The notes under the pieces: generated by a model
Seen by the model: the letters and a program-made list of their open reading frames with translations, nothing else
What the model was told of the DNA's origin: nothing
The model's database searches: none
Made by a program: the position numbers and the translations under genes
Shown here: positions 1 to 64,000 of the stretch, piece after piece
Layout of the letters: every line of letters starts with the position of its first letter
Numbering within the stretch: the stretch's first letter is position 1
Assembly (NCBI GenBank): GCA_965204925.1
Contig: OZ242021.1
Coordinates: 1,420,000 to 1,483,999, forward strand
DNA: 64,000 nt
Source: Candidatus Poriferihabitaceae bacterium
GTDB lineage: Bacteria; Pseudomonadota; Gammaproteobacteria; Arenicellales; Poriferihabitantaceae
Direction: 5' to 3'

Positions 1-1775
1 TGGACCAGCTGCTGAAACAGATATTCAGGCGCCCGGAAATCCGTGTTGTACAGTCCCTGATCAGGAGCTACAATGCCCACCAGGGTGACTCGCGGGAAAT
101 CATGCCCCTTGGAAATCAGCTGGGTGCCAATAATGATGTCCATGTCTCCTTGCCTGATTCCCGACAGAATTTTCTCCAATCTTGAATGGGTGGCGGCTTC
201 GTCACTATCAAACCGGACTATGCGGGCATCGGGCAATTGTTGCTTGAGGACTTCCTCCAGCCTCTGGGTGCCTGTGCCGCGATAGGACAGTGAATGATGG
301 CAATGCGGGCATCGGCATTGCGGGCGGGCAATCCTGCCACAGTAATGACATCGCAGCGTATTGGTTTTTTGATGAAATGTCAGCCAGGCGTCGCAGCGGC
401 TGCATCTCGCCTTCCAGTTACAGCGGGTGCATCCGGCCACCGTTGCGAAGCCGCGGCGATTGATATACAGAATGACCTGACAGCCGTTGTCAACCTCCGT
501 CCGTACCGCTTCCAGCAGTTGCGCGGTCAGGCCGCCGTTTTGACGGTGCTTTTGCAAATCGATCCACTCGATTTCGGGTAATTTTGCCTGGCCTGTCCTG
601 CGACTCAGTTTGAGCAGGCGGTGTTTGCCTGTTTTCACATTGTTGGTCGACTCCATCGAGGGTGTGGCAGAGCCCAGCAGAATCGGCACATTTTCCATAC
701 TCGCCCGCTTTATGGCCAGGTCACGGGCATGATAGCGAAAGCGGTCCTGCTGTTTATAGGAGTGGTCATGTTCTTCGTCGACGATGATCATTCCGGGCCG
801 CTTCATCGGTGTGAAAATCGCAGAACGGGTACCGATGATCACAGTGGCCGTGCCTTCGCGTGCCCGCCACCAGCTTGTGTATCGTTGCTGCGGGTTCAGG
901 CCCGAGTGGACCACGGTGACTCCCCTTCCGAGTCTTGACCGGAATCTTTCCAGTAATTGGGAGGTCAGGGCGATTTCGGGGATCAGTATCATGACCTGAT
1001 GACCGCTTGCCAGACATTGCTGCGCGATTTGCAGATACACTTCCGTTTTCCCGCTGCCGGTAATGCCATGCAGGACAAATGAACGGTATTGGCCGAATGA
1101 TTCGACCACGCTGTTCACCGCTGCCTGTTGTTCATCCGTCAAGCGCTTGCCGGAGCCGGTGATCGCATATTCTCCCGCCAGGGCGCGCCTTTCACGCCGC
1201 TCGATCATTCCTTTTGCAAGCAGGGCTTTCAGGGCGTGGTGGATGCTGGCAGGTGTTTCCGTTGCCATGGCGTCTGTCAGCTGCGTCAGGGAGTATTCGC
1301 ATGAATCGCCAAAGAATCGAAACAGCTGCCGTTGCTTGCGCGCCCTTCGCAATAATTGATCGGCTCTCGTCATGTCCACATGATCGCTGCGCCGGTAACA
1401 GATTTCCTGCAGAGGATTTTCGCTGACAACAGCCCGCCGCAACCTGGCGGGGAGCGCGGCGCGAAATACATCACCCACGGGGTGATGGTAATAATTCGCC
1501 GCCCAAAGCAGTAATGCAGTCAGGCTGCCAGTAAAAACAGGGGTATCGTCCAGTACACGCTCGATCGTTTTGAGCTGGATGTTGTCCATCGTATCCAAAC
1601 GGGGCGGCAGTACAACCCCGACTACAGAGCGGTTGGATTCGCCGAAAGGAACGAGGACGCGGCTGCCCGCGGCTACCGGCTCAGGGCTTATATAGTCGAA
1701 CACCTGTCTTAGCGGCACAGGAATGGCGATTTGAATCCGGCAGGCTCGTTTGTTGGCAGGGTCTTTCTCAGTCAC
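1..1775 (-). CDS. priA: Primosomal protein N' (PriA replication-restart helicase); C-terminus runs off the left edge
   Basis: The minus-strand translation is absent from the ORF track because it has no stop in the window. It gives FVLHGITGSGKTEVYLQ (Walker A), MIIVDEEHDHSYKQ (DEAH-type box), CTRCNWKARCSRCDAWLTFHQ (Zn-finger insert) and GTQLISKGHDFPRVTLVGIV. Start taken as GTG at 1775 (VTEKDPANKRACRIQIAIPVP); the start is uncertain. Confidence 0.85.
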   Translation of the reverse strand, partial: MTEKDPANKRACRIQIAIPVPLRQVFDYISPEPVAAGSRVLVPFGESNRSVVGVVLPPRLDTMDNIQLKTIERVLDDTPVFTGSLTALLLWAANYYHHPVGDVFRAALPARLRRAVVSENPLQEICYRRSDHVDMTRADQLLRRARKQRQLFRFFGDSCEYSLTQLTDAMATETPASIHHALKALLAKGMIERRERRALAGEYAITGSGKRLTDEQQAAVNSVVESFGQYRSFVLHGITGSGKTEVYLQIAQQCLASGHQVMILIPEIALTSQLLERFRSRLGRGVTVVHSGLNPQQRYTSWWRAREGTATVIIGTRSAIFTPMKRPGMIIVDEEHDHSYKQQDRFRYHARDLAIKRASMENVPILLGSATPSMESTNNVKTGKHRLLKLSRRTGQAKLPEIEWIDLQKHRQNGGLTAQLLEAVRTEVDNGCQVILYINRRGFATVAGCTRCNWKARCSRCDAWLTFHQKTNTLRCHYCGRIARPQCRCPHCHHSLSYRGTGTQRLEEVLKQQLPDARIVRFDSDEAATHSRLEKILSGIRQGDMDIIIGTQLISKGHDFPRVTLVGIVAPDQGLYNTDFRAPEYLFQQLV

Positions 1776-2175
1776 TGAATGATTGTCGAACCCGAAATGA
1801 TCGGGTGAAGTTGAAGTCCTCCCTGTTCGTGAAGAGGCAAGCGGAGGATAAATGACGGGGTTGTTGACAAAATCTGTAGATAACTCTGTGGATAATGTGG
1901 CCGGGGCCGGGTTCGAAGAAGCGATCATCGTTTGGCGACAGCGAACACTCTGTCTTTCTTTTCCGAAAATACACTAATTAAAACAATATGTTATACAATC
2001 AATATTAAAAATTGGGAGAAGTTGTGAACATAATTCGGGTCCTCGAAAATGCAGATCGGTATTGTGCATAACTTTGCCGGAATTTCGAGAAATGTTGTGC
2101 AATGGTTCTGTAATCAATCACTTATACCGTTTTTTGCCAGCTATGGAATAGCTTGTGTATGTAAGTTGGTCACCA

Positions 2176-2724
2176 CTAGATCGTGTCAATTCGCAGTTCG
2201 AACCGTCCTTGCCCGTGCTCCTTCAAAAATCGTTGCAGCGTATTGTGGATGACCCTGAAAGCGATTTTGTCCCAGGGAATCCGTGAGGCTTCTACCAGTT
2301 CGACTGCCAAGCTTTCCTGGCCGATGCCGAATTGGTCCGATCCGTCAAGCTCTGCCCGGAACAGCATATAGATCTGGTTTACCGAAGTCACGTTGTAAAT
2401 CTGGTAGAGGGATGGATTGATGACGTTTGCACAAGCCTCTTCGCGGGTTTCCCGCATCGCTCCCTGTTCAATCGTTTCACCATTTTCCATAAACCCGGCG
2501 GGAATCGTCCAATACCCCAGACGCGGCTCTATCGCTCTTTTACACAACAGGATGCGGTCTTCCCAGACCGGGATGCAACCAGTCACGATTCTTGGGTTCT
2601 GGTACTGGATCTGGCCGCAACGCCTGCATAGATGCCGCGGGCGGTTATCCCCTTCGGGAATCTCGAATGTCACCCTGCTGCCGCAGAAAGTACAGTGATT
2701 GATCGGGCGGGTTTCTCTCATCAT
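2176..2724 (-). CDS. Nudix hydrolase with N-terminal Zn-ribbon
   Basis: 182-aa ORF. Nudix box GFMENGETIEQGAMRETREEA. N-terminal CxxC...CxxC (CTFCGS...CRRCGQ). Confidence 0.8.
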   Translation of the reverse strand: MMRETRPINHCTFCGSRVTFEIPEGDNRPRHLCRRCGQIQYQNPRIVTGCIPVWEDRILLCKRAIEPRLGYWTIPAGFMENGETIEQGAMRETREEACANVINPSLYQIYNVTSVNQIYMLFRAELDGSDQFGIGQESLAVELVEASRIPWDKIAFRVIHNTLQRFLKEHGQGRFELRIDTI

Positions 2725-2742
2725 AATGATCGTAAACGGGGG

Positions 2743-3636
2743 TCAGGCGGATTGCATCAGGCCCAGAACCAGGCCGCACCAGACAGCGGCTCCTATCCAG
2801 TTGTTATTCAAAAATGCGGACAGGGACTTCTGAGAATCCCGCTCCCTGCACAAGTATTGCTGGTAAACGGCAAGCCCGGCCGCAAATCCCAGGAACAGGT
2901 AAAAATGCCATGAAAGATGGCTTTCCCACCCAATCAGTCCAATCAGGCTTAAGGACGCAATATGCAGTATGCCGACAATGAGGGTATCATAATTACCGAA
3001 CGCGATGGCCGTTGACTTGATGCCGATCAACCGGTCCTCTTCTCGGTCCGCCATTGCATACTGGGTGTCATAGGCGACGATCCACAGGAAATTGGCGAGA
3101 AACAGGACCCAGGCCTGCGTGGGGAGAGACCCGGTCAATGCGGAATAAGCCATGGGGATGCCCATGGAGAATGCCAGCCCCAGCGCCAGTTGCGGGAACC
3201 GGGTAACTCGTTTGCAGAAGGGATATAACAGGGTGAGCATGACCGCGACAATGGATAAATAACGGGTCAGCGGGTTCAATAGTAATACGAGGCCAAAAGC
3301 GATCAGTACAAGAGCCGCGAACAAGAGCAATGCTGTCCGGGTACTGAGGGAACCGCTGGCGAGCGGGCGGTGTTTCGTTCTTTCGACATGGGGGTCCAGA
3401 TTGCGGTCAGCATAATCATTGATAATGCACCCCGCCGCCCGCATGACCACCGCGCCGAACATGAATACAAGGACGATATCCGGGTCGGGAGAGCCTTCTC
3501 CGGCCAGCCATAATGCCCATAGTGTGGGCCAGAGTAGCAGAAATGTGCCGATTGGCCGGTCAAGGCGCATTAACCGGATGCAGGCTGAAAAAGCTCCCGG
3601 CTGTATTTGTAGTTTATACATTGGCATATTGTTCAC
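2743..3636 (-). CDS. ubiA: 4-hydroxybenzoate polyprenyltransferase (UbiA family)
   Basis: 297-aa polytopic membrane ORF with the UbiA Asp-rich motif IINDYADRNLDPHVERTKHRPLASG and a second motif YDTQYAMADREEDRLIGIKS. The start may be one of the downstream Met codons (MPMYK/MYK). Confidence 0.85.
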   Translation of the reverse strand: MNNMPMYKLQIQPGAFSACIRLMRLDRPIGTFLLLWPTLWALWLAGEGSPDPDIVLVFMFGAVVMRAAGCIINDYADRNLDPHVERTKHRPLASGSLSTRTALLLFAALVLIAFGLVLLLNPLTRYLSIVAVMLTLLYPFCKRVTRFPQLALGLAFSMGIPMAYSALTGSLPTQAWVLFLANFLWIVAYDTQYAMADREEDRLIGIKSTAIAFGNYDTLIVGILHIASLSLIGLIGWESHLSWHFYLFLGFAAGLAVYQQYLCRERDSQKSLSAFLNNNWIGAAVWCGLVLGLMQSA

Positions 3637-5697
3637 TGCTGCACATCCATCTTGATATCAGAGCGGGCACCCGATGTGGATATTGTTCCCGTAATTTCCG
3701 GGAAATTCGTTCGACCACGGGGATCATCGCCCGGTCGCGGGCGAGGTTGGCAATTCGCATTTGCTGAATCCCGGTTTGCCGGGTTCCGAGCAACTCTCCG
3801 GGGCCTCTTTGCTCAAGGTCCTTACGGGCGATTTCGAATCCGTCATTGGTATTGCGCAGGATGCCCAGACGTTCTTTTGCGATTGCTCCCAGAGGCGCCT
3901 GGTACAGCAACACACAGGAGGCCTGGTCTGCGCTGCGCCCGACCCGGCCGCGCAACTGGTGAAGCTGCGCCAGCCCCAGCCTTTCCGCATTTTCAATCAC
4001 CATCAGATTGGCGTTGGGCACATCCACGCCCACTTCGATTACTGTGGTTGCTACCAGCAGATCAATCAGGGCCTGATCGAAGCGGCGCATTATCGATTCT
4101 TTTTCCGCCGGTTTCAATCGTCCGTGGATCAGTTCGATGCGCAGTTCAGGCAGCAATTCGCGCAGGTCCGCGCAAGTCTCTGTCGCAGTGCGGATTTGCA
4201 GTTTGTCGGATTCTTCGATCAACGGGCAGACCCAGTATGCCTGTAGTCCCTGCGGCAGTTGTAGCGGATGCGCTCCGCGACCTTAGGCCGCCGGGTGTCC
4301 GGCAATACCACTGTAGTTACCGGTTTTCTGCCTGCCGGCAACTCATCAATGCTTGATATGTCCAGGTCCACGTACAGGATCATGGCCAGCGACCGCGGTA
4401 TCGGAGTCGCGCTCATGATAATCTGGTGAGGCACGATGTCCCGGAAAGCGCCCTTGCCGCGCAGCGCCAGTCTCTGGTCGACCCCGAAGCGGTGCTGCTC
4501 ATCGACAATGATCAGGCCGAGCTTGTTGAACTCGACCGATTCCTGGAACAAGGCATGGGTGCCAATGATCATTTTCGCTGCACCGCCGGCAATCCGTACC
4601 AACGCTTTTCTGCGGTTTGCCGCAGTCAGTTTTCCGGTTAACCATTCGATACCGATATCAAGCGGCGCAAACCACTGCTCAAATGTCTTGCGATGCTGTT
4701 CCGCAAGCAGTTCGGTGGGAGCCATCAGCGCCGTTTGGTAACCATTATCGATGGCTTGCAGGGCGGCGGCGGCGGAGACGATGGTTTTACCCGACCCCAC
4801 ATCTCCCTGAATGAGACGCATGACCGGATATTTCCTGGAGAGATCCTGCTGAATCTCGCGGATTACCCGGGTTTGCGCAGCGGTCAATTGAAAGTCGAGC
4901 CGATCTTTCAGCAAACCCCAGGATTTGCCTGTGTCCGTAATGAGCGGCCCGTTTTCCCGTTGCCGTTTCTGGCGAAGCCGGTAAAAGGCGAGCTGGTGAG
5001 CCAACAGCTCTTCCAGGGCCAGACGTTGGCATGCCGGATGAATACCCCCTTGCAGCGCCTCGGTATCACAATCCGCCGGAGGGTTGTGAACGGTTTGCAG
5101 CGCCTTTGCCAACGGCATCAGTCCGAATTCGAGGCGGAGTTCCTGTGGAATGATGTCGGATAATTGTTGCCGGTAATTTGCAAGACTTGAGGATACCAGT
5201 TTGCGGATCGTTTTCTGCCCCAGTCCTTCTGTCGCGGGATAAACCGGCGTCAAGGTCTCCTCCAGCGCCGGCTCGCCGGGCTGCCTGAAGATTCTGTATT
5301 CCGGATGGACCATTTCCATACCCTGAAAACCCCGTCGCGCTTCACCATAGCATTGAATCCAGGCACCCTGGTAAAACCCCTTTTTCTGGTTATGACTGAA
5401 ATGGAAAAAACGAAGAAAAATTGATGCGCTGGAGTCACTTACCCGCACCAGCAGATTCTTGCGCCTGCCGGAGCGGATGTCCACCGTGTCAATCCGACCG
5501 AATATAACCGACTCATGACCGGCGCGGAGACAGTCTATCCGGGTCACACGTGTTTTGTCCTGATAGCGGGAGGGCAGGTGGAAAAGCAGATCCTGTGGCG
5601 CGGAAATACCGATTTTCTTCAATTTGCCGATGATTCGGGGACTGGCGCCGACAAACGATTGCAGAGGATGCGACACAACGGCGCTGGAAGAATTCAA
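3614..5697 (-). pseudogene. recG: ATP-dependent DNA helicase RecG, split into two ORFs by an apparent 1-nt frameshift
   Basis: ORF 4219..5697 (492 aa) carries the wedge domain, GDVGSGKT and IIVDEQHRFG. ORF 3614..4222 (202 aa) carries the helicase C-terminal half (IHGRLKPAEKE, HQLRGRVGR). They join as ...AERIRYNCRR|GLQAYWVCPLIEESDKL only if one G is added to the GGG run (plus-strand CCC at 4248-4250). Confidence 0.85.
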
Positions 5698-5725
5698 ACC
5701 GGCCCCATGCTTGAACCTGAACCCG

Positions 5726-6112
5726 TTACGGCAGTACCAGAATGGCTTCGATTTCGATCGGCACCCCCTTGGGCAGGGAGGCTACGCCGACGGCTGCGCG
5801 GGCCGGATAGGGTTTGTCGAAATATTGCGCCATGATTTCATTGACCGCCGCGAAATTTTCCAGGTTCGTCAGGGAGATGTTGAGCTTTACCGCGTCTGCC
5901 AGACTGCCCCCGGCCGCCTCTGCCACCGCTGCCAGGTTCATGAAAACCCGGTGAGCCGCCTCCTGGAAAGAAGCATCCACGATTTCCATGGTATCCGGAT
6001 GCAAGGGAATCTGGCCCGAAATATAGACAGTCTCGCCGGTTTTGACCGCCTGCGAGTAAGTCCCTATGGCGCCGGGCGCCCGTCCGGTGCTGATAATTTC
6101 TTTTGCGCTCAT
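5726..6112 (-). CDS. ridA: RidA/YjgF/TdcF-family reactive-intermediate deaminase
   Basis: 128-aa ORF of typical family length. Sequence includes [24 protein letters not shown] and [22 protein letters not shown]. Confidence 0.8.
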
Positions 6113-6349
6113 TTTATGGATCCCGATCTGTTCTCATTAGCGGTTCGACACATTACGATTAAACCATAAATCACCGATTGTTTCCCGGATTTCCTCACAC
6201 AACGTATCAGGGCGGTTTGCGAAACCGGTATATATTGATATCGGTAGCCCCGTTCCCATATCTGCTTGAGCGCCTGTTCTCTGCCTTCCCGGACGCGGGA
6301 GAGCGGAGCGAAATTCTACCGTTTCGATGATCAAAAGCGATGATTTTTC

Positions 6350-6402
6350 TTGACATCGGACGGTCTCCTTTTTACAGTGGGAAGAAGTGGAGAATTGTGG
6401 AT
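6350..6402 (+). promoter_or_regulatory. dcw (Pmra) sigma70 promoter plus MraZ operator
   Basis: TTGACA (6350-6355), a 17-nt spacer, then TACAGT (6373-6378). Three direct repeats follow with exact 10-bp phasing: GTGGGA (6377), GTGGAG (6387) and GTGGAT (6397). They lie 19-44 nt upstream of the mraZ ATG. This matches the known MraZ TGGGN-N5 repeat operator architecture. Confidence 0.7.
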
Positions 6403-6420
6403 AAATTCTGGTAGAAAAGC

Positions 6421-6879
6421 ATGTTGCGCGGCGCACACTCGATTAATCTGGACAACAAGGGCAGATTCACCATCCCCAGCCGGTATCGGGACAATCTGGC
6501 CACACGTTGTGACGGCAAGATGGTTGTGACGGTGAACAATACCAGGGAGCACTGTCTCTGGCTATACCCGGTCGATGAATGGGAAAGGGTTGAGGAAAAA
6601 CTGGTTGCGTTACCCAGTTTCGATCCGGGCCACCAGAAGCTCAAGCGTTTTTTGCTTGGCTACGCCTCCGATGTCGATATGGATGGCAACGGGAGAATTT
6701 TGCTACCGCCCCCGCTTCGTGAATTTGCCATGATGACGAAAGAAATCTATCTGGTCGGCCAAGGCAATAAATTCGAAATCTGGAGCGAAAGCCTGTGGTA
6801 TACGCGCCGCAGGGAATGGTTCAGTGAAGATATGGATGCCGGCAACATTTCGGTAGAAATGGAGAGGCTCTCGTTGTGA
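6421..6879 (+). CDS. mraZ: Transcriptional regulator MraZ
   Basis: 152-aa ORF with the two-fold MraZ repeat: LDNKGRFTIPSRYR and MDGNGRILLPPPLR. It is the first gene of the dcw cluster. Confidence 0.95.
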   Translation: MLRGAHSINLDNKGRFTIPSRYRDNLATRCDGKMVVTVNNTREHCLWLYPVDEWERVEEKLVALPSFDPGHQKLKRFLLGYASDVDMDGNGRILLPPPLREFAMMTKEIYLVGQGNKFEIWSESLWYTRRREWFSEDMDAGNISVEMERLSL

Positions 6880-7871
6880 ATGACGTGCAGTCGTCAGCCC
6901 ATGTTCCGGTTTTGTTGAAGGAGGCGGTACAGGCGCTTGACCTCGCTGGCCGGGAAGTGGTGGTCGATGCGACCTGGGGAAGAGGCGGGCATTCCCGTGA
7001 AATGTTGAAAATTCTGCCTGCGTCCGCCAGATTAATCGTGATTGACCGGGATGTGGACGCGGTCGCCCACGCCAGGAATTTCTCCCGGGATGACCCGAGA
7101 ATCGAGGTGGTTCACAGTTCTTTCTCAAGACTCAGGAGCATCCTGCGCGACAGGAACCTGCTTGGGGAGGTGGATGCGATATTGTTCGATTTGGGCGTGT
7201 CATCTCCCCAGCTTGACGAGTCTGAAAGGGGATTCAGCTTCAGTCAGGACGGACCATTGGATATGAGAATGGACCGGAGCACGGGAGTCCCGGCCGCGGA
7301 CTGGGTGAAACAGACCGGGGAGGCTGAACTGGCACAGGTCCTGCGACGTTTCGGGGAGGAAAAATTCGCGCGCAGAATAGCGCGCAGCATCAAGCGGGCG
7401 CTTGTGCGCGAGGACATCAGAAGTACGGCCGAGCTTGGCAGACTGGTAGCGGATGTTGTGCCGACGAGAGAGAAGCGCAAGCACCCGGCGACCCGCACGT
7501 TTCAGGCGATCCGGATCGCCGTCAATGAGGAGTTGCAGGAACTCGAGAGCGTTCTGCCGCAGGCTCTTGATGCGCTGGCTCCGGGCGGTCGGCTGGTCGT
7601 GATCAGTTTCCATTCCCTTGAAGACAGAATGGTAAAACGGTTTCTGCGCGCCCGCTCGAAGGGGGATCGCTGGCCTGCCGACCTTCCTGTCACCAGTGAC
7701 ATGCTGAAGCCGGAACTTGTTCTGATCGGCAGGCCGGTCAGGGCGGCGCCCAATGAACTGGAGAGAAACCCGAGAGCAAGAAGCGCAGTCATGCGTGTCG
7801 CCGGCAAGACCGCCGCGGTCAGCGCCGCGGACAACACGGATTCCTGGAATGGGACCCTTTCAATCAATTGA
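6876..7871 (+). CDS. rsmH: 16S rRNA (cytosine1402-N4)-methyltransferase RsmH
   Basis: Motifs HVPVLLKEAV, DATWGRGGHS and DLGVSSPQLD. GTG start overlaps the mraZ stop. Confidence 0.95.
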   Translation: MNDVQSSAHVPVLLKEAVQALDLAGREVVVDATWGRGGHSREMLKILPASARLIVIDRDVDAVAHARNFSRDDPRIEVVHSSFSRLRSILRDRNLLGEVDAILFDLGVSSPQLDESERGFSFSQDGPLDMRMDRSTGVPAADWVKQTGEAELAQVLRRFGEEKFARRIARSIKRALVREDIRSTAELGRLVADVVPTREKRKHPATRTFQAIRIAVNEELQELESVLPQALDALAPGGRLVVISFHSLEDRMVKRFLRARSKGDRWPADLPVTSDMLKPELVLIGRPVRAAPNELERNPRARSAVMRVAGKTAAVSAADNTDSWNGTLSIN

Positions 7872-8160
7872 CAGGCTTTCCATCATTTTGCTGGTTTTCG
7901 TGATCTTCAGCGCTTTGGCAGTGGTCACCGTCCGCCATGAGAATCGACTGGTATTTGCGCACTTATACGACCTTGACACCCGGCTCGCCCGGCTCGAAAC
8001 CGAGTGGAACCGGCTCTTGATCGAGAAAACAACGTGGAATACGCGGCACAACATCGCAGATAGTGTGGAACGGCGATTGGGACTGTACCCGCCTCCCCTC
8101 GAAAAAATTGTGACCGTGTATCTGGGAATATCCGGTCAGCGACAGGCAGACAACGAGTGA
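7849..8160 (+). CDS. ftsL: Cell division protein FtsL
   Basis: Internal ATG of ORF 7753..8160. About 103 aa with one TM segment (LSIILLVFVIFSALAVVTV) followed by a coiled-coil (LARLETEWNRLLIEK). Conserved position between rsmH and ftsI. Confidence 0.8.
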   Translation: MGPFQSIDRLSIILLVFVIFSALAVVTVRHENRLVFAHLYDLDTRLARLETEWNRLLIEKTTWNTRHNIADSVERRLGLYPPPLEKIVTVYLGISGQRQADNE

Positions 8161-8202
8161 GCGGTCCAGTGGTTCGAATTCACAAGCGCGAGATATGGGC
8201 AG

Positions 8203-9906
8203 ATGGTTAGAAACCGTTCACCCGCAGACTCGTTGATCTGGCGTCAGTATGTGGCGCTTGCGGGTATGATCGCTGTGTTTGCCGTGCTTGCGTTGCGGGT
8301 CGTTTACCTGCAAACCTCCGAGCGGGAAAAACTGAAAGCCCAGGGAGATATGCGTTACTTGCGGGAGGTGGCGGTTTTTCCGGAGCGGGGACGGATTCTT
8401 GACCGTAACGGTCAGCCGCTGTCTGTCAGTACTCCGGTGTATTCCCTCGTCTCGGAACCGGAACCATTCTGCAATGCGCAACGATCTTGGGACAATATCC
8501 TGGAAATGGCGGGTATTTCAAGAGCATACCTCAAGAACAAGTGCGAGAAATTTGCCGGCGCTGATTTCATGTATGTCAAACGGCAACTGCCGCCTGCCGT
8601 AGTCGAACAGGTGATGAAGTCCCCGGCGCCCGGACTTGCTGTACGAAGGGAGTACAGACGATATTTCCCGAGCGGCCCGGTCAGCGCCCACCTGATCGGA
8701 TTTACCGATATTGACGGCAACGGCCAAGAGGGGCTGGAACTGGCATTCAATGAGGACCTGAAGGGCAGTGAAGGGCGCATGCTGGCGCTCAAAAGTCTCG
8801 GTGGGCGTTATGTCGAGAGAGTGGAAAACATTCGGCAGGTGCGGCATGGACGCGACGTTGTGATCAGCATTGACGCGAGGCTGCAGTCGCTGGCCAGCAA
8901 GTATCTCGAATCCGCGTTGATTGAACATGGCGCCGCAAGCGGCAGTGTGGTGGTTTTATCCGTGCCGAGTGGAGAAATCCTGGCAATGGTGAATGCGCCC
9001 TGGTTCAATCCCAATGACCGCGGGACCCTGAAAGATAGAATATTCAGGAATCGCGCCGTGACCGATACTCTGGAGCCGGGATCTACGGCGAAGCCGTTCA
9101 CCATTGCCATGGCGCTGGAAAGCGGGACGGTTGAGGCGGACACGATCGTGGACACTTCTCCTGGCGCCTGGCGGGTCGGAGGTCGTACGATCCGGGATAT
9201 CCATGACTACGGGGAACTGTCGGTTTTTGATGTGCTCGTTCGCTCAAGCAATATCGGGTCTGCAAAAATTGCCCTTGCCTTACCGTTTGATGAACTTTTC
9301 GACATTTTGCAGGATGTTGGATTCGGTTCAATGGCCGCGTTCCTGCCGGGGGAGACTGCGGGTGTCCTCAAGCGCCGTTCCCGCAACATAGAACACGCGA
9401 CCATGGCGTATGGTTACGGGTTCTCGGCCACTCCGCTGCAACTGGCGAGGGCCTATACCGTTTTTGCTACGGACGGAGAGCTGTTACCGGTCACTCTTGA
9501 ACGAAAGGAACTCGGGTTTCGCGCCCGCGGGAAAAGGGTGTTCAGCCCGGACACGGCCCTGCGCGTCAGGGAAATGCTGGAACAGGTCGCCACGACAAAA
9601 GGCACAGCCCGCAAGGCAAGGGTGGCTCGTTATCGAATCGGCGGCAAAACTGGTACCACTCACAAACTGATCGACGGTAACTACAGGAATAACCGGTATG
9701 TGTCGGTGTTCGCCGGACTCGGTCCGATTTCCGACCCGAAATTTGTAACTGTCGTTGCCATTGATGATCCGCGAGGAAAGTTTCACTATGGCGGCGATGT
9801 CGCGGCGCCGGTTTTTGCGAGACTGATGGCTGATATGATGCGTCTGTATAACGTAAGACCCGATCAGGTCGATTCGCCCCGCATCGTTGCCAGCCAGCGT
9901 CAATAA
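8203..9906 (+). CDS. ftsI: Peptidoglycan D,D-transpeptidase FtsI (PBP3)
   Basis: 567 aa with an N-terminal TM. Penicillin-binding motifs: STAKPF (SxxK), SSN (RSSNIG) and KTGT (GGKTGTT). Confidence 0.95.
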   Translation: MVRNRSPADSLIWRQYVALAGMIAVFAVLALRVVYLQTSEREKLKAQGDMRYLREVAVFPERGRILDRNGQPLSVSTPVYSLVSEPEPFCNAQRSWDNILEMAGISRAYLKNKCEKFAGADFMYVKRQLPPAVVEQVMKSPAPGLAVRREYRRYFPSGPVSAHLIGFTDIDGNGQEGLELAFNEDLKGSEGRMLALKSLGGRYVERVENIRQVRHGRDVVISIDARLQSLASKYLESALIEHGAASGSVVVLSVPSGEILAMVNAPWFNPNDRGTLKDRIFRNRAVTDTLEPGSTAKPFTIAMALESGTVEADTIVDTSPGAWRVGGRTIRDIHDYGELSVFDVLVRSSNIGSAKIALALPFDELFDILQDVGFGSMAAFLPGETAGVLKRRSRNIEHATMAYGYGFSATPLQLARAYTVFATDGELLPVTLERKELGFRARGKRVFSPDTALRVREMLEQVATTKGTARKARVARYRIGGKTGTTHKLIDGNYRNNRYVSVFAGLGPISDPKFVTVVAIDDPRGKFHYGGDVAAPVFARLMADMMRLYNVRPDQVDSPRIVASQRQ

Positions 9907-9923
9907 GAGCCGGAGTATCGATA

Positions 9924-11468
9924 ATGGCGTCGCAGCCCGCGATCGAACATTGGACAACCGGCCGGCAGGGAGAGACCGCCAATGTCCGGTTGAGCGAGAT
10001 ACTTTGCGGGATTGCGGCGCTGAAGCTGGCCGATGACCGCCCGATCGGTCGACTGCAACTGGACAGCAGGCAGGTCAAGCGCGGTGATGTTTTTGTCGCC
10101 CTGCCCGGGAGCGCTAGCGACGGGCGGGACTACATCCCCGAGGCAATCCGTCGGCGGGCGGGCGCTGTTCTGTACGAACGTCACGGCTACGAGGCGCGTG
10201 GAAACGGGCGCCGGCAAGAGTCCGGGAAGAATATATCGCTCATTGGGGTGGACGATCTTGAAGGAAAACTGGGGCGCATCGCGTCCGCATATTTCCGCGC
10301 CCCGTCTTCTGCATTGCAGGTGATCGGCGTGACCGGGACCAATGGTAAAACCACGACAACCTGGCTGATTGCCCAGGCTCTCGAACGGTTGGGTCTTTCC
10401 TGCGGCTATGCGGGGACACTGGGGACAGGAAAACCCGGAAGTTTGCAGAGGTCTCGCTTAACCACTATGGATGTGATTTCCATACATCGGCAACTGGCTG
10501 ATTTTCGCAGGATGCGAATGGACGCGGTGAGTCTCGAGGTTTCCTCCCATGGTCTCGATCAGGGGCGTGTCAATGGCGTCGAGTTCGACATTGCTGTCCT
10601 CACCAATTTTTCCCGCGATCACCTTGATTATCATCATTCCATGAAGGAGTACGCGCGGGCAAAACGGAGGCTGTTTGATTTTGCGTCACTTGAGGTCGCA
10701 GTTGTCAATAATGATGACGCCTTCGGGCAAGATCTGGTTCGCTGGCTCGAAAGACACAGGAGTGGTCTGCGCTGCCTGACCTACGGTCTCGCGAATGCAC
10801 ATCTGACGCCCCGTAACGTTGAGATCAACAGCCGCGAGATTCGTTTCGATCTGGACTATCCGGGGGATTGCGGGCGTATGCGGGCAGCGTTGACCGGAGC
10901 GGTCAATGTCCCCAACATGCTGGCGGCAGCCGCAGTGTTGATCGGCATGGGTTACCGGGTCGCAGAAATTGCGGAAGTCATGCCCTCGTTGTCGGCGCCG
11001 CCGGGACGTATGGAATGGGTTGCCAATGAACCCTGGCAACCGGCTGTTGTCGTCGATTATGCCCACACTCCGGAGGCATTGGAACAGGCGCTGCGTTCAT
11101 GCAGGTCACTGTGCTGCGGCAAACTGGTTGTGGTGTTTGGTTGCGGCGGCGACCGCGACCCGGGAAAGCGGCCGCAGATGGGAGCGCTTGCCGAACGTTT
11201 CGCCGACCGTGTCATTATTACCGATGACAACCCCCGCTTCGAGTCGCCGCAGGCGATTGCCGGGCAGATTGCACAGGGCATGAAAAACAGGCCGATCGTC
11301 ATTCATGATCGGGAAACGGCCGTACTGCAGGCGGTGCGGGCGGCGACTGCCAAAGACCTGATCCTGTTAGCCGGGAAAGGTCATGAGACGCAACAGGTCG
11401 AGGGCAATGAAGCAAGGCCGTTGTGTGACCGGGATCTGGTACGGGAGTTACTGGAGCGGCTGTCATGA
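9924..11468 (+). CDS. murE: UDP-N-acetylmuramoyl-L-alanyl-D-glutamate--2,6-diaminopimelate ligase
   Basis: Mur ligase P-loop GVTGTNGKTTT. The DNPR motif (ITDDNPRFE) is typical of meso-DAP-adding MurE. Confidence 0.95.
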   Translation: MASQPAIEHWTTGRQGETANVRLSEILCGIAALKLADDRPIGRLQLDSRQVKRGDVFVALPGSASDGRDYIPEAIRRRAGAVLYERHGYEARGNGRRQESGKNISLIGVDDLEGKLGRIASAYFRAPSSALQVIGVTGTNGKTTTTWLIAQALERLGLSCGYAGTLGTGKPGSLQRSRLTTMDVISIHRQLADFRRMRMDAVSLEVSSHGLDQGRVNGVEFDIAVLTNFSRDHLDYHHSMKEYARAKRRLFDFASLEVAVVNNDDAFGQDLVRWLERHRSGLRCLTYGLANAHLTPRNVEINSREIRFDLDYPGDCGRMRAALTGAVNVPNMLAAAAVLIGMGYRVAEIAEVMPSLSAPPGRMEWVANEPWQPAVVVDYAHTPEALEQALRSCRSLCCGKLVVVFGCGGDRDPGKRPQMGALAERFADRVIITDDNPRFESPQAIAGQIAQGMKNRPIVIHDRETAVLQAVRAATAKDLILLAGKGHETQQVEGNEARPLCDRDLVRELLERLS

Positions 11469-12886
11469 TGACTTTGTCCGAAGCGGCGCGCATCGTGGGT
11501 GGAACGATGTCGGGAAACGACGCCGCATTCACCTCGGTGGGTACGGACTCAAGGACGATCGGGGCGGGCGGATTGTTCGTGGCCATCCCCGGGAAAAGAG
11601 TCGATGGCCATACGTTTTTGTCCCACGCCGCTACGGCCGGCGCGGTCGGCGCCATAGTGTCCGACAGGACATCGGCGGAGAGGTTGAACGGTGAACCGGG
11701 GTTGCCCCTGGTTGGCGTGCCGGATACTACGCTCGCTCTGGGGCGGTTGGGTAAAGACTGGCGGTCACGGTTCGACATCCCCGTGGCTGCGGTCACAGGC
11801 AGTAACGGGAAAACGACCGTTACCGCGATGACGGCCTCGATATTCAGGCAGTGGGGCCGTTGCCTGTCTCCACAAAAAAGTTTCAACAATGCGTGGGGAG
11901 TGCCGCTTACGTTGTTGCGGTTGACCGGTCGCCATCGCTTTGCGGTCATTGAAATGGGCGCCAGCCACCCGGGGGAAATCGAATACCTTGCCCGCCTGGC
12001 GGGACCGACCATAGCGCTTGTTAACAATGCGGCCCCCGCTCATCTGGAGGGGCTGGGCAGCATTGCACAGATCGCTCAGGAGAAAGCCGGAATTTTCGCG
12101 GGATTGCCGGCTTCGGGTGTCGCTGTCCTCAATGCGGATGATCGGTTCCACGACCAGTGGGCGGCCATGCTCAATGCTTCCCGTCCCGACATAACGATCG
12201 TTCGCTTTGCGATTGCCGCCGAAGCGGAGGTAAGCGCCTGCAACGTAAAGTCCGCAGTCTGCGCAAGCCGCTTCGATTTGCAGGTGCGGGGGCGTAGCAT
12301 TGCGGTCAATCTGCCATTGCCGGGGCGCCACAATATCATGAACGCGCTGGCCGCCGCCGCTGTCTGTTTTGCCGCGGGCGCCGGATTCGGGCAGATAAAG
12401 GATGGACTGGAAACGGTGTCCGCTGTGACAGGCCGCCTGGATATCAGGCCGGGGTTGGGCGGCGCCACCGTTATTGACGACAGCTATAACGCCAACCCGG
12501 AATCCATGCGCGCTGCAATTCATGTTTTGCGCCAGTACCGCGGTAAAAAGGTTCTGGCGCTTGGGGGCATGGCGGAATTGGGGGAAAGCAGCCCGCAGTT
12601 GCACGAGGAAGTGGGAGCGTACGCGAGAACCCAGGGCATCGATCACCTGTATTGCTATGCCCGCGACGGCAACGACCACGCCCGTTTTTATGCAGAACGC
12701 TTCGGCGGCAACGCTGGGATCTTTTACAGTATGGAAGAGTTGCAGCAGGCAGTAAAGCGGACTCTGGACGCGGACGCGGTGATACTGATCAAGGGCTCGC
12801 GGTCTTCCCGCATGGAACGTCTGGTGCATGAAGTAGTCGCAGCGCACCCGAACCGCCTGCCGCGAGAGGGGGAGTGCTTATGTTGA
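11465..12886 (+). CDS. murF: UDP-MurNAc-tripeptide--D-alanyl-D-alanine ligase
   Basis: [10 protein letters not shown]-loop and Mur ligase C-terminal domain. ATGA overlap with the murE stop. Confidence 0.95.
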
Positions 12887-13962
12887 CCTGGTTGTTTGAG
12901 AACCTCGCACGGGATTACAGCTTTCTCAACGTGTTCCGGTATCTGACATTCCGGGGAATATGTGGAGTGCTGACCGCAATCGGTATATTCTTTGTCTTCG
13001 GCCCGGCCATGATCCGCAAGCTCAGTGACTACCGGATCGGGCAGACCGTGCGGGCGGAAGGGCCGCCCACGCATTTCAGCAAAGTCGGTACGCCAACCAT
13101 GGGCGGGGGCCTGATCCTGGTTGCTGTGGTCGCGTCGACGCTGCTTTGGGGGGATTTGTCCAACCGCTATATCTGGGCGATCCTGTTTACAACGATTGCG
13201 TTCGGGGCCATTGGCTGGGTCGATGATTATCGTAAGCTGATTGGCCGCGACCCGAGGGGGATGGGCGCCCGCAACAAGTTCTTTTTTCAGAGTGTATCGG
13301 GGTTGGCAGTAGCGATTTTCCTGTTCCAGACGGCCAAACTGCCTGCGGAAACCGAGTTGCTCGTTCCGCTGTTCAAGGATATCGCTATCCCGTTGGGCTG
13401 GGGGTTCATCGCGCTGACCTGGTTCGTTGTGGTCGGTACCAGCAATGCTGTTAACCTGACCGACGGCCTCGACGGTCTGGCTATTATGCCGGCAGTCATG
13501 GTAGCCGGAGCGCTCGGTGTATTCGCGTATGCGTCCGGGAACCTGAACTTCTCTTCCTACCTGGGCATTCCTTATATCCCGGGGGCAGGGGAGGCGCTGG
13601 TTTTTTGCGCGGCGCTGGTGGGCGGCGGCCTGGGGTTTCTCTGGTTCAATACTTACCCGGCCCAGGTTTTCATGGGAGATATCGGCGCTCTTTCCCTGGG
13701 GGCCGCAATTGGAATCGTTGCCGTTATCGTGCGTCAGGAAATCGTGCTCGTCATCATGGGCGGAATTTTTGTGGTGGAAACGGTTTCGGTGATATTGCAG
13801 GTCGCTTCTTTCAAACTGATTGGCAGGAGGATATTCAGGATGGCCCCCTTGCACCACCACTTCGAACTGAAGGGCTGGCCCGAGCCCAGGGTCATTGTCC
13901 GATTCTGGATAATCAGCCTGATCCTGGTATTGATGGGGCTGGCGACATTGAAAATTCGCTGA
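12880..13962 (+). CDS. mraY: Phospho-N-acetylmuramoyl-pentapeptide transferase
   Basis: Polytopic membrane protein with [13 protein letters not shown] and [13 protein letters not shown]. The ATG at 12880 is preceded by GAGGGGGAG; the ORF-track start at 12874 is a GTG. Confidence 0.95.
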
Positions 13963-13976
13963 GCTTGCCGGTGTTG

Positions 13977-15347
13977 ATGATGATTGTGGCTGAACGGAGA
14001 CAACCTGTACCTGAATCCGCTCTGGTAGTCGGCCTTGGCATAACCGGCTTTTCGGTTGTCCGCCACCTCGCGCCAACCGGTTGCCGGATTACGGTAGCCG
14101 ATTCACGCCAACGGCCGCCTTATCTCGACCAGGTGAAACAGCGGTTCCCCGATGTGAATCTCGTCATGGGCCGCATTCCCTGCCAGCGTTTTGCCGAGTT
14201 TGACGAGGTTATCACAAGTCCGGGTATCAAGGTCACGGGCAGCGGTAATGCAAAGCTGCCGATCAGCGACATAGAACTTTTTGCCCGTGCGGCGAACGCA
14301 CCCGTGATCGCGGTTACCGGTTCGAATGGCAAGTCCACCGTCACCATGCTCGTTACCAATATGCTGTTGGCTGCCGGCCATGCTGTCAGGACCGGAGGCA
14401 ATATCGGTGTTCCCGCGCTTGATTTGCTTGAGGGAGGGAGGCCGGATTTTCATGTCCTCGAGTTGTCCAGCTTCCAGTTGGAAAATACCCGGACACTGAA
14501 ACCGCTTGTGGCGACTGTTCTTAATATCAGCGCCGACCACATGGACCGCTATACCGGGCTGAACGATTACGCCGATGCCAAATTGCGGATTTTCCGGGGC
14601 GCGCGGCATTGCGTCATCAATCGTGATGACCGAATAACGGAGAAGCGGACGGCGAGCGCCTCCTCTCACTGCAGCTTTGGCATGGACGCTCCGTATAATG
14701 ACCGGGATTTCGGCATTGTCCGGCGCATGGGAGAGCGTTTCATCGCGCACGGGAGCAAAGCGCTTGCGCGGGTCGACCGAATGACGTTGCAGGGCGAACA
14801 GAATATCGCCAATGCGCTGGCGGCGTTCGCCCTGGTGCAATCGGCCGGAGTGGGGCTGACAGCCAATGTGGTGTGCGCCGCGCTTGACTATAGCGGCTTG
14901 CCTCACCGTTGCGAAATGGTCAGGGAGATCAATCGGGTTAAATGGATCAACGATTCCAAGGGCACAAATCAGGGAGCCACTATTGCAGCAATCAAGGGAT
15001 TGCGCCGGCCAATGATCCTGATCCTCGGCGGCCAGGGGAAGGGTGCGGATTTCTCGGCCATGGCCGATGTGATCGATGACAGGGTGGCTCACTCCTTTGT
15101 TTACGGTGAGGACGCTGACAGGATTGTGGCCTGTTTCAGGAAGGAGTCAACGGTGACCCGTGTGGATACGCTGGATGAGGCCGTAGAACGGTCATTCCGT
15201 CTGGCAAGGCCCGGAGATACCGTTTTATTTTCTCCGGCATGCGCGAGCTACGACATGTTCGACAGTTACGAGCATCGGGGCAACCGGTTCAGGCAACAGG
15301 TTCTGGAACTGGCCGACAACGGAGGTGGACATGAACCGGCAGGCTAG
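13977..15347 (+). CDS. murD: UDP-N-acetylmuramoylalanine--D-glutamate ligase
   Basis: Internal ATG of ORF 13605..15347 (MMIVAERR...). N-terminal Rossmann motif VVGLGITGFS and P-loop VTGSNGKSTV. Confidence 0.9.
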   Translation: MMIVAERRQPVPESALVVGLGITGFSVVRHLAPTGCRITVADSRQRPPYLDQVKQRFPDVNLVMGRIPCQRFAEFDEVITSPGIKVTGSGNAKLPISDIELFARAANAPVIAVTGSNGKSTVTMLVTNMLLAAGHAVRTGGNIGVPALDLLEGGRPDFHVLELSSFQLENTRTLKPLVATVLNISADHMDRYTGLNDYADAKLRIFRGARHCVINRDDRITEKRTASASSHCSFGMDAPYNDRDFGIVRRMGERFIAHGSKALARVDRMTLQGEQNIANALAAFALVQSAGVGLTANVVCAALDYSGLPHRCEMVREINRVKWINDSKGTNQGATIAAIKGLRRPMILILGGQGKGADFSAMADVIDDRVAHSFVYGEDADRIVACFRKESTVTRVDTLDEAVERSFRLARPGDTVLFSPACASYDMFDSYEHRGNRFRQQVLELADNGGGHEPAG

Positions 15348-16491
15348 AGTGGTTGCCATCAAAAACGGGCTGGCGGCCGGAGACCATGACTACTGGCTGG
15401 TATTGATTGTCGTCGCTCTCGTATCGATCGGTACGATCATGGTGTTCTCGGCCACCATTGCCGGGGGAGACCCGGATCAGGGCAGCAATTTCACCCATCT
15501 GACCCGGCACCTGGCACACGTTGGGGTGGGCGCCGTTGTCTTTTGGGGTATGGCGTCCATCCGAACGGACTGGCTGGAGAGGATGAACAGCGTATATCTG
15601 CCGCTGGCAATGCTGCTGTTGCTGGCATTGGTATTCACCGGTCTGGGTGTGGAGGTCAATGGCAGCTCTCGCTGGATCGATGTCGGCGGGATACGCCTGC
15701 AACCCTCGGAGTTCGTAAAGATTGCGCTGGTCGTCTATCTCGCCAGTTATCTGTCCAGAAAAAAGGACGATCTGCACGTGTTCAGGATCGGCATGATCAA
15801 TCCGGGGTTGGTGGCAGGCGCCCTCGTTTTGCTGCTGCTGTTCCAGCCCGACTTTGGCGCTGCGGTCGTGATCCTGGCTACCGCTGCCATCATGCTGCTG
15901 CTGGCGGGGGTGCGCATTTCACACTTTGTGGTCAGCATCACTGCCGTCGCAGGACTGATGACGCTGATCGTGTGGATGGAGCCTTATCGGGTGGTCCGTT
16001 TGCTCAGCTACAGGGACCCCTGGGCAGACCCGTTCGGGTCGGGCTTCCAACTGGTGCAGTCATTGATCGCGATCGGTCGGGGGGGGTGGTTCGGAACCGG
16101 TCTGGGCGGCAGTATACAGAAACTGTCCTATTTGCCGCATGCCGGTAATGACTTTTTGATCGCGATCATCGGCGAAGAGCTCGGGGCAATCGGTATTTTC
16201 TGTGTGCTGTCGTTATTTGCAATGCTTTTGTTCCTTGCTCTCGTTATCGGACAACGGGCGCTGGCGCAGGGATATTACTTTTGCGGGTTTTTGGCCCAGG
16301 GAACCGGGTTCATTCTTGCGCTGCAGGCCGCGCTGCACACGGGCGTCAATACCGGGTTGCTGCCTACCAAAGGACTGGTCCTGCCGCTCATGAGTTATGG
16401 AGGAAGCAGCCTGCTCGCCAACATGGCGGCAGTCGGTTTGTTGTGCGCCGTCAGCCGGCGCACCCGTCTGCAACTCGGGGGCGGACGATGA
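15325..16491 (+). CDS. ftsW: Peptidoglycan glycosyltransferase FtsW (SEDS family)
   Basis: 388-aa polytopic membrane protein with QPSEFVKIAL and SYGGSSLL motifs. dcw position between murD and murG. Confidence 0.95.
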   Translation: MDMNRQARVVAIKNGLAAGDHDYWLVLIVVALVSIGTIMVFSATIAGGDPDQGSNFTHLTRHLAHVGVGAVVFWGMASIRTDWLERMNSVYLPLAMLLLLALVFTGLGVEVNGSSRWIDVGGIRLQPSEFVKIALVVYLASYLSRKKDDLHVFRIGMINPGLVAGALVLLLLFQPDFGAAVVILATAAIMLLLAGVRISHFVVSITAVAGLMTLIVWMEPYRVVRLLSYRDPWADPFGSGFQLVQSLIAIGRGGWFGTGLGGSIQKLSYLPHAGNDFLIAIIGEELGAIGIFCVLSLFAMLLFLALVIGQRALAQGYYFCGFLAQGTGFILALQAALHTGVNTGLLPTKGLVLPLMSYGGSSLLANMAAVGLLCAVSRRTRLQLGGGR

Positions 16492-17558
16492 CCCGAATCA
16501 TGATTATGGCAGGGGGAACGGGCGGGCACGTAATGCCTGCGCTGGAAGTTGCAAAAGCGTTGATCGACAAGGGTGTTGCTGTCAGCTGGATCGGCACTTG
16601 TGCAGGTTTGGAAGCGCGATTGGTTCCCGCATCCGCTATCCCCTTCGATCCAATCAAGGTCAGTGGGTTCGGACACGGCGGGCCATTACACAAGGCTGGG
16701 ACGCTTTTGTTGTTGATCAGGGCTATGGCACAGACATTCAGGCTAATCAGGAAATACAAGCCCGAAGCCGTATTGGGTATGGGGGGGTTCGTAGCGGGTC
16801 CGGGCGGGTTGATTGCCGCGGCGCTGGGGTTGCCGCTGCTGCTTCACGAACAGAACGTCGTGGCCGGCCTGACCAATCGTTGGCTGGCGCGCTTCAGCGG
16901 GAACGTACTGAGCGGGTTCCCGCAGGCGCGGGGTATCCGCCATTTCACCTGGGTCGGCAATCCGGTGAGGGAGGATATTACCGAAATTCCGGAGCCTGCG
17001 CAAAGACTGGCCAACAGAAGCGGAGTGTTGAGAATACTGGTGACCGGCGGCAGCCAGGGAGCCTCCGTATTTAATCGAACATTGCCGGCATTGCTGAAGT
17101 CGGCCGCTATTCGGGCGCCCGATATCTGGCATCAATGTGGTCAGCATCAAGCCGGGGAGTCGGGTGAAGCCTGGCGGCAGGCGGGAATCCGTTGCCGGGT
17201 GGATGCGTTTATCGAAGATATGGCGAAGGCTTACGAATGGTGCGATATCATAATCTGTCGTTCGGGAGCGATGACCGTCTCCGAGGTCTGTTGTGCCGGT
17301 ATAGCGGCGATTTTCGTGCCTTATCCCCATGCAGTCAGTGATCACCAGGCCATGAACGCCGATTACCTGGTCAGGGCCAATGCCGCATTCATGGTCCGTG
17401 AGGAGGCGTTCATTGCCGGCAGCTGGCTGGACATTCTGTCCGAACTGGAGCGCGACCGTGGCAAGCTGGCGGCTGTGGCAAGTTCCGCAAGGAGATTGTC
17501 GAAACCGGCAGCGACACAGGATGTCGTCAACCGATGTCTGGAGGCGATACATGCGTGA
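16488..17558 (+). CDS. murG: UDP-GlcNAc:undecaprenyl-PP-MurNAc-pentapeptide GlcNAc transferase
   Basis: Internal ATG (MTRIMIMAGGTGGHVMPALEVA) overlaps the ftsW stop by ATGA. GT28 fold. Confidence 0.95.
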   Translation: MTRIMIMAGGTGGHVMPALEVAKALIDKGVAVSWIGTCAGLEARLVPASAIPFDPIKVSGFGHGGPLHKAGTLLLLIRAMAQTFRLIRKYKPEAVLGMGGFVAGPGGLIAAALGLPLLLHEQNVVAGLTNRWLARFSGNVLSGFPQARGIRHFTWVGNPVREDITEIPEPAQRLANRSGVLRILVTGGSQGASVFNRTLPALLKSAAIRAPDIWHQCGQHQAGESGEAWRQAGIRCRVDAFIEDMAKAYEWCDIIICRSGAMTVSEVCCAGIAAIFVPYPHAVSDHQAMNADYLVRANAAFMVREEAFIAGSWLDILSELERDRGKLAAVASSARRLSKPAATQDVVNRCLEAIHA

Positions 17559-18957
17559 ATTTGTCAAGCATGTTCATTTCGCCGGAATTGGCGGGATTGG
17601 CATGAGCGGGATTGCCGAAGTCCTGCTGGACCTGGGGTTCCGTATTTCGGGATCGGATATTGTCAGAACGAAGATTACCGACCGGCTTGAAAAAGCGGGG
17701 GCAACCCTGTTCATCGGTCATGACCCGTCCAATATAAAGGGCGCCGACGCGGTTGTGTATTCAAGCGCCCTCAAGAGGACGAACAGTGAGATTCAGGCGG
17801 CGTTGCGTCAATCCGTGCCGCTCGTGCCGCGCGCCGAAATGTTGGGAGAACTGATGCGTTTCAGGAAGGGAATTGCGGTTGCCGGCACGCACGGAAAGAC
17901 TACCACAACGAGTCTGATCGGAGCTGTTCTGGCCGGGGGCGGGGTCGACCCGACCCTGATCGTTGGCGGTGTCGTTAATAGTATGCACAGTAACGCCAGG
18001 CTGGGCCAGGGAGAGTACATGGTGGCCGAAGCAGACGAAAGCGATGCCACGTTCCTGCATTTGCAACCCCAGATGGCGGTCGTGACCAATATCGACCGCG
18101 ACCACATGGAGACTTATAAAGGCGATTTCAGCCAACTGAAACAGGCCTTTCTCGATTTCCTCCACAATCTGCCGTTTTATGGTCTGGCGATATTGTGTTT
18201 TGACGATTCGGGGGTGCGCAAAATCGCAGAGCGGCTGAGAAAGCCTTTTGAAAGTTATGGGTTTACAGATGGTGTAGATTATCAGGCCGTCGACATTTCC
18301 CGCGAAGGTCGAAACAGTTCGTTCAGCGTATTGCGTTACGGTGAGTCGATCGGGGAGTTCCGGGTGGCGATGCCGGGGGTTCACAACGTTCAGAATGCGC
18401 TTGCCGCGATAGTGGTCGCGTACAGGCTCGGGTTGCCAACGCAATCAATCCGTGCCGCCCTGTCCGGGTTTCAGGGAATCGGGCGCCGCTTCCAGCAGTT
18501 GGGCGCAGTCAGGTTCGGGTCACATTTTGTCGAGATGGTGGATGACTACGCCCATCACCCGACGGAAATAACGGCGACTCTGAAAGCGTGTTGCGACCTC
18601 TATCCCGGAAGAAAAGTCCTGGTCGTTTTTCAGCCTCACCGGTTTACCCGTACGCGGGATTTGCTTGATGATTTCGTACAGTCGCTGGCGCATATGGAAA
18701 ATCTGGTTATCACGGAAGTTTATCCTGCCGGCGAGCAACCGCTTGCCGGGGGGGACGGGCGCTCCCTGTGCCGGGCCATAAGGCAGCTGGGCGGAGAGCC
18801 GGTTTTTACGGAATCGCTGGAAACGCTGAACGATATCTTGCCCGGCCTTGCGCAAACCAGTGACGTCCTCCTGACATTGGGAGCCGGAGATATTGGCCGC
18901 TTTGCCCGCAATCTGGCATTACAGCTGCAATCGAACGAAAAAAGGAACCGGCAATGA
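17551..18957 (+). CDS. murC: UDP-N-acetylmuramate--L-alanine ligase
   Basis: Internal ATG (MREFVKHVHFAGIGGIGMSGIAEVL) overlaps the murG stop. P-loop GTHGKTTTT. Confidence 0.95.
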   Translation: MREFVKHVHFAGIGGIGMSGIAEVLLDLGFRISGSDIVRTKITDRLEKAGATLFIGHDPSNIKGADAVVYSSALKRTNSEIQAALRQSVPLVPRAEMLGELMRFRKGIAVAGTHGKTTTTSLIGAVLAGGGVDPTLIVGGVVNSMHSNARLGQGEYMVAEADESDATFLHLQPQMAVVTNIDRDHMETYKGDFSQLKQAFLDFLHNLPFYGLAILCFDDSGVRKIAERLRKPFESYGFTDGVDYQAVDISREGRNSSFSVLRYGESIGEFRVAMPGVHNVQNALAAIVVAYRLGLPTQSIRAALSGFQGIGRRFQQLGAVRFGSHFVEMVDDYAHHPTEITATLKACCDLYPGRKVLVVFQPHRFTRTRDLLDDFVQSLAHMENLVITEVYPAGEQPLAGGDGRSLCRAIRQLGGEPVFTESLETLNDILPGLAQTSDVLLTLGAGDIGRFARNLALQLQSNEKRNRQ

Positions 18958-19895
18958 TCGCTGAGACGCCTCCATCGGTACCCGCTTGTTTGCAGGACGC
19001 AAGGGGGCAGTTGCGGATCAATGAACCCATGTCGAAACATACCAGTTGGCGGACAGGGGGAATGGCTGATTTTTTCTATTATCCGTCAGACAAGCAGGAT
19101 CTGGTCAGCCTGATCAAACGCTTGCCCGGGGAAATGCAGGTCCACTGGATCGGGCTTGGCAGCAACCTGTTGGTGCGTGACGGAGGAGTTGAGGGCATTG
19201 TCATCTGTACGTCGAAAGGGTTGAACAAAATCACGATCATGCCGGCGGGCCGGATGTATGTTGAATCGGGAGTGTCCTGTTCCAGGGTAGCGAGAACGGC
19301 AGTGCGAAACAAACTGGGCGGGGTTGAATTCCTGGCCGGGGTTCCGGGTTCATTTGGCGGCGCGCTGGCCATGAATGCGGGGGCGTTCGGAGGGGAAACC
19401 TGGCAGTGGGTCGAGAGAGTCGAATGCGTTGACCGGTGCGGCAAGCGCGTGCTCATGGAGCGCTCCGGAGTGCGCTATGGATACCGTCATGTCGAACTCC
19501 CGCAGGATTGCTGGTTGCTCGGCGCCACACTGAAGCTGCAACCGGTGGCAAGCGCAGTGGACGGCAAGGCAGCCATGCGCGACTTGTTGCGAGTCCGTTC
19601 GCGCTCGCAACCGGTGCAAAGCGCCAACGCGGGATCGGTTTTCAGAAATCCCGATGGAAGTTTCGCGGCAGAGCTGATCGAGCAGGCCGGACTGAAAGGG
19701 CATGTGGTCGGCGGAGCCCGCGTCTCCGGGCTGCATGCGAACTTTATCATCAATGACGGTGGCGCCAGTTCCGCAGATATTGAGCGTCTCATCGATCATA
19801 TACGCGACCGGGTAAGGGAAAGTTGTGGCGTCGATTTACAACTTGAGGTGCATATCATGGGTCGGGAAAAATGTGATGTTCGAGCGGGCTGTTGA
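18954..19895 (+). CDS. murB: UDP-N-acetylenolpyruvoylglucosamine reductase
   Basis: FAD-binding PCMH-type N-terminus (WRTGGMADFFYYP, GLGSNLLVRD) and MurB C-terminal domain (GSVFRNP). Confidence 0.9.
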   Translation: MIAETPPSVPACLQDARGQLRINEPMSKHTSWRTGGMADFFYYPSDKQDLVSLIKRLPGEMQVHWIGLGSNLLVRDGGVEGIVICTSKGLNKITIMPAGRMYVESGVSCSRVARTAVRNKLGGVEFLAGVPGSFGGALAMNAGAFGGETWQWVERVECVDRCGKRVLMERSGVRYGYRHVELPQDCWLLGATLKLQPVASAVDGKAAMRDLLRVRSRSQPVQSANAGSVFRNPDGSFAAELIEQAGLKGHVVGGARVSGLHANFIINDGGASSADIERLIDHIRDRVRESCGVDLQLEVHIMGREKCDVRAGC

Positions 19896-20745
19896 CAACA
19901 ACGTTATTGCCGATGAGGCGGCCGTTGATGGCGCCAATCAGGGTTCCTCGCGCGTTTCAGCGTGGGAAATGGCGACGGGTCGTCTGTTGTTGACCCTGTT
20001 GGTGATCCTGTTCGTTGCAGACTGGTTGTTTCAGCCCGGCAAATTTCAAATCGAGGAGATCCGGGTATACGGCGAATCCGCGGATTCGGGTAATGAACAG
20101 ATCGAGAAAGTGGTGCGAGACGCCCTTGACGGCAATTTCTTTTCGACGAGTCTCAAGCGGCTGGAACATGAGGTCGAGCAACTGCCCCGGGTATTTTCCG
20201 CTTCGCTTCGTCGTCAATGGCCGTCAACGATTGTAGTCAATGTAGTTGAAGCGGAGTTTGCCGCTCGCTGGGGCAGCGACAAATGGTTGAGTACCGCTGG
20301 CGACCTCGTGGTGCGGAAGGTCAATGAAAGATGGGATCACAGCGCTCTGGCGCGCCTCGACGGCCCCGAGGACCAGGCTGAAGCCGTGTGGAATGTATTC
20401 CGGCAATGGTCGGGGAAGTTTGCGGCGGCCGGATTGTCGCTGGATGCCCTGAACCTGAGTCCAACCGGTTTGCTTGATTTCACGATCAGCGCCGCGGATT
20501 CCGGGCTGCAACGCGAACAGCGTCCCGCGCATGGGCATACGGCCGACACGGAGGTAACGCTGATTGTCGAGTTGCAAAACTCCCGGATACGGGTGCGGAG
20601 GTTTCTGGACGCCCTCAACGAGGGATTACTGGCGCGCTTCCCGGAAATGGCATCGGTCGACTTGCGCTATCCGCATGGTTTTGCGATCGGTTGGCGCGGG
20701 CGCGGCACGGCGGCAGCGGCCGATTCGGAGCCGGGGGAGGCATAG
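19876..20745 (+). CDS. ftsQ: Cell division protein FtsQ
   Basis: Position between murB and ftsA. Single TM (LLLTLLVILFVADWLF) followed by a POTRA-like region (FQIEEIRVYGE). Start chosen at the in-frame ATG 19876; it is uncertain and could be 19825. Confidence 0.8.
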   Translation: MFERAVDNNVIADEAAVDGANQGSSRVSAWEMATGRLLLTLLVILFVADWLFQPGKFQIEEIRVYGESADSGNEQIEKVVRDALDGNFFSTSLKRLEHEVEQLPRVFSASLRRQWPSTIVVNVVEAEFAARWGSDKWLSTAGDLVVRKVNERWDHSALARLDGPEDQAEAVWNVFRQWSGKFAAAGLSLDALNLSPTGLLDFTISAADSGLQREQRPAHGHTADTEVTLIVELQNSRIRVRRFLDALNEGLLARFPEMASVDLRYPHGFAIGWRGRGTAAAADSEPGEA

Positions 20746-20747
20746 CC

Positions 20748-21977
20748 ATGACAAAAAAAACAGGCGGTCTGGTGGTTGGGCTTGATATTGGAACGTCGAA
20801 GGTACTGATAGTCGTGGCCGAGGTTGATGAAAAAGGCGAAATGAATGTGATCGGTATTGGTCATCAGCCTGCATGCGGATTGCGCAAAGGCGTCGTTGCC
20901 GATATCGAGTCTACCGTCCATTCAATCAAGGGAGCGGTTGAGGATGCACAGGCCATGGCGAACTGTCAGATTTATTCCGTCTGTGCCGGAGTTGCCGGCA
21001 CCCATATCAGCAGTATCCATTCTCATGGTGTAGTGGCCATACAGGATAACGAAGTTACGCAAGGAGACATAGAAAGGGTCATAGACGCCGCCAAGGCCAT
21101 GGCCATTCCCAACGGTCAACAAATTCTTCATGTTCTGCCCCGGGAATTTGTCATTGACGGCCAGGACGGTATTCGCAAGCCGGCAGGAATGTGCGGGGTG
21201 CGCATGGAAGTCAGGGTACACATCATTACTGGCGCAATCAGCGCCGTGCAGAACATCGCAAAATGTGTGCGGCGGTGCGGGCTGGAAGTGGATGACATTA
21301 TTCCCGAGCCGGTGGCTTCCGCTGAAACGGTCCTGACCGGAGACGAGAGGGAATTGGGGGTGTGCATGGTTGATATTGGCGGTGGAACGACGGACATCGC
21401 GATTTTTCACGAAGGCACGATCAGTCATGCCGTGGTGGTCCCGGTTGCCGGCAACCAGGTGACAAACGATATTGCAGTCGCATTCCACACCTCGACCCAG
21501 GCCGCCAATGAAATCAAGATGAAATACGGCTGTACTCTCGCGCAGCTGGTAGAGGGAGATCAGATGATCGAAATTCCGGGTATGGGCGGACGGCCGTCGA
21601 GAACCTTGTCGAGAAGAAGCCTGGCCGATGTTATTGAGCCGCGCATGGAAGAACTGCTGCTTCTGGTACAGGAGGAGATCCGCAAAAGCGGGTACGAAAG
21701 TGTAATCGGTTCGGGAGTCGTCATAACCGGAGGGACGTCGAGGCTGGAAGGTATCGTTGAGCTGGCCGAGGAAATCTTCCATTTACCGGTCCGTCAGGGA
21801 CTTTCAGACTATGCAGGCAAACATCATGAAATGATTCGGAACCCGATTTATTCCACAGCAATGGGGCTGGTTCAGTTCGCTTGTCTGAACCGCCCGGGAA
21901 TTGCACAAAAAGCCCCGCAGACCAACGTTGCATCGCTGTTCACAAGGCTGAAGAAATGGGCAAGAGAGAGTTTGTGA
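20748..21977 (+). CDS. ftsA: Cell division protein FtsA
   Basis: Internal ATG. Actin-fold motifs VGLDIGTSKVLIVVAEV and VDIGGGTTDIAIF. Confidence 0.95.
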   Translation: MTKKTGGLVVGLDIGTSKVLIVVAEVDEKGEMNVIGIGHQPACGLRKGVVADIESTVHSIKGAVEDAQAMANCQIYSVCAGVAGTHISSIHSHGVVAIQDNEVTQGDIERVIDAAKAMAIPNGQQILHVLPREFVIDGQDGIRKPAGMCGVRMEVRVHIITGAISAVQNIAKCVRRCGLEVDDIIPEPVASAETVLTGDERELGVCMVDIGGGTTDIAIFHEGTISHAVVVPVAGNQVTNDIAVAFHTSTQAANEIKMKYGCTLAQLVEGDQMIEIPGMGGRPSRTLSRRSLADVIEPRMEELLLLVQEEIRKSGYESVIGSGVVITGGTSRLEGIVELAEEIFHLPVRQGLSDYAGKHHEMIRNPIYSTAMGLVQFACLNRPGIAQKAPQTNVASLFTRLKKWARESL

Positions 21978-22046
21978 CGACAAATGCCGGGGCATATACA
22001 GACAACAATTTTTGAATTTTTACATACACTATCAGGAGTCAGGAAA

Positions 22047-23201
22047 ATGTTTGAATTGGTAGATACATTGAATCAACAGGCAACGATCAAGGTCATCGGG
22101 GTCGGCGGCGGCGGCGGCAATGCGGTCGAGCATATGATTGAGTCGCGGCTTGCAGAGGTCGAGTTCATCAGCGCTAATACGGATGAGCAGGTATTGGCGA
22201 AGTCGAACGCCAATACGGTCCTTCGGCTTGGAGAGAGTCTGACCAAGGGGCTTGGCGCCGGCGCCAACCCGGAGGTGGGGCGTCAGGCAGCGCTGGAGGA
22301 CCGCGAGCGTATCGGCGAGGTCATCGACGGGGCGGACATGATCTTTATTACCGCGGGTATGGGCGGAGGTACAGGAACGGGCGCTGCGCCCGTCATTGCC
22401 GAGGTCGCCCGCGAAAAAGAAGCGCTGACCGTAGCTGTGGTGACACGCCCCTTCCCTTTTGAGGGACAGAAACGCAAGGTGATTGCCAACCGGGGCATTG
22501 AAGAGCTCCAGGATTTCGTGGATTCGCTGATTATCATTCCCAACGAGAAAATCCTGGCAGTCATGGGACAGAATACCCCGCTGAGCGCTGCCTTCAAAAA
22601 TGCCAATGAGGTCCTGTTCAATGCAGTCCAGGGAATATCCGACCTCATTACCCGTCCGGGTATGATCAACGTCGATTTTGCGGATGTCAGGACAGTCATG
22701 GCGGAAATGGGCATGGCGATGATGGGGTCATCCACAATGTCCGGTGAAAACCGCGCGGCGGAAGCGGCCAGAAGAGCTATTTCCAGTCCATTTCTCGAAG
22801 AGGTCGACCTGAAAGGCGCGAAGGGATTGCTGGTCAATATTACTGCCGAGCCGGACATAACCATTGGTGAGTATGAAACGGTGGGCAACATCATTCATGA
22901 GTATGCGGCATTGGACGCCAATGTGGTTATTGGCGTGGGATTCGATCATGAGATGCAGGGTAATTTGAGAGTCACGATGGTGGCGACCGGGCTTGGTGGC
23001 GGCCGAACTTCGGAGAACCCCGGCGCGGGAGCACGTCTGGTTCCACTTGTTCCGCCGGTTCGGGCCCCCAGGGCCGCCAGCAATTCAAAACCTCATGATA
23101 TGCTGACGAGAGGATCGGGCAATCCCGGGACGGCGGGGCAAACCCAGTTGGATATGGACGACTACGATATCCCCGCATTTCTCCGGAAACAGGCGGATTA
23201 G
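22047..23201 (+). CDS. ftsZ: Cell division GTPase FtsZ
   Basis: ATG preceded by AGGAGTCAGGA. Motifs VIGVGGGGGNAV and the tubulin signature GMGGGTGTGAAPVIA. C-terminal peptide DIPAFLRKQAD. Confidence 0.97.
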   Translation: MFELVDTLNQQATIKVIGVGGGGGNAVEHMIESRLAEVEFISANTDEQVLAKSNANTVLRLGESLTKGLGAGANPEVGRQAALEDRERIGEVIDGADMIFITAGMGGGTGTGAAPVIAEVAREKEALTVAVVTRPFPFEGQKRKVIANRGIEELQDFVDSLIIIPNEKILAVMGQNTPLSAAFKNANEVLFNAVQGISDLITRPGMINVDFADVRTVMAEMGMAMMGSSTMSGENRAAEAARRAISSPFLEEVDLKGAKGLLVNITAEPDITIGEYETVGNIIHEYAALDANVVIGVGFDHEMQGNLRVTMVATGLGGGRTSENPGAGARLVPLVPPVRAPRAASNSKPHDMLTRGSGNPGTAGQTQLDMDDYDIPAFLRKQAD

Positions 23202-23352
23202 CCGAAACTGTACAATATTTTAATGTGTATTCAGGAATAAATCAGGTAAATTTAGTCGCGTGCGTGCAAGAAAAACCGGTTCAATTTGGCAGGATTTTGG
23301 AGTATTATCCACCTTTTTGTTCCGATGACAATTCGACTGGAACCGTGATTAA

Positions 23353-24264
23353 ATGATCAGACAACGCACCCTGAAAAATGTTATCCACGCTACCGGCATA
23401 GGCTTGCATACTGGCGAGAAAGTCTACCTCACCCTTGAGCCGGCTCCTGTTGATACGGGGATCGTATTCAAGCGTGTTGACCTTGATCCTGTCGTCAGTA
23501 TCGTGGCCCGCCCGGAAAATGTCAGCGATACCCGTCTGTCCACATCGCTGGAAAAACAGGGTGTCAAGATTTCCACGGTAGAGCATTTGATGTCCGCGTT
23601 TTCGGGGTTGGGAATTGATAACGTATATGTCGAGTTGAGCGCGCCCGAGGTTCCAATCATGGACGGTAGCGCCGGGCCTTTTGTTTTCCTGTTGCAGTCT
23701 GCCGGCATCCTCGAACAGAACAAGCCGAAGAGATTCATTCTCATCCGCAAACCGGTGCGTGTCAACGAGGGCGACAAATGGGCCCGCCTGGAACCATTCA
23801 ACGGATTCAAGGTCTCATTCGCCATTGATTTCAACCACCCGATCCTGAAGAACTCTGTGCAAATGGCGACGGTCGATTTGTCGACAACGTCGTTTGTAAA
23901 GGAGGTTAGCCGGGCCAGGACTTTCGGGTTCATTGACGAACTGGAGTCGTTGAGGGCGGCAGGACTGGTACAGGGCGGAAGTTATGATAACGCCATCGTA
24001 ATGGACGGGTTTCATATCCTCAATGATGACGGATTGCGTTACGAAGACGAGTTCGTCAAGCACAAGATTCTTGATGGCATTGGCGACCTGTATCTTCTTG
24101 GAGCGCCATTGATCGGCGCGTTCAGCGCCTGGAAATCAGGGCATAACCTGAACAACAAGTTGCTACGCAAACTGGTGGCAACGAAAAGCGCATGGGAGAT
24201 TGTGACTTTTACCGATGAAGCCGACGCTCCGGTTCCTTATCATCAACCGGCAGTCGCTATTTGA
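23353..24264 (+). CDS. lpxC: UDP-3-O-acyl-GlcNAc deacetylase
   Basis: 303 aa with [23 protein letters not shown] and [14 protein letters not shown]. Confidence 0.95.
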
Positions 24265-24483
24265 CCGGAGCCTTGTGCGTATGCCGCATTATCGCCTGAT
24301 CGGCGCGTTCAGCGCCTGGAAATCAGGGCATAACCTGAACAACAAGTTGCTACGCAAACTGGTGGCAACGAAAAGCGCATGGGAGATTGTGACTTTTACC
24401 GATGAAGCCGACGCTCCGGTTCCTTATCATCAACCGGCAGTCGCTATTTGACCGGAGCCTTGTGCGTATGCCGCATTATCGCC
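24110..24483. repeat. Perfect 2 x 187-bp tandem direct duplication spanning the lpxC 3' end, its stop and 32 bp of downstream spacer
   Basis: Units 24110-24296 and 24297-24483 read identically base for base (tgatcggcgcgttcagcgcc...ccgcattatcgcc). The flanking bases differ, so the unit boundaries are exact. Confidence 0.9.
24297..24451 (+). pseudogene. Duplicated lpxC 3' fragment (last 51 codons plus stop)
   Basis: It encodes [51 protein letters not shown], identical to the LpxC C-terminus. It is reachable only as the tail of the chimeric 78-aa ORF 24215..24451, which starts out of frame inside lpxC. Confidence 0.75.
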
Positions 24484-24985
24484 GCGTCGACTTGTCGGCA
24501 AGCCGGTAAAGCGCCTCTCCCAATTCCTGGTGGCCCAGTTTCCGGGAAATGCTTTTCATCGTTTTGGCATGTTGGGCAGGGATCGGGTTTGTTGACCGCG
24601 CCGGCCGGTCATGCTGAGCGGAAATTGGGCCGGATGGTAACGTTTTTGCTTCCAGAATCACGATCCTGAAACCCGATTCGTTGAGCTGGCGGATCAGGGA
24701 CGGGGTTTGGTGCCTGATTTGTGTTGCCCAGATCGGGCTGTCGCAAAAAACCACGAGGCGCCCGGATCGGTACCACAGAAGTCGGGTATAGGGAGCTGCG
24801 ATACCGGCATGTTGCAGCCAGAATTCATGCAAGGATTGTTGGGAAATTTCATCTGCCGGTGAATCAACACCTTCTGGCAAAACGCTCCTTACTATCTGTG
24901 AAATCCGCCTGAATGGTTGCATTGACGCTGAAATAGTCTTGTCCGCGAGTATATCTGGCATAATTGCGCCGATCGGAATAATCAT
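24476..24985 (-). CDS. DUF721 / DciA-like protein
   Basis: Only the C-terminal 169 aa of ORF 24476..25255 are credible, because the N-terminal 90 aa are antisense to secA. The sequence [33 protein letters not shown] fits the DUF721 pattern. The lpxC-secA position is conserved in many proteobacteria. Start at 24985 or 24961. Confidence 0.65.
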
Positions 24986-24994
24986 ACTGTTTAT

Positions 24995-27730
24995 ATGCTG
25001 CAAAGTGTATTGAAAAAAGTTTTTGGAGACCGTAACCAGCGTTTGCTCAGGCGTCTGGGTAAAACGGTTGCCAGGATCAATGCCATGGAAGATTCCCTGA
25101 AGCGCTTGAGCGACAGCGAACTGGCCGGCAAGACTCGCGAGTTCCGCAAACGCGCGGTTGACGGCGCCCGTGTCGATGATTTGCTGGCCGAGGCCTTTGC
25201 CGTAGTCCGCGAAGTCTCGGTGCGCACCACCTCTCTGCGCCATTTTGATGTGCAACTGGTGGGCGGCATGGTCTTGAACGAAGGCAAGATTGCAGAGATG
25301 AAAACGGGTGAAGGCAAAACCCTTGTTGCCACACTTCCCGCTTATCTCAATGCGGTCTTCGGCTCACCGGTGCACGTGGTGACGGTGAACAGTTATCTGG
25401 CACAGCGCGACGCCGAGTGGATGGGCAAGATTTATTCTTTTCTGGGGCTTGAAGTCGGCGTGATTCATTCCGGACAGCGTCGCGAGGAGAAGAAACAGGC
25501 TTATCAATGCGATGTTGTCTATGGCACCAACAACGAGTTCGGATTCGACTATCTGCGCGATAACATGGCGTTCTCCAGTGAAGACCGTTTCCAGAAAGGG
25601 TTGGGCTTTGCGATCGTGGATGAAGTGGATTCGATTCTGATTGATGAAGCGCGAACCCCCCTGATTATTTCCGGGCCGGCGGAGGAGAGTACCGATTTAT
25701 ATTCGAAAATAGACAAGATCATTCCCGTTCTGGCTGCCCAGCGGGCCGCGGAAGGGCCGGGCGACTTCAGTGTCGATGAAAAATCCAGACAGATTACGCT
25801 GACTGAGGAGGGGCATGAGCGATGTGAATCCCTGCTGACCAGAGCGGGATTGCTCGAAGCGGGTAGCAGCCTGTATGAATCTTCCAATATCAGCCTGCTG
25901 CATCATCTCCATGCGGCGTTGCGGGCGCATAACCTGTTCACCCGCGATGTCGATTACATTGTGCGCGATAACGCGATTGTCATTATAGATGAATTTACCG
26001 GGCGCATGATGCCGGGCAGGCGCTGGTCCGAGGGCTTGCATCAGGCTGTGGAAGCGAAAGAAGGGGTGTTCGTTCAACAGGAGAACCAGACCCTGGCATC
26101 GATCACGTTCCAGAATTACTTCCGGCTGTACGACAAGTTGTCCGGCATGACCGGAACCGCGGATACCGAAGCGCCTGAATTTCTCCAGATATATGGTCTG
26201 GAAGTCGTGATCATTCCAACCAACGAGGAGATGCGCAGGGAAGATTTCCCCGATCTGGTTTATCGCACCACAACAGAGAAATATACCGCAATCTGTCGGG
26301 AGATAGACGAGTGCCGCGCCAGGAATCAACCCGTTCTGGTTGGAACGGCATCGATCGAGTCTTCCGAACGGCTCGGGGAAGTCCTCGCCGGGAAGAAAAT
26401 AGAGCATCGCATTCTGAACGCCAGGCACCACAGCAAGGAGGCGGAGATTATCGCGGAGGCCGGACGTCCGGGGACGGTCACGATCGCCACCAACATGGCG
26501 GGGCGCGGTACGGATATTGTCCTCGGAGGCAATCTGGATATGGAACTGGTCAGGCTGGAAACGGACTCGGAGAAAGAAGCGGCGCGCGCGCAATGGGAGG
26601 AGCGCCACAATCAGGTCATTGCGGCGGGAGGGTTGCATGTGCTGGGCACTGAACGTAACGAGTCTCGGCGAGTAGACAACCAGTTACGGGGGCGGTGTGG
26701 ACGCCAGGGTGACCCGGGGACGAGCCGGTTCTTTTTATCTCTGGAAGATAATCTGATGAGGATTTTCGGTTCCGGCAAGATAGCCGGGCTGATGGAGAAG
26801 ATGGGAATGGATGAAGGCGAGGCAATCGAGCATCCGTGGGTGACTCGCGCTATTGAAAATGCCCAGAAAAAGGTCGAGGGTCATAACTTCGACATGCGCA
26901 AGCAATTGCTGGAGTATGACGATGTCGCCAATGAACAACGCAAGATAATCTACGAACAACGAAATGATCTGATGGAGACGGAAGATATATCGGATTACAT
27001 CAACTATTCCCGTGAGGAGGTGGTCAACGAAGTTGTCGATCGCAGTATTCAACCGCAGACCCTGGAAGAGCAGTGGAACATCGAATCGCTGGAGAAGGAT
27101 ATTCTGTCGGTGTTCGGATTGAAACTCGGGATACGGAAATGGCTGGATGAGGACGATAACCTGCACGAAGAACCCTTGCGTGCAAAAATTCTTCAATCCA
27201 TCGTCGATATGGCTCGTTCCGCGGAAAGCCGGGTCGGCAGTGAAAATATGCGCCACTTCGAGAAACAGATCATGCTGAAAGCGCTTGACGAGCAATGGAA
27301 AGAGCATCTGGCCAACATGGATTATCTCAGGCAGGGTATCGGGCTGCGCGGCTATGCGCAGAAAAACCCCAAGCAGGAATACAAGCGCGAAGCGTTTCAA
27401 ATGTTCAATGCGTTGCTGGAGTCGATCAAGCATGACGTGATCAGTATTCTGGCGAAAGTCCGGGCGCCGTCCGAACAGGAAATGATCGAGATGGAAGAGC
27501 GGCTTCGCCAGCGGCAGCACAAGGAAGAATCGGTCCGCTATGTCCACGAGCAGGCAGAAGCGCCTGCGCAGCCTGGGCAGAACCGCGCCCAGCCTGCGCA
27601 GGAGCAGGGCCAGCCCCGCAGCCTGCGCTCCGTGCAGCCTTATGTCAGGACGGGCAGGAAAGTGGGCAGGAACGAGCCCTGTCCCTGTGGATCGGGCAAA
27701 AAGTACAAACAGTGCCATGGTCGCATTTGA
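24995..27730 (+). CDS. secA: Preprotein translocase ATPase SecA
   Basis: 911 aa with [32 protein letters not shown] and [11 protein letters not shown]-terminal Zn-finger [14 protein letters not shown]. Confidence 0.98.
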
Positions 27731-27741
27731 TGGGCTGACCG

Positions 27742-28965
27742 ATGGAAATCTCCCCTCTGGCGCCGCCCTGCTTCCCCGACCTTGAACACATAGCGGGTGT
27801 TCGTCTCTCGGTTGCGGCAGCCGGCATCAAGTATCCGGACCGGCACGACCTCATGCTGGCGCGGTTTGCGTCCTCTACTACTGTGGCCGGGGTTCTGACC
27901 CGTTCAAAAACCGCCAGCGCTCCCGTGTTGATGTGCCGCGAGCATTTGCGAGGGGGTCGGGCTGGCGCCCTCATTGTCAATTCGGGGAATGCCAACGCAT
28001 GTACCGGACAAGCCGGGGCGCTTCATTGCCGGATCATTTGCGAGGCGCTGGCGGACTCGCTGGGCTGCGACACCGGGGAAATTTTTATGGCGTCTACGGG
28101 GGTGATCGGAGAGCGGTTGCCGATACAGAGAATCAGAAACGTCCTTGCCGGATTGTGCGGCGGTCCGGCTGTCCGTTTCGAGGATGCGGCGCGCGCGATC
28201 ATGACCACCGATACCTTTGCAAAAGGGGCGGGAAGGACGAGCAATATCGGGGACACCCGCGTGCGAATCTGCGGGATTGCCAAGGGTTCCGGCATGATTG
28301 AGCCGGATATGGCGACCCTGCTGGCTTTCGTTTTTACCGACGCCCGGATTCCTGCCCGCCTGCTGCAAGCGCTGTTGCAAGATGCCAATGCCAATTCCTT
28401 CAATGCCATCACCGTCGATAGTGATACGTCAACCAGCGACACCTGTCTGTTGTTCGCGACCGGGAAAGCGGGCAATGCGGCTCCTTCCAGCATTGAAGAC
28501 GTTTCCCTCGACCGCTTCCAGCGCGATTTGCGAGCCTTGATGCTGGACCTGGCCGGGCAGGTCGTTCGGGACGGGGAAGGAGCAACAAAGCTGATCGAGG
28601 TGCGGGTAACGGGGGGCGCGGATGATACTGCCGCCAGGATGATCGCGAAATCGATCGCGAACTCGCCGCTGGTCAAAACGGCCATTGCCGGCGAAGACGC
28701 GAATTGGGGGCGAATTGTGATGGCGGTCGGCAAGGCGGGGATGCAGGTAGACTGCGACCGGCTCAGTATCAGCATGGGGGGCATTGCCATCGCCCGCAAC
28801 GGTCAGGTAGTCGAGGGCTATGATGAAAAGCGGGTTACCGCGCACTTGCAAGGACAGGATATCCGCATTGATGTGGATGTTGGCGTTGGCGCCAGTGAAT
28901 CCGTGGTGCGGACCTGCGACTTGACCCATGGCTATATCACGATTAATGCCGACTACCGATCCTGA
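27742..28965 (+). CDS. argJ: Bifunctional ornithine acetyltransferase / N-acetylglutamate synthase
   Basis: 407 aa with the autoprocessing site region PDMATLLAFVFTDA and a typical ...NADYRS C-terminus. Confidence 0.92.
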   Translation: MEISPLAPPCFPDLEHIAGVRLSVAAAGIKYPDRHDLMLARFASSTTVAGVLTRSKTASAPVLMCREHLRGGRAGALIVNSGNANACTGQAGALHCRIICEALADSLGCDTGEIFMASTGVIGERLPIQRIRNVLAGLCGGPAVRFEDAARAIMTTDTFAKGAGRTSNIGDTRVRICGIAKGSGMIEPDMATLLAFVFTDARIPARLLQALLQDANANSFNAITVDSDTSTSDTCLLFATGKAGNAAPSSIEDVSLDRFQRDLRALMLDLAGQVVRDGEGATKLIEVRVTGGADDTAARMIAKSIANSPLVKTAIAGEDANWGRIVMAVGKAGMQVDCDRLSISMGGIAIARNGQVVEGYDEKRVTAHLQGQDIRIDVDVGVGASESVVRTCDLTHGYITINADYRS

Positions 28966-29356
28966 CCGTATCCATGTCGCTGTTGGCGTTATACAAAATA
29001 GCGCCGGTGAACTGCTGATCCAGCAGCGTTTGCCCGGTCGCCCCTGTGCCGGGCAGTGGGAATTTCCGGGTGGAAAAATCGAAATGGGTGAATCGCCGGA
29101 AAGGGCGCTGATTCGTGAATTGGGGGAAGAGCTCGGGATTGTCGTTTCCGCTGTTTCCCGGTTTCTGCGCCACTGCCACGATTATGATCATGCCAGCGTG
29201 CTGTTGCATGTTTTTCTGGTGCGGGACTTCGGAGGGCGGGTGGAGAGCCGGGAGGGACAGAATATCAAGTGGAGAACTCTCGCTGAAATCCGGCAAATGA
29301 ATGTGCTGGCGGCGGTCCATCCGATCCTGTCGGCGCTCGATCAATGTCGTAACTGA
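28928..29356 (+). CDS. mutT: 8-oxo-dGTP diphosphatase (MutT-type Nudix)
   Basis: Nudix box GQWEFPGGKIEMGESPERALIRELGEELG. The real start is probably Met7 (28946). Confidence 0.85.
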   Translation: MAISRLMPTTDPDRIHVAVGVIQNSAGELLIQQRLPGRPCAGQWEFPGGKIEMGESPERALIRELGEELGIVVSAVSRFLRHCHDYDHASVLLHVFLVRDFGGRVESREGQNIKWRTLAEIRQMNVLAAVHPILSALDQCRN

Positions 29357-29467
29357 CTACTTGTGTGAAGGCTTGCGAAAGTCAGAGATCTCCGGATGCC
29401 CGACCCCTTAAACCCAGCCTGGTTTTTTAATGGATGAAAACCGGATGGGATTCGGGTAATGTTGCAT

Positions 29468-29495
29468 CACGGAAAGGCCTTCCTCCGTGTTTATT
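29468..29495 (+). terminator. Possible intrinsic terminator of argJ-mutT
   Basis: cacgga-N10-tccgtg (6-bp stem) followed by tttatt. It lies 110 nt after the mutT stop, exactly where base composition drops. Confidence 0.35.
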
Positions 29496-29993
29496 GTAGC
29501 TAACTGAATTATATCGAATGATCAGAGACCTTGCCGGCTCTTTATGCAATATCGGGGTTAATACAATAGGATGATGTTTTGCAAGCAGCAATAGTTTTGA
29601 AAAACAATACAAACTCATTAAAGTCACTATTTTTCGGTTTCTATGAAGCGTTAACCGAAACTCAACTTGAGCCTGTAATTGAAATAGCAGAAAGGGATTT
29701 CAATATTGACTGGGTTCCATACGGAGACATTAATAACTTACAACCGGAATTTCGAAATGAGCTATTCTATGGCCTCACGAGACAGACTCAAGAATGGCAA
29801 TGAATCAAAAAAACCAAGAGAGGAACTTGCCAAGACTCTGGCTCGGGGAAGGCTCAAAGAGATATATAAAGAAAAGTCTTCAAGTCTGCCGTCGAAGGTG
29901 AAAAATGCTGGGACGATCTGCAGGATAAGGCAATAGACTTTGGTTACGAATCAGTTATGTATCCATGGGGCCACAAAAATTTATGGATTGTTT

Positions 29994-32246
29994 ATGAAAA
30001 AAGTAGAAGATTTATTTAAGGCAAGAGCATCCAATCCACTGGATATTGCAATGCTCTACGATGGCCGCGTTGGGTTCACCATCCCCGAATATCAACGGCA
30101 GTACGATTGGTCCGAGGAAAACATCAAGAGACTATTCTGCGATACGTTAAATGGATTTCAAAGGCTTTCCGAAAGCGGCAATGACAACATCTTCACTTTT
30201 CTTGGCTCCTTGATATTGGTCGAAGAGAAAACCAGGGAGGAAAACTTTTCCGGTCAATCGGTAGCTATTGTTGATGGACAACAACGTTTAACTACTCTTA
30301 CCTTGTTTGCCTGTGCACTATGCGAGGCGCTTCGCGGATATCTTCCTGAACTTGATTCATTAGCTAACGACTCAAATATCAAGAGGTGGCTCGAAAAAGA
30401 AATAGAGGAGCGCCTTTATAAATTGTATAGATGCGCCATTGGGTCGCAGAATGTAACACCGACCCAGACATTTCCTTTCGCGCGTATAGTGCGACACGGT
30501 GACGCACGCGCCAAATCAAAGCCAGACTCGGAATACATATCGCCGGTCGGGAAATTTTTAGAAGGCTTTGCAGAATATTTTGAGAATGAGGACGTAGTAG
30601 AGTATGTACCACCTGCTCTGGGGGGAGGTACAGACGCTGGAAAACTGGCGAATAACTTTCAAATTATTCGAAAGTTACTCAGCAACCTGAACTGTACTGT
30701 GTGGTATGAGGACACCGAATGCGAACAGTTTGATATTGAATGGACGAGACGGGGCCAATGTCGTGATTTGTTCGAGCGTCTTCCCGATTTCATAAAGGAT
30801 GAGGGTGAAAGGAACAAGGCTATCGAAGAAATTATAAAAGGCTCTGCTCGCCACGAGTTATTCAGAACCCTGATGTTCTCTGCGTACTTCTGTCGTTACA
30901 TAGTTCTCACAACAGTCATAACGGAAGATGAGACCGCCGCATTTGATATTTTTGATGCTTTGAATACTACTGGCGAGCCATTGACCGCCTTGGAAACCCT
31001 GAAGCCGCGTGTAATTCAGTTTGAAAGTAAAAAATCCGGGTATGAGGGATCGGAATCTGAACTCAGCTTCAAAAAGATAAGTGAAAATCTTGATGAACGC
31101 TTTCCCGAAACATCGCGCAAGCAAACTGAAACCAAAGAATTGATAGTCACGTTTGCACTTTATCTCGAAGGGCAAAAACTCCCCAAAGATCTTGCCGCGC
31201 AAAGGAACTTCTTGAGAAGGAGTTACGATGGAGCAACTATAGGAGGCACAATATCTGCACAAAAATACGTAGAGGCGTTAGCCAAAGCGGCTGAATTCCG
31301 AAGATTTTATTGGGAAAGCGGTGGCATTGAAGAATTGGCAAAATTCCATAACCATGCGACAGTCGACGAAGTGCAGCTACTCACCTCTCTGACCAGTGAC
31401 ATGAAGACAAGTCTGGCGCTTCCAATTCTGTTGCGTTACTGGCAACCTGATCTGAAACAGGAAAACGACAAAGAAAACCGGTTTGTACAAGCACTCAAGG
31501 CAATAATTGCATTCGTCGTGATCAGGCGAGCCGCAACTGGCGGTACGGCCGGTATTGACAGCGACTTCAGGGCCATCATGGCCCCTTGCGAAGGACGCGG
31601 CGCAAGCAGGAAATTCGGGCTGTATGCCGGTATCGACAACAAAAATCCTGTCATGTCACCTGACGGTCTGAAGCAGGCGCTGAAAACACTGCTCCAACAT
31701 AAACTCAGAACGCTTGACAAGTCGAGGTGGATTGAGACTGTGGTGGCAAATCCACTGTATCAACAGTCGAAAGGTCTCGCCCGTTTCATGATACTGTCGG
31801 CAGGGCACCAGGCAATACCCTCGACCAATGAACCGGGAATCTGGGAAAAACCGGAAAGGATCAGCAAGCATACTAACGACTTCTGTAACTACCGTACCTG
31901 GAAGAACTCGTGTTATGCCACTGTTGAACACATCGCGCCGGATACAGTACCTGTACATGGATGGGAAACGGATTTGTACAAAGACAATATTTTGAGACAT
32001 TCCCTCGGCAATTTGATCCTCCTCCCGGAAAAAGAGAACGCGGCGATTAGCAGCGGGAGTTGGACCAAGAAAAGGATATTTTATTTGGCGCTTACTGAAA
32101 CATCCCCTGAACAACAAAGCAAAAGGTTTGAGGAAGCAAAATCAGCAGGTTTCAGCCTATCGAACAAAACAAAGAAACTCCTTGAGGATGGTTATCGCTT
32201 CTGGACCCTTTGCGTGATGTGGATGAATGGAATAGAGAGATTGTGA
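29994..32246 (+). CDS. sspE: SspE-like PT-sensing protein: N-terminal DUF262 (ParB-like NTPase) plus C-terminal DUF1524 His-Me/HNH nuclease (GmrSD architecture)
   Basis: DUF262 motifs IPEYQRQYDW and VAIVDGQQRLTTL. DUF1524 motifs ATVEHIAPD and LGNLILLPEKENAAISS. ATG at 29994 (MKKVEDLF); the track start at 29940 is a TTG. The tail appears frameshifted, and the frame may originally have ended at 32308. It lies next to sspABCD. Confidence 0.75.
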   Translation: MKKVEDLFKARASNPLDIAMLYDGRVGFTIPEYQRQYDWSEENIKRLFCDTLNGFQRLSESGNDNIFTFLGSLILVEEKTREENFSGQSVAIVDGQQRLTTLTLFACALCEALRGYLPELDSLANDSNIKRWLEKEIEERLYKLYRCAIGSQNVTPTQTFPFARIVRHGDARAKSKPDSEYISPVGKFLEGFAEYFENEDVVEYVPPALGGGTDAGKLANNFQIIRKLLSNLNCTVWYEDTECEQFDIEWTRRGQCRDLFERLPDFIKDEGERNKAIEEIIKGSARHELFRTLMFSAYFCRYIVLTTVITEDETAAFDIFDALNTTGEPLTALETLKPRVIQFESKKSGYEGSESELSFKKISENLDERFPETSRKQTETKELIVTFALYLEGQKLPKDLAAQRNFLRRSYDGATIGGTISAQKYVEALAKAAEFRRFYWESGGIEELAKFHNHATVDEVQLLTSLTSDMKTSLALPILLRYWQPDLKQENDKENRFVQALKAIIAFVVIRRAATGGTAGIDSDFRAIMAPCEGRGASRKFGLYAGIDNKNPVMSPDGLKQALKTLLQHKLRTLDKSRWIETVVANPLYQQSKGLARFMILSAGHQAIPSTNEPGIWEKPERISKHTNDFCNYRTWKNSCYATVEHIAPDTVPVHGWETDLYKDNILRHSLGNLILLPEKENAAISSGSWTKKRIFYLALTETSPEQQSKRFEEAKSAGFSLSNKTKKLLEDGYRFWTLCVMWMNGIERL

Positions 32247-32358
32247 ACCGGCGCGGCAAAAATATCGCAGAGTTGTGCTGGGACATGGTATGGCCATGGT
32301 TAAATTGACTATTTGTGACATGTCGGGCAAATCCTGATTACCCATACAGACCACGACG

Positions 32359-33744
32359 ATGCCCGAGTTTAAGAGGTCAGGTTTTGAGATTCCTTCGTGG
32401 ATTCGTTATGAAGATGGCCCTTATGCACATCAGGGAGAAGCCGTCAAAGCGTGGTTTGAAAACGGCTGTCAAGGCATTTTCTCCATTGCTACGGGAGGCG
32501 GGAAAACGCTTACCTCTTTAATCGCAGCCAGCCTTCTTTCGCGCAAACTGGATAAATTACTTGTAGTCATCGCCGTACCTACAACTGCCCTGCTAAACCA
32601 GTGGCAATCGGACGTGAGAGTTTTTTCCGTTAAGCCTGTCAATACATTAGGGTCAAGCGCAAAAACAGTAAAAAGGAGCCTGAAAGAGGCTGGAAGAAGA
32701 CTAAGGCTCAACTTGTCAAAAGTCGAAGCTCTCTTAATTACTCACGACTCTCTCAAAGGTAGTTATGCAGTACAAATTGAAGCGCTATCAAGAGATATTC
32801 CTGCCCTGCTAATCGGTGACGAGGTACACAATCTCGGGTCGGAAGGGTTCAGGAACTCCCCACCTGAATACTTCAAATACAGACTGGGGTTGTCTGCAAC
32901 ATATGAAAGGGCATTTGATGACGACGGTAACGTGTTTTTACTTGGTTATTTCGGAGATGTTGTGTTTGATTATCCATTGGAAAAGGCAATAGGAAATTGC
33001 CTCGTACCATACGAATATTACGCCCATGAAGTATCGTTATCTGCCGAAGAAGAGGAAGATTTCCTGGACATAACATATGAGATAAAGAAAATCTCATATG
33101 CAAACAACCTCTCAGATGGAGACGAAACAAAAGAATATCTGAAAAGGCTCTTCCTGAAGAGGCGCCGAATAATTGAGTCCGCATCGCAGAGGGTGGATAT
33201 TTTCGATAAGATACTACCGCTATCGAAAGGCGACATACGCAGGACACTAATATTCTGTACCGACAAATTCCCGGAGCAATTGGACAAGGTGAATGCTGTA
33301 TTGAACACCAGAAGGCTGGAGTTTCATCAAATAACACAAGAAGAAACACAGAACTCAAATACACTAAAGCGCCTGATAAGCTCATTTGGTGATGGCGATT
33401 TACATGCATTAACATCTAAAAGGGTTCTTGATGAGGGGTTCAATGTCCCCCAAACTGAGGTGGCCTACCTTCTGGCTAGCCAGACCGGAAAAAGACAATG
33501 GATACAACGGTTGGGCCGAATCCTAAGACTTTCGCCATCAACAAACAAGCAAAAGGCCGTATTACACGATTTGGTGGTAATTCCACCGTCCCTTGATGAA
33601 TCCTTTGATGAAGATTTCAAGTCGATGGTCGGGTCCGAGCATGAAAGAGTGACGTTTTTTACAAAACTAAGCCAAAACGGCCTGGAAGAAAACGGATCAA
33701 TATATCTTGCAAATAAACTTTTGAATTTGTTGAGGAAAAAATGA
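32359..33744 (+). CDS. SF2 (DEAH/ResIII-type) helicase core with no recognisable nuclease domain
   Basis: Motifs: YAHQGEAV (Q), ATGGGKT (I), GDEVHNLG (II), LSAT (III) and QRLGRILR (VI). 461 aa. Confidence 0.8.
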   Translation: MPEFKRSGFEIPSWIRYEDGPYAHQGEAVKAWFENGCQGIFSIATGGGKTLTSLIAASLLSRKLDKLLVVIAVPTTALLNQWQSDVRVFSVKPVNTLGSSAKTVKRSLKEAGRRLRLNLSKVEALLITHDSLKGSYAVQIEALSRDIPALLIGDEVHNLGSEGFRNSPPEYFKYRLGLSATYERAFDDDGNVFLLGYFGDVVFDYPLEKAIGNCLVPYEYYAHEVSLSAEEEEDFLDITYEIKKISYANNLSDGDETKEYLKRLFLKRRRIIESASQRVDIFDKILPLSKGDIRRTLIFCTDKFPEQLDKVNAVLNTRRLEFHQITQEETQNSNTLKRLISSFGDGDLHALTSKRVLDEGFNVPQTEVAYLLASQTGKRQWIQRLGRILRLSPSTNKQKAVLHDLVVIPPSLDESFDEDFKSMVGSEHERVTFFTKLSQNGLEENGSIYLANKLLNLLRKK

Positions 33745-33950
33745 CGGTTTCATTTAGAAAAGTAAATTCAATGATTGAATCGGAAGTATCGAATCAAGAA
33801 TTCAGTGAGGAGCAAAAGAAAATACTCGGTGACTTGTGCAAGAAAATATATTTGATCGAATCCAGCATGGAAAGAATCAGCAGTCAAATAGTAAGTGATA
33901 TAAAGGGACAAATATCTCTGAAAGCAGACGACTTTCGGAAGGCATCATGA
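33741..33950 (+). CDS. 69-aa hypothetical protein, translationally coupled on both sides
   Basis: ATGA overlaps with the helicase stop (33741-33744) and with the next start (33947-33950). Hydrophilic, predicted helical, with no motif recognised. Confidence 0.55.
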   Translation: MTVSFRKVNSMIESEVSNQEFSEEQKKILGDLCKKIYLIESSMERISSQIVSDIKGQISLKADDFRKAS

Positions 33951-36082
33951 AGTTAATCAGCGCAACCTTCAAAAACTTCAGGCTCTTGAAAGACTTGACC
34001 CTGGAGTTCTCCACTGATGAAAAAAAGCCGTTGACAGTGATCCGGGCAGCAAACGAAACGGGAAAAACGACTTGTGAGTATGGCTTAATCTGGGCTTTAT
34101 ACGGGTCCAAGGCACTACCCGGCAAGAATGAATTTTCGCTGTTTCCGGCTGACCTTAAGTCTAAAGGAGAAAGAAAGGCCGAAATAGCGGTAGAAATTGA
34201 GTTTAGAACGGAACACTCCAGAGGTTTTGGAAAAGGTTCACATAACTTGGGTTCTTCGGATTACCGCTTAATCCGATCCTGCGTTGAATACGCCAACACC
34301 GAATCCGGCATCCAGCGCGAGTCGGAGCATCGCAGAATGTTTGAAATATCACCCTCCGGGAGTAAGCGTCTTGACTCAGAAGAGACAGAAAGGGTGATCG
34401 AAAACTCTCTGCCCGCATCGTTAAAAGATGTTTATTTTACCGACGGCGATAGCGCGATGTCTTTTATTGAGGCTGCTGCGGCACGAGGAGTAAAAAGAAA
34501 GCGTGTCAGTGGTGCAATAGAAGCGTTGCTCGCAATAGATGCTCTTAATACTACAGTTAAGCACTTGGATAAGGTGTCGAAGAGTTTCGGGCAAGAAATG
34601 GACAACACCGATTATACGGCTGCGCTTGAACGACTGAATGACAGAATTGGAGGGTGGACCGAAGATATTTCTGAGTGGGAAGAGCAATCCTCTATCTTTG
34701 AAGATCAAAAAAAATCCGGCGAAAAAGAACTACGAACAACCAGAGCCCAACTGGAAGAGGCATTGAAACTGGGAGACAAAGAGAAACTGATCGACGAAAT
34801 GCGCTCCACCATGCGCCAAATAAAAAACTATGAAATAAACGCTAAAACAGAACTCCAGCAAATTGCCTCACTCACCTGCAATAAGCAGACGTCGAAGATT
34901 TTCTTAGGCGCTCTTGCAAGCAAAGCAAAAGATTTACTCTACAATCTCAACGAAGAAAAGCAGCTACCGAAAGTTAATATTCCCATTCTGGAAGAACTGC
35001 TGGACAGCAAATCATGCTTTTGCGGCGCAGATTTAAGGAAAGATAGTGAAGAAGGGAGAACTAGACGAGCAAAAATTGAGGAGGCTATTTCCTCCAGTCA
35101 GGAATCTGACATGATTCAAGAGTGCGCTACCAGTTTGTTTTACAGGGTGCGCAGTGAAGCATTCGATATCACTGAAAACAACTGGATTAAAGACTATACC
35201 GCACAACAGGGGATGTATCAGAATACCGTATCTTCTCTTCGTACAGCGGAAAGGAAGTACTCTGAACTGGATTCCTCAATCAAAGATCTGAATGACAGGA
35301 TGGTCAATCAACTCAAAGAGCAAGAAGAAACACTTGCTAATTCCATTGCGAAAATAAACCGGTTATTAGGCGCAAAAGCTACCCAGATAAAAGATGCTAC
35401 CGGTAGAAAAAAAGAAGCGGAAGAAGAGAGAACAAAAATTGAAAAAAGGCTCGGAAAAATAGATTCCTCCGCGGGGAAACTGAACCTGTCCCGATACGCA
35501 CAATCTATATTCAAATCAATTATCGACAGAATGAAGGATGAGGAATTACAAAAAGTCAGCGCCGAAATGAATAGAATATTCCTTGAGATGATCGGCGCCG
35601 ACCCCGTAAGAAATGATTTAACCCTGATTACAGAAGCCAGATTGACGGATGACTACGACATTGTTGTTTTCGGCCCAGGTCGACATCAACTGGACCCCGA
35701 CCAGGATATTAATGGCGCATCAAGACGCGCCATAACTTTGGCTTTTATTCTTGCACTGACCAAGGTATCTGAAGTTGAGGCGCCTAATGTAATCGACACG
35801 CCACTCGGCATGATGTCCGGATATGTAAAGCAATCCGTATTGCTCCAAACCATTAAGGAGGGGTCACAAACTATTTTATTCCTGACACATGACGAAATTA
35901 AGGGCGTTGAAGAAGTTCTGGACCAGTACGCAGGTAAAGTTTGCACACTAACCAATCCAGCACATTATCCCAAAATACTTAAAAACGAACCCGGCGTTAA
36001 AGATGCCAGAATTATCAAATGTGCATGTAACCACAATCAAGTATGTGAAATCTGCGAAAGGAAAAAAGTGGAGACCGCTTGA
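33947..36082 (+). CDS. DndD-like SMC/RecF-type ATPase
   Basis: N-terminal Walker A (VIRAANETGKTT), VYFTDGDS (cf. the DndD FFDGE motif), a long K/E-rich coiled-coil middle, and C-terminal ASRRAITLAFILAL plus VIDTPLGMMSG (cf. the DndD DTPLGRLD motif). Terminal Cys cluster CACNHNQVCEIC. Confidence 0.75.
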   Translation: MKLISATFKNFRLLKDLTLEFSTDEKKPLTVIRAANETGKTTCEYGLIWALYGSKALPGKNEFSLFPADLKSKGERKAEIAVEIEFRTEHSRGFGKGSHNLGSSDYRLIRSCVEYANTESGIQRESEHRRMFEISPSGSKRLDSEETERVIENSLPASLKDVYFTDGDSAMSFIEAAAARGVKRKRVSGAIEALLAIDALNTTVKHLDKVSKSFGQEMDNTDYTAALERLNDRIGGWTEDISEWEEQSSIFEDQKKSGEKELRTTRAQLEEALKLGDKEKLIDEMRSTMRQIKNYEINAKTELQQIASLTCNKQTSKIFLGALASKAKDLLYNLNEEKQLPKVNIPILEELLDSKSCFCGADLRKDSEEGRTRRAKIEEAISSSQESDMIQECATSLFYRVRSEAFDITENNWIKDYTAQQGMYQNTVSSLRTAERKYSELDSSIKDLNDRMVNQLKEQEETLANSIAKINRLLGAKATQIKDATGRKKEAEEERTKIEKRLGKIDSSAGKLNLSRYAQSIFKSIIDRMKDEELQKVSAEMNRIFLEMIGADPVRNDLTLITEARLTDDYDIVVFGPGRHQLDPDQDINGASRRAITLAFILALTKVSEVEAPNVIDTPLGMMSGYVKQSVLLQTIKEGSQTILFLTHDEIKGVEEVLDQYAGKVCTLTNPAHYPKILKNEPGVKDARIIKCACNHNQVCEICERKKVETA

Positions 36083-36514
36083 ATGTCAGATAACCCATTC
36101 GCGGCATACGATGTAGAAATACCGAAAAAGTATGCCGCAGACATCAAGAAATACTGCCAGACAGGCGGCAGTAAAGAAACATACGAGTTTGCGCCTTTTA
36201 ACAGGCAGGTTGACCTGTGGTATTTCGCTTTCCTTTATGCTGTCAAAAATAATCTTGAACCGGTAACTGAAAAAGAGACAAGTAACATTACACCAGCTAC
36301 AATTTTATCTGGTGATTCGTATCGTATTGATCATATACAGCTTGCCTGGCTGGCTGCTACCAACTCAATCAAAGAATTAGCCAATCACAGGAAAGCATTT
36401 GATTATGCTCTTTCAATGGCTAACGCCGGGTTCCCGCATGTACTTCAGTTACTCAGAGACCCGGATGACAATCCTCTTTGGTCGATATTGGATGAAATTG
36501 AAAGGACTGTCTAA
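36083..36514 (+). CDS. 143-aa hypothetical protein occupying the position DndE holds next to DndD
   Basis: Its ATG abuts the DndD-like stop (TGA|ATG). No motif was recognised. Function is inferred only from context. Confidence 0.55.
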   Translation: MSDNPFAAYDVEIPKKYAADIKKYCQTGGSKETYEFAPFNRQVDLWYFAFLYAVKNNLEPVTEKETSNITPATILSGDSYRIDHIQLAWLAATNSIKELANHRKAFDYALSMANAGFPHVLQLLRDPDDNPLWSILDEIERTV

Positions 36515-36568
36515 AACGGGGGATGGCTCTGGATTTTTTCGAGTGCATCGGAACGAATAACGTATTGA

Positions 36569-37423
36569 CTATTTATGGCATGCCAAGCAAATTTTGGCTT
36601 GCCCGTACAGGTCATCAATGTCCAGGGGATCGTTATCGGGGCGTAAAGGGTTGGGCTGTATTTTGGACCGAAGGCGTAGAAGACGTTGTTCGTGCTCCTG
36701 CCTGATTTGCTTGACCCGCTCCGGCCTTTCCAGTTCCTCCAGTGATTCTCCCTGGCTCCATGTAAATGGGGAACCGTGCTCAACGGAGTTTTTTTCGTAT
36801 GCTTTTGCTTCTTCGAATGCTTCGGGGTGTTGTTCTTTCAGGCGAACCCACTCAATTTTCTGCTGAAAGAAGCAAAAGGTACAACCACTGCGGGTTCGCC
36901 ATGAGTAGTATGCCGGCAAACCCAGCCCGGCGCTGTCGAGGATCTCAAGAACACCGGACTTGTCGATACCGGCTCCCTTGAAAGGCAGGCGCACGACCAG
37001 CCTGTCGTTCCTGGAGGCATAACCTTCACGATACTCCTCGTCTGAACGAATGGCAACATAACTGTAGATGGTTTCCCCGGCTTCGAGCATGGGACGAAGC
37101 CAGTGCTCAAACGGTCGAAGTTTCAATTGCCTCGTACACCAACGGCTCTGGGGTGAGGGTAAAAAATCATTGTACTGTTTAAGCCAGAAATCAAAATCCC
37201 GGTCGGGATTCAGCCATAATATTGGCTGACCTAAAAAACCCTCCAACCGCCCGAGATATTCGTATACCTCCGGCAATTCCTTGCCAGTGTCCGTAAAAAA
37301 ATATTCCATGTTGAGCTCCGGGTGATTCTGCCGCATGTAAACAGCAAGAGCAGCGCTGTCCCGCCCGCCGGATAAACCGAGCACATGTCGTTCCATGTTC
37401 ACCACGACCGGGATGCCCTCCAC
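36569..37423 (-). CDS. sspD: SspD, PAPS-reductase/ATP-pyrophosphatase family (PP-loop)
   Basis: PP-loop LSGGRDSAA, CTRQLK and SGCTFCF. 284 aa from GTG 37423. An alternative ATG at 37396 lies 2 nt after the sspC stop. Confidence 0.8.
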   Translation of the reverse strand: MEGIPVVVNMERHVLGLSGGRDSAALAVYMRQNHPELNMEYFFTDTGKELPEVYEYLGRLEGFLGQPILWLNPDRDFDFWLKQYNDFLPSPQSRWCTRQLKLRPFEHWLRPMLEAGETIYSYVAIRSDEEYREGYASRNDRLVVRLPFKGAGIDKSGVLEILDSAGLGLPAYYSWRTRSGCTFCFFQQKIEWVRLKEQHPEAFEEAKAYEKNSVEHGSPFTWSQGESLEELERPERVKQIRQEHEQRLLRLRSKIQPNPLRPDNDPLDIDDLYGQAKICLACHK

Positions 37424-40400
37424 TCCTTTCGCCCATTCTCTGTGGAATGATCCGTCACCACTGCCTTGAGGTAATGGGCACTCAGTTCAGCCAGTGCAGC
37501 AAGGATTATATTACGTCGCTTTTCACCACTACAGTTGAGCGCTTCTCCCACTTTTTTGATCAACGCATCCACTTCCACCCATTCCAGATCAGTAATGGTA
37601 AATTCATCATGAACGGGGGTCGGTCGGCCATCCATACCAACCACCACTGCCATGGCGTGTCGTTTGTCAGGCCGTCCTTTTACACGTGCATATGTTTCAG
37701 CGCGGATGAATTTCTGCGCCAAATCGACAAGTCCCACCGTTGTCCGGTCAAGATCAGGGTCAATCCAGTGACGGGGCGGCTTGCTTGCTGCCAGACTGGC
37801 AATGGACTCGAAACAGGCGTCGCTATCATTGAACTGTGCAAGCCTGCCAATAAAAGCCTCAAGCCTGAAGTCTCCGGCAATTTGCCGGACATTTTCGGCA
37901 CGGTCACGTAATTCCGTCAAGGATTTTGGAGAAGTATTGGGCACTTGCAACTCTGCAAGCATGGCATCGCGCAACCGATGAAGCATTGAGGGATAGGCGT
38001 GAACCAATTCCTCAAGACCCTCGCGAACATTTCTTACAATATTGCAAATGGCGCCCTCACTGATAAAGGTAATATCCTCGCCAAGAATTCCGGGGACATC
38101 GTCGAACAGGAACTTGTTCGGATCCCGCGCACGCTTGAACATATCACGGATACTTACCGCGTTTGTAGACAACCGCATGGTCCGTTTGGTCCATGACGGC
38201 AGCCCTTCATAGATCGCCACGAGACCACGAGCCACATCAATAGGTTCCAGGAGAACAAGCCGGTTAGCGTCATCCAGATCACGCACGATTGCTGCCATGT
38301 CTGATAAAAGTCGGCGTGATATATCGGTCAAGTCCATCCACCTCAATTGAATGGAGTCTGCATCCTTTGCCAGATAATCAACATCTACATCGTCAAACCG
38401 GGCTTTGAACACGCCTTCCCGGTAAATAGCCAATTTATCACGTTGGGACAATATAAATGCTACAACGAGAATCGTCATCAAACCATCCTTGACACCGAAA
38501 GGTGGTTTACGCCAGAGATCAAAAAGCGCAGAAACAGCAACAGTCCGACTGGCTTTTTCTTTTACGAATTCAAGTGCAGCCTCCCACAAAGGGAATAAAT
38601 AGCAGGGGTCGGAGTCCTTCCCCGGGGGGCTGAATTGCCAACCTTCGTTGTTCTGTCTGTAAAGTTTGGACTGTTCCAGTATTGAGGAAAACAATCCACC
38701 TTCCGCCGGGAATCCTGTAATTCCAAGTCTCGGTTCCCCTTCTCTCAAAACCATCTGCCGCAATAAAATATTTTGTGCCGCAATGGCGCTTCCCGACGGT
38801 TTCTGTCGATTCAACAATTCGTTATGCAGGCGCGGGCATTGATCAAAACGACGCCCCGCCAATTCGGATGCAGTATTATTCAAACCGGCCTGTCGAAGGT
38901 GTCTGGCTGTACGATTTTTGTCAAACCATAACGCATTATCCAAAGTTTTGTGCAATTCAACTTCAAGCAGAGACTGCACATCCGCAAGACGCGCCGAAAC
39001 CTCCCGTCTCGCCACAGAATCACCAGCCAATTCTGGATGTCGGCTACTTACCAATTCCAAGGCGAGCAACTCACGGGCTAATGGAATAATAGCCCGCGAC
39101 GCTTTCGACATACCAACCACGCTATCCCGGGGCCCGCTGTAACTTGCCGCTTCACAGCAAAGTTTTTTTATTTCCTCCTCACTTTCACTTGCGGTCGGTA
39201 TTGCGAGCAAAAATTGACCCATTGCGCTGTTTCCAGGCTGGAAACGCCTGACCGAATCAACAAGAGTGTTAACCGGCACAATATGCACCTCAAACCATCG
39301 AAACGCCCCGGTCTCATGATAGTGATACTTGGCAACAATGGGTTGGATACCCGCAAGCGATTCGAGTGCATTAAAATCAATCTCACCTACTTCTTCGAAC
39401 GCCAGTCGTGTGGCCTGATCAATATCGAAATCACTCCCGGCAAAAATAGTATGAGCTTCAAGGAATTTCTTGAAGATCGTGAATGACCACTTATCCAGTT
39501 GGGACAGGGCTCCCTGGAGTTTACGGGAGGATATTTCAGGGAAACAGGTTTTTAGCAATTCGAAACTCGCAGCAAGCCCTGAACGTTCCTTGAATAAATC
39601 CATGACAGCAATGGTTTTCAATAGTTTGACATGAAGTTCATCACCACCCAAAGACTCACATCGTTCAAGCGCCTCGGCCGCCAAAGCCCAACGATGTCCG
39701 TCCGGTGATGCCAGGATGGATGGTTCCAGGTTGGCGCGAAGATAATCCCACAGCATATCCGGGCTATACAATTCATTCTCTTTGGCACGCTTTAGAAAAT
39801 CCTGAAACCCATACAGCTCCGACGAGTTCAGAAAACCGAATATGCTACGCTGGTTCTGTCCGAAGCGCCGCCGGGAAATGGGGCCCAGCAAGAAAGCAAC
39901 GACCGGGTGCAACGGCCAGCAGGCAGCGAGCATTGAAACCAGCCTCGTGGCATCCTCACAAATCCGGTCACGCCGGGCGAGCCTTACAACCGAAAACGCA
40001 AGAGTGTCCTGCTTTTTCGTAGTATGGTCGCTCTCTATTGCATGGGAAATCAGGCAGATTTGTTCTTGACCTGATGTGTCCACAACAAGGTCGATGAATC
40101 GACCCTGTATCTTCACCCATTCATTTCGCATTTCATACGGGAGTCGATGCGCGTATCCATCAAATGTTTGATGCAGCACGCCGACAATCAGGAATCGCCC
40201 CTTACTGCGTGAGGCCAGTTCCGCGAGTTGCTGCAGGATGTATATATCCGAGCCGCTCTGAGCCGCGGCTTCGAGAAACTTGCCCATCTCGTCAATGAAG
40301 AGAACCAGTCCGCCGTGGGTCTTCGGTTTACACGCGGCGGCATCAGTAAGCGCCGCTATCAGGTTGCTCTCGGTCCAACCGCCGCGCGGCCTGCGCGGCA

Positions 40401-40809
40401 CAATCCCGTTTTGTCTGGCGGCCTCACCGATGACGGTGACGGGATTTTCCCGCCTGCCGACTACAGGAAGGGTACGCCACCCTTTGGGACCCGTCGGTAA
40501 AAGTTCCCGGATCCTGTTTGTCAGGTTCTGTCCAAATACTTTCGCCGCCCGCTTCTGCAATCCAGAGTCACCACTCAACAACGCAGCAAGCGCAACAGCC
40601 AAACTGGATTTACCGCTACCATAGGGGCCAGTCCAGGTGAACGCACTCTGTCCGGTCTCGGACACATGCCGCGCCATGGTTACCAGAACTTCCGCCGACG
40701 ATTGCGGGCAGACAAAGCCATCAAGTGCATGGATGCTCCCGAGGTCGGCGTCTATGCGGACCGATCTCAGAAAACGGCGAGCTATGCGGACCCGGTCTTT
40801 CAAAAACAT
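37399..40809 (-). CDS. sspC: SspC, large P-loop ATPase
   Basis: Walker A GPYGSGKSS and Walker B LVLFIDEMGK. About 1136 aa from the ATG at 40809. That ATG overlaps the sspB stop (TGATG) and is preceded by GAGGAGGAGG. Located between DUF4007 and PAPS-reductase genes, as in sspBCD. Confidence 0.75.
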   Translation of the reverse strand: MFLKDRVRIARRFLRSVRIDADLGSIHALDGFVCPQSSAEVLVTMARHVSETGQSAFTWTGPYGSGKSSLAVALAALLSGDSGLQKRAAKVFGQNLTNRIRELLPTGPKGWRTLPVVGRRENPVTVIGEAARQNGIVPRRPRGGWTESNLIAALTDAAACKPKTHGGLVLFIDEMGKFLEAAAQSGSDIYILQQLAELASRSKGRFLIVGVLHQTFDGYAHRLPYEMRNEWVKIQGRFIDLVVDTSGQEQICLISHAIESDHTTKKQDTLAFSVVRLARRDRICEDATRLVSMLAACWPLHPVVAFLLGPISRRRFGQNQRSIFGFLNSSELYGFQDFLKRAKENELYSPDMLWDYLRANLEPSILASPDGHRWALAAEALERCESLGGDELHVKLLKTIAVMDLFKERSGLAASFELLKTCFPEISSRKLQGALSQLDKWSFTIFKKFLEAHTIFAGSDFDIDQATRLAFEEVGEIDFNALESLAGIQPIVAKYHYHETGAFRWFEVHIVPVNTLVDSVRRFQPGNSAMGQFLLAIPTASESEEEIKKLCCEAASYSGPRDSVVGMSKASRAIIPLARELLALELVSSRHPELAGDSVARREVSARLADVQSLLEVELHKTLDNALWFDKNRTARHLRQAGLNNTASELAGRRFDQCPRLHNELLNRQKPSGSAIAAQNILLRQMVLREGEPRLGITGFPAEGGLFSSILEQSKLYRQNNEGWQFSPPGKDSDPCYLFPLWEAALEFVKEKASRTVAVSALFDLWRKPPFGVKDGLMTILVVAFILSQRDKLAIYREGVFKARFDDVDVDYLAKDADSIQLRWMDLTDISRRLLSDMAAIVRDLDDANRLVLLEPIDVARGLVAIYEGLPSWTKRTMRLSTNAVSIRDMFKRARDPNKFLFDDVPGILGEDITFISEGAICNIVRNVREGLEELVHAYPSMLHRLRDAMLAELQVPNTSPKSLTELRDRAENVRQIAGDFRLEAFIGRLAQFNDSDACFESIASLAASKPPRHWIDPDLDRTTVGLVDLAQKFIRAETYARVKGRPDKRHAMAVVVGMDGRPTPVHDEFTITDLEWVEVDALIKKVGEALNCSGEKRRNIILAALAELSAHYLKAVVTDHSTENGRKEWRASRSW

Positions 40810-41771
40810 CAGGCAGCCTCCTCCTCTTCGACAGGCGAAGCATAGTCGCACCGCAACCAGGAAGAAAACTTCTCTTCACAAATATCAATGTTGCGGATGA
40901 CCTGTTTGAGTCCGGCAGTTTCCGACCACCGGAGTGCGCCACTCGTAACATCATCAAGTACAGCAAGGCGGTCAACTACATCGTTCTCGTCGAATTGGAA
41001 CACGCGCCCCGGACTTCCCGGCGCATAGGCTATGGCTTCGAACGACAATGTAGTGCTGTCAGAATAAAAACGAGTCCAGAAATCAATGAGGGCGTAGACA
41101 AAAACACCTTCCCCCAAGGTCGATTTCGGGCCGCGCACAAAACGGAAACCATCGTTTTTTCCTACGGCCTTGACGAGCCCCAATTCGGTCAATGGCGACT
41201 CCGGAGCGTCATCATGCCCGGTCTTTCCGAACGGTTGCCGTGCAGCATAGGTGCGAATGAAACAAGCGACATCATTCTTGAGTGTGGTTTGCGCCACGTG
41301 TGGCCACCCGTGTTCACTCGCAAGACGACCAAGCTTCCTGATCAGGCCGTCGCGCTCAAAGGTAATGGCAGGATAGTGACTGAATGCCCAGAACCATGTC
41401 GTCCGTTCAGGGTACGCCGCAAATTGCCAATGCAACAGCCACAAAGTAGCCGGAAACTCCATCCACGGATCAAGGCCGTTTGAACCGAAAAGCATCCGGC
41501 CAAACTCGGTTGTTTCAACCTTATTGAGGACAGGCTCCCGGATAATGTGCGCCGCCTTCGCCCAATACCGTATTGAGCCTACCATATTTTTCCCGACACC
41601 GAATCGGGCTATGGCATCTTCTCCCCAACACAGGGATTTATTATCGGACTCGTTCTCGGTTTCCGCAACCCGATCAAATGCTTTTTTCAGCCAGCCGTAG
41701 CGTAGCGGGAATGTCTCATGACCCGAGAAATGCGGACGATAGTTTGGCTCATAAAGCGACCTGTATGGCAT
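40809..41771 (-). CDS. sspB: SspB, DUF4007-family protein (PT-system nickase)
   Basis: N-terminal FSGHETFPLRYGWLKKAF matches the DUF4007 signature. Start set at Met22 (41771), preceded by AGGAAG. The longest ORF starts at 41834 without an RBS. Confidence 0.75.
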   Translation of the reverse strand: MPYRSLYEPNYRPHFSGHETFPLRYGWLKKAFDRVAETENESDNKSLCWGEDAIARFGVGKNMVGSIRYWAKAAHIIREPVLNKVETTEFGRMLFGSNGLDPWMEFPATLWLLHWQFAAYPERTTWFWAFSHYPAITFERDGLIRKLGRLASEHGWPHVAQTTLKNDVACFIRTYAARQPFGKTGHDDAPESPLTELGLVKAVGKNDGFRFVRGPKSTLGEGVFVYALIDFWTRFYSDSTTLSFEAIAYAPGSPGRVFQFDENDVVDRLAVLDDVTSGALRWSETAGLKQVIRNIDICEEKFSSWLRCDYASPVEEEEAA

Positions 41772-41951
41772 CTCGGACTTCCTGTATGACAAAAGCTTAT
41801 GTTTATTCCTGGATGACTCATCCAGCGCCCTCATAGTAATGTACAGAATATGCTATAGTCAAACCGGTATAAGGCGTTCTGCTTCTCGAACTCTGATTAG
41901 TAAGTCCGTACATGTCAAACTTGGAGTCTCTTCTTCTATCTAATTGAATTA

Positions 41952-43142
41952 ATGAGAGTTTCTGAAACTATTTACCTTGACTATCAAGCGACGACTCCGG
42001 TCAATCAGCACGTTTTGGACAGGATGCTACCGTATTTTAGAGAATTATTCGGTAATCCGCACTCTGCCCATAGTCCCGGCTGGGAAAGCTCGCTTGCCGT
42101 AGAACAGGCGACAGCGCAAATTGCCAGTTTGATCGGGGCTGATCCCGATGAGATTATTTTCACGTCAGGAGCCACCGAGGCAAATAACATGGCATTGCTG
42201 GGTCTTGCCAGACACACGCATCCTGAAAGCAAGAGAAGGCGGTTTATATTCAGCGAAATTGAACATAAGTGTGTTCTTGCAGTCGGGCATGTGCTTTGCG
42301 GTCAGTTTGGCTTCCAGGTAGACCGGCTTCCTGTTGACAAACAGGGTCGCGTTATACTGACGCAGCTGCAAGAGGCTTTGGATGAAGATGTGCTCGCCGT
42401 ATCCATTATGTTAGTCAATAACGAAATTGGAACGATACAGGACATTAAACAAATTTCTGAAGCAATCAGAAAATCGGGCGCAATATTTCATTGCGACGCC
42501 GCACAAGCGCCTGCTTCGATGGATTTACGAGGGATTGCTGAGGATGTGGATATTTTGAGCCTTTCCGCGCACAAAATGTACGGCCCAAAAGGTATTGGCA
42601 CACTCTATATACGCCGTGAGTTACAGGACCACATAGAGCCGCTCATCTATGGCGGCGGGCAACAAAAAGCCTTGCGATCAGGTACTGTGCCTACTCCTTT
42701 GTGTGTCGGCATGGGTGTCGCAGCCGAGCTTATGAGCGATCAGGAAATTGAGCAAAAACGCACATTCCTGCGCAATCGTAGGGATTATTTTATTGAACAA
42801 TTAACCGGCTTGCCGTGGCCAGCCCTGTTGAATGGTTGCATCGGGGAAAACCGTCATCCCGGCAATATCAACATCTGTTTCAGTGGGTTTTCGGCGGATG
42901 ATATTCTGATGGCTCTGCAACCCCGCCTTGCCGCTTCGACCGGGTCTGCATGTACATCCGGAATCACTGAACCCTCTCATGTTCTCAAAGCTATCGGCTT
43001 GACCCACGAAGACGCTACGGCATCCATACGGTTCAGCCTTGGCTTCGAAACAAGCGATCAGGATATTGATGAAGCCGTGAACCTGATGAAAACGGCGCTG
43101 GGCAGGCTTTCAAATACCAGGTACAGGCTGGCCAGCAAATAG
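41952..43142 (+). CDS. sspA: Cysteine desulfurase (NifS/IscS class; SspA/DndA role)
   Basis: PLP-lysine motif SLSAHKMYGPKG and catalytic Cys STGSACTSG. Divergent from sspB, with intermediate GC. Confidence 0.8.
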   Translation: MRVSETIYLDYQATTPVNQHVLDRMLPYFRELFGNPHSAHSPGWESSLAVEQATAQIASLIGADPDEIIFTSGATEANNMALLGLARHTHPESKRRRFIFSEIEHKCVLAVGHVLCGQFGFQVDRLPVDKQGRVILTQLQEALDEDVLAVSIMLVNNEIGTIQDIKQISEAIRKSGAIFHCDAAQAPASMDLRGIAEDVDILSLSAHKMYGPKGIGTLYIRRELQDHIEPLIYGGGQQKALRSGTVPTPLCVGMGVAAELMSDQEIEQKRTFLRNRRDYFIEQLTGLPWPALLNGCIGENRHPGNINICFSGFSADDILMALQPRLAASTGSACTSGITEPSHVLKAIGLTHEDATASIRFSLGFETSDQDIDEAVNLMKTALGRLSNTRYRLASK

Positions 43143-43361
43143 ACAGAGCAGAGCTTTTCGACATTTGAGAGCGTTTACAGCCGAGACGGATCAACAAGTC
43201 TGCTGCCGAGGTAACCGAAAAAATCAGTCAGAATAAAAAATCCGAACGGCCCGTTTTTCCTGTATCGGATATTCATTCATGTGGTGGCCAGACGAGATTC
43301 CGGCGGTATTCTGATTTCATACATGGGGAGAGAAAACGACACTATATTCGGTTTCGGGCGC

Positions 43362-43991
43362 TCAGTCTCGCAACTGCCCCCCGTACAAACCAACATATTT
43401 TTCATGCAGGCGGCGCACCTGATTTTCCAGTTCAGGGAGTGTGCCGTCATTGTCGATTATATCGTCTGCATATTCAACGCGGGTCTGTTCATCGGCCTGG
43501 GCTGCCAGTATCCGATCAATCGTCCCGATACTCATTTCCCTGTCGGCGAGCAGGCGCCGCGTTTTTGTTTTGCGTTTGCAGGTGACAGTGATTACGCGGT
43601 CCATGTCCCGATACTGGCCGGTTTCAATGAGTAGCGGGATTTCGAGAATACAGTAACCGTATACGGACGGGCTGATTTTCCGGTGCATTTTCTCTCTGAC
43701 CGGCGGGTGCAGGATCGATTCGAGCAAAGCGCGTTTTTGCGAATCGGAAAAAATAATGTCTCCAAGCCGGGCGCGGTCGAGGTTTCCATGCGGGTCGATC
43801 ACCCGGTTTCCGAAGTGGTCGATAATGCGGTCAAATTCCGTGCAGCCCGGCCGGGTCAGTTGGCGGGCGATCCGGTCCGCGTCAATAATCTGGATGCCGA
43901 ATCCCGCGAATATTGCGGCGACCGTTGATTTGCCGCTGCCCAGACTGCCGGTCAATCCGATTCTCGCGGTTTTCAAGGATGCGGAACCCAC
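43362..43991 (-). CDS. coaE: Dephospho-CoA kinase
   Basis: IGLTGSLGSGKST P-loop. 209 aa. Conserved pilD-coaE order. Confidence 0.9.
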   Translation of the reverse strand: MGSASLKTARIGLTGSLGSGKSTVAAIFAGFGIQIIDADRIARQLTRPGCTEFDRIIDHFGNRVIDPHGNLDRARLGDIIFSDSQKRALLESILHPPVREKMHRKISPSVYGYCILEIPLLIETGQYRDMDRVITVTCKRKTKTRRLLADREMSIGTIDRILAAQADEQTRVEYADDIIDNDGTLPELENQVRRLHEKYVGLYGGQLRD

Positions 43992-44779
43992 AGGTGGTTT
44001 TTGAGGGCGTCGTCACTGCCGATCATCATGATCCATGCGGCCAGGGCGAGCCAGGGACCAAAAGGAAGCGGAGTGTTTGCGCTGTGTTTGTGAATCACCA
44101 TGCAAGTCGCGGACGCCAGTAGCCCGCCAACAGAGGAGATCAGGATAACGGCAGGCAGCATTTGCCAGCCCAGCCAGGCGCCGATAGCGGCGAGCAGTTT
44201 GAAATCTCCATGCCCCATGCCCTGCTTTCCTGTCAAATAATGGTGGACGTGGCAAATCACCCATGGTGCGAGGTAGCCGGCAACGGCGCCCAGTACGGCC
44301 GATTGCAAGTCGGCAAACAGGGCGGTGCAGTTGATGAGCAGCCCGCTCCACAGCAGTGGAAACACAATGAGGTCGGGCAGAAGCTGATGGTCGAGGTCGA
44401 TCAGGCTCAAGGCGACCAGCGCGTAACTGAATATCAGCGATGCGGTCAGCTGCCAGCCAGGGCCGAAAACGATGCCATTGGTCAGGCAGAGCAGCGCCGT
44501 GGCAATCTCGACAACAGGATAGCGTATCGAAATCGCGCTGTGGCAATAACCGCATCTGCCAGCCAGAAAGGCATAACTGATTATCGGGATATTGTGATAT
44601 GGGCGCAGAGGTATCAAACAGTTACGGCAGCGGGAGCCGGGACGGAGCAGGGCGCCGAAAAGCCGGCCGGATTGGCCGGGGACCGCCGGGTATCGCAACG
44701 CCGCTACATTGATGAAGCTTCCCATACAGGCGCCGAGTACGAACAATGCCGTAAGCCATGTTGTCGGAGAAAGACTCAA
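43973..44779 (-). CDS. pilD: Prepilin peptidase / N-methyltransferase (A24 family)
   Basis: Zn-binding CRNC...CGYC, IRYPVVEIATALL and GHGDFKLLAAIGAWLGW. Polytopic membrane protein. Confidence 0.88.
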   Translation of the reverse strand: MSLSPTTWLTALFVLGACMGSFINVAALRYPAVPGQSGRLFGALLRPGSRCRNCLIPLRPYHNIPIISYAFLAGRCGYCHSAISIRYPVVEIATALLCLTNGIVFGPGWQLTASLIFSYALVALSLIDLDHQLLPDLIVFPLLWSGLLINCTALFADLQSAVLGAVAGYLAPWVICHVHHYLTGKQGMGHGDFKLLAAIGAWLGWQMLPAVILISSVGGLLASATCMVIHKHSANTPLPFGPWLALAAWIMMIGSDDALKNHLWVPHP

Positions 44780-44812
44780 GGCGAGGTTGATATTTCGTGT
44801 ATTGCACTATCG

Positions 44813-44843
44813 GTAATAACCGAGTAAAATACTTGGTTATTAC
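44813..44843. promoter_or_regulatory. IscR (Rrf2) type-1-like palindromic operator
   Basis: GTAATAACCGAGTAAAATACTTGGTTATTAC is a 31-bp near-perfect palindrome (13 of 15 arm positions pair). It lies 33 nt upstream of the iscR ATG. The central 25 nt match my recollection of the type-1 consensus ATASYYGACTRWWWYAGTCRRSTAT at about 20/25 positions. Confidence 0.6.
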
Positions 44844-44875
44844 TCATTGGCAATTCGTCTTGCTGAGCTGTCACG

Positions 44876-45358
44876 ATGCGGCTGACTACAAAAGGGAGAT
44901 ACGCAGTTACTGCGATGGTTGATCTCTCGATCAATCAGGTCAGGGGACCTGTTACCCTGAAAAGTATATCAGACAATCAGGGAATCTCACTGCCTTATCT
45001 TGAGCAGTTGTTTTCCAGGCTGCGCAAGTCTTCACTGGTAGTCGGATGCCGCGGTCCCGGTGGCGGATATGTGTTGGCGAAGCATGTGGATGAAATCAAT
45101 ATTGCGGAAATTGTGCTTTCTGTCGATGAAACACTGGACATCACGGAATGCGAAGGCAAGCAGGATTGCAAGGCCGGACAAAGATGCTTGACCCATGGAT
45201 TGTGGGATGAACTAAGCGCCCAGCTGTACGGGTTCCTGTCCGCTATCAAGCTGGGGCAGTTGATGCGCCAGAGTGGAATCAACAACCCCGGTGTCACCGG
45301 TAATCAGCGACTGGTTGATTCGCCGTCACCGGGAAAACGAGGTAACGAAGTAAACTGA
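44876..45358 (+). CDS. iscR: Rrf2-family Fe-S cluster regulator (IscR-type)
   Basis: [17 protein letters not shown] wHTH and a three-Cys ligand cluster [13 protein letters not shown]. It precedes sufBCD. Confidence 0.85.
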
Positions 45359-45360
45359 TC

Positions 45361-46812
45361 ATGCCCGCAACAGAAAAAGACCTGACGAGCCTTGTTCAAC
45401 GCGAATACACAGAAGGTTTCGTCACCGAAATTGAAGCCGATACACTACCCCCCGGTCTGAACGAAGAGGTCATTCGAACGATCTCGGCAAAAAAAGGGGA
45501 GCCCGATTTTTTGCTGCAGTGGCGGTTGCAAGCGTGGCGGCGCTGGCTGGAAATGGAAGAGCCGCGGTGGTCTCATGTCCATTACCCGCCGATTGATTTC
45601 CAGAAGATCAGCTATTTTTCGGCGCCGAAACAGAAGAAATTGCTGGATAGTCTGGATGAGGTGGATCCGAAGCTGCTGGAGACTTACGAGAAACTCGGAA
45701 TTCCGATAGAGGAGCAGAAGATGCTGGCTGGAGTCAAGGTTGCCGTTGACGCCGTTTTTGACAGTGTGTCCGTAGCCACGACGTTCAAAAAGACCCTGGC
45801 TGAAGCCGGTGTCATCTTCTGTCCGTTGTCGGAAGCGCTCCAGGAGTGTCCCGATCTGGTCAGGCAATATCTCGGCTCTGTGGTGCCGGCCGGCGACAAT
45901 TATTATGCGGCTCTCAATTCTGCTGTATTCAGCGAAGGCTCATTCGTCTATATCCCGAAGGGCGTGCGTTGTCCGATGGAACTGTCCACTTATTTTCGCA
46001 TCAACGCCATGAATACGGGTCAATTTGAAAGAACCCTGATTGTTGCCGATGAAGACAGCTATGTCAGTTATTTGGAAGGGTGCACCGCGCCGCAACGGGA
46101 CGAAAATCAGCTGCACGCCGCCGTCGTTGAACTAGTTGCCATGAAGGGGGCGGAAATCAAGTATTCCACCGTACAGAACTGGTATCCGGGAGATGAGCAA
46201 GGCAAGGGCGGGATTTATAATTTCGTGACCAAGCGCGGTGCCTGCCGCGGGGAGAACTCGAAGATATCGTGGACCCAGGTCGAGACCGGGTCGGCTATTA
46301 CCTGGAAGTATCCAAGTGTGCTGCTGGAAGGCGACAATTCCATCGGGGAGTTCTACTCGGTCGCTCTGACCAATAATTATCAACAAGCCGATACCGGCAC
46401 AAAAATGGTGCATATCGGGAAAAATTCCAGTAGCACCATTGTGTCCAAGGGGATTTCCGCCGGTCATGGGCAAAATTCATATCGGGGTTTGGTGAAAGTC
46501 CTGAAAACAGCGGAGAATGCCCGCAACTACTCACAGTGTGATTCCCTGTTGATGGGAGACCAGTGCGGCGCTCATACCTTTCCCTACATTGAAGTCAAAA
46601 ACCCCGGCGCAGTGGTGGAACATGAAGCCACGACTTCGCGAATCGGGGAAGATCAGTTGTTCTATTGCCGCCAGCGGGGCGTATCGGAAGAGGACGCGGT
46701 CTCGATCATTGTCAACGGGTTTTGCAAGGAGGTATTCCGGGAACTGCCAATGGAGTTCGCAGTGGAAGCGCAAAAGTTGCTGGGTATCAGTCTCGAGGGG
46801 GCCGTTGGTTAG
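45361..46812 (+). CDS. sufB: Fe-S cluster assembly scaffold SufB
   Basis: 483 aa. Beta-helix region includes [13 protein letters not shown] and [19 protein letters not shown]. Order is sufB-sufC-sufD. Confidence 0.93.
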
Positions 46813-46854
46813 CGGTAAACGGTTGCAGGATAAATATATTGAAAAGTCGGAGCG

Positions 46855-47610
46855 ATGCTGGAAATTGAAGATTTGAATGCTGCCGTGGACGGCAAGGCGA
46901 TTCTCCGGGGGGTCAACCTGAAGGTGGGCGCCGGAGAGGTTCATGTGATTATGGGGCCGAACGGCTCGGGTAAAAGCACGCTGGCCAATGTACTGGCCGG
47001 CAGGGATAATTATGAAGTGACGCGCGGTCGGGTTTTTTACCGGAATATGGAGCTTTTGGAAATGGAACCGGAAATCCGCGCCCGGGAGGGCGTGTTTCTG
47101 GCATTCCAGTACCCGGTCGAAATCCCCGGAGTGTCCAATGTGTATCTGATGAAGGCTGCGACCAATGCTATCCGCAAACATCGTGGAGAGGAAGAACTGA
47201 ACGCGGTGACTTTTCTCAAGTTGATCAAGGAAAAGGCGGCGCTGGTGGAGATGAAACAGGAGTTTTTGTATCGCTCGGTCAATGAGGGATTCTCCGGAGG
47301 GGAAAAGAAGCGTAATGAAATACTTCAAATGGCGTTGCTGGAACCCCGCCTGTGCATTCTTGATGAAACGGATTCGGGCCTTGATATCGACGCGCTGAGA
47401 ATTATCGCATCCGGAGTCAACGCGTTGCGCAGCAGTGACCGGTCGATGATCGTGGTTACGCATTATCAGCGTTTGCTTGATTACATTGTGCCGGATTTTG
47501 TCCACGTTCTTGCGGGCGGTAGAATTATCCGTTCAGGGGATAAGCGCCTTGCCCTGGAACTGGATGAAAAAGGTTATGGGTGGATTGAAGAACATGCAGC
47601 CGCAGCCTGA
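46855..47610 (+). CDS. sufC: Fe-S cluster assembly ATPase SufC
   Basis: IMGPNGSGKSTL, FSGGEKKRNEILQ and ILDETDSGLD. Confidence 0.95.
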   Translation: MLEIEDLNAAVDGKAILRGVNLKVGAGEVHVIMGPNGSGKSTLANVLAGRDNYEVTRGRVFYRNMELLEMEPEIRAREGVFLAFQYPVEIPGVSNVYLMKAATNAIRKHRGEEELNAVTFLKLIKEKAALVEMKQEFLYRSVNEGFSGGEKKRNEILQMALLEPRLCILDETDSGLDIDALRIIASGVNALRSSDRSMIVVTHYQRLLDYIVPDFVHVLAGGRIIRSGDKRLALELDEKGYGWIEEHAAAA

Positions 47611-48979
47611 TACGCTCGTTACGCCCGGCACCGAGACCTATATAGACCAGTTCAACCGCTTGCGCGAGCGCTTGCCCGGGCATAATATCGCCTGGCTGGA
47701 TACTCAACGGGCGAAAAGTCTGGCGCGGTTTGGCCGCATCGGGTTTCCCACGCTGCGGGACGAGGACTGGAAGTATACATCGGTGCGGGGCATCACCGGC
47801 AAGCGCTTTGTGGTTGCCGACCCTGATAACGACAAGCAACCGGTCGACTTGTCGCCGTTTGCGATCGACGGGCTTGAAAGCCACAGGCTGGTGTTTGTTG
47901 ACGGGGTATTCAACCGGCCGTTGTCCACTGTTGGTAATTCTGGCGGGGCGCAATGTGAATTTGGCGTGGAATCGTTTGGTGAGGCGCTTGCGCGGGCTCC
48001 GGATTATGTTGAATCCTTGCTTGGCAGCGTCATCAAGGACAGGGGCCATGGATTTACCGCTCTCAACAACGCCATGTACAGGGACGGCGTCATTATCACT
48101 TTGCCCGCCCGGGCAGAGGTTTCGCGCCCGATTGAGATCGTTCACTTGTGTCGCGCGCAGCTATGTCTTTCCCAACCGAGGAATCTGATTGTCTGCGGGC
48201 TGCAAGGGTGTGCACAGATCATTGAGCGCTATGTGTCCGCAAGCGCTCACAATACCTTGTCCAACAGTGTTACGGAGATACTGCTTGAAGACGGAGCTGC
48301 GCTTGATTATTACCTTGTCCAGAACCAGTCCAGCGCAGCTTACCAGGTTTGCGGGATCTGGGTCAGGCAATTCCCCGGCAGCCGCTTCAGTTGCCGCACG
48401 ATTACGTTTGGAGGCGCTCTCGTGCGCAATGACCTTCACGTCAATCTGGATGGGCCGCAAGCCCACTGCGATATGCTCGGAGTATACAGTCTGGGCGGCC
48501 GGCAACATGTGGATAATCATACGAACACCCTGCATGCTGCCGAAAACTGCAGCAGCCGGGAGATTTACAAGGGGGTTCTCGACCAGCGCGCGCGCGCGGT
48601 GTTTCACGGTCGGATCAGGGTCGATCAGGGCGCGCAGAAAACCGACGCGGCGCAGTCCAGCAATACCCTTCTGCTGTCCGGCAACGCGGAGATCGATACC
48701 AAGCCGCAACTTGAGATTTACGCCGACGATGTCAAATGCTCACATGGCGCGACCATTGGTCAAATTGATGAAAAATCTCTTTTCTACTTGCGTAGCCGGG
48801 GAATTGGCGAACAGGAGGCGCGCGCCTTGCTCATTTATGCTTTTGTCAATGATGTATTGGGTGAAGTGAACATCAAGCCGCTTCGCCGGTATCTCGAATC
48901 GATTTTGAGGCAGCAGTTGGGGGGTCACCACTGTCGTGCCGCCGGAGAGCCGTCAGTGGAGCGCGGGGCAGTAAGATGA
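47594..48979 (+). CDS. sufD: Fe-S cluster assembly protein SufD
   Basis: Internal ATG (MQPQPDT) overlaps the sufC end. Contains KPQLEIYADDVKCSHGATIGQIDE. Confidence 0.9.
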   Translation: MQPQPDTLVTPGTETYIDQFNRLRERLPGHNIAWLDTQRAKSLARFGRIGFPTLRDEDWKYTSVRGITGKRFVVADPDNDKQPVDLSPFAIDGLESHRLVFVDGVFNRPLSTVGNSGGAQCEFGVESFGEALARAPDYVESLLGSVIKDRGHGFTALNNAMYRDGVIITLPARAEVSRPIEIVHLCRAQLCLSQPRNLIVCGLQGCAQIIERYVSASAHNTLSNSVTEILLEDGAALDYYLVQNQSSAAYQVCGIWVRQFPGSRFSCRTITFGGALVRNDLHVNLDGPQAHCDMLGVYSLGGRQHVDNHTNTLHAAENCSSREIYKGVLDQRARAVFHGRIRVDQGAQKTDAAQSSNTLLLSGNAEIDTKPQLEIYADDVKCSHGATIGQIDEKSLFYLRSRGIGEQEARALLIYAFVNDVLGEVNIKPLRRYLESILRQQLGGHHCRAAGEPSVERGAVR

Positions 48980-49401
48980 AACGGGTAAACCTTGATCCTG
49001 CACCGGGTCTGAAGAAAGCAGTGATCATGGAAGAATTCGATCGCAACAATAGTCCGCAGTCCGCGCCGGCTCCGACCGCGGCTGAACCCGATGTATCGGA
49101 AGACGAATTGCGGTCGCGGGTGATCGAAGCGCTCAAAACAGTTTATGACCCGGAAATTCCCGTCAACATCTACGATCTCGGCCTAATCTACAATATTTCC
49201 TTGCACGGCGCGTTTGTCCATGTCGATATGACCCTGACCGCGCCCGGTTGTCCTGTGGCACACACGTTCCCGGGTATGGTAGAGCGCTCTGTCGAGCTCG
49301 TTCCGGGTGTCAGCGGCGCCGTTGTCGAACTGGTCTGGGACCCTCCCTGGACTCCCGAACTGATCAGCGAAGCCGCCCGCCTTGAGTTGGGCCTGATTTG
49401 A
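48976..49401 (+). CDS. sufT: DUF59 / SufT-like Fe-S assembly protein
   Basis: VYDPEIPVNIYDLGLIY and LTAPGCPVA. ATGA overlap with the sufD stop. Confidence 0.8.
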   Translation: MKRVNLDPAPGLKKAVIMEEFDRNNSPQSAPAPTAAEPDVSEDELRSRVIEALKTVYDPEIPVNIYDLGLIYNISLHGAFVHVDMTLTAPGCPVAHTFPGMVERSVELVPGVSGAVVELVWDPPWTPELISEAARLELGLI

Positions 49402-49425
49402 CGCAACAGGTATCGGGAGTAACGC

Positions 49426-49746
49426 ATGGACGGCTGGGTTGAAGTGTGTTCGCAGGACGAGATTGCCCGCGGTCAACGCAGGGTAGTTGATGTTGAAGGT
49501 ACGATCGTTGTCGTATTCAATCTGGACGGGGAATTTTACGCGATAGAGGATGTTTGCACCCACGATGGCAGCGAGATTTCGCATGGCCGTATGATCGGCG
49601 ATGACATCGAATGCCCCCGTCATGGCGCCCGATTCTGTATTAAAACCGGAGCGGTCACGGCGCCGCCCGCATACGAGCCGGTTGACACATTTCCGGTAAT
49701 GGTTCTGGACCGAATCGTGTATGTCCAGGACAATCGCTGGGATTAA
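49426..49746 (+). CDS. Rieske [2Fe-2S] ferredoxin-like protein
   Basis: Rieske ligands CTHDG...CPRHGARF. 106 aa. Confidence 0.85.
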   Translation: MDGWVEVCSQDEIARGQRRVVDVEGTIVVVFNLDGEFYAIEDVCTHDGSEISHGRMIGDDIECPRHGARFCIKTGAVTAPPAYEPVDTFPVMVLDRIVYVQDNRWD

Positions 49747-51099
<1,353 letters not shown>

Positions 51100-51114
51100 T
51101 TCCCTGACCTTGCC

Positions 51115-52416
51115 ATGTTACAGCGACTTGATTATTCCGATCCCGGTTTTTACGCTGATCTCGACAAACTGTTGCGCCGCGAAGTCGGACATGATGAGGC
51201 GCTCCGGCAGGCGGTTGCATCGATCATCGCCGGGGTCAGAAGCCGCGGCGATGCGGCGCTGATTGAATATACCCGTCAGTTCGATCAATATCCGGTCTCT
51301 TGTATGGAGGCCCTTGAGTTGGACGCGCAAACCATTGCCGGCAGCTGTGACCGTCTCGATCATGGATTGATTGTCTGTCTTGAGTCGGCAGCCGCGCGTA
51401 TCCGGGTTTTCCATGAGCGGGAAACGCTTCATTCATGGAGCTACACGGAGCCGGATGGCACAAAACTCGGCCAGATTGTCAGCGCTATGGAGCGGGTGGG
51501 AGTATATGTGCCGGGCGGTAAGGCCGCCTATCCTTCATCGGTACTCATGACCGCTATTCCTGCCAGAGTGGCCGGAGTCGGTGAAATCATTATGACCGTA
51601 CCTGCTCCCGCCGGAGAGATCAATGATTCGGTCATAGCCGCTGCGCATATTGCCGGGGTCGACCGTATCTATACGATAGGCGGCGCCCAAGCGGTAGCGG
51701 CCATGGCATACGGTACTGAAAGTGTGCCTCGCGTGGACAAAATTGTGGGACCGGGAAACGCCTGGGTGGCTGCCGCCAAGAAAATGGTATTTGGCGATGT
51801 CGGGGTCGATATGGTTGCGGGGCCGTCCGAGGTTGTTGTCATTTGTGATCACTCGGCCAACCCGGATTGGGTTGCCATGGACTTGCTTGCCCAGGCGGAG
51901 CATGATGAGCTGGCGCAGTCGATTGCGATCACTGTTTCGAAAGATCTGGCCGACCGTATCGTACAGTCGATCGATGAACTGCTTGACCCGTTGCCGCGTG
52001 CAGAGATTATCAGGAGTTCCCTGGCTGCCAATGGTGGTCTTGTCCTCGTCGACGACTTGGCCCAGGCCGTGGAAGTCGCCAATCACATTGCCCCGGAGCA
52101 TCTTGAACTGATGGTGGAGAATGCCACCCGTCTGATTGACGGAATCCGGCATGCCGGCGCTATTTTTGTCGGTAAGTACAGCGCCGAAGTACTGGGTGAT
52201 TATTGCGCCGGGCCGAATCATGTCTTGCCGACTTCAGGCACGGCGAGGTTCAGCTCCCCGCTGGGCGTCTACGACTTTCAAAAGCGCAGCAGCCTGATCC
52301 GGGTATCGGCGCAGGGCGCCAGTCGAATGGCGGCCACCGCTGTGGTTCTGGCGCGCAGCGAAGGCCTGACAGCCCACGAACAATCTGCCCGTTACCGGAT
52401 CGCCCCGCATGATTGA
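51115..52416 (+). CDS. hisD: Histidinol dehydrogenase
   Basis: [19 protein letters not shown] and [13 protein letters not shown]. Confidence 0.95.
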
Positions 52417-53476
52417 GCGGCTGGTCCGGCAATGGGTAAAACCGGCGGTGCGGAGTTTGCAAGCCTATTCGGTTCCGCATGCGGGTGGGCTGATCAAACT
52501 GGATGCGATGGAAAGCCCCTGGCCGATTCCCCGCTCCATGCGCAAGGAGTGGTTATCGGTTGTCGGCGAAGTCGAGATCAACCGCTATCCGGATCCCGGC
52601 AGCGCCGCATTGAAATCCGTACTGCGCAAGCGTCTCGGGATTCCGCATCAGTGCGGGATTATACTGGGTAATGGCTCGGATGAGTTGATCCAGTTGATCA
52701 CGCTACTGGTCGGCGGTCCGGACCGGGTATTCCTTTTCCCCGACCCTTCTTTTTCGATGTATCGCCAGATCTGTACGGTGACGGGGACGCAGTTTGTCAC
52801 GGCGCCGCTGAATGATGATTTTTCACTGGATACCGACAGACTGCTTGATGAGATGGAAAGACATCAGCCGGCCTGTGTTTTCCTGGCATATCCGAATAAT
52901 CCGACGGGGAACTGTTTTGATCCTGTGTCTGTTGAACGGACTCTGGACAGGGCGCCCGGGTTGGTCGTTCTGGATGAGGCCTATTTCGCGTTTTGTGGAA
53001 AGACCTGGCTGGATTCGATTGCCGGTTACCCGAACCTGCTGGTATTGCGCACCTTGTCCAAGAGCGGATTTGCCGGCTTGAGGCTGGGGCTGTTGGCCGG
53101 TCATCCTGCATGGCTGGACGAAATGGAGAAACTGAGGCTGCCCTATAATATCAATGCGCTGACCCAGGCCAGCGCCTACTATTTCCTGCGGCGCTATGCC
53201 TTGTTCGAGCGCCAATCGGCGCAAATCCTGAAAAACCGCGCCAGATTGTTCGGGCAATTAACGGAAATCCCCGGTGTGGAAGTTTTCCCCAGCGAGACCA
53301 ATTTCCTTTTATGCCGGGTTTCCGATGGCGATCAGGTATTCAGATCCCTGATGGATAAGGGCGTATTGGTGCGCAATCTGCATACAAAGGGCTCCCGGCT
53401 GGAAAATTGCCTGCGTGTGACCGTGGGGACGCGGGAGGAAAACAGCGCATTTGTTGCAGCGCTGAAATCCCTGTAG
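52409..53476 (+). CDS. hisC: Histidinol-phosphate aminotransferase
   Basis: Class-II aminotransferase with PLP-Lys LRTLSKSGFAGLRLG. Overlaps the hisD stop. Confidence 0.9.
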   Translation: MIERLVRQWVKPAVRSLQAYSVPHAGGLIKLDAMESPWPIPRSMRKEWLSVVGEVEINRYPDPGSAALKSVLRKRLGIPHQCGIILGNGSDELIQLITLLVGGPDRVFLFPDPSFSMYRQICTVTGTQFVTAPLNDDFSLDTDRLLDEMERHQPACVFLAYPNNPTGNCFDPVSVERTLDRAPGLVVLDEAYFAFCGKTWLDSIAGYPNLLVLRTLSKSGFAGLRLGLLAGHPAWLDEMEKLRLPYNINALTQASAYYFLRRYALFERQSAQILKNRARLFGQLTEIPGVEVFPSETNFLLCRVSDGDQVFRSLMDKGVLVRNLHTKGSRLENCLRVTVGTREENSAFVAALKSL

Positions 53477-53578
53477 CCAGACGCGGCAGCTGTATGGTTG
53501 TCCCGGGTCGGACCGGGCAGGCTGTATGCCCGGCGAATCCGGGCCGGAAAATTCTGTCAACGGCGCGCGCGGGCAGCG

Positions 53579-54361
53579 TCATCGATTGACGATCAGTTCG
53601 CCAAAATCCCTCAGATACGGCAGGCGCGCCTGTGCTGCGTTGAGCTTGTCCAAATCGATATCGGCGCTAACCAGTCCTTCCTCCGTACCCGCATCTGCGG
53701 TGATTTCGCCATCGGGTGCAACGATTTTGCTGCCGCCAAGGTAGTCCAGTCCGTTCTCATGGCCGGCATGATTGGCGCAGGCAATCCATACGCCATTTTC
53801 AAATGCGCGTGTAGGGACAACCTGCGATGCGACAATATCCCATTGCGCGGCTAATGCTGTCGGTACGAGTACAAGGTGAGCGCCGGCAACAGCGGCATTA
53901 CGCACTGATTCCGGAAACTCTACTTCATAGCAGATGAGTATCGCGATATGAATGCCAAGATAAGTCAGCGATGTAGCCTTGCCGCCGGGAGTGAAATAGT
54001 CCTCTTCAAAACTCCCCGGGGAGTTGAGTTGTTTGTGGTGGTTAGCCATCAGTTGGCCGTCGGCGCCGACGAACGCGGCAGCGTTACGGAGTGTATCGCC
54101 GGCTTTTTGCGGATAGCCGTAACACAGCGCGACATCGTGTTTTTGCGCAATCGCAGAGAAGGGGGCAACGCTGTATTCAGCGGCTTTCGTGATGAGAGCA
54201 TCACCGATATGGTAGCCGGAACTGAACAGCTCGGGGCATACCACAAGATCAAGCTTTTCACACAGGTCGTTTTCATGCCCGTTAATCGCTGTGGAGAGGC
54301 TGTCGAGTCTCTCGCATAATGTTTTACCGCCAGCCGCGCATTGAAAAACACCGGTTCTCAT
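53579..54361 (-). CDS. Carbon-nitrogen hydrolase (nitrilase superfamily) protein
   Basis: Glu-Lys-Cys triad context: VVCPELF, HHKQL and LICYEVEFPE. 260 aa. Confidence 0.8.
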   Translation of the reverse strand: MRTGVFQCAAGGKTLCERLDSLSTAINGHENDLCEKLDLVVCPELFSSGYHIGDALITKAAEYSVAPFSAIAQKHDVALCYGYPQKAGDTLRNAAAFVGADGQLMANHHKQLNSPGSFEEDYFTPGGKATSLTYLGIHIAILICYEVEFPESVRNAAVAGAHLVLVPTALAAQWDIVASQVVPTRAFENGVWIACANHAGHENGLDYLGGSKIVAPDGEITADAGTEEGLVSADIDLDKLNAAQARLPYLRDFGELIVNR

Positions 54362-54371
54362 GTCTGCTTCC

Positions 54372-55526
54372 CTAACGTACGATGAGTGTTTGGGGTGATT
54401 GCGAAGTGAGAACCTCTGCCCCGTTTTCGGTCAATATCACGGTGTTGGAGATGAAGTAGTCAACGACATCGGTGTTGGTGAACCAGGAGTGCGCGTGGAA
54501 GGTCATGCCGACTTTCAATTCCCGTGTATTGTCCGGTTGCAGGCTGGTGACCATGCTTCCGCCAGTCCAGCTTGGGGGGAACCCGATACCGACGAGATAG
54601 CCACAGTGGTGACGATGGTAACCGGTTAGTCCGGCCGAGTCGGCGACATCTTTCCAGGCTTGATAAACTGACCCCGTGGTATTGCCGGGAATCAATGCCT
54701 CGCAGATCGCATTCATCCCTTCAATGGCCAGCCGGGCCGATTTCTCCGCCCCCTGCGGGGCGTTGCCAACATAGACCAGCCGACCCATGGGCGCCTGATA
54801 TTTGCGGCAGGCGCCGCCAATCTCCAAAAATACCGCATCACCGTTGCGGAAAGTATCCCCGCGCCAGGTAGTGTGCTCCTCGCCAAGGCGTGCTGTCGGG
54901 CGAATGAACGGCCCGAAGCCCGGGTACTCACTACCAGCCAGAATCATCGCGCGATGACATTCAGCGGCAACTTCGTAGTCACTGGCGCCGTCATGGACCG
55001 CTTCGATTGAGGCCAGGGCGCCTGCGTCCGCTGCCAGCGCGGCTTTGCGTGTGTACTCCTGTTCAAGCGGTGATTTGATCAGTCTCAGGTCATCCACCAA
55101 TCCGGAGCAGTCCTGCCAATCGACAGCGGGGGCGCTGGCCTGCGTCATTTCCGCAATGCGCGCTGTCAGAAACAGGCTGCGTTTTTCCAGGCCCACACGA
55201 GCGTTGCCCAGCCCCCGGGCATTGATCATTTTTACAATGTAATCTGACGGTTCTTCGGTGTCCTGGTGACCAAAAAACTCGGCATTGTTCACTTGGTTTT
55301 CCACGGTAATGCGCTCCATCATCCGACACATCAAGGCCATCTCACCCTGCAGTGGTACCAATAGCGCATGGCAGGAAAAGAATCCCCAGTGGTCAAGTCC
55401 GGTGAGGTAGTAAATATTTTCGGGCACAGTGATGATAATGCCGGCAAGATTTCGCTCTTGCATCACTGAGCGAACAGCTGTCAGTCGAGCCTCCAGTTCA
55501 GCGGCAGGGAACACATCGTCAGTCAT
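54372..55526 (-). CDS. M24-family hydrolase (creatinase / Xaa-Pro peptidase / ectoine-hydrolase-like)
   Basis: Creatinase-type N-domain (LAGIIITVPENIYYLTG) and pita-bread C-domain (HHCGYLVGIG, MTFHAHSW). ATG at 55526 preceded by GAGGA. Confidence 0.75.
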   Translation of the reverse strand: MTDDVFPAAELEARLTAVRSVMQERNLAGIIITVPENIYYLTGLDHWGFFSCHALLVPLQGEMALMCRMMERITVENQVNNAEFFGHQDTEEPSDYIVKMINARGLGNARVGLEKRSLFLTARIAEMTQASAPAVDWQDCSGLVDDLRLIKSPLEQEYTRKAALAADAGALASIEAVHDGASDYEVAAECHRAMILAGSEYPGFGPFIRPTARLGEEHTTWRGDTFRNGDAVFLEIGGACRKYQAPMGRLVYVGNAPQGAEKSARLAIEGMNAICEALIPGNTTGSVYQAWKDVADSAGLTGYHRHHCGYLVGIGFPPSWTGGSMVTSLQPDNTRELKVGMTFHAHSWFTNTDVVDYFISNTVILTENGAEVLTSQSPQTLIVR

Positions 55527-55746
55527 GGTCCGGTTTCCTCGGGTCAATCGGGTGATGGCGATAAGCCGGATTAGAAATTTCGCTGATTTGTACACCAATT
55601 ATTGACAGCAAGCAATAGTATTGGTCATACTGGGCACATAAATTACCGGATATTAAACGGTATGTTTCTTTGGACTGCAATTGGACAACTCTATTGGTAT
55701 ACAATTCAGTATTTTCATCACTCACCACACACTAGGAGAAAACATC

Positions 55747-56610
55747 ATGATTAACTGCATGCACTCCATCATGCGCAAGGCTGTGATTGCCGCAGCATTG
55801 CCTGTTTTATTCGCCGACATCAGCGGCGTTGCAGCGGCCGATGCGCTGACCGACAAAATCGCCGCTGGTGAGCCTGTTCGTATCGGGTTCGCGAACGAGG
55901 TGCCGTGGGCATACCCGGGTGAGGGTAACGAGCCGTTGGGTTTTGCTAACGTGACAGCAGTTGAAACGCTTAAACATATGGGTGTCAAGAAGATTGTGCC
56001 GGTTATCACCGAGTGGGGCGGATTGATTCCGGGCTTGAACGCCAATCGTTTTGATGTAATCACGGGTGGAATGTACATCCTCAAAACTCGCTGTGAGAAC
56101 GTCAATTTCGCCGAACCAATGGGTGTATTTGGCGATGCGTTTATCGTTGCGCCAGGGAACCCGAAAAATCTCACCAACTATCAGGATATCAGGAACGCAG
56201 GCGCGACGCTTGTTACGGGAGCGGGTTACAATATTGTTGAGGCGGCCAAAAAAGAAGGCATAGCGGAAGGCAACATTATGACGGTACCCGGTCCGACTGA
56301 AATCCTCGCAGCGGTCCGCGCCGGTCGCGCCGATGCCGGCGGAGTAACCTTTTTCACCGCGCAAAACCTCGCCAAACAAAGCGGCGGGGCGGTTGATGTG
56401 ACGGATCCCGCGGCGTTGCCAATCTGGACCAAAAACTGGGTAGGCATCGCGTTCAGGAAGTCGGATACAGATTTCCTGAAGGCATACAACGAAGCCCAGG
56501 CCGAGTACCTGGGCAGTGACGAAATGCTCGCAGCAGTCGCGCCTTATGGGTATACCAAGGCGCAATTGCCGGGCGATGCAACAACCGCCTACGCCTGTGC
56601 CAACAGATAA
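55747..56610 (+). CDS. Polar amino-acid ABC transporter substrate-binding protein (EhuB/ectoine-type resemblance)
   Basis: ATG after AGGAGA. Signal peptide MINCMHSIMRKAVIAAALPVLFADISGVAAADA. Contains VRIGFANEVPWAY and LIPGLNANRFDVI. The substrate call rests only on my recollection of EhuB. Confidence 0.7.
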   Translation: MINCMHSIMRKAVIAAALPVLFADISGVAAADALTDKIAAGEPVRIGFANEVPWAYPGEGNEPLGFANVTAVETLKHMGVKKIVPVITEWGGLIPGLNANRFDVITGGMYILKTRCENVNFAEPMGVFGDAFIVAPGNPKNLTNYQDIRNAGATLVTGAGYNIVEAAKKEGIAEGNIMTVPGPTEILAAVRAGRADAGGVTFFTAQNLAKQSGGAVDVTDPAALPIWTKNWVGIAFRKSDTDFLKAYNEAQAEYLGSDEMLAAVAPYGYTKAQLPGDATTAYACANR

Positions 56611-56678
56611 CCATTTCCCGAAGCGGGCAGCGGCGATTGCCGCCGCCCGCTTTCATGGCGCACGCCGCGGGACATACC

Positions 56679-57347
56679 ATGCAAGAATACGCACAGTTTC
56701 TAGTCGAGTACGCGCCGCGCTTTATTGACGGTACGATTGTCACCGCGCAGCAAACCGTGTTGGCGGCTGTGCTGGCCATTGTGATCGCATTGGTCATGGC
56801 GTTGATGAAAATGTCGTCAATGCGTGCGCTGCGATGGTTTGCGATTAGTTATATCGAATTATTTCGCGGCACTTCGTTATTGGTGCAGCTGTTTTGGATT
56901 TTCTTTGTGTTACCACTGTTTGGTGTTACATTGGAGCCGTTTACCGCGGGCTTTATTGCCGTCGGGATGAACCTTGGGGCATACGGCGCCGAGCTGGTTC
57001 GAGGTGGCATTCAGGCCGTACCCCGCGGGCAATATGAAGCCTGCATAGCGCTGAACCTGCCGCCCTTGACGCGCTTTCGGCGTGTGATATTTCCGCAAGC
57101 GCTCCTGAAAATGCTTCCACCATGGGGCACTCTGCTGATTGAGTTACTCAAAGCGACAGCGTTGGTGTCGCTAATCTCGGTCAGTGACTTGATGTTCCAG
57201 TCCAAACAGATCAACGGCTCGACCTTTCTCTCCGCCCAGGCATTTGGCACGGCGTTAATTATCTATTACGCGATGGCGAGACTGTTAGTGTCACCGGCGG
57301 TGCGCTACCTGGAAAAGGCCTTGTCGCGCAAACTGAGCCGAGCGTAA
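56679..57347 (+). CDS. Amino-acid ABC transporter permease
   Basis: His/Glu/Gln/Arg-type permease with EAA-like loop GAYGAELVRGGIQAVPRGQYEA. Start uncertain (56637, 56655 or 56679). Confidence 0.8.
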   Translation: MQEYAQFLVEYAPRFIDGTIVTAQQTVLAAVLAIVIALVMALMKMSSMRALRWFAISYIELFRGTSLLVQLFWIFFVLPLFGVTLEPFTAGFIAVGMNLGAYGAELVRGGIQAVPRGQYEACIALNLPPLTRFRRVIFPQALLKMLPPWGTLLIELLKATALVSLISVSDLMFQSKQINGSTFLSAQAFGTALIIYYAMARLLVSPAVRYLEKALSRKLSRA

Positions 57348-57350
57348 ATC

Positions 57351-58016
57351 GTGTTTGACTGGAAGTGGGGCTTCACCTTCGAAATTCTGCCGCGTATGTT
57401 CCTGGCAGCGTTGAACACGCTGTTAGCCGCAGGTCTGGGCTATGCTATTGCGCTGGCGCTTGGGTTGATTTTCGCGCTATTGCAGCGCAGCCGATATCCG
57501 CCGCTTACGTTCATAGTGAGAGAGCTGGTCGAGTTTGTCCGTTCAACACCACTGGTGCTACAGATTTTCTTTGTGTTTTACGTAGGCCCCCAGTTTGGCC
57601 TGAATTTATCGCCGTGGACCGCGGGCATGATCGCTATCGGCCTGCACTACGCCACCTACTTGTCGGAAGTGTACCGCGCAGGGCTCGACAGCGTGCCCAA
57701 GGGTCAGTGGGAGGCATGTATTGCGCTTAATTTAAGCCCACAGCGCACGTATTGCAAAATTGTCATTCCGCAAGCGGTTCCTCTCATGATCCCCGGGTTT
57801 GGTAATTATCTGGTCGGTATATTCAAAGATACGCCGATGCTCTCGGTGATCGGTGTTGCCGAGTTGATGCACGTGGCCAATGCCGTGGGTTCCGAGACCT
57901 ATCGCTTCCTGGAGCCCTACACCCTGGTTGGGGTCATCTTCCTGATTATTTCGCTGCCGGCCGCCTGGTTGATCCGGCAGTTCGAGCTGTGGGTTCGCCG
58001 CTCATTGGGCATGTAA
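57351..58016 (+). CDS. Amino-acid ABC transporter permease
   Basis: Paralogue of the preceding permease, with YLSEVYRAGLDSVPKGQWEA. GTG start. Confidence 0.8.
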   Translation: MFDWKWGFTFEILPRMFLAALNTLLAAGLGYAIALALGLIFALLQRSRYPPLTFIVRELVEFVRSTPLVLQIFFVFYVGPQFGLNLSPWTAGMIAIGLHYATYLSEVYRAGLDSVPKGQWEACIALNLSPQRTYCKIVIPQAVPLMIPGFGNYLVGIFKDTPMLSVIGVAELMHVANAVGSETYRFLEPYTLVGVIFLIISLPAAWLIRQFELWVRRSLGM

Positions 58017-58043
58017 ACAACGCACTCTCCGGGGGCGCAATTC

Positions 58044-58856
58044 ATGACGGAACAACAAGCTTATCCGCTGGAACTGGAAGCTGACGCTCCAATGGTGCGC
58101 TTCAGGAATGTCACCAAACGTTACGGCGACCTGACAGTGCTTGACGCGCTTGACCTCGACGTGCGCCGCAACGAGGTGGTTTCGATTATCGGCCCTTCAG
58201 GTTCGGGGAAAACCACCGTATTGCGTATGCTGATGACATTGGAGCTCATCAACGAGGGCGTTATTTATGTGGAAGGCAGGCCGCTCACCCACATGCCTGA
58301 CAATGGTGTGCTGGTACGCGCAAGCCAAAGATATGTGCGCTCAGTGCGCAAGGACATCGGTATGGTATTTCAGCACTTCAATCTGTTCCCGCACATGACT
58401 GCTCTTGAAAACTGCATGGAAGCGCCGGTGCAATCACTGGGATTGAGTAAACAAGAAGCGCAGTCCCGTTCCGAGGAGTTGCTGGAAATGGTCGGGTTGG
58501 CGGACAAAATGCACCAACATCCGGTGCGGTTGTCCGGCGGCCAACAGCAGCGGGTCGCCATTGCACGCGCACTGGCGATGCGTCCAAAAATCATGTTATT
58601 TGACGAAGTGACTTCAGCGCTTGATCCGGAAGTGATTGGCGAGGTGCTCAACGTTATTCGTAAACTGAATTCCGAGCACGATCTGACGATGCTGATGGTG
58701 ACCCACCAAATGGGATTCGCAAAGGAAATTTCTGATCGTGTGTGTTTTTTCTATGAAGGAAAAATTGCCGAGCAAGGCCCGCCCGACCAACTGTTCGGCA
58801 ATCCACAAAATCCGCGCACCCGACAGTTCCTTAGTGCAGTATTGAATGCCGGATAA
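58044..58856 (+). CDS. Amino-acid ABC transporter ATP-binding protein
   Basis: GPSGSGKTT, LSGGQQQRVAIARAL and MLFDEVTSALD. Confidence 0.92.
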   Translation: MTEQQAYPLELEADAPMVRFRNVTKRYGDLTVLDALDLDVRRNEVVSIIGPSGSGKTTVLRMLMTLELINEGVIYVEGRPLTHMPDNGVLVRASQRYVRSVRKDIGMVFQHFNLFPHMTALENCMEAPVQSLGLSKQEAQSRSEELLEMVGLADKMHQHPVRLSGGQQQRVAIARALAMRPKIMLFDEVTSALDPEVIGEVLNVIRKLNSEHDLTMLMVTHQMGFAKEISDRVCFFYEGKIAEQGPPDQLFGNPQNPRTRQFLSAVLNAG

Positions 58857-58877
58857 ATCATCGGATCGTAACGCAAA

Positions 58878-59698
58878 ATGAGTCTACAGCTTTCTAACGA
58901 AACGATTCGCCAGTACAAAGAGGACGGTGTCATTTGCCTGCGCGCAGTGTTTGATTCGAAATGGTTGCACACAGTTGGCGAATCAATTGCGCGTGGCCGG
59001 GCAAACCCCGGTGAAATGTATCTTGATTATTCGGCTGACACTAATCCGGGCAGCTATTGCACGGATATGTGGATCTGGCCCGAAAATTCTGAAATGCGCC
59101 AATTCATTTTCGAGTCGCCGGCGGCATCGCTCACAGGCCAGTTGATGGGGGCGGAATCTGTCGTACTCGTTACCGACAACTGGATGGTACGCGAAGCCGG
59201 TGCGGTGAACAGGGCGCCCTGGCACCATGACAACCCGTACTTTGACGTAAGCGGTGAGTGGTGTGTGTTGTGGATGGGGCTGGAGCCGGTTGGCGCGGGT
59301 GAGGGTGTCGTCTTTCTGAAGGGGTCGCACCGTTGGGGAAGACGCTTTATGCCGCTGAGCTTTACCGGTACGGGTCCCAAAGCGCCATTACAGCCGCCGT
59401 ATGAACATACGCCCGACTTTAGTGCAGAACTGGACAAATATGAGGTATTGGAGTATGCGCTTGAACCCGGTGACTGTCTTGTCTTTGACTCGTTAACAGT
59501 GCACGGGACTCCCAATCCTGTGCCGCCCGGGAGCAGCGTACGGCGATTGACGATGCGTTTTGCCGGCGGGGATGCCCGGTTTGAAAAGCGTGGTTCGTGG
59601 ACTGATGAGCAGTGTACATATCTGAAAAAGCACGGCCATCGCATTGGTGAATCGTTGGCGGGAGAATTGTTGCCGGTACTCTGGCAGCGAGAGGGCGC

Positions 59699-59702
<4 letters not shown>
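58878..59702 (+). CDS. Phytanoyl-CoA dioxygenase (PhyH) family Fe(II)/2-oxoglutarate oxygenase
   Basis: HxD facial-triad context PWHHDNPYFD and distal His LTVHGTP. 274 aa. Confidence 0.65.
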
Positions 59703-61271
<1,569 letters not shown>

Positions 61272-61874
61272 TCAATCCCGGATGTGAACCAGTGTTGATC
61301 GTACCCGGCCGCGCTCAAGCTGACGAATAACAGGCCAGGTTACAGGAATGGGCAAGGGAATATTCGATTTTTGTGATTCGATATAAATGAGCGCCTGGCG
61401 TTGCAGGCAACCGCTTGCAAGCAGTCCCCGGCAAGCCGTTTCAATTTCTCCTGGCTGGAAAGGAGGATCGATAAACACAAGGTCGAACTTGCCATCGACG
61501 TTTTTGAAGTAATCCTCAACCCGGTTATGCTGTATTTCAATGCGCTTGTCGGCGCCGAGCGTCTGGCTGGTTTTGTGCAGTTGGCGGACGGCGTGTTTGT
61601 TGCTTTCCACCAGTACGGCTTTACGGGCGCCTCGTGAAACCGCCTCGAAACCGAACGCTCCGCTTCCGGCGAAAAGGTCGAGACAAGCGCTGTCGGAGAT
61701 ATGCGCGGACAGCCAGTTGAACAGCGTTTCCCTGACCGCGTCCAGAGAAGGGCGTAAATCATCGATCGGGGGGAAGTGGATGACCCGGCTCCGCCATTGA
61801 CCTCCAATAATTCTGAGTTGGCCCGGTTTTTTCAAGGAAATAATCCCGACAAGCAATAAAATTCCAGGCGACAA
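61272..61874 (-). CDS. rsmD: 16S rRNA (guanine966-N2)-methyltransferase RsmD
   Basis: LRIIGGQWRSR, LDLFAGSGAFGFEAVSRGA and IDPPF. Start is a TTG at 61874 or at 61835 (MKKPGQLRIIGG). Confidence 0.85.
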   Translation of the reverse strand: MSPGILLLVGIISLKKPGQLRIIGGQWRSRVIHFPPIDDLRPSLDAVRETLFNWLSAHISDSACLDLFAGSGAFGFEAVSRGARKAVLVESNKHAVRQLHKTSQTLGADKRIEIQHNRVEDYFKNVDGKFDLVFIDPPFQPGEIETACRGLLASGCLQRQALIYIESQKSNIPLPIPVTWPVIRQLERGRVRSTLVHIRD

Positions 61875-61961
61875 TGATACGATACAGAAGCAGTTTTTAC
61901 ATTATATAATGACCACACGGCAGATACCCGTACGTTCACGAACGCCCGAATCCGGTAAATT

Positions 61962-62891
61962 ATGGCATTGAATGAGGGAATATTTTCGCGGCTGGCAAAG
62001 ACCCGGCAGGCTCTGTCTTCAGGCTTGGCGAGCCTGTTTTCATCAACGCCGGAGTTTGACGACCAACTGTTCGAGGATATCGAGGATCAGCTGATTATGG
62101 CGGATCTGGGGGTGGTTACCAGCCGCTTGATCGTTGACAGACTGCGCAGTGTGTCAACGTCCGCTCATCACGGCTCGCCGGAGCAGGTGGTCAGCAGTCT
62201 CAGGCAGATCATGCTGGCAATTCTGAACGAGGCCCAGGGCCGTGTTCCCGCGCCCGTGTCCGATAAACCCCATGTCATATTGATGGTTGGCGTCAATGGG
62301 GCCGGCAAGACCACGACACTGGCAAAAATGGCAAACCGGTTCAGGCAGAGCGGCCAATCGGTCATGATGGCCGCTTGCGATACTTTTCGCGCTGCCGCCA
62401 TTGAGCAGCTTGAGGCCTGGGGTAACAGACTCGGAATCCCGGTCATTTCCCAATCCCACGGTTCCGATGCCGCGGCGGTTGCATTCGACGCCTGCAGCGC
62501 CGCCAATGCCAGGGGGGTCGATTATCTGCTTATTGATTCGGCGGGGCGGCAACATACCCATAGCGACCTCATGGCGCAGCTGGCCAAAATCAAACGGGTA
62601 CTGGGTAAAACAGGGGGAGCGGCGCCGCATGACGTGTATCTGACAGTCGATGCAGGCAATGGCCAGAACGCGCTTTCCCAGGTTGAGAGTTTCAATCGTT
62701 CGATCCCGCTGACCGGTTTGTGTGTTACCAAACTTGACGGCACTGCCCGCGGCGGCGTAGTCATTGCGTTGGCGCACAGGTTCGGTTTGCCTGTCCGCTA
62801 TATCGGGGTTGGGGAAGGGCTTTCGGATTTGCAGCTATTTGAGGCGGATACATTTGTTTCGGCATTGTTGCCGGACGCTGCGAACCTCTGA
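61962..62891 (+). CDS. ftsY: Signal recognition particle receptor FtsY (short form, NG domain only)
   Basis: MVGVNGAGKTTT, IDSAGRQH and VTKLDGTARGG. Confidence 0.93.
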   Translation: MALNEGIFSRLAKTRQALSSGLASLFSSTPEFDDQLFEDIEDQLIMADLGVVTSRLIVDRLRSVSTSAHHGSPEQVVSSLRQIMLAILNEAQGRVPAPVSDKPHVILMVGVNGAGKTTTLAKMANRFRQSGQSVMMAACDTFRAAAIEQLEAWGNRLGIPVISQSHGSDAAAVAFDACSAANARGVDYLLIDSAGRQHTHSDLMAQLAKIKRVLGKTGGAAPHDVYLTVDAGNGQNALSQVESFNRSIPLTGLCVTKLDGTARGGVVIALAHRFGLPVRYIGVGEGLSDLQLFEADTFVSALLPDAANL

Positions 62892-62902
62892 TCATGAAGG
62901 CG

Positions 62903-63121
62903 CTAGCGTACACGAAAAACGATTCGGCCTTTGGTCAGATCATAGGGCGTGAGTTGGACAGTTACCTTGTCTCCTCGTAGTATGCGGATATAGTGCTTGC
63001 GCATTTTCCCGGAGATATAGGCAATGATCTCGTGTCCGTTTTCGAGCTCCACCCGAAACAGGGTATTGGGCAAGGCTTCTATAATCGTGCCTTCCATTTC
63101 TATACCTTCTTCTTTTGCCAT
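62903..63121 (-). CDS. infA: Translation initiation factor IF-1
   Basis: 72 aa: [48 protein letters not shown]. Confidence 0.95.
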
Positions 63122-63218
63122 CGGATTACCACAAATTGAACAGGGGCGAAGTGTAAATCAAGGCTACTGCCCAAGGCAAATGGAATAAAGTATTATGCGC
63201 CATTCATGCTAAAGTAAT

Positions 63219-64000
63219 ATGCAAGTGGCAACCGAAATGTCAGTTCAGTCCACCCGACCTGCGGTCACGATAAACACCCTGAACCGGATCAAGCGGGAGG
63301 GTAAGAAATTCGCCTGCCTGACTGCTTATGATTATTGCAGCGCCTGGGCGGCGAGTAACGCAGGTATGGAAGTACTGCTGGTCGGAGACTCATTAGGGAT
63401 GGTGATACAGGGCCACGACAGCAGCCTGCCCGTTACGATTGAGGATATGGCCTATCATGTTCGCTGCGTAAGGCGGGGCAATCTGGGCGCCCTGCTCATT
63501 GCCGATCTGCCCTTTATGAGCTACTACTCGGAACCGAAGAGCCTGGAAAATGCCGCCATACTGATGCGCGAAGGAGCCCATGTGGTCAAGCTTGAAGGCG
63601 GTAGCTGGCTGGGGGAAACGACGCGATTGTTGACGGAGAGAGGGATTCCTGTCTGCGCGCACATTGGCCTTACCCCGCAATCTATCAACCATCTTGGCGG
63701 ATATCGGGTGCAGGGGCGAGACCCCGAACAGGGCCAGGCGATTATCGACGAGGCGAAAATCCTGCAACAGGCGGGAGCCAGTATCATTCTGATCGAGTGT
63801 GTCCCGGGCTCTCTCGGCAAGAGGCTGACCGAATCGGTTAGCGTACCCGTTATCGGAATCGGCGCGGGGCCGGGGACCGATGGCCAGATTCTGGTCTGGC
63901 ATGACCTGCTCGGACTGTACCCGGGTAAAACCGCAAAATTCGTGAAGAATTTCCTGGAGGGGAATCCGCGCGGGATACAGGGGGCGCTTGAAGATTATGT
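63219..64000 (+). CDS. panB: 3-methyl-2-oxobutanoate hydroxymethyltransferase; 3' end runs off the right edge
   Basis: The plus-strand translation is absent from the track because it has no stop in the window. It includes FACLTAYDY, LLVGDSLGMVIQGH, HVVKLEGG and IGLTPQS. Start is ATG 63219 or 63237. Confidence 0.88.
   Translation, partial: MQVATEMSVQSTRPAVTINTLNRIKREGKKFACLTAYDYCSAWAASNAGMEVLLVGDSLGMVIQGHDSSLPVTIEDMAYHVRCVRRGNLGALLIADLPFMSYYSEPKSLENAAILMREGAHVVKLEGGSWLGETTRLLTERGIPVCAHIGLTPQSINHLGGYRVQGRDPEQGQAIIDEAKILQQAGASIILIECVPGSLGKRLTESVSVPVIGIGAGPGTDGQILVWHDLLGLYPGKTAKFVKNFLEGNPRGIQGALEDY

Follow-up and report, generated by a model that had tools for sequence, protein, structure and literature searches.

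DndCDEA-PbeABCD of Haloterrigena jeotgali A29 joins a PT writer to four pbe genes, of which pbeB encodes 66 aa. No cleavage of viral DNA by PbeABCD was seen, and pbeBCD without pbeA gave low-level residual protection (Xiong et al. 2019, PMC6459918). The CxC ABC ATPase-DndE conflict systems have been described to 'mix and match' with modification modules, Dnd modules and cytosine methylases being the partners on record (Rakesh et al. 2024, PMC10853773). A different writer, SspABCD, is found with the effector SspE (Xiong et al. 2020; Gao et al. 2022, PMC9646914), and in SspABCD-SspFGH and other multi-effector PT systems one PT writer is accompanied by more than one restriction module. In that work 84% of sspBCD clusters had neither sspE nor sspFGH, and further partners were predicted (Wang et al. 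2021, PMC8092258).

We analysed a 64,000-nucleotide stretch of DNA (the window) and found a defence island of low GC at ~29.4-43.2 kb, marked by a GC drop and inserted between the housekeeping genes mutT on one side and coaE on the other. The genes run in the order sspE, pbeA', pbeB, pbeC, pbeD, then sspD, sspC, sspB and sspA (Table 1). A sequence-only reading had listed five co-directional ORFs from sspE to pbeD, and all were present where it had placed them, with ATGA overlaps at 33741 and 33947 and a TGA abutting an ATG at 36080-36085. Its domain calls held as well, namely GmrSD_N and GmrSD_C in gene 1, ResIII, DEAD and Helicase_C in gene 2, and AAA_23 and DndD-like/PbeC in gene 4, with PADLOC and Pfam scores far above chance. 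Its suspicion that genes 2-5 form a named PT-linked module was borne out: they are PbeABCD, with PADLOC matches for PbeA and PbeC, an invariant CxC in the latter, and the 69- and 143-aa genes in the PbeB and PbeD positions. Gene 1 is SspE by its PADLOC match; the 69- and 143-aa proteins had no family match. No single published system accounted for the five genes at full length and in this order, because sspE belongs to one published system and pbeABCD to another, and both sspE and pbeA are incomplete.

Both H. jeotgali A29 and the window have the four pbe genes in identical order, with a helicase-type PbeA, a PbeB of ~66-70 aa, a DndD-like PbeC and a PbeD of ~145-150 aa, and in both the cassette, with its tightly coupled genes, adjoins PT-writing genes. 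The window differs in that its writer is SspABCD instead of DndCDEA, its PbeA lacks the PLD/HKD domain and an SspE gene is added. With the CxC systems it shares an ATPase whose coiled-coil apex carries the CxC Zn-hook, a helicase partner of the SF2 type, a gene in the DndE position and a small protein that evolves fast, whereas its modification partner is of the Ssp type. As in SspABCD-SspE, SspA, B, C and D are full-length matches and SspE combines DUF262 with DUF1524, but here sspE is frameshifted and is separated from sspD by a second effector cassette. The combination of one PT writer with more than one restriction module recalls SspABCD-SspFGH, with a Pbe-type partner instead of a DndFGH-like one.

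Each of sspA-D showed near-complete PADLOC profile coverage and aligned end to end with its relatives. The Ssp writer looks intact, and SspA would give the sulfur while SspB, SspC and SspD would install PT. No DndCDE-type writer was found next to the pbe genes, where PADLOC identified SspD, SspC, SspB and SspA, and the DndC and DndD models scored far under the Ssp and PbeC models. A megablast search of complete E. coli genomes with the island as query returned no match, and the promoter and terminator scan of the region stayed at chance level.

Table 1. Features of the island, with positions in the window
Feature	Position	Strand	Evidence and remarks
GHKL (HATPase_c_3) ATPase fragments, pseudogene remnant	29597..29968	+	blastn vs L001 and L003; tblastn
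sspE, DUF262 NTPase + DUF1524 HNH nuclease	29994..32246	+	750 aa from ATG; PADLOC SspE 5.2e-304; Pfam GmrSD_N, GmrSD_C
Displaced sspE 3' end, residues 733-772 (ending in LSLLDPLRDVDEWNREIVNRRGKNIAELCWDMVWPWLN and stop)	32186..32308	+	-1 frame; second tblastn HSP, 90% identity
Degenerate second copy of sspD 3' end	32305..32352	.	~48 bp, adjoins sspE; blastn and alignment
Deletion junction	32350..32361	.	~1.29 kb lost, approximately L003 4562-5841; junction alignment
pbeA', SF2 helicase/translocase part alone	32359..33744	+	461 aa; PADLOC PbeA 1.7e-129; TIGR04095 2.7e-97
pbeB-position small protein, fast-evolving	33741..33950	+	69 aa; position and size as PbeB
pbeC, CxC-type ABC ATPase	33947..36082	+	711 aa; PADLOC PbeC 1.9e-51 over full length; DndD 8.4e-24
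pbeD-position protein, candidate DndE cognate	36083..36514	+	143 aa
Terminator-like hairpin + T-run	36517..36541	+	consensus scan; directly 3' of pbeD; count of such sites in region not above chance
sspD, PAPS-reductase-like sulfurtransferase	36569..37423	-	PADLOC SspD 3.7e-135
sspC, BrxC/ORC-Cdc6-type ATPase	37399..40851	-	PADLOC SspC E=0, 1303 bits
sspB, DUF4007	40809..41834	-	PADLOC SspB 4.4e-104; Pfam DUF4007 6e-83
sspA, cysteine desulfurase	41952..43142	+	PADLOC SspA 2e-133; Pfam Aminotran_5

Given what the genes were identified as, the lesions found in them and the conserved linkage of Ssp with Pbe, we consider it probable (roughly 0.6) that the island holds an intact-looking Ssp writer together with SspE and PbeABCD effectors that were damaged in this genome. 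Sequence comparison indicates that the hybrid-operon appearance is the product of gene decay and not a new design. The ancestral form, kept in relatives, would have had sspE, an IS remnant, full-length pbeA and pbeBCD converging on sspD, sspC and sspB, followed by sspA. Beside the writer are two candidate PT-dependent effector modules, SspE and PbeABCD. SspE would combine a sensor (the DUF262 NTPase) with a nickase (the DUF1524 HNH domain), and PbeA would normally contribute an HKD nuclease and an SF2 translocase in one chain. PbeC, the CxC Zn-hook ABC ATPase, and the DndE-like PbeD would probably scan DNA, and the small PbeB is probably regulatory. Damage to the effector arm is threefold: ~1.29 kb between sspE and pbeA was lost with the HKD domain, maybe in association with the IS; a 7-nt deletion took the conserved C-terminal 37 residues of SspE; and the upstream GHKL ATPase gene was reduced to fragments. 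With three lesions in the effector arm, the most likely current state would be modification proficient, with restriction weakened or lost. Modification with lost restriction is the usual path to an 'orphan' modification system, and the window appears mainly to show decay of the restriction arm while the writer stays.

The bare-helicase appearance of gene 2 arose because the ~1.29-kb deletion took the HKD part. pbeA' represents the 3' two-thirds of pbeA, with the 5' HKD (PLD-type) nuclease part gone: its PADLOC match was restricted to PbeA profile positions 253-668 of 672, Pfam gave no PLDc_2 match in its product, and tblastn found no HKD coding sequence within the whole window. By blastn, 29972-32349 and 32362-40288 of the window were colinear with 2173-4555 and 5842-13799 of L003, the closest relative, at 82% nucleotide identity on both sides. 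The 1287-bp gap is filled in L003 by an ISNCY transposase fragment (an NCBIfam match on a 142-aa ORF) and PbeA residues 1-254, which comprise the HKD domain; L003 has sspE, this IS-transposase remnant, a full-length pbeA (714 aa, HKD and SF2 helicase) and pbeBCD. Among the matches listed, PbeA proteins of relatives with at least 70% identity were 708-714 aa long, all carried PF13091 (PLDc_2), and no other short PbeA was found; the 461-aa form is one sequence on one contig. The sequence-only reading had proposed a new hybrid operon of an SspE-type nuclease with a nuclease-free motor. Among the close relatives listed, that form is unique to this genome, and it stems from the deletion, and the SspE partner it assumed is frameshifted here and missing from most Ssp-Pbe loci.

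Alternatively, the locus may have been functionally remodelled, so that PbeA'BCD would be a nuclease-free, PT-guided translocase or clamp blocking phage replication, with cleavage perhaps performed by SspE or another nuclease. The window would then be a functioning SspE-Pbe hybrid of the kind put forward in the sequence-only reading. We regard this as unlikely, though several features agree with it. pbeA' keeps all invariant helicase columns of the family, its ATG sits in frame at the deletion junction and domain boundary (relatives have Leu there), the downstream overlaps are kept, the consensus scan found no terminator-like site between sspE and pbeA', and HKD-less PbeA occurs naturally in two further loci, L019 and L032. 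The helicase invariants, the in-frame ATG, the missing terminator-like site and these two loci also speak against decay. Lineage-specific amino-acid change was no higher in the helicase than in neighbouring genes, so the truncated gene could still be used or the deletion is simply recent; this relative-rate count is uninformative because L001 and L003 group together with the window outside them, and every gene of the window sits on a similarly long branch. Xiong et al. 2019 (PMC6459918) reported no viral DNA degradation by PbeABCD and low-level resistance from pbeBCD alone. Loss of HKD need not abolish activity. However, none of the close relatives among the matches listed has this architecture, the HKD catalytic motif columns are nearly invariant across the PbeA family alignment, and the new pbeA' start has no Shine-Dalgarno-like sequence, unlike the starts of pbeB, pbeC and pbeD. 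A second lesion truncates SspE, the supposed partner, which occurs in only 7/36 loci, and a third destroys the GHKL gene. The mechanism of Pbe is itself disputed, between a replication block without cleavage and restriction by the HKD nuclease, and the window offers a natural pbeA allele without HKD with which to ask whether the nuclease is needed.

Gene decay is also the reading favoured by the state of sspE. The sspE ORF terminates early because of a 7-nt deletion at 32231 relative to L003, which shifts the frame at ~codon 735. The PADLOC match covers SspE profile positions 1-728 of 766, and 37 conserved C-terminal residues are missing from the ORF. Intact SspE has ~770 aa, and its tail is conserved up to the final residue in the solved homologue PDB 20yv_A; solved SspE structures (6jiv and 20yv matches) show 33-35% sequence similarity to SspE of the window. 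Frame translations placed the last 40 sspE codons at 32186-32305 in the -1 frame, with the stop at 32306-32308. Programmed -1 frameshifting was considered and rejected, the sole slippery-like heptamer, CCCTTTG, being in the wrong register. The displaced tail still shares 90% identity with L003 and contains no internal stop, as would be expected of an unreal or very recent frameshift, and it could be argued that the true locus is intact and L003-like, the 7-nt and 1.29-kb gaps being sequencing or assembly errors. We find this improbable, since the 7-nt indel lies outside a homopolymer and the 1.29-kb loss is clean and without flanking repeats, which are atypical of errors, and the nearby GHKL remnant shows a further 665-bp loss (blastn vs L003). 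This remnant keeps residues 1-44, 423-474 and 678-710 of the 816-aa L001 protein, on which the Pfam assignment was made. Three lesions within 2.8 kb suit decay better than error.

The pbeB-position ORF overlaps both neighbouring genes and has a counterpart in most related loci (27-76% identity), with no family match for the 69-aa protein in PADLOC, Pfam or NCBIfam even at E <= 10. PbeC contains a Walker A GKTT, a CxC at residues 357-359 and a C-terminal Cys/His cluster; C357-F-C359 was invariant across 20 homologues, and the match to the PADLOC PbeC models was moderate (174 bits). The pbeD-position gene lay downstream of pbeC in all loci compared, with position and size conserved. For the 143-aa protein no DndE-type sequence match was found in Pfam, NCBIfam, PADLOC (E <= 10) or PDB, and a PDB profile search with PbeD homologues returned noise alone, while Foldseek with its AF2 model (pLDDT 90) included DndE structures as weak matches (TMt 0.53-0.59, E of at least 4.9). 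The sequence-only reading had likened the operon to a dnd operon (DndB-like ParB-fold protein, X, DndD, DndE) with a helicase replacing the sulfurtransferase DndC. That the five genes form such a dnd-like modification operon is barely credible. The view draws on a superficial positional likeness and on PbeC being a sister clade of DndD and PbeD being regarded as a DndE cognate (PMC10853773), but CxC ATPase-DndE pairs have PbeA as their standard helicase partner (PMC10853773), SspE is missing from most such loci and variably placed, the sulfurtransferase of the island is the neighbouring SspD, and comparative data already contradict it.

A single-sequence locus search returned only 2 loci, and an alignment-based search was used for the wider set. 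The distant helicase matches L002, L037 and L038 (23-30% identity) were left out as non-Pbe because no PbeC was nearby. Ssp-type modification genes (SspB/C/D, or BREX type 4-like) were located within 10 kb in 32 of the 36 loci of the PbeA clade, indicating that the placement of genes 2-5 beside an Ssp and not a Dnd module, to which the earlier reading had drawn attention, is real and conserved in relatives. Gene arrangements varied among the 36 loci, and SspE was present in only 7, at variable places; Pbe therefore does not depend on SspE. Three loci (L019, L032 and L036) join SspB/C/D-like genes, PglZ and BrxL to the Pbe cassette, as in the PT-based BREX type 4 (PMC12914056), whereas PglZ and BrxL are absent from the window. 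The Ssp-Pbe linkage is a conserved, so far uncharacterised pairing of known components. We found no description of it in the papers searched, although Krishnan et al. 2020 and Xiong et al. 2020 may mention one, and none of an Ssp (ORC/Cdc6-type SspC, DUF4007 SspB) or BREX type 4-like partner of CxC systems. Identities within loci were discordant, Pbe at 73% with Ssp at 27-45% in L004, and Pbe at 53-56% with Ssp at 70-88% in L006, L011 and L018, from which frequent module exchange would be expected.

The conserved linkage would account for part of the sspBCD clusters without a known restriction partner (~84%, PMC8092258). It also raises the question of a DndD/DndE-like scanner reading single-strand marks. 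The PT marks of studied Ssp systems are on one strand, and DndCDEA, which writes double-strand PT, is to our knowledge the only writer with which PbeABCD has been assayed. A bolder joint claim, that SspBCD-PbeABCD with its BREX type 4-linked variants is a distinct, widespread PT pairing of Gammaproteobacteria and that the window is a working HKD-deletion variant of it, seems to us decidedly doubtful. If true, the Ssp machinery would write the PT marks and a CxC ABC ATPase/DndE-like scanner would read them, the nuclease would be dispensable, and Pbe would act via replication block, possibly together with SspE.

Neither the sspE-pbeA' spacer nor the 48-bp repeat showed significant folding. This repeat, a duplicate of the sspD 3' end, marks the site between the convergent genes sspE and sspD at which the pbe cassette entered. 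The stops of these two genes abut directly in L006.

We confirmed the five co-directional ORFs of the sequence-only reading, with their lengths, two ATGA overlaps and TGA-ATG abutment, by checking ORF coordinates; the window GC profile falls to 0.43-0.49 across this stretch versus about 0.55. Gene 1 is SspE (PADLOC 5.2e-304; GmrSD_N and GmrSD_C by Pfam). Gene 2 matched PbeA (PADLOC 1.7e-129), restricted to profile positions 253-668 of 672, and also NCBIfam TIGR04095, "DNA phosphorothioation system restriction enzyme" (2.7e-97). Gene 4 matched PbeC over its full length (PADLOC 1.9e-51), with lower scores from DndD models. Genes 3 (69 aa) and 5 (143 aa) matched no family in PADLOC, Pfam or NCBIfam, and they stand at the PbeB and PbeD positions with the published sizes (66 and 152 aa; PMC6459918). 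Rakesh et al. identify PbeABCD with the CxC ABC ATPase-DndE systems; they assign an HKD nuclease and an SF2 helicase to PbeA, the CxC ATPase to PbeC and the role of DndE cognate to PbeD, while PbeB is small and disordered (PMC10853773). The suspicion that genes 2-5 form a named phosphorothioate (PT)-linked module was therefore correct. The alternative proposal, a mirrored dnd operon with a helicase in place of DndC, was rejected, since the helicase is PbeA of PbeABCD and the sulfurtransferase of the island is the neighbouring SspD. The Ssp writer genes are sspD (3.7e-135), sspC (E = 0) and sspB (4.4e-104) on the opposite strand after the five genes, then sspA on the plus strand (2e-133; all PADLOC). 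All four are full length, in contrast to the lesions nearby.

The island is bordered by housekeeping genes: upstream the dcw genes ftsA and ftsZ, then lpxC, secA, argJ and NUDIX/mutT; downstream coaE, a prepilin peptidase gene and the suf operon. No tRNA gene, integrase or flanking direct repeat was seen for it within the window.

Features of the window and of related loci (L numbers; L003 is the closest)
Locus	Feature	Position	Remark
Window	Housekeeping genes	8203-24264	dcw cell-division cluster (ftsA, ftsZ confirmed), then lpxC
Window	mutT (NUDIX)	28928-29356	upstream border of island
Window	Island	29357-43300	between mutT and coaE
Window	GHKL remnant	29597-29968	three short fragments
Window	Colinear block one	29972-32349	L003 2173-4555
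Window	Colinear block two	32362-40288	L003 5842-13799
Window	coaE	43362-43991	minus strand; downstream border of island
Window	Housekeeping genes	44876-48979	Rrf2-family regulator, then sufB, sufC, sufD
Window	Upstream of pbeA'		GHKL fragments, sspE
L003	Upstream of pbeA		GHKL ATPase, sspE, IS remnant
L001	Upstream of pbeA		GHKL ATPase, 119-aa ORF at place of L003 IS remnant; without sspE
L039	Upstream of pbeA		acetyltransferase gene; without sspE
L019	BREX type 4-like set	1-9900	Pbe cassette directly downstream
L036	BREX type 4-like set	1313-8533	Pbe cassette directly downstream
L032	BREX type 4-like set	1-1052	Pbe cassette directly downstream
L040	DUF262-only + kinase pair	12158-14344	position varies
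L041	DUF262-only + kinase pair	10752-12938	position varies
L012	DUF262-only + kinase pair	6610-8879	position varies

Among the homologues listed, PbeA proteins at 70-85% identity have 708-714 aa and a PLD-like domain, and the 461-aa form is a singleton of the window. An alignment of 24 homologues showed almost no variation in the HKD motif columns (H..K, HGS.N), and PbeA', the HKD-less product in the window, keeps every invariant helicase residue. L003, a metagenome contig, carries a GHKL ATPase gene, sspE (772 aa), a 142-aa ORF, pbeA (714 aa), pbeB, pbeC and pbeD, convergent with sspD and sspC. Two blocks of the window align colinearly with L003 at 82% identity, and between them about 1287 bp of L003 are absent, comprising the 142-aa ORF, an ISNCY-family transposase fragment (NCBIfam), and PbeA residues 1-254, the HKD domain. 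The pbeA' ATG at 32359 occupies a Leu position of relatives (...PIALPEFKG...), and a Shine-Dalgarno-like sequence is absent there and present at pbeB, pbeC and pbeD. By this comparison the bare helicase is a deletion product of pbeA, and the supposed design of SspE with a nuclease-free helicase was not supported.

Compared with L003, sspE has a 7-nt deletion at about 32231, and its last 40 codons persist in the -1 frame to 32308, 90% identical and without stops. In the solved DUF262/DUF1524 homologue 20yv_A, conservation of the SspE tail extends to the very last residue, so the frameshifted ORF of the window is without a conserved structural element. Of the 816-aa GHKL ATPase gene found in L001 and L003, only fragments survive in the window, with a 665-bp internal loss. 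Together, the damage to pbeA, sspE and GHKL amounts to three independent lesions within 2.8 kb. We interpret the locus, with a probability of about 0.6, as an Ssp PT island of composite make-up that holds two effector modules. Its SspABCD writer would be intact, and in this genome its effector arm would be in decay, with the HKD domain and the GHKL gene lost and SspE truncated. These components have been described before, and the window holds a damaged copy. The main rival is that PbeA'BCD, though without HKD, continues to act as a nuclease-free, PT-guided replication block. Its helicase motifs are intact, the helicase shows no accelerated change (a weak test), and PbeABCD has a published non-cleavage phenotype, acting with DndCDEA in a PT-dependent manner without detectable DNA cleavage, with residual protection from pbeBCD alone (PMC6459918); we nevertheless consider this unlikely. 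That the lesions are an assembly artefact is possible but still less likely.

The sspE stop codon abuts the sspD stop codon directly in L006; both L003 and the window still have about 48 bp duplicated from the sspD 3' end attached to sspE, the genuine sspD end lying 4-5 kb off, past pbeD. This suggests that the pbe cassette came in together with an IS at the point where sspE and sspD converge. Upstream of pbeA, the gene content differs among the closest relatives. In L001, the closest genome, positions 927-8261 upstream of an intact Pbe cassette encode a methyltransferase fused to a BsuBI/PstI HTH domain, a PIN protein, an ORC/Cdc6-like AAA ATPase (389 aa) and the 816-aa GHKL (HATPase_c_3) protein. 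The last two gave no significant PADLOC match (AAA marginal at about 5e-4 to 9e-4) and may be an undescribed defence pair. In L006 (187-2307) the HKD domain (206 aa) and helicase (453 aa) are separate ORFs 139 nt apart; since the assembly behind this contig rests on 3x long reads, an indel error may account for this instead of a natural split.

The Ssp-Pbe pairing was neither named nor described in the literature searched, two key papers lying outside that search; the PbeABCD-DndCDEA study is older than the description of Ssp. It has been documented that 58% of PbeAC pairs are "solitary" as regards dndCD (PMC6459918) and that neither sspE nor sspFGH accompanies 84% of sspBCD clusters, with other partners predicted (PMC8092258). 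Our alignment-based scan, in which each species was represented by one genome, found 31 loci with PbeA 40-85% identical, which with metagenome contigs made 36 distinct loci. Ssp genes were sought within 10 kb by tblastn with the window proteins, and ambiguous cases were assessed by PADLOC. Ssp-type PT genes lie within this distance of PbeA in 32 of the 36 loci, in several arrangements. Three of the remaining four have truncated flanks, and L021 alone has both flanks without any Ssp gene. In L004, L009, L013, L016, L023 and L028, sspBCD and then pbeABCD run in one direction, a few nucleotides apart; pbeABCD precedes sspBCD in L017, L020 and L026, and the two are convergent in L001, L011, L018, L024, L039 and the window. 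The writer of L019 and L036 is BREX type 4-like by PADLOC (SspB/C/D-like genes, PglZ and BrxL), and BrxL-like ORFs lie upstream of the cassette in L032. The only other HKD-less PbeA proteins seen are in L019 and L032, directly after BrxL, where the absence is natural. The conserved Ssp-Pbe linkage, including its BREX type 4-linked form, is the part that deserves pursuit. SspE is present in only 7/36 loci and may flank the cassette on one side or the other. The identities of Pbe and of Ssp do not agree (65-81% versus 27-45% in L004; about 35-56% versus about 68-88% in L006, L011 and L018), which indicates module exchange. The tabulated BREX type 4-like sets comprise SspD/SspB/SspC-like genes, PglZ and a short 466-aa BrxL. 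A DUF262-only protein (~434-467 aa, NsnA-like by PADLOC) and a Ser/Thr protein kinase (PD-T4-6-like) also recur beside Ssp-Pbe loci and may be a further accessory module.

Of the features that define CxC ABC ATPase-DndE systems, the CxC motif of PbeC (C357-F-C359) and its Walker A show no variation in an alignment of 20 homologues. Distinct from this hook, a Cys/His cluster (R-C-x-C-x-H-x3-C-x2-C-x-R; residues ~686-703, window 36000-36060) lies at the PbeC end in 20/20 of them; it may be a zinc knuckle, and no mention of it was found in the literature consulted. The AlphaFold model of PbeD was confident (pLDDT 90). Because Foldseek returned DndE structures as weak matches only (TM 0.53-0.59 normalised to target, E at least 4.9), PbeD stays a plausible but putative relative of DndE.
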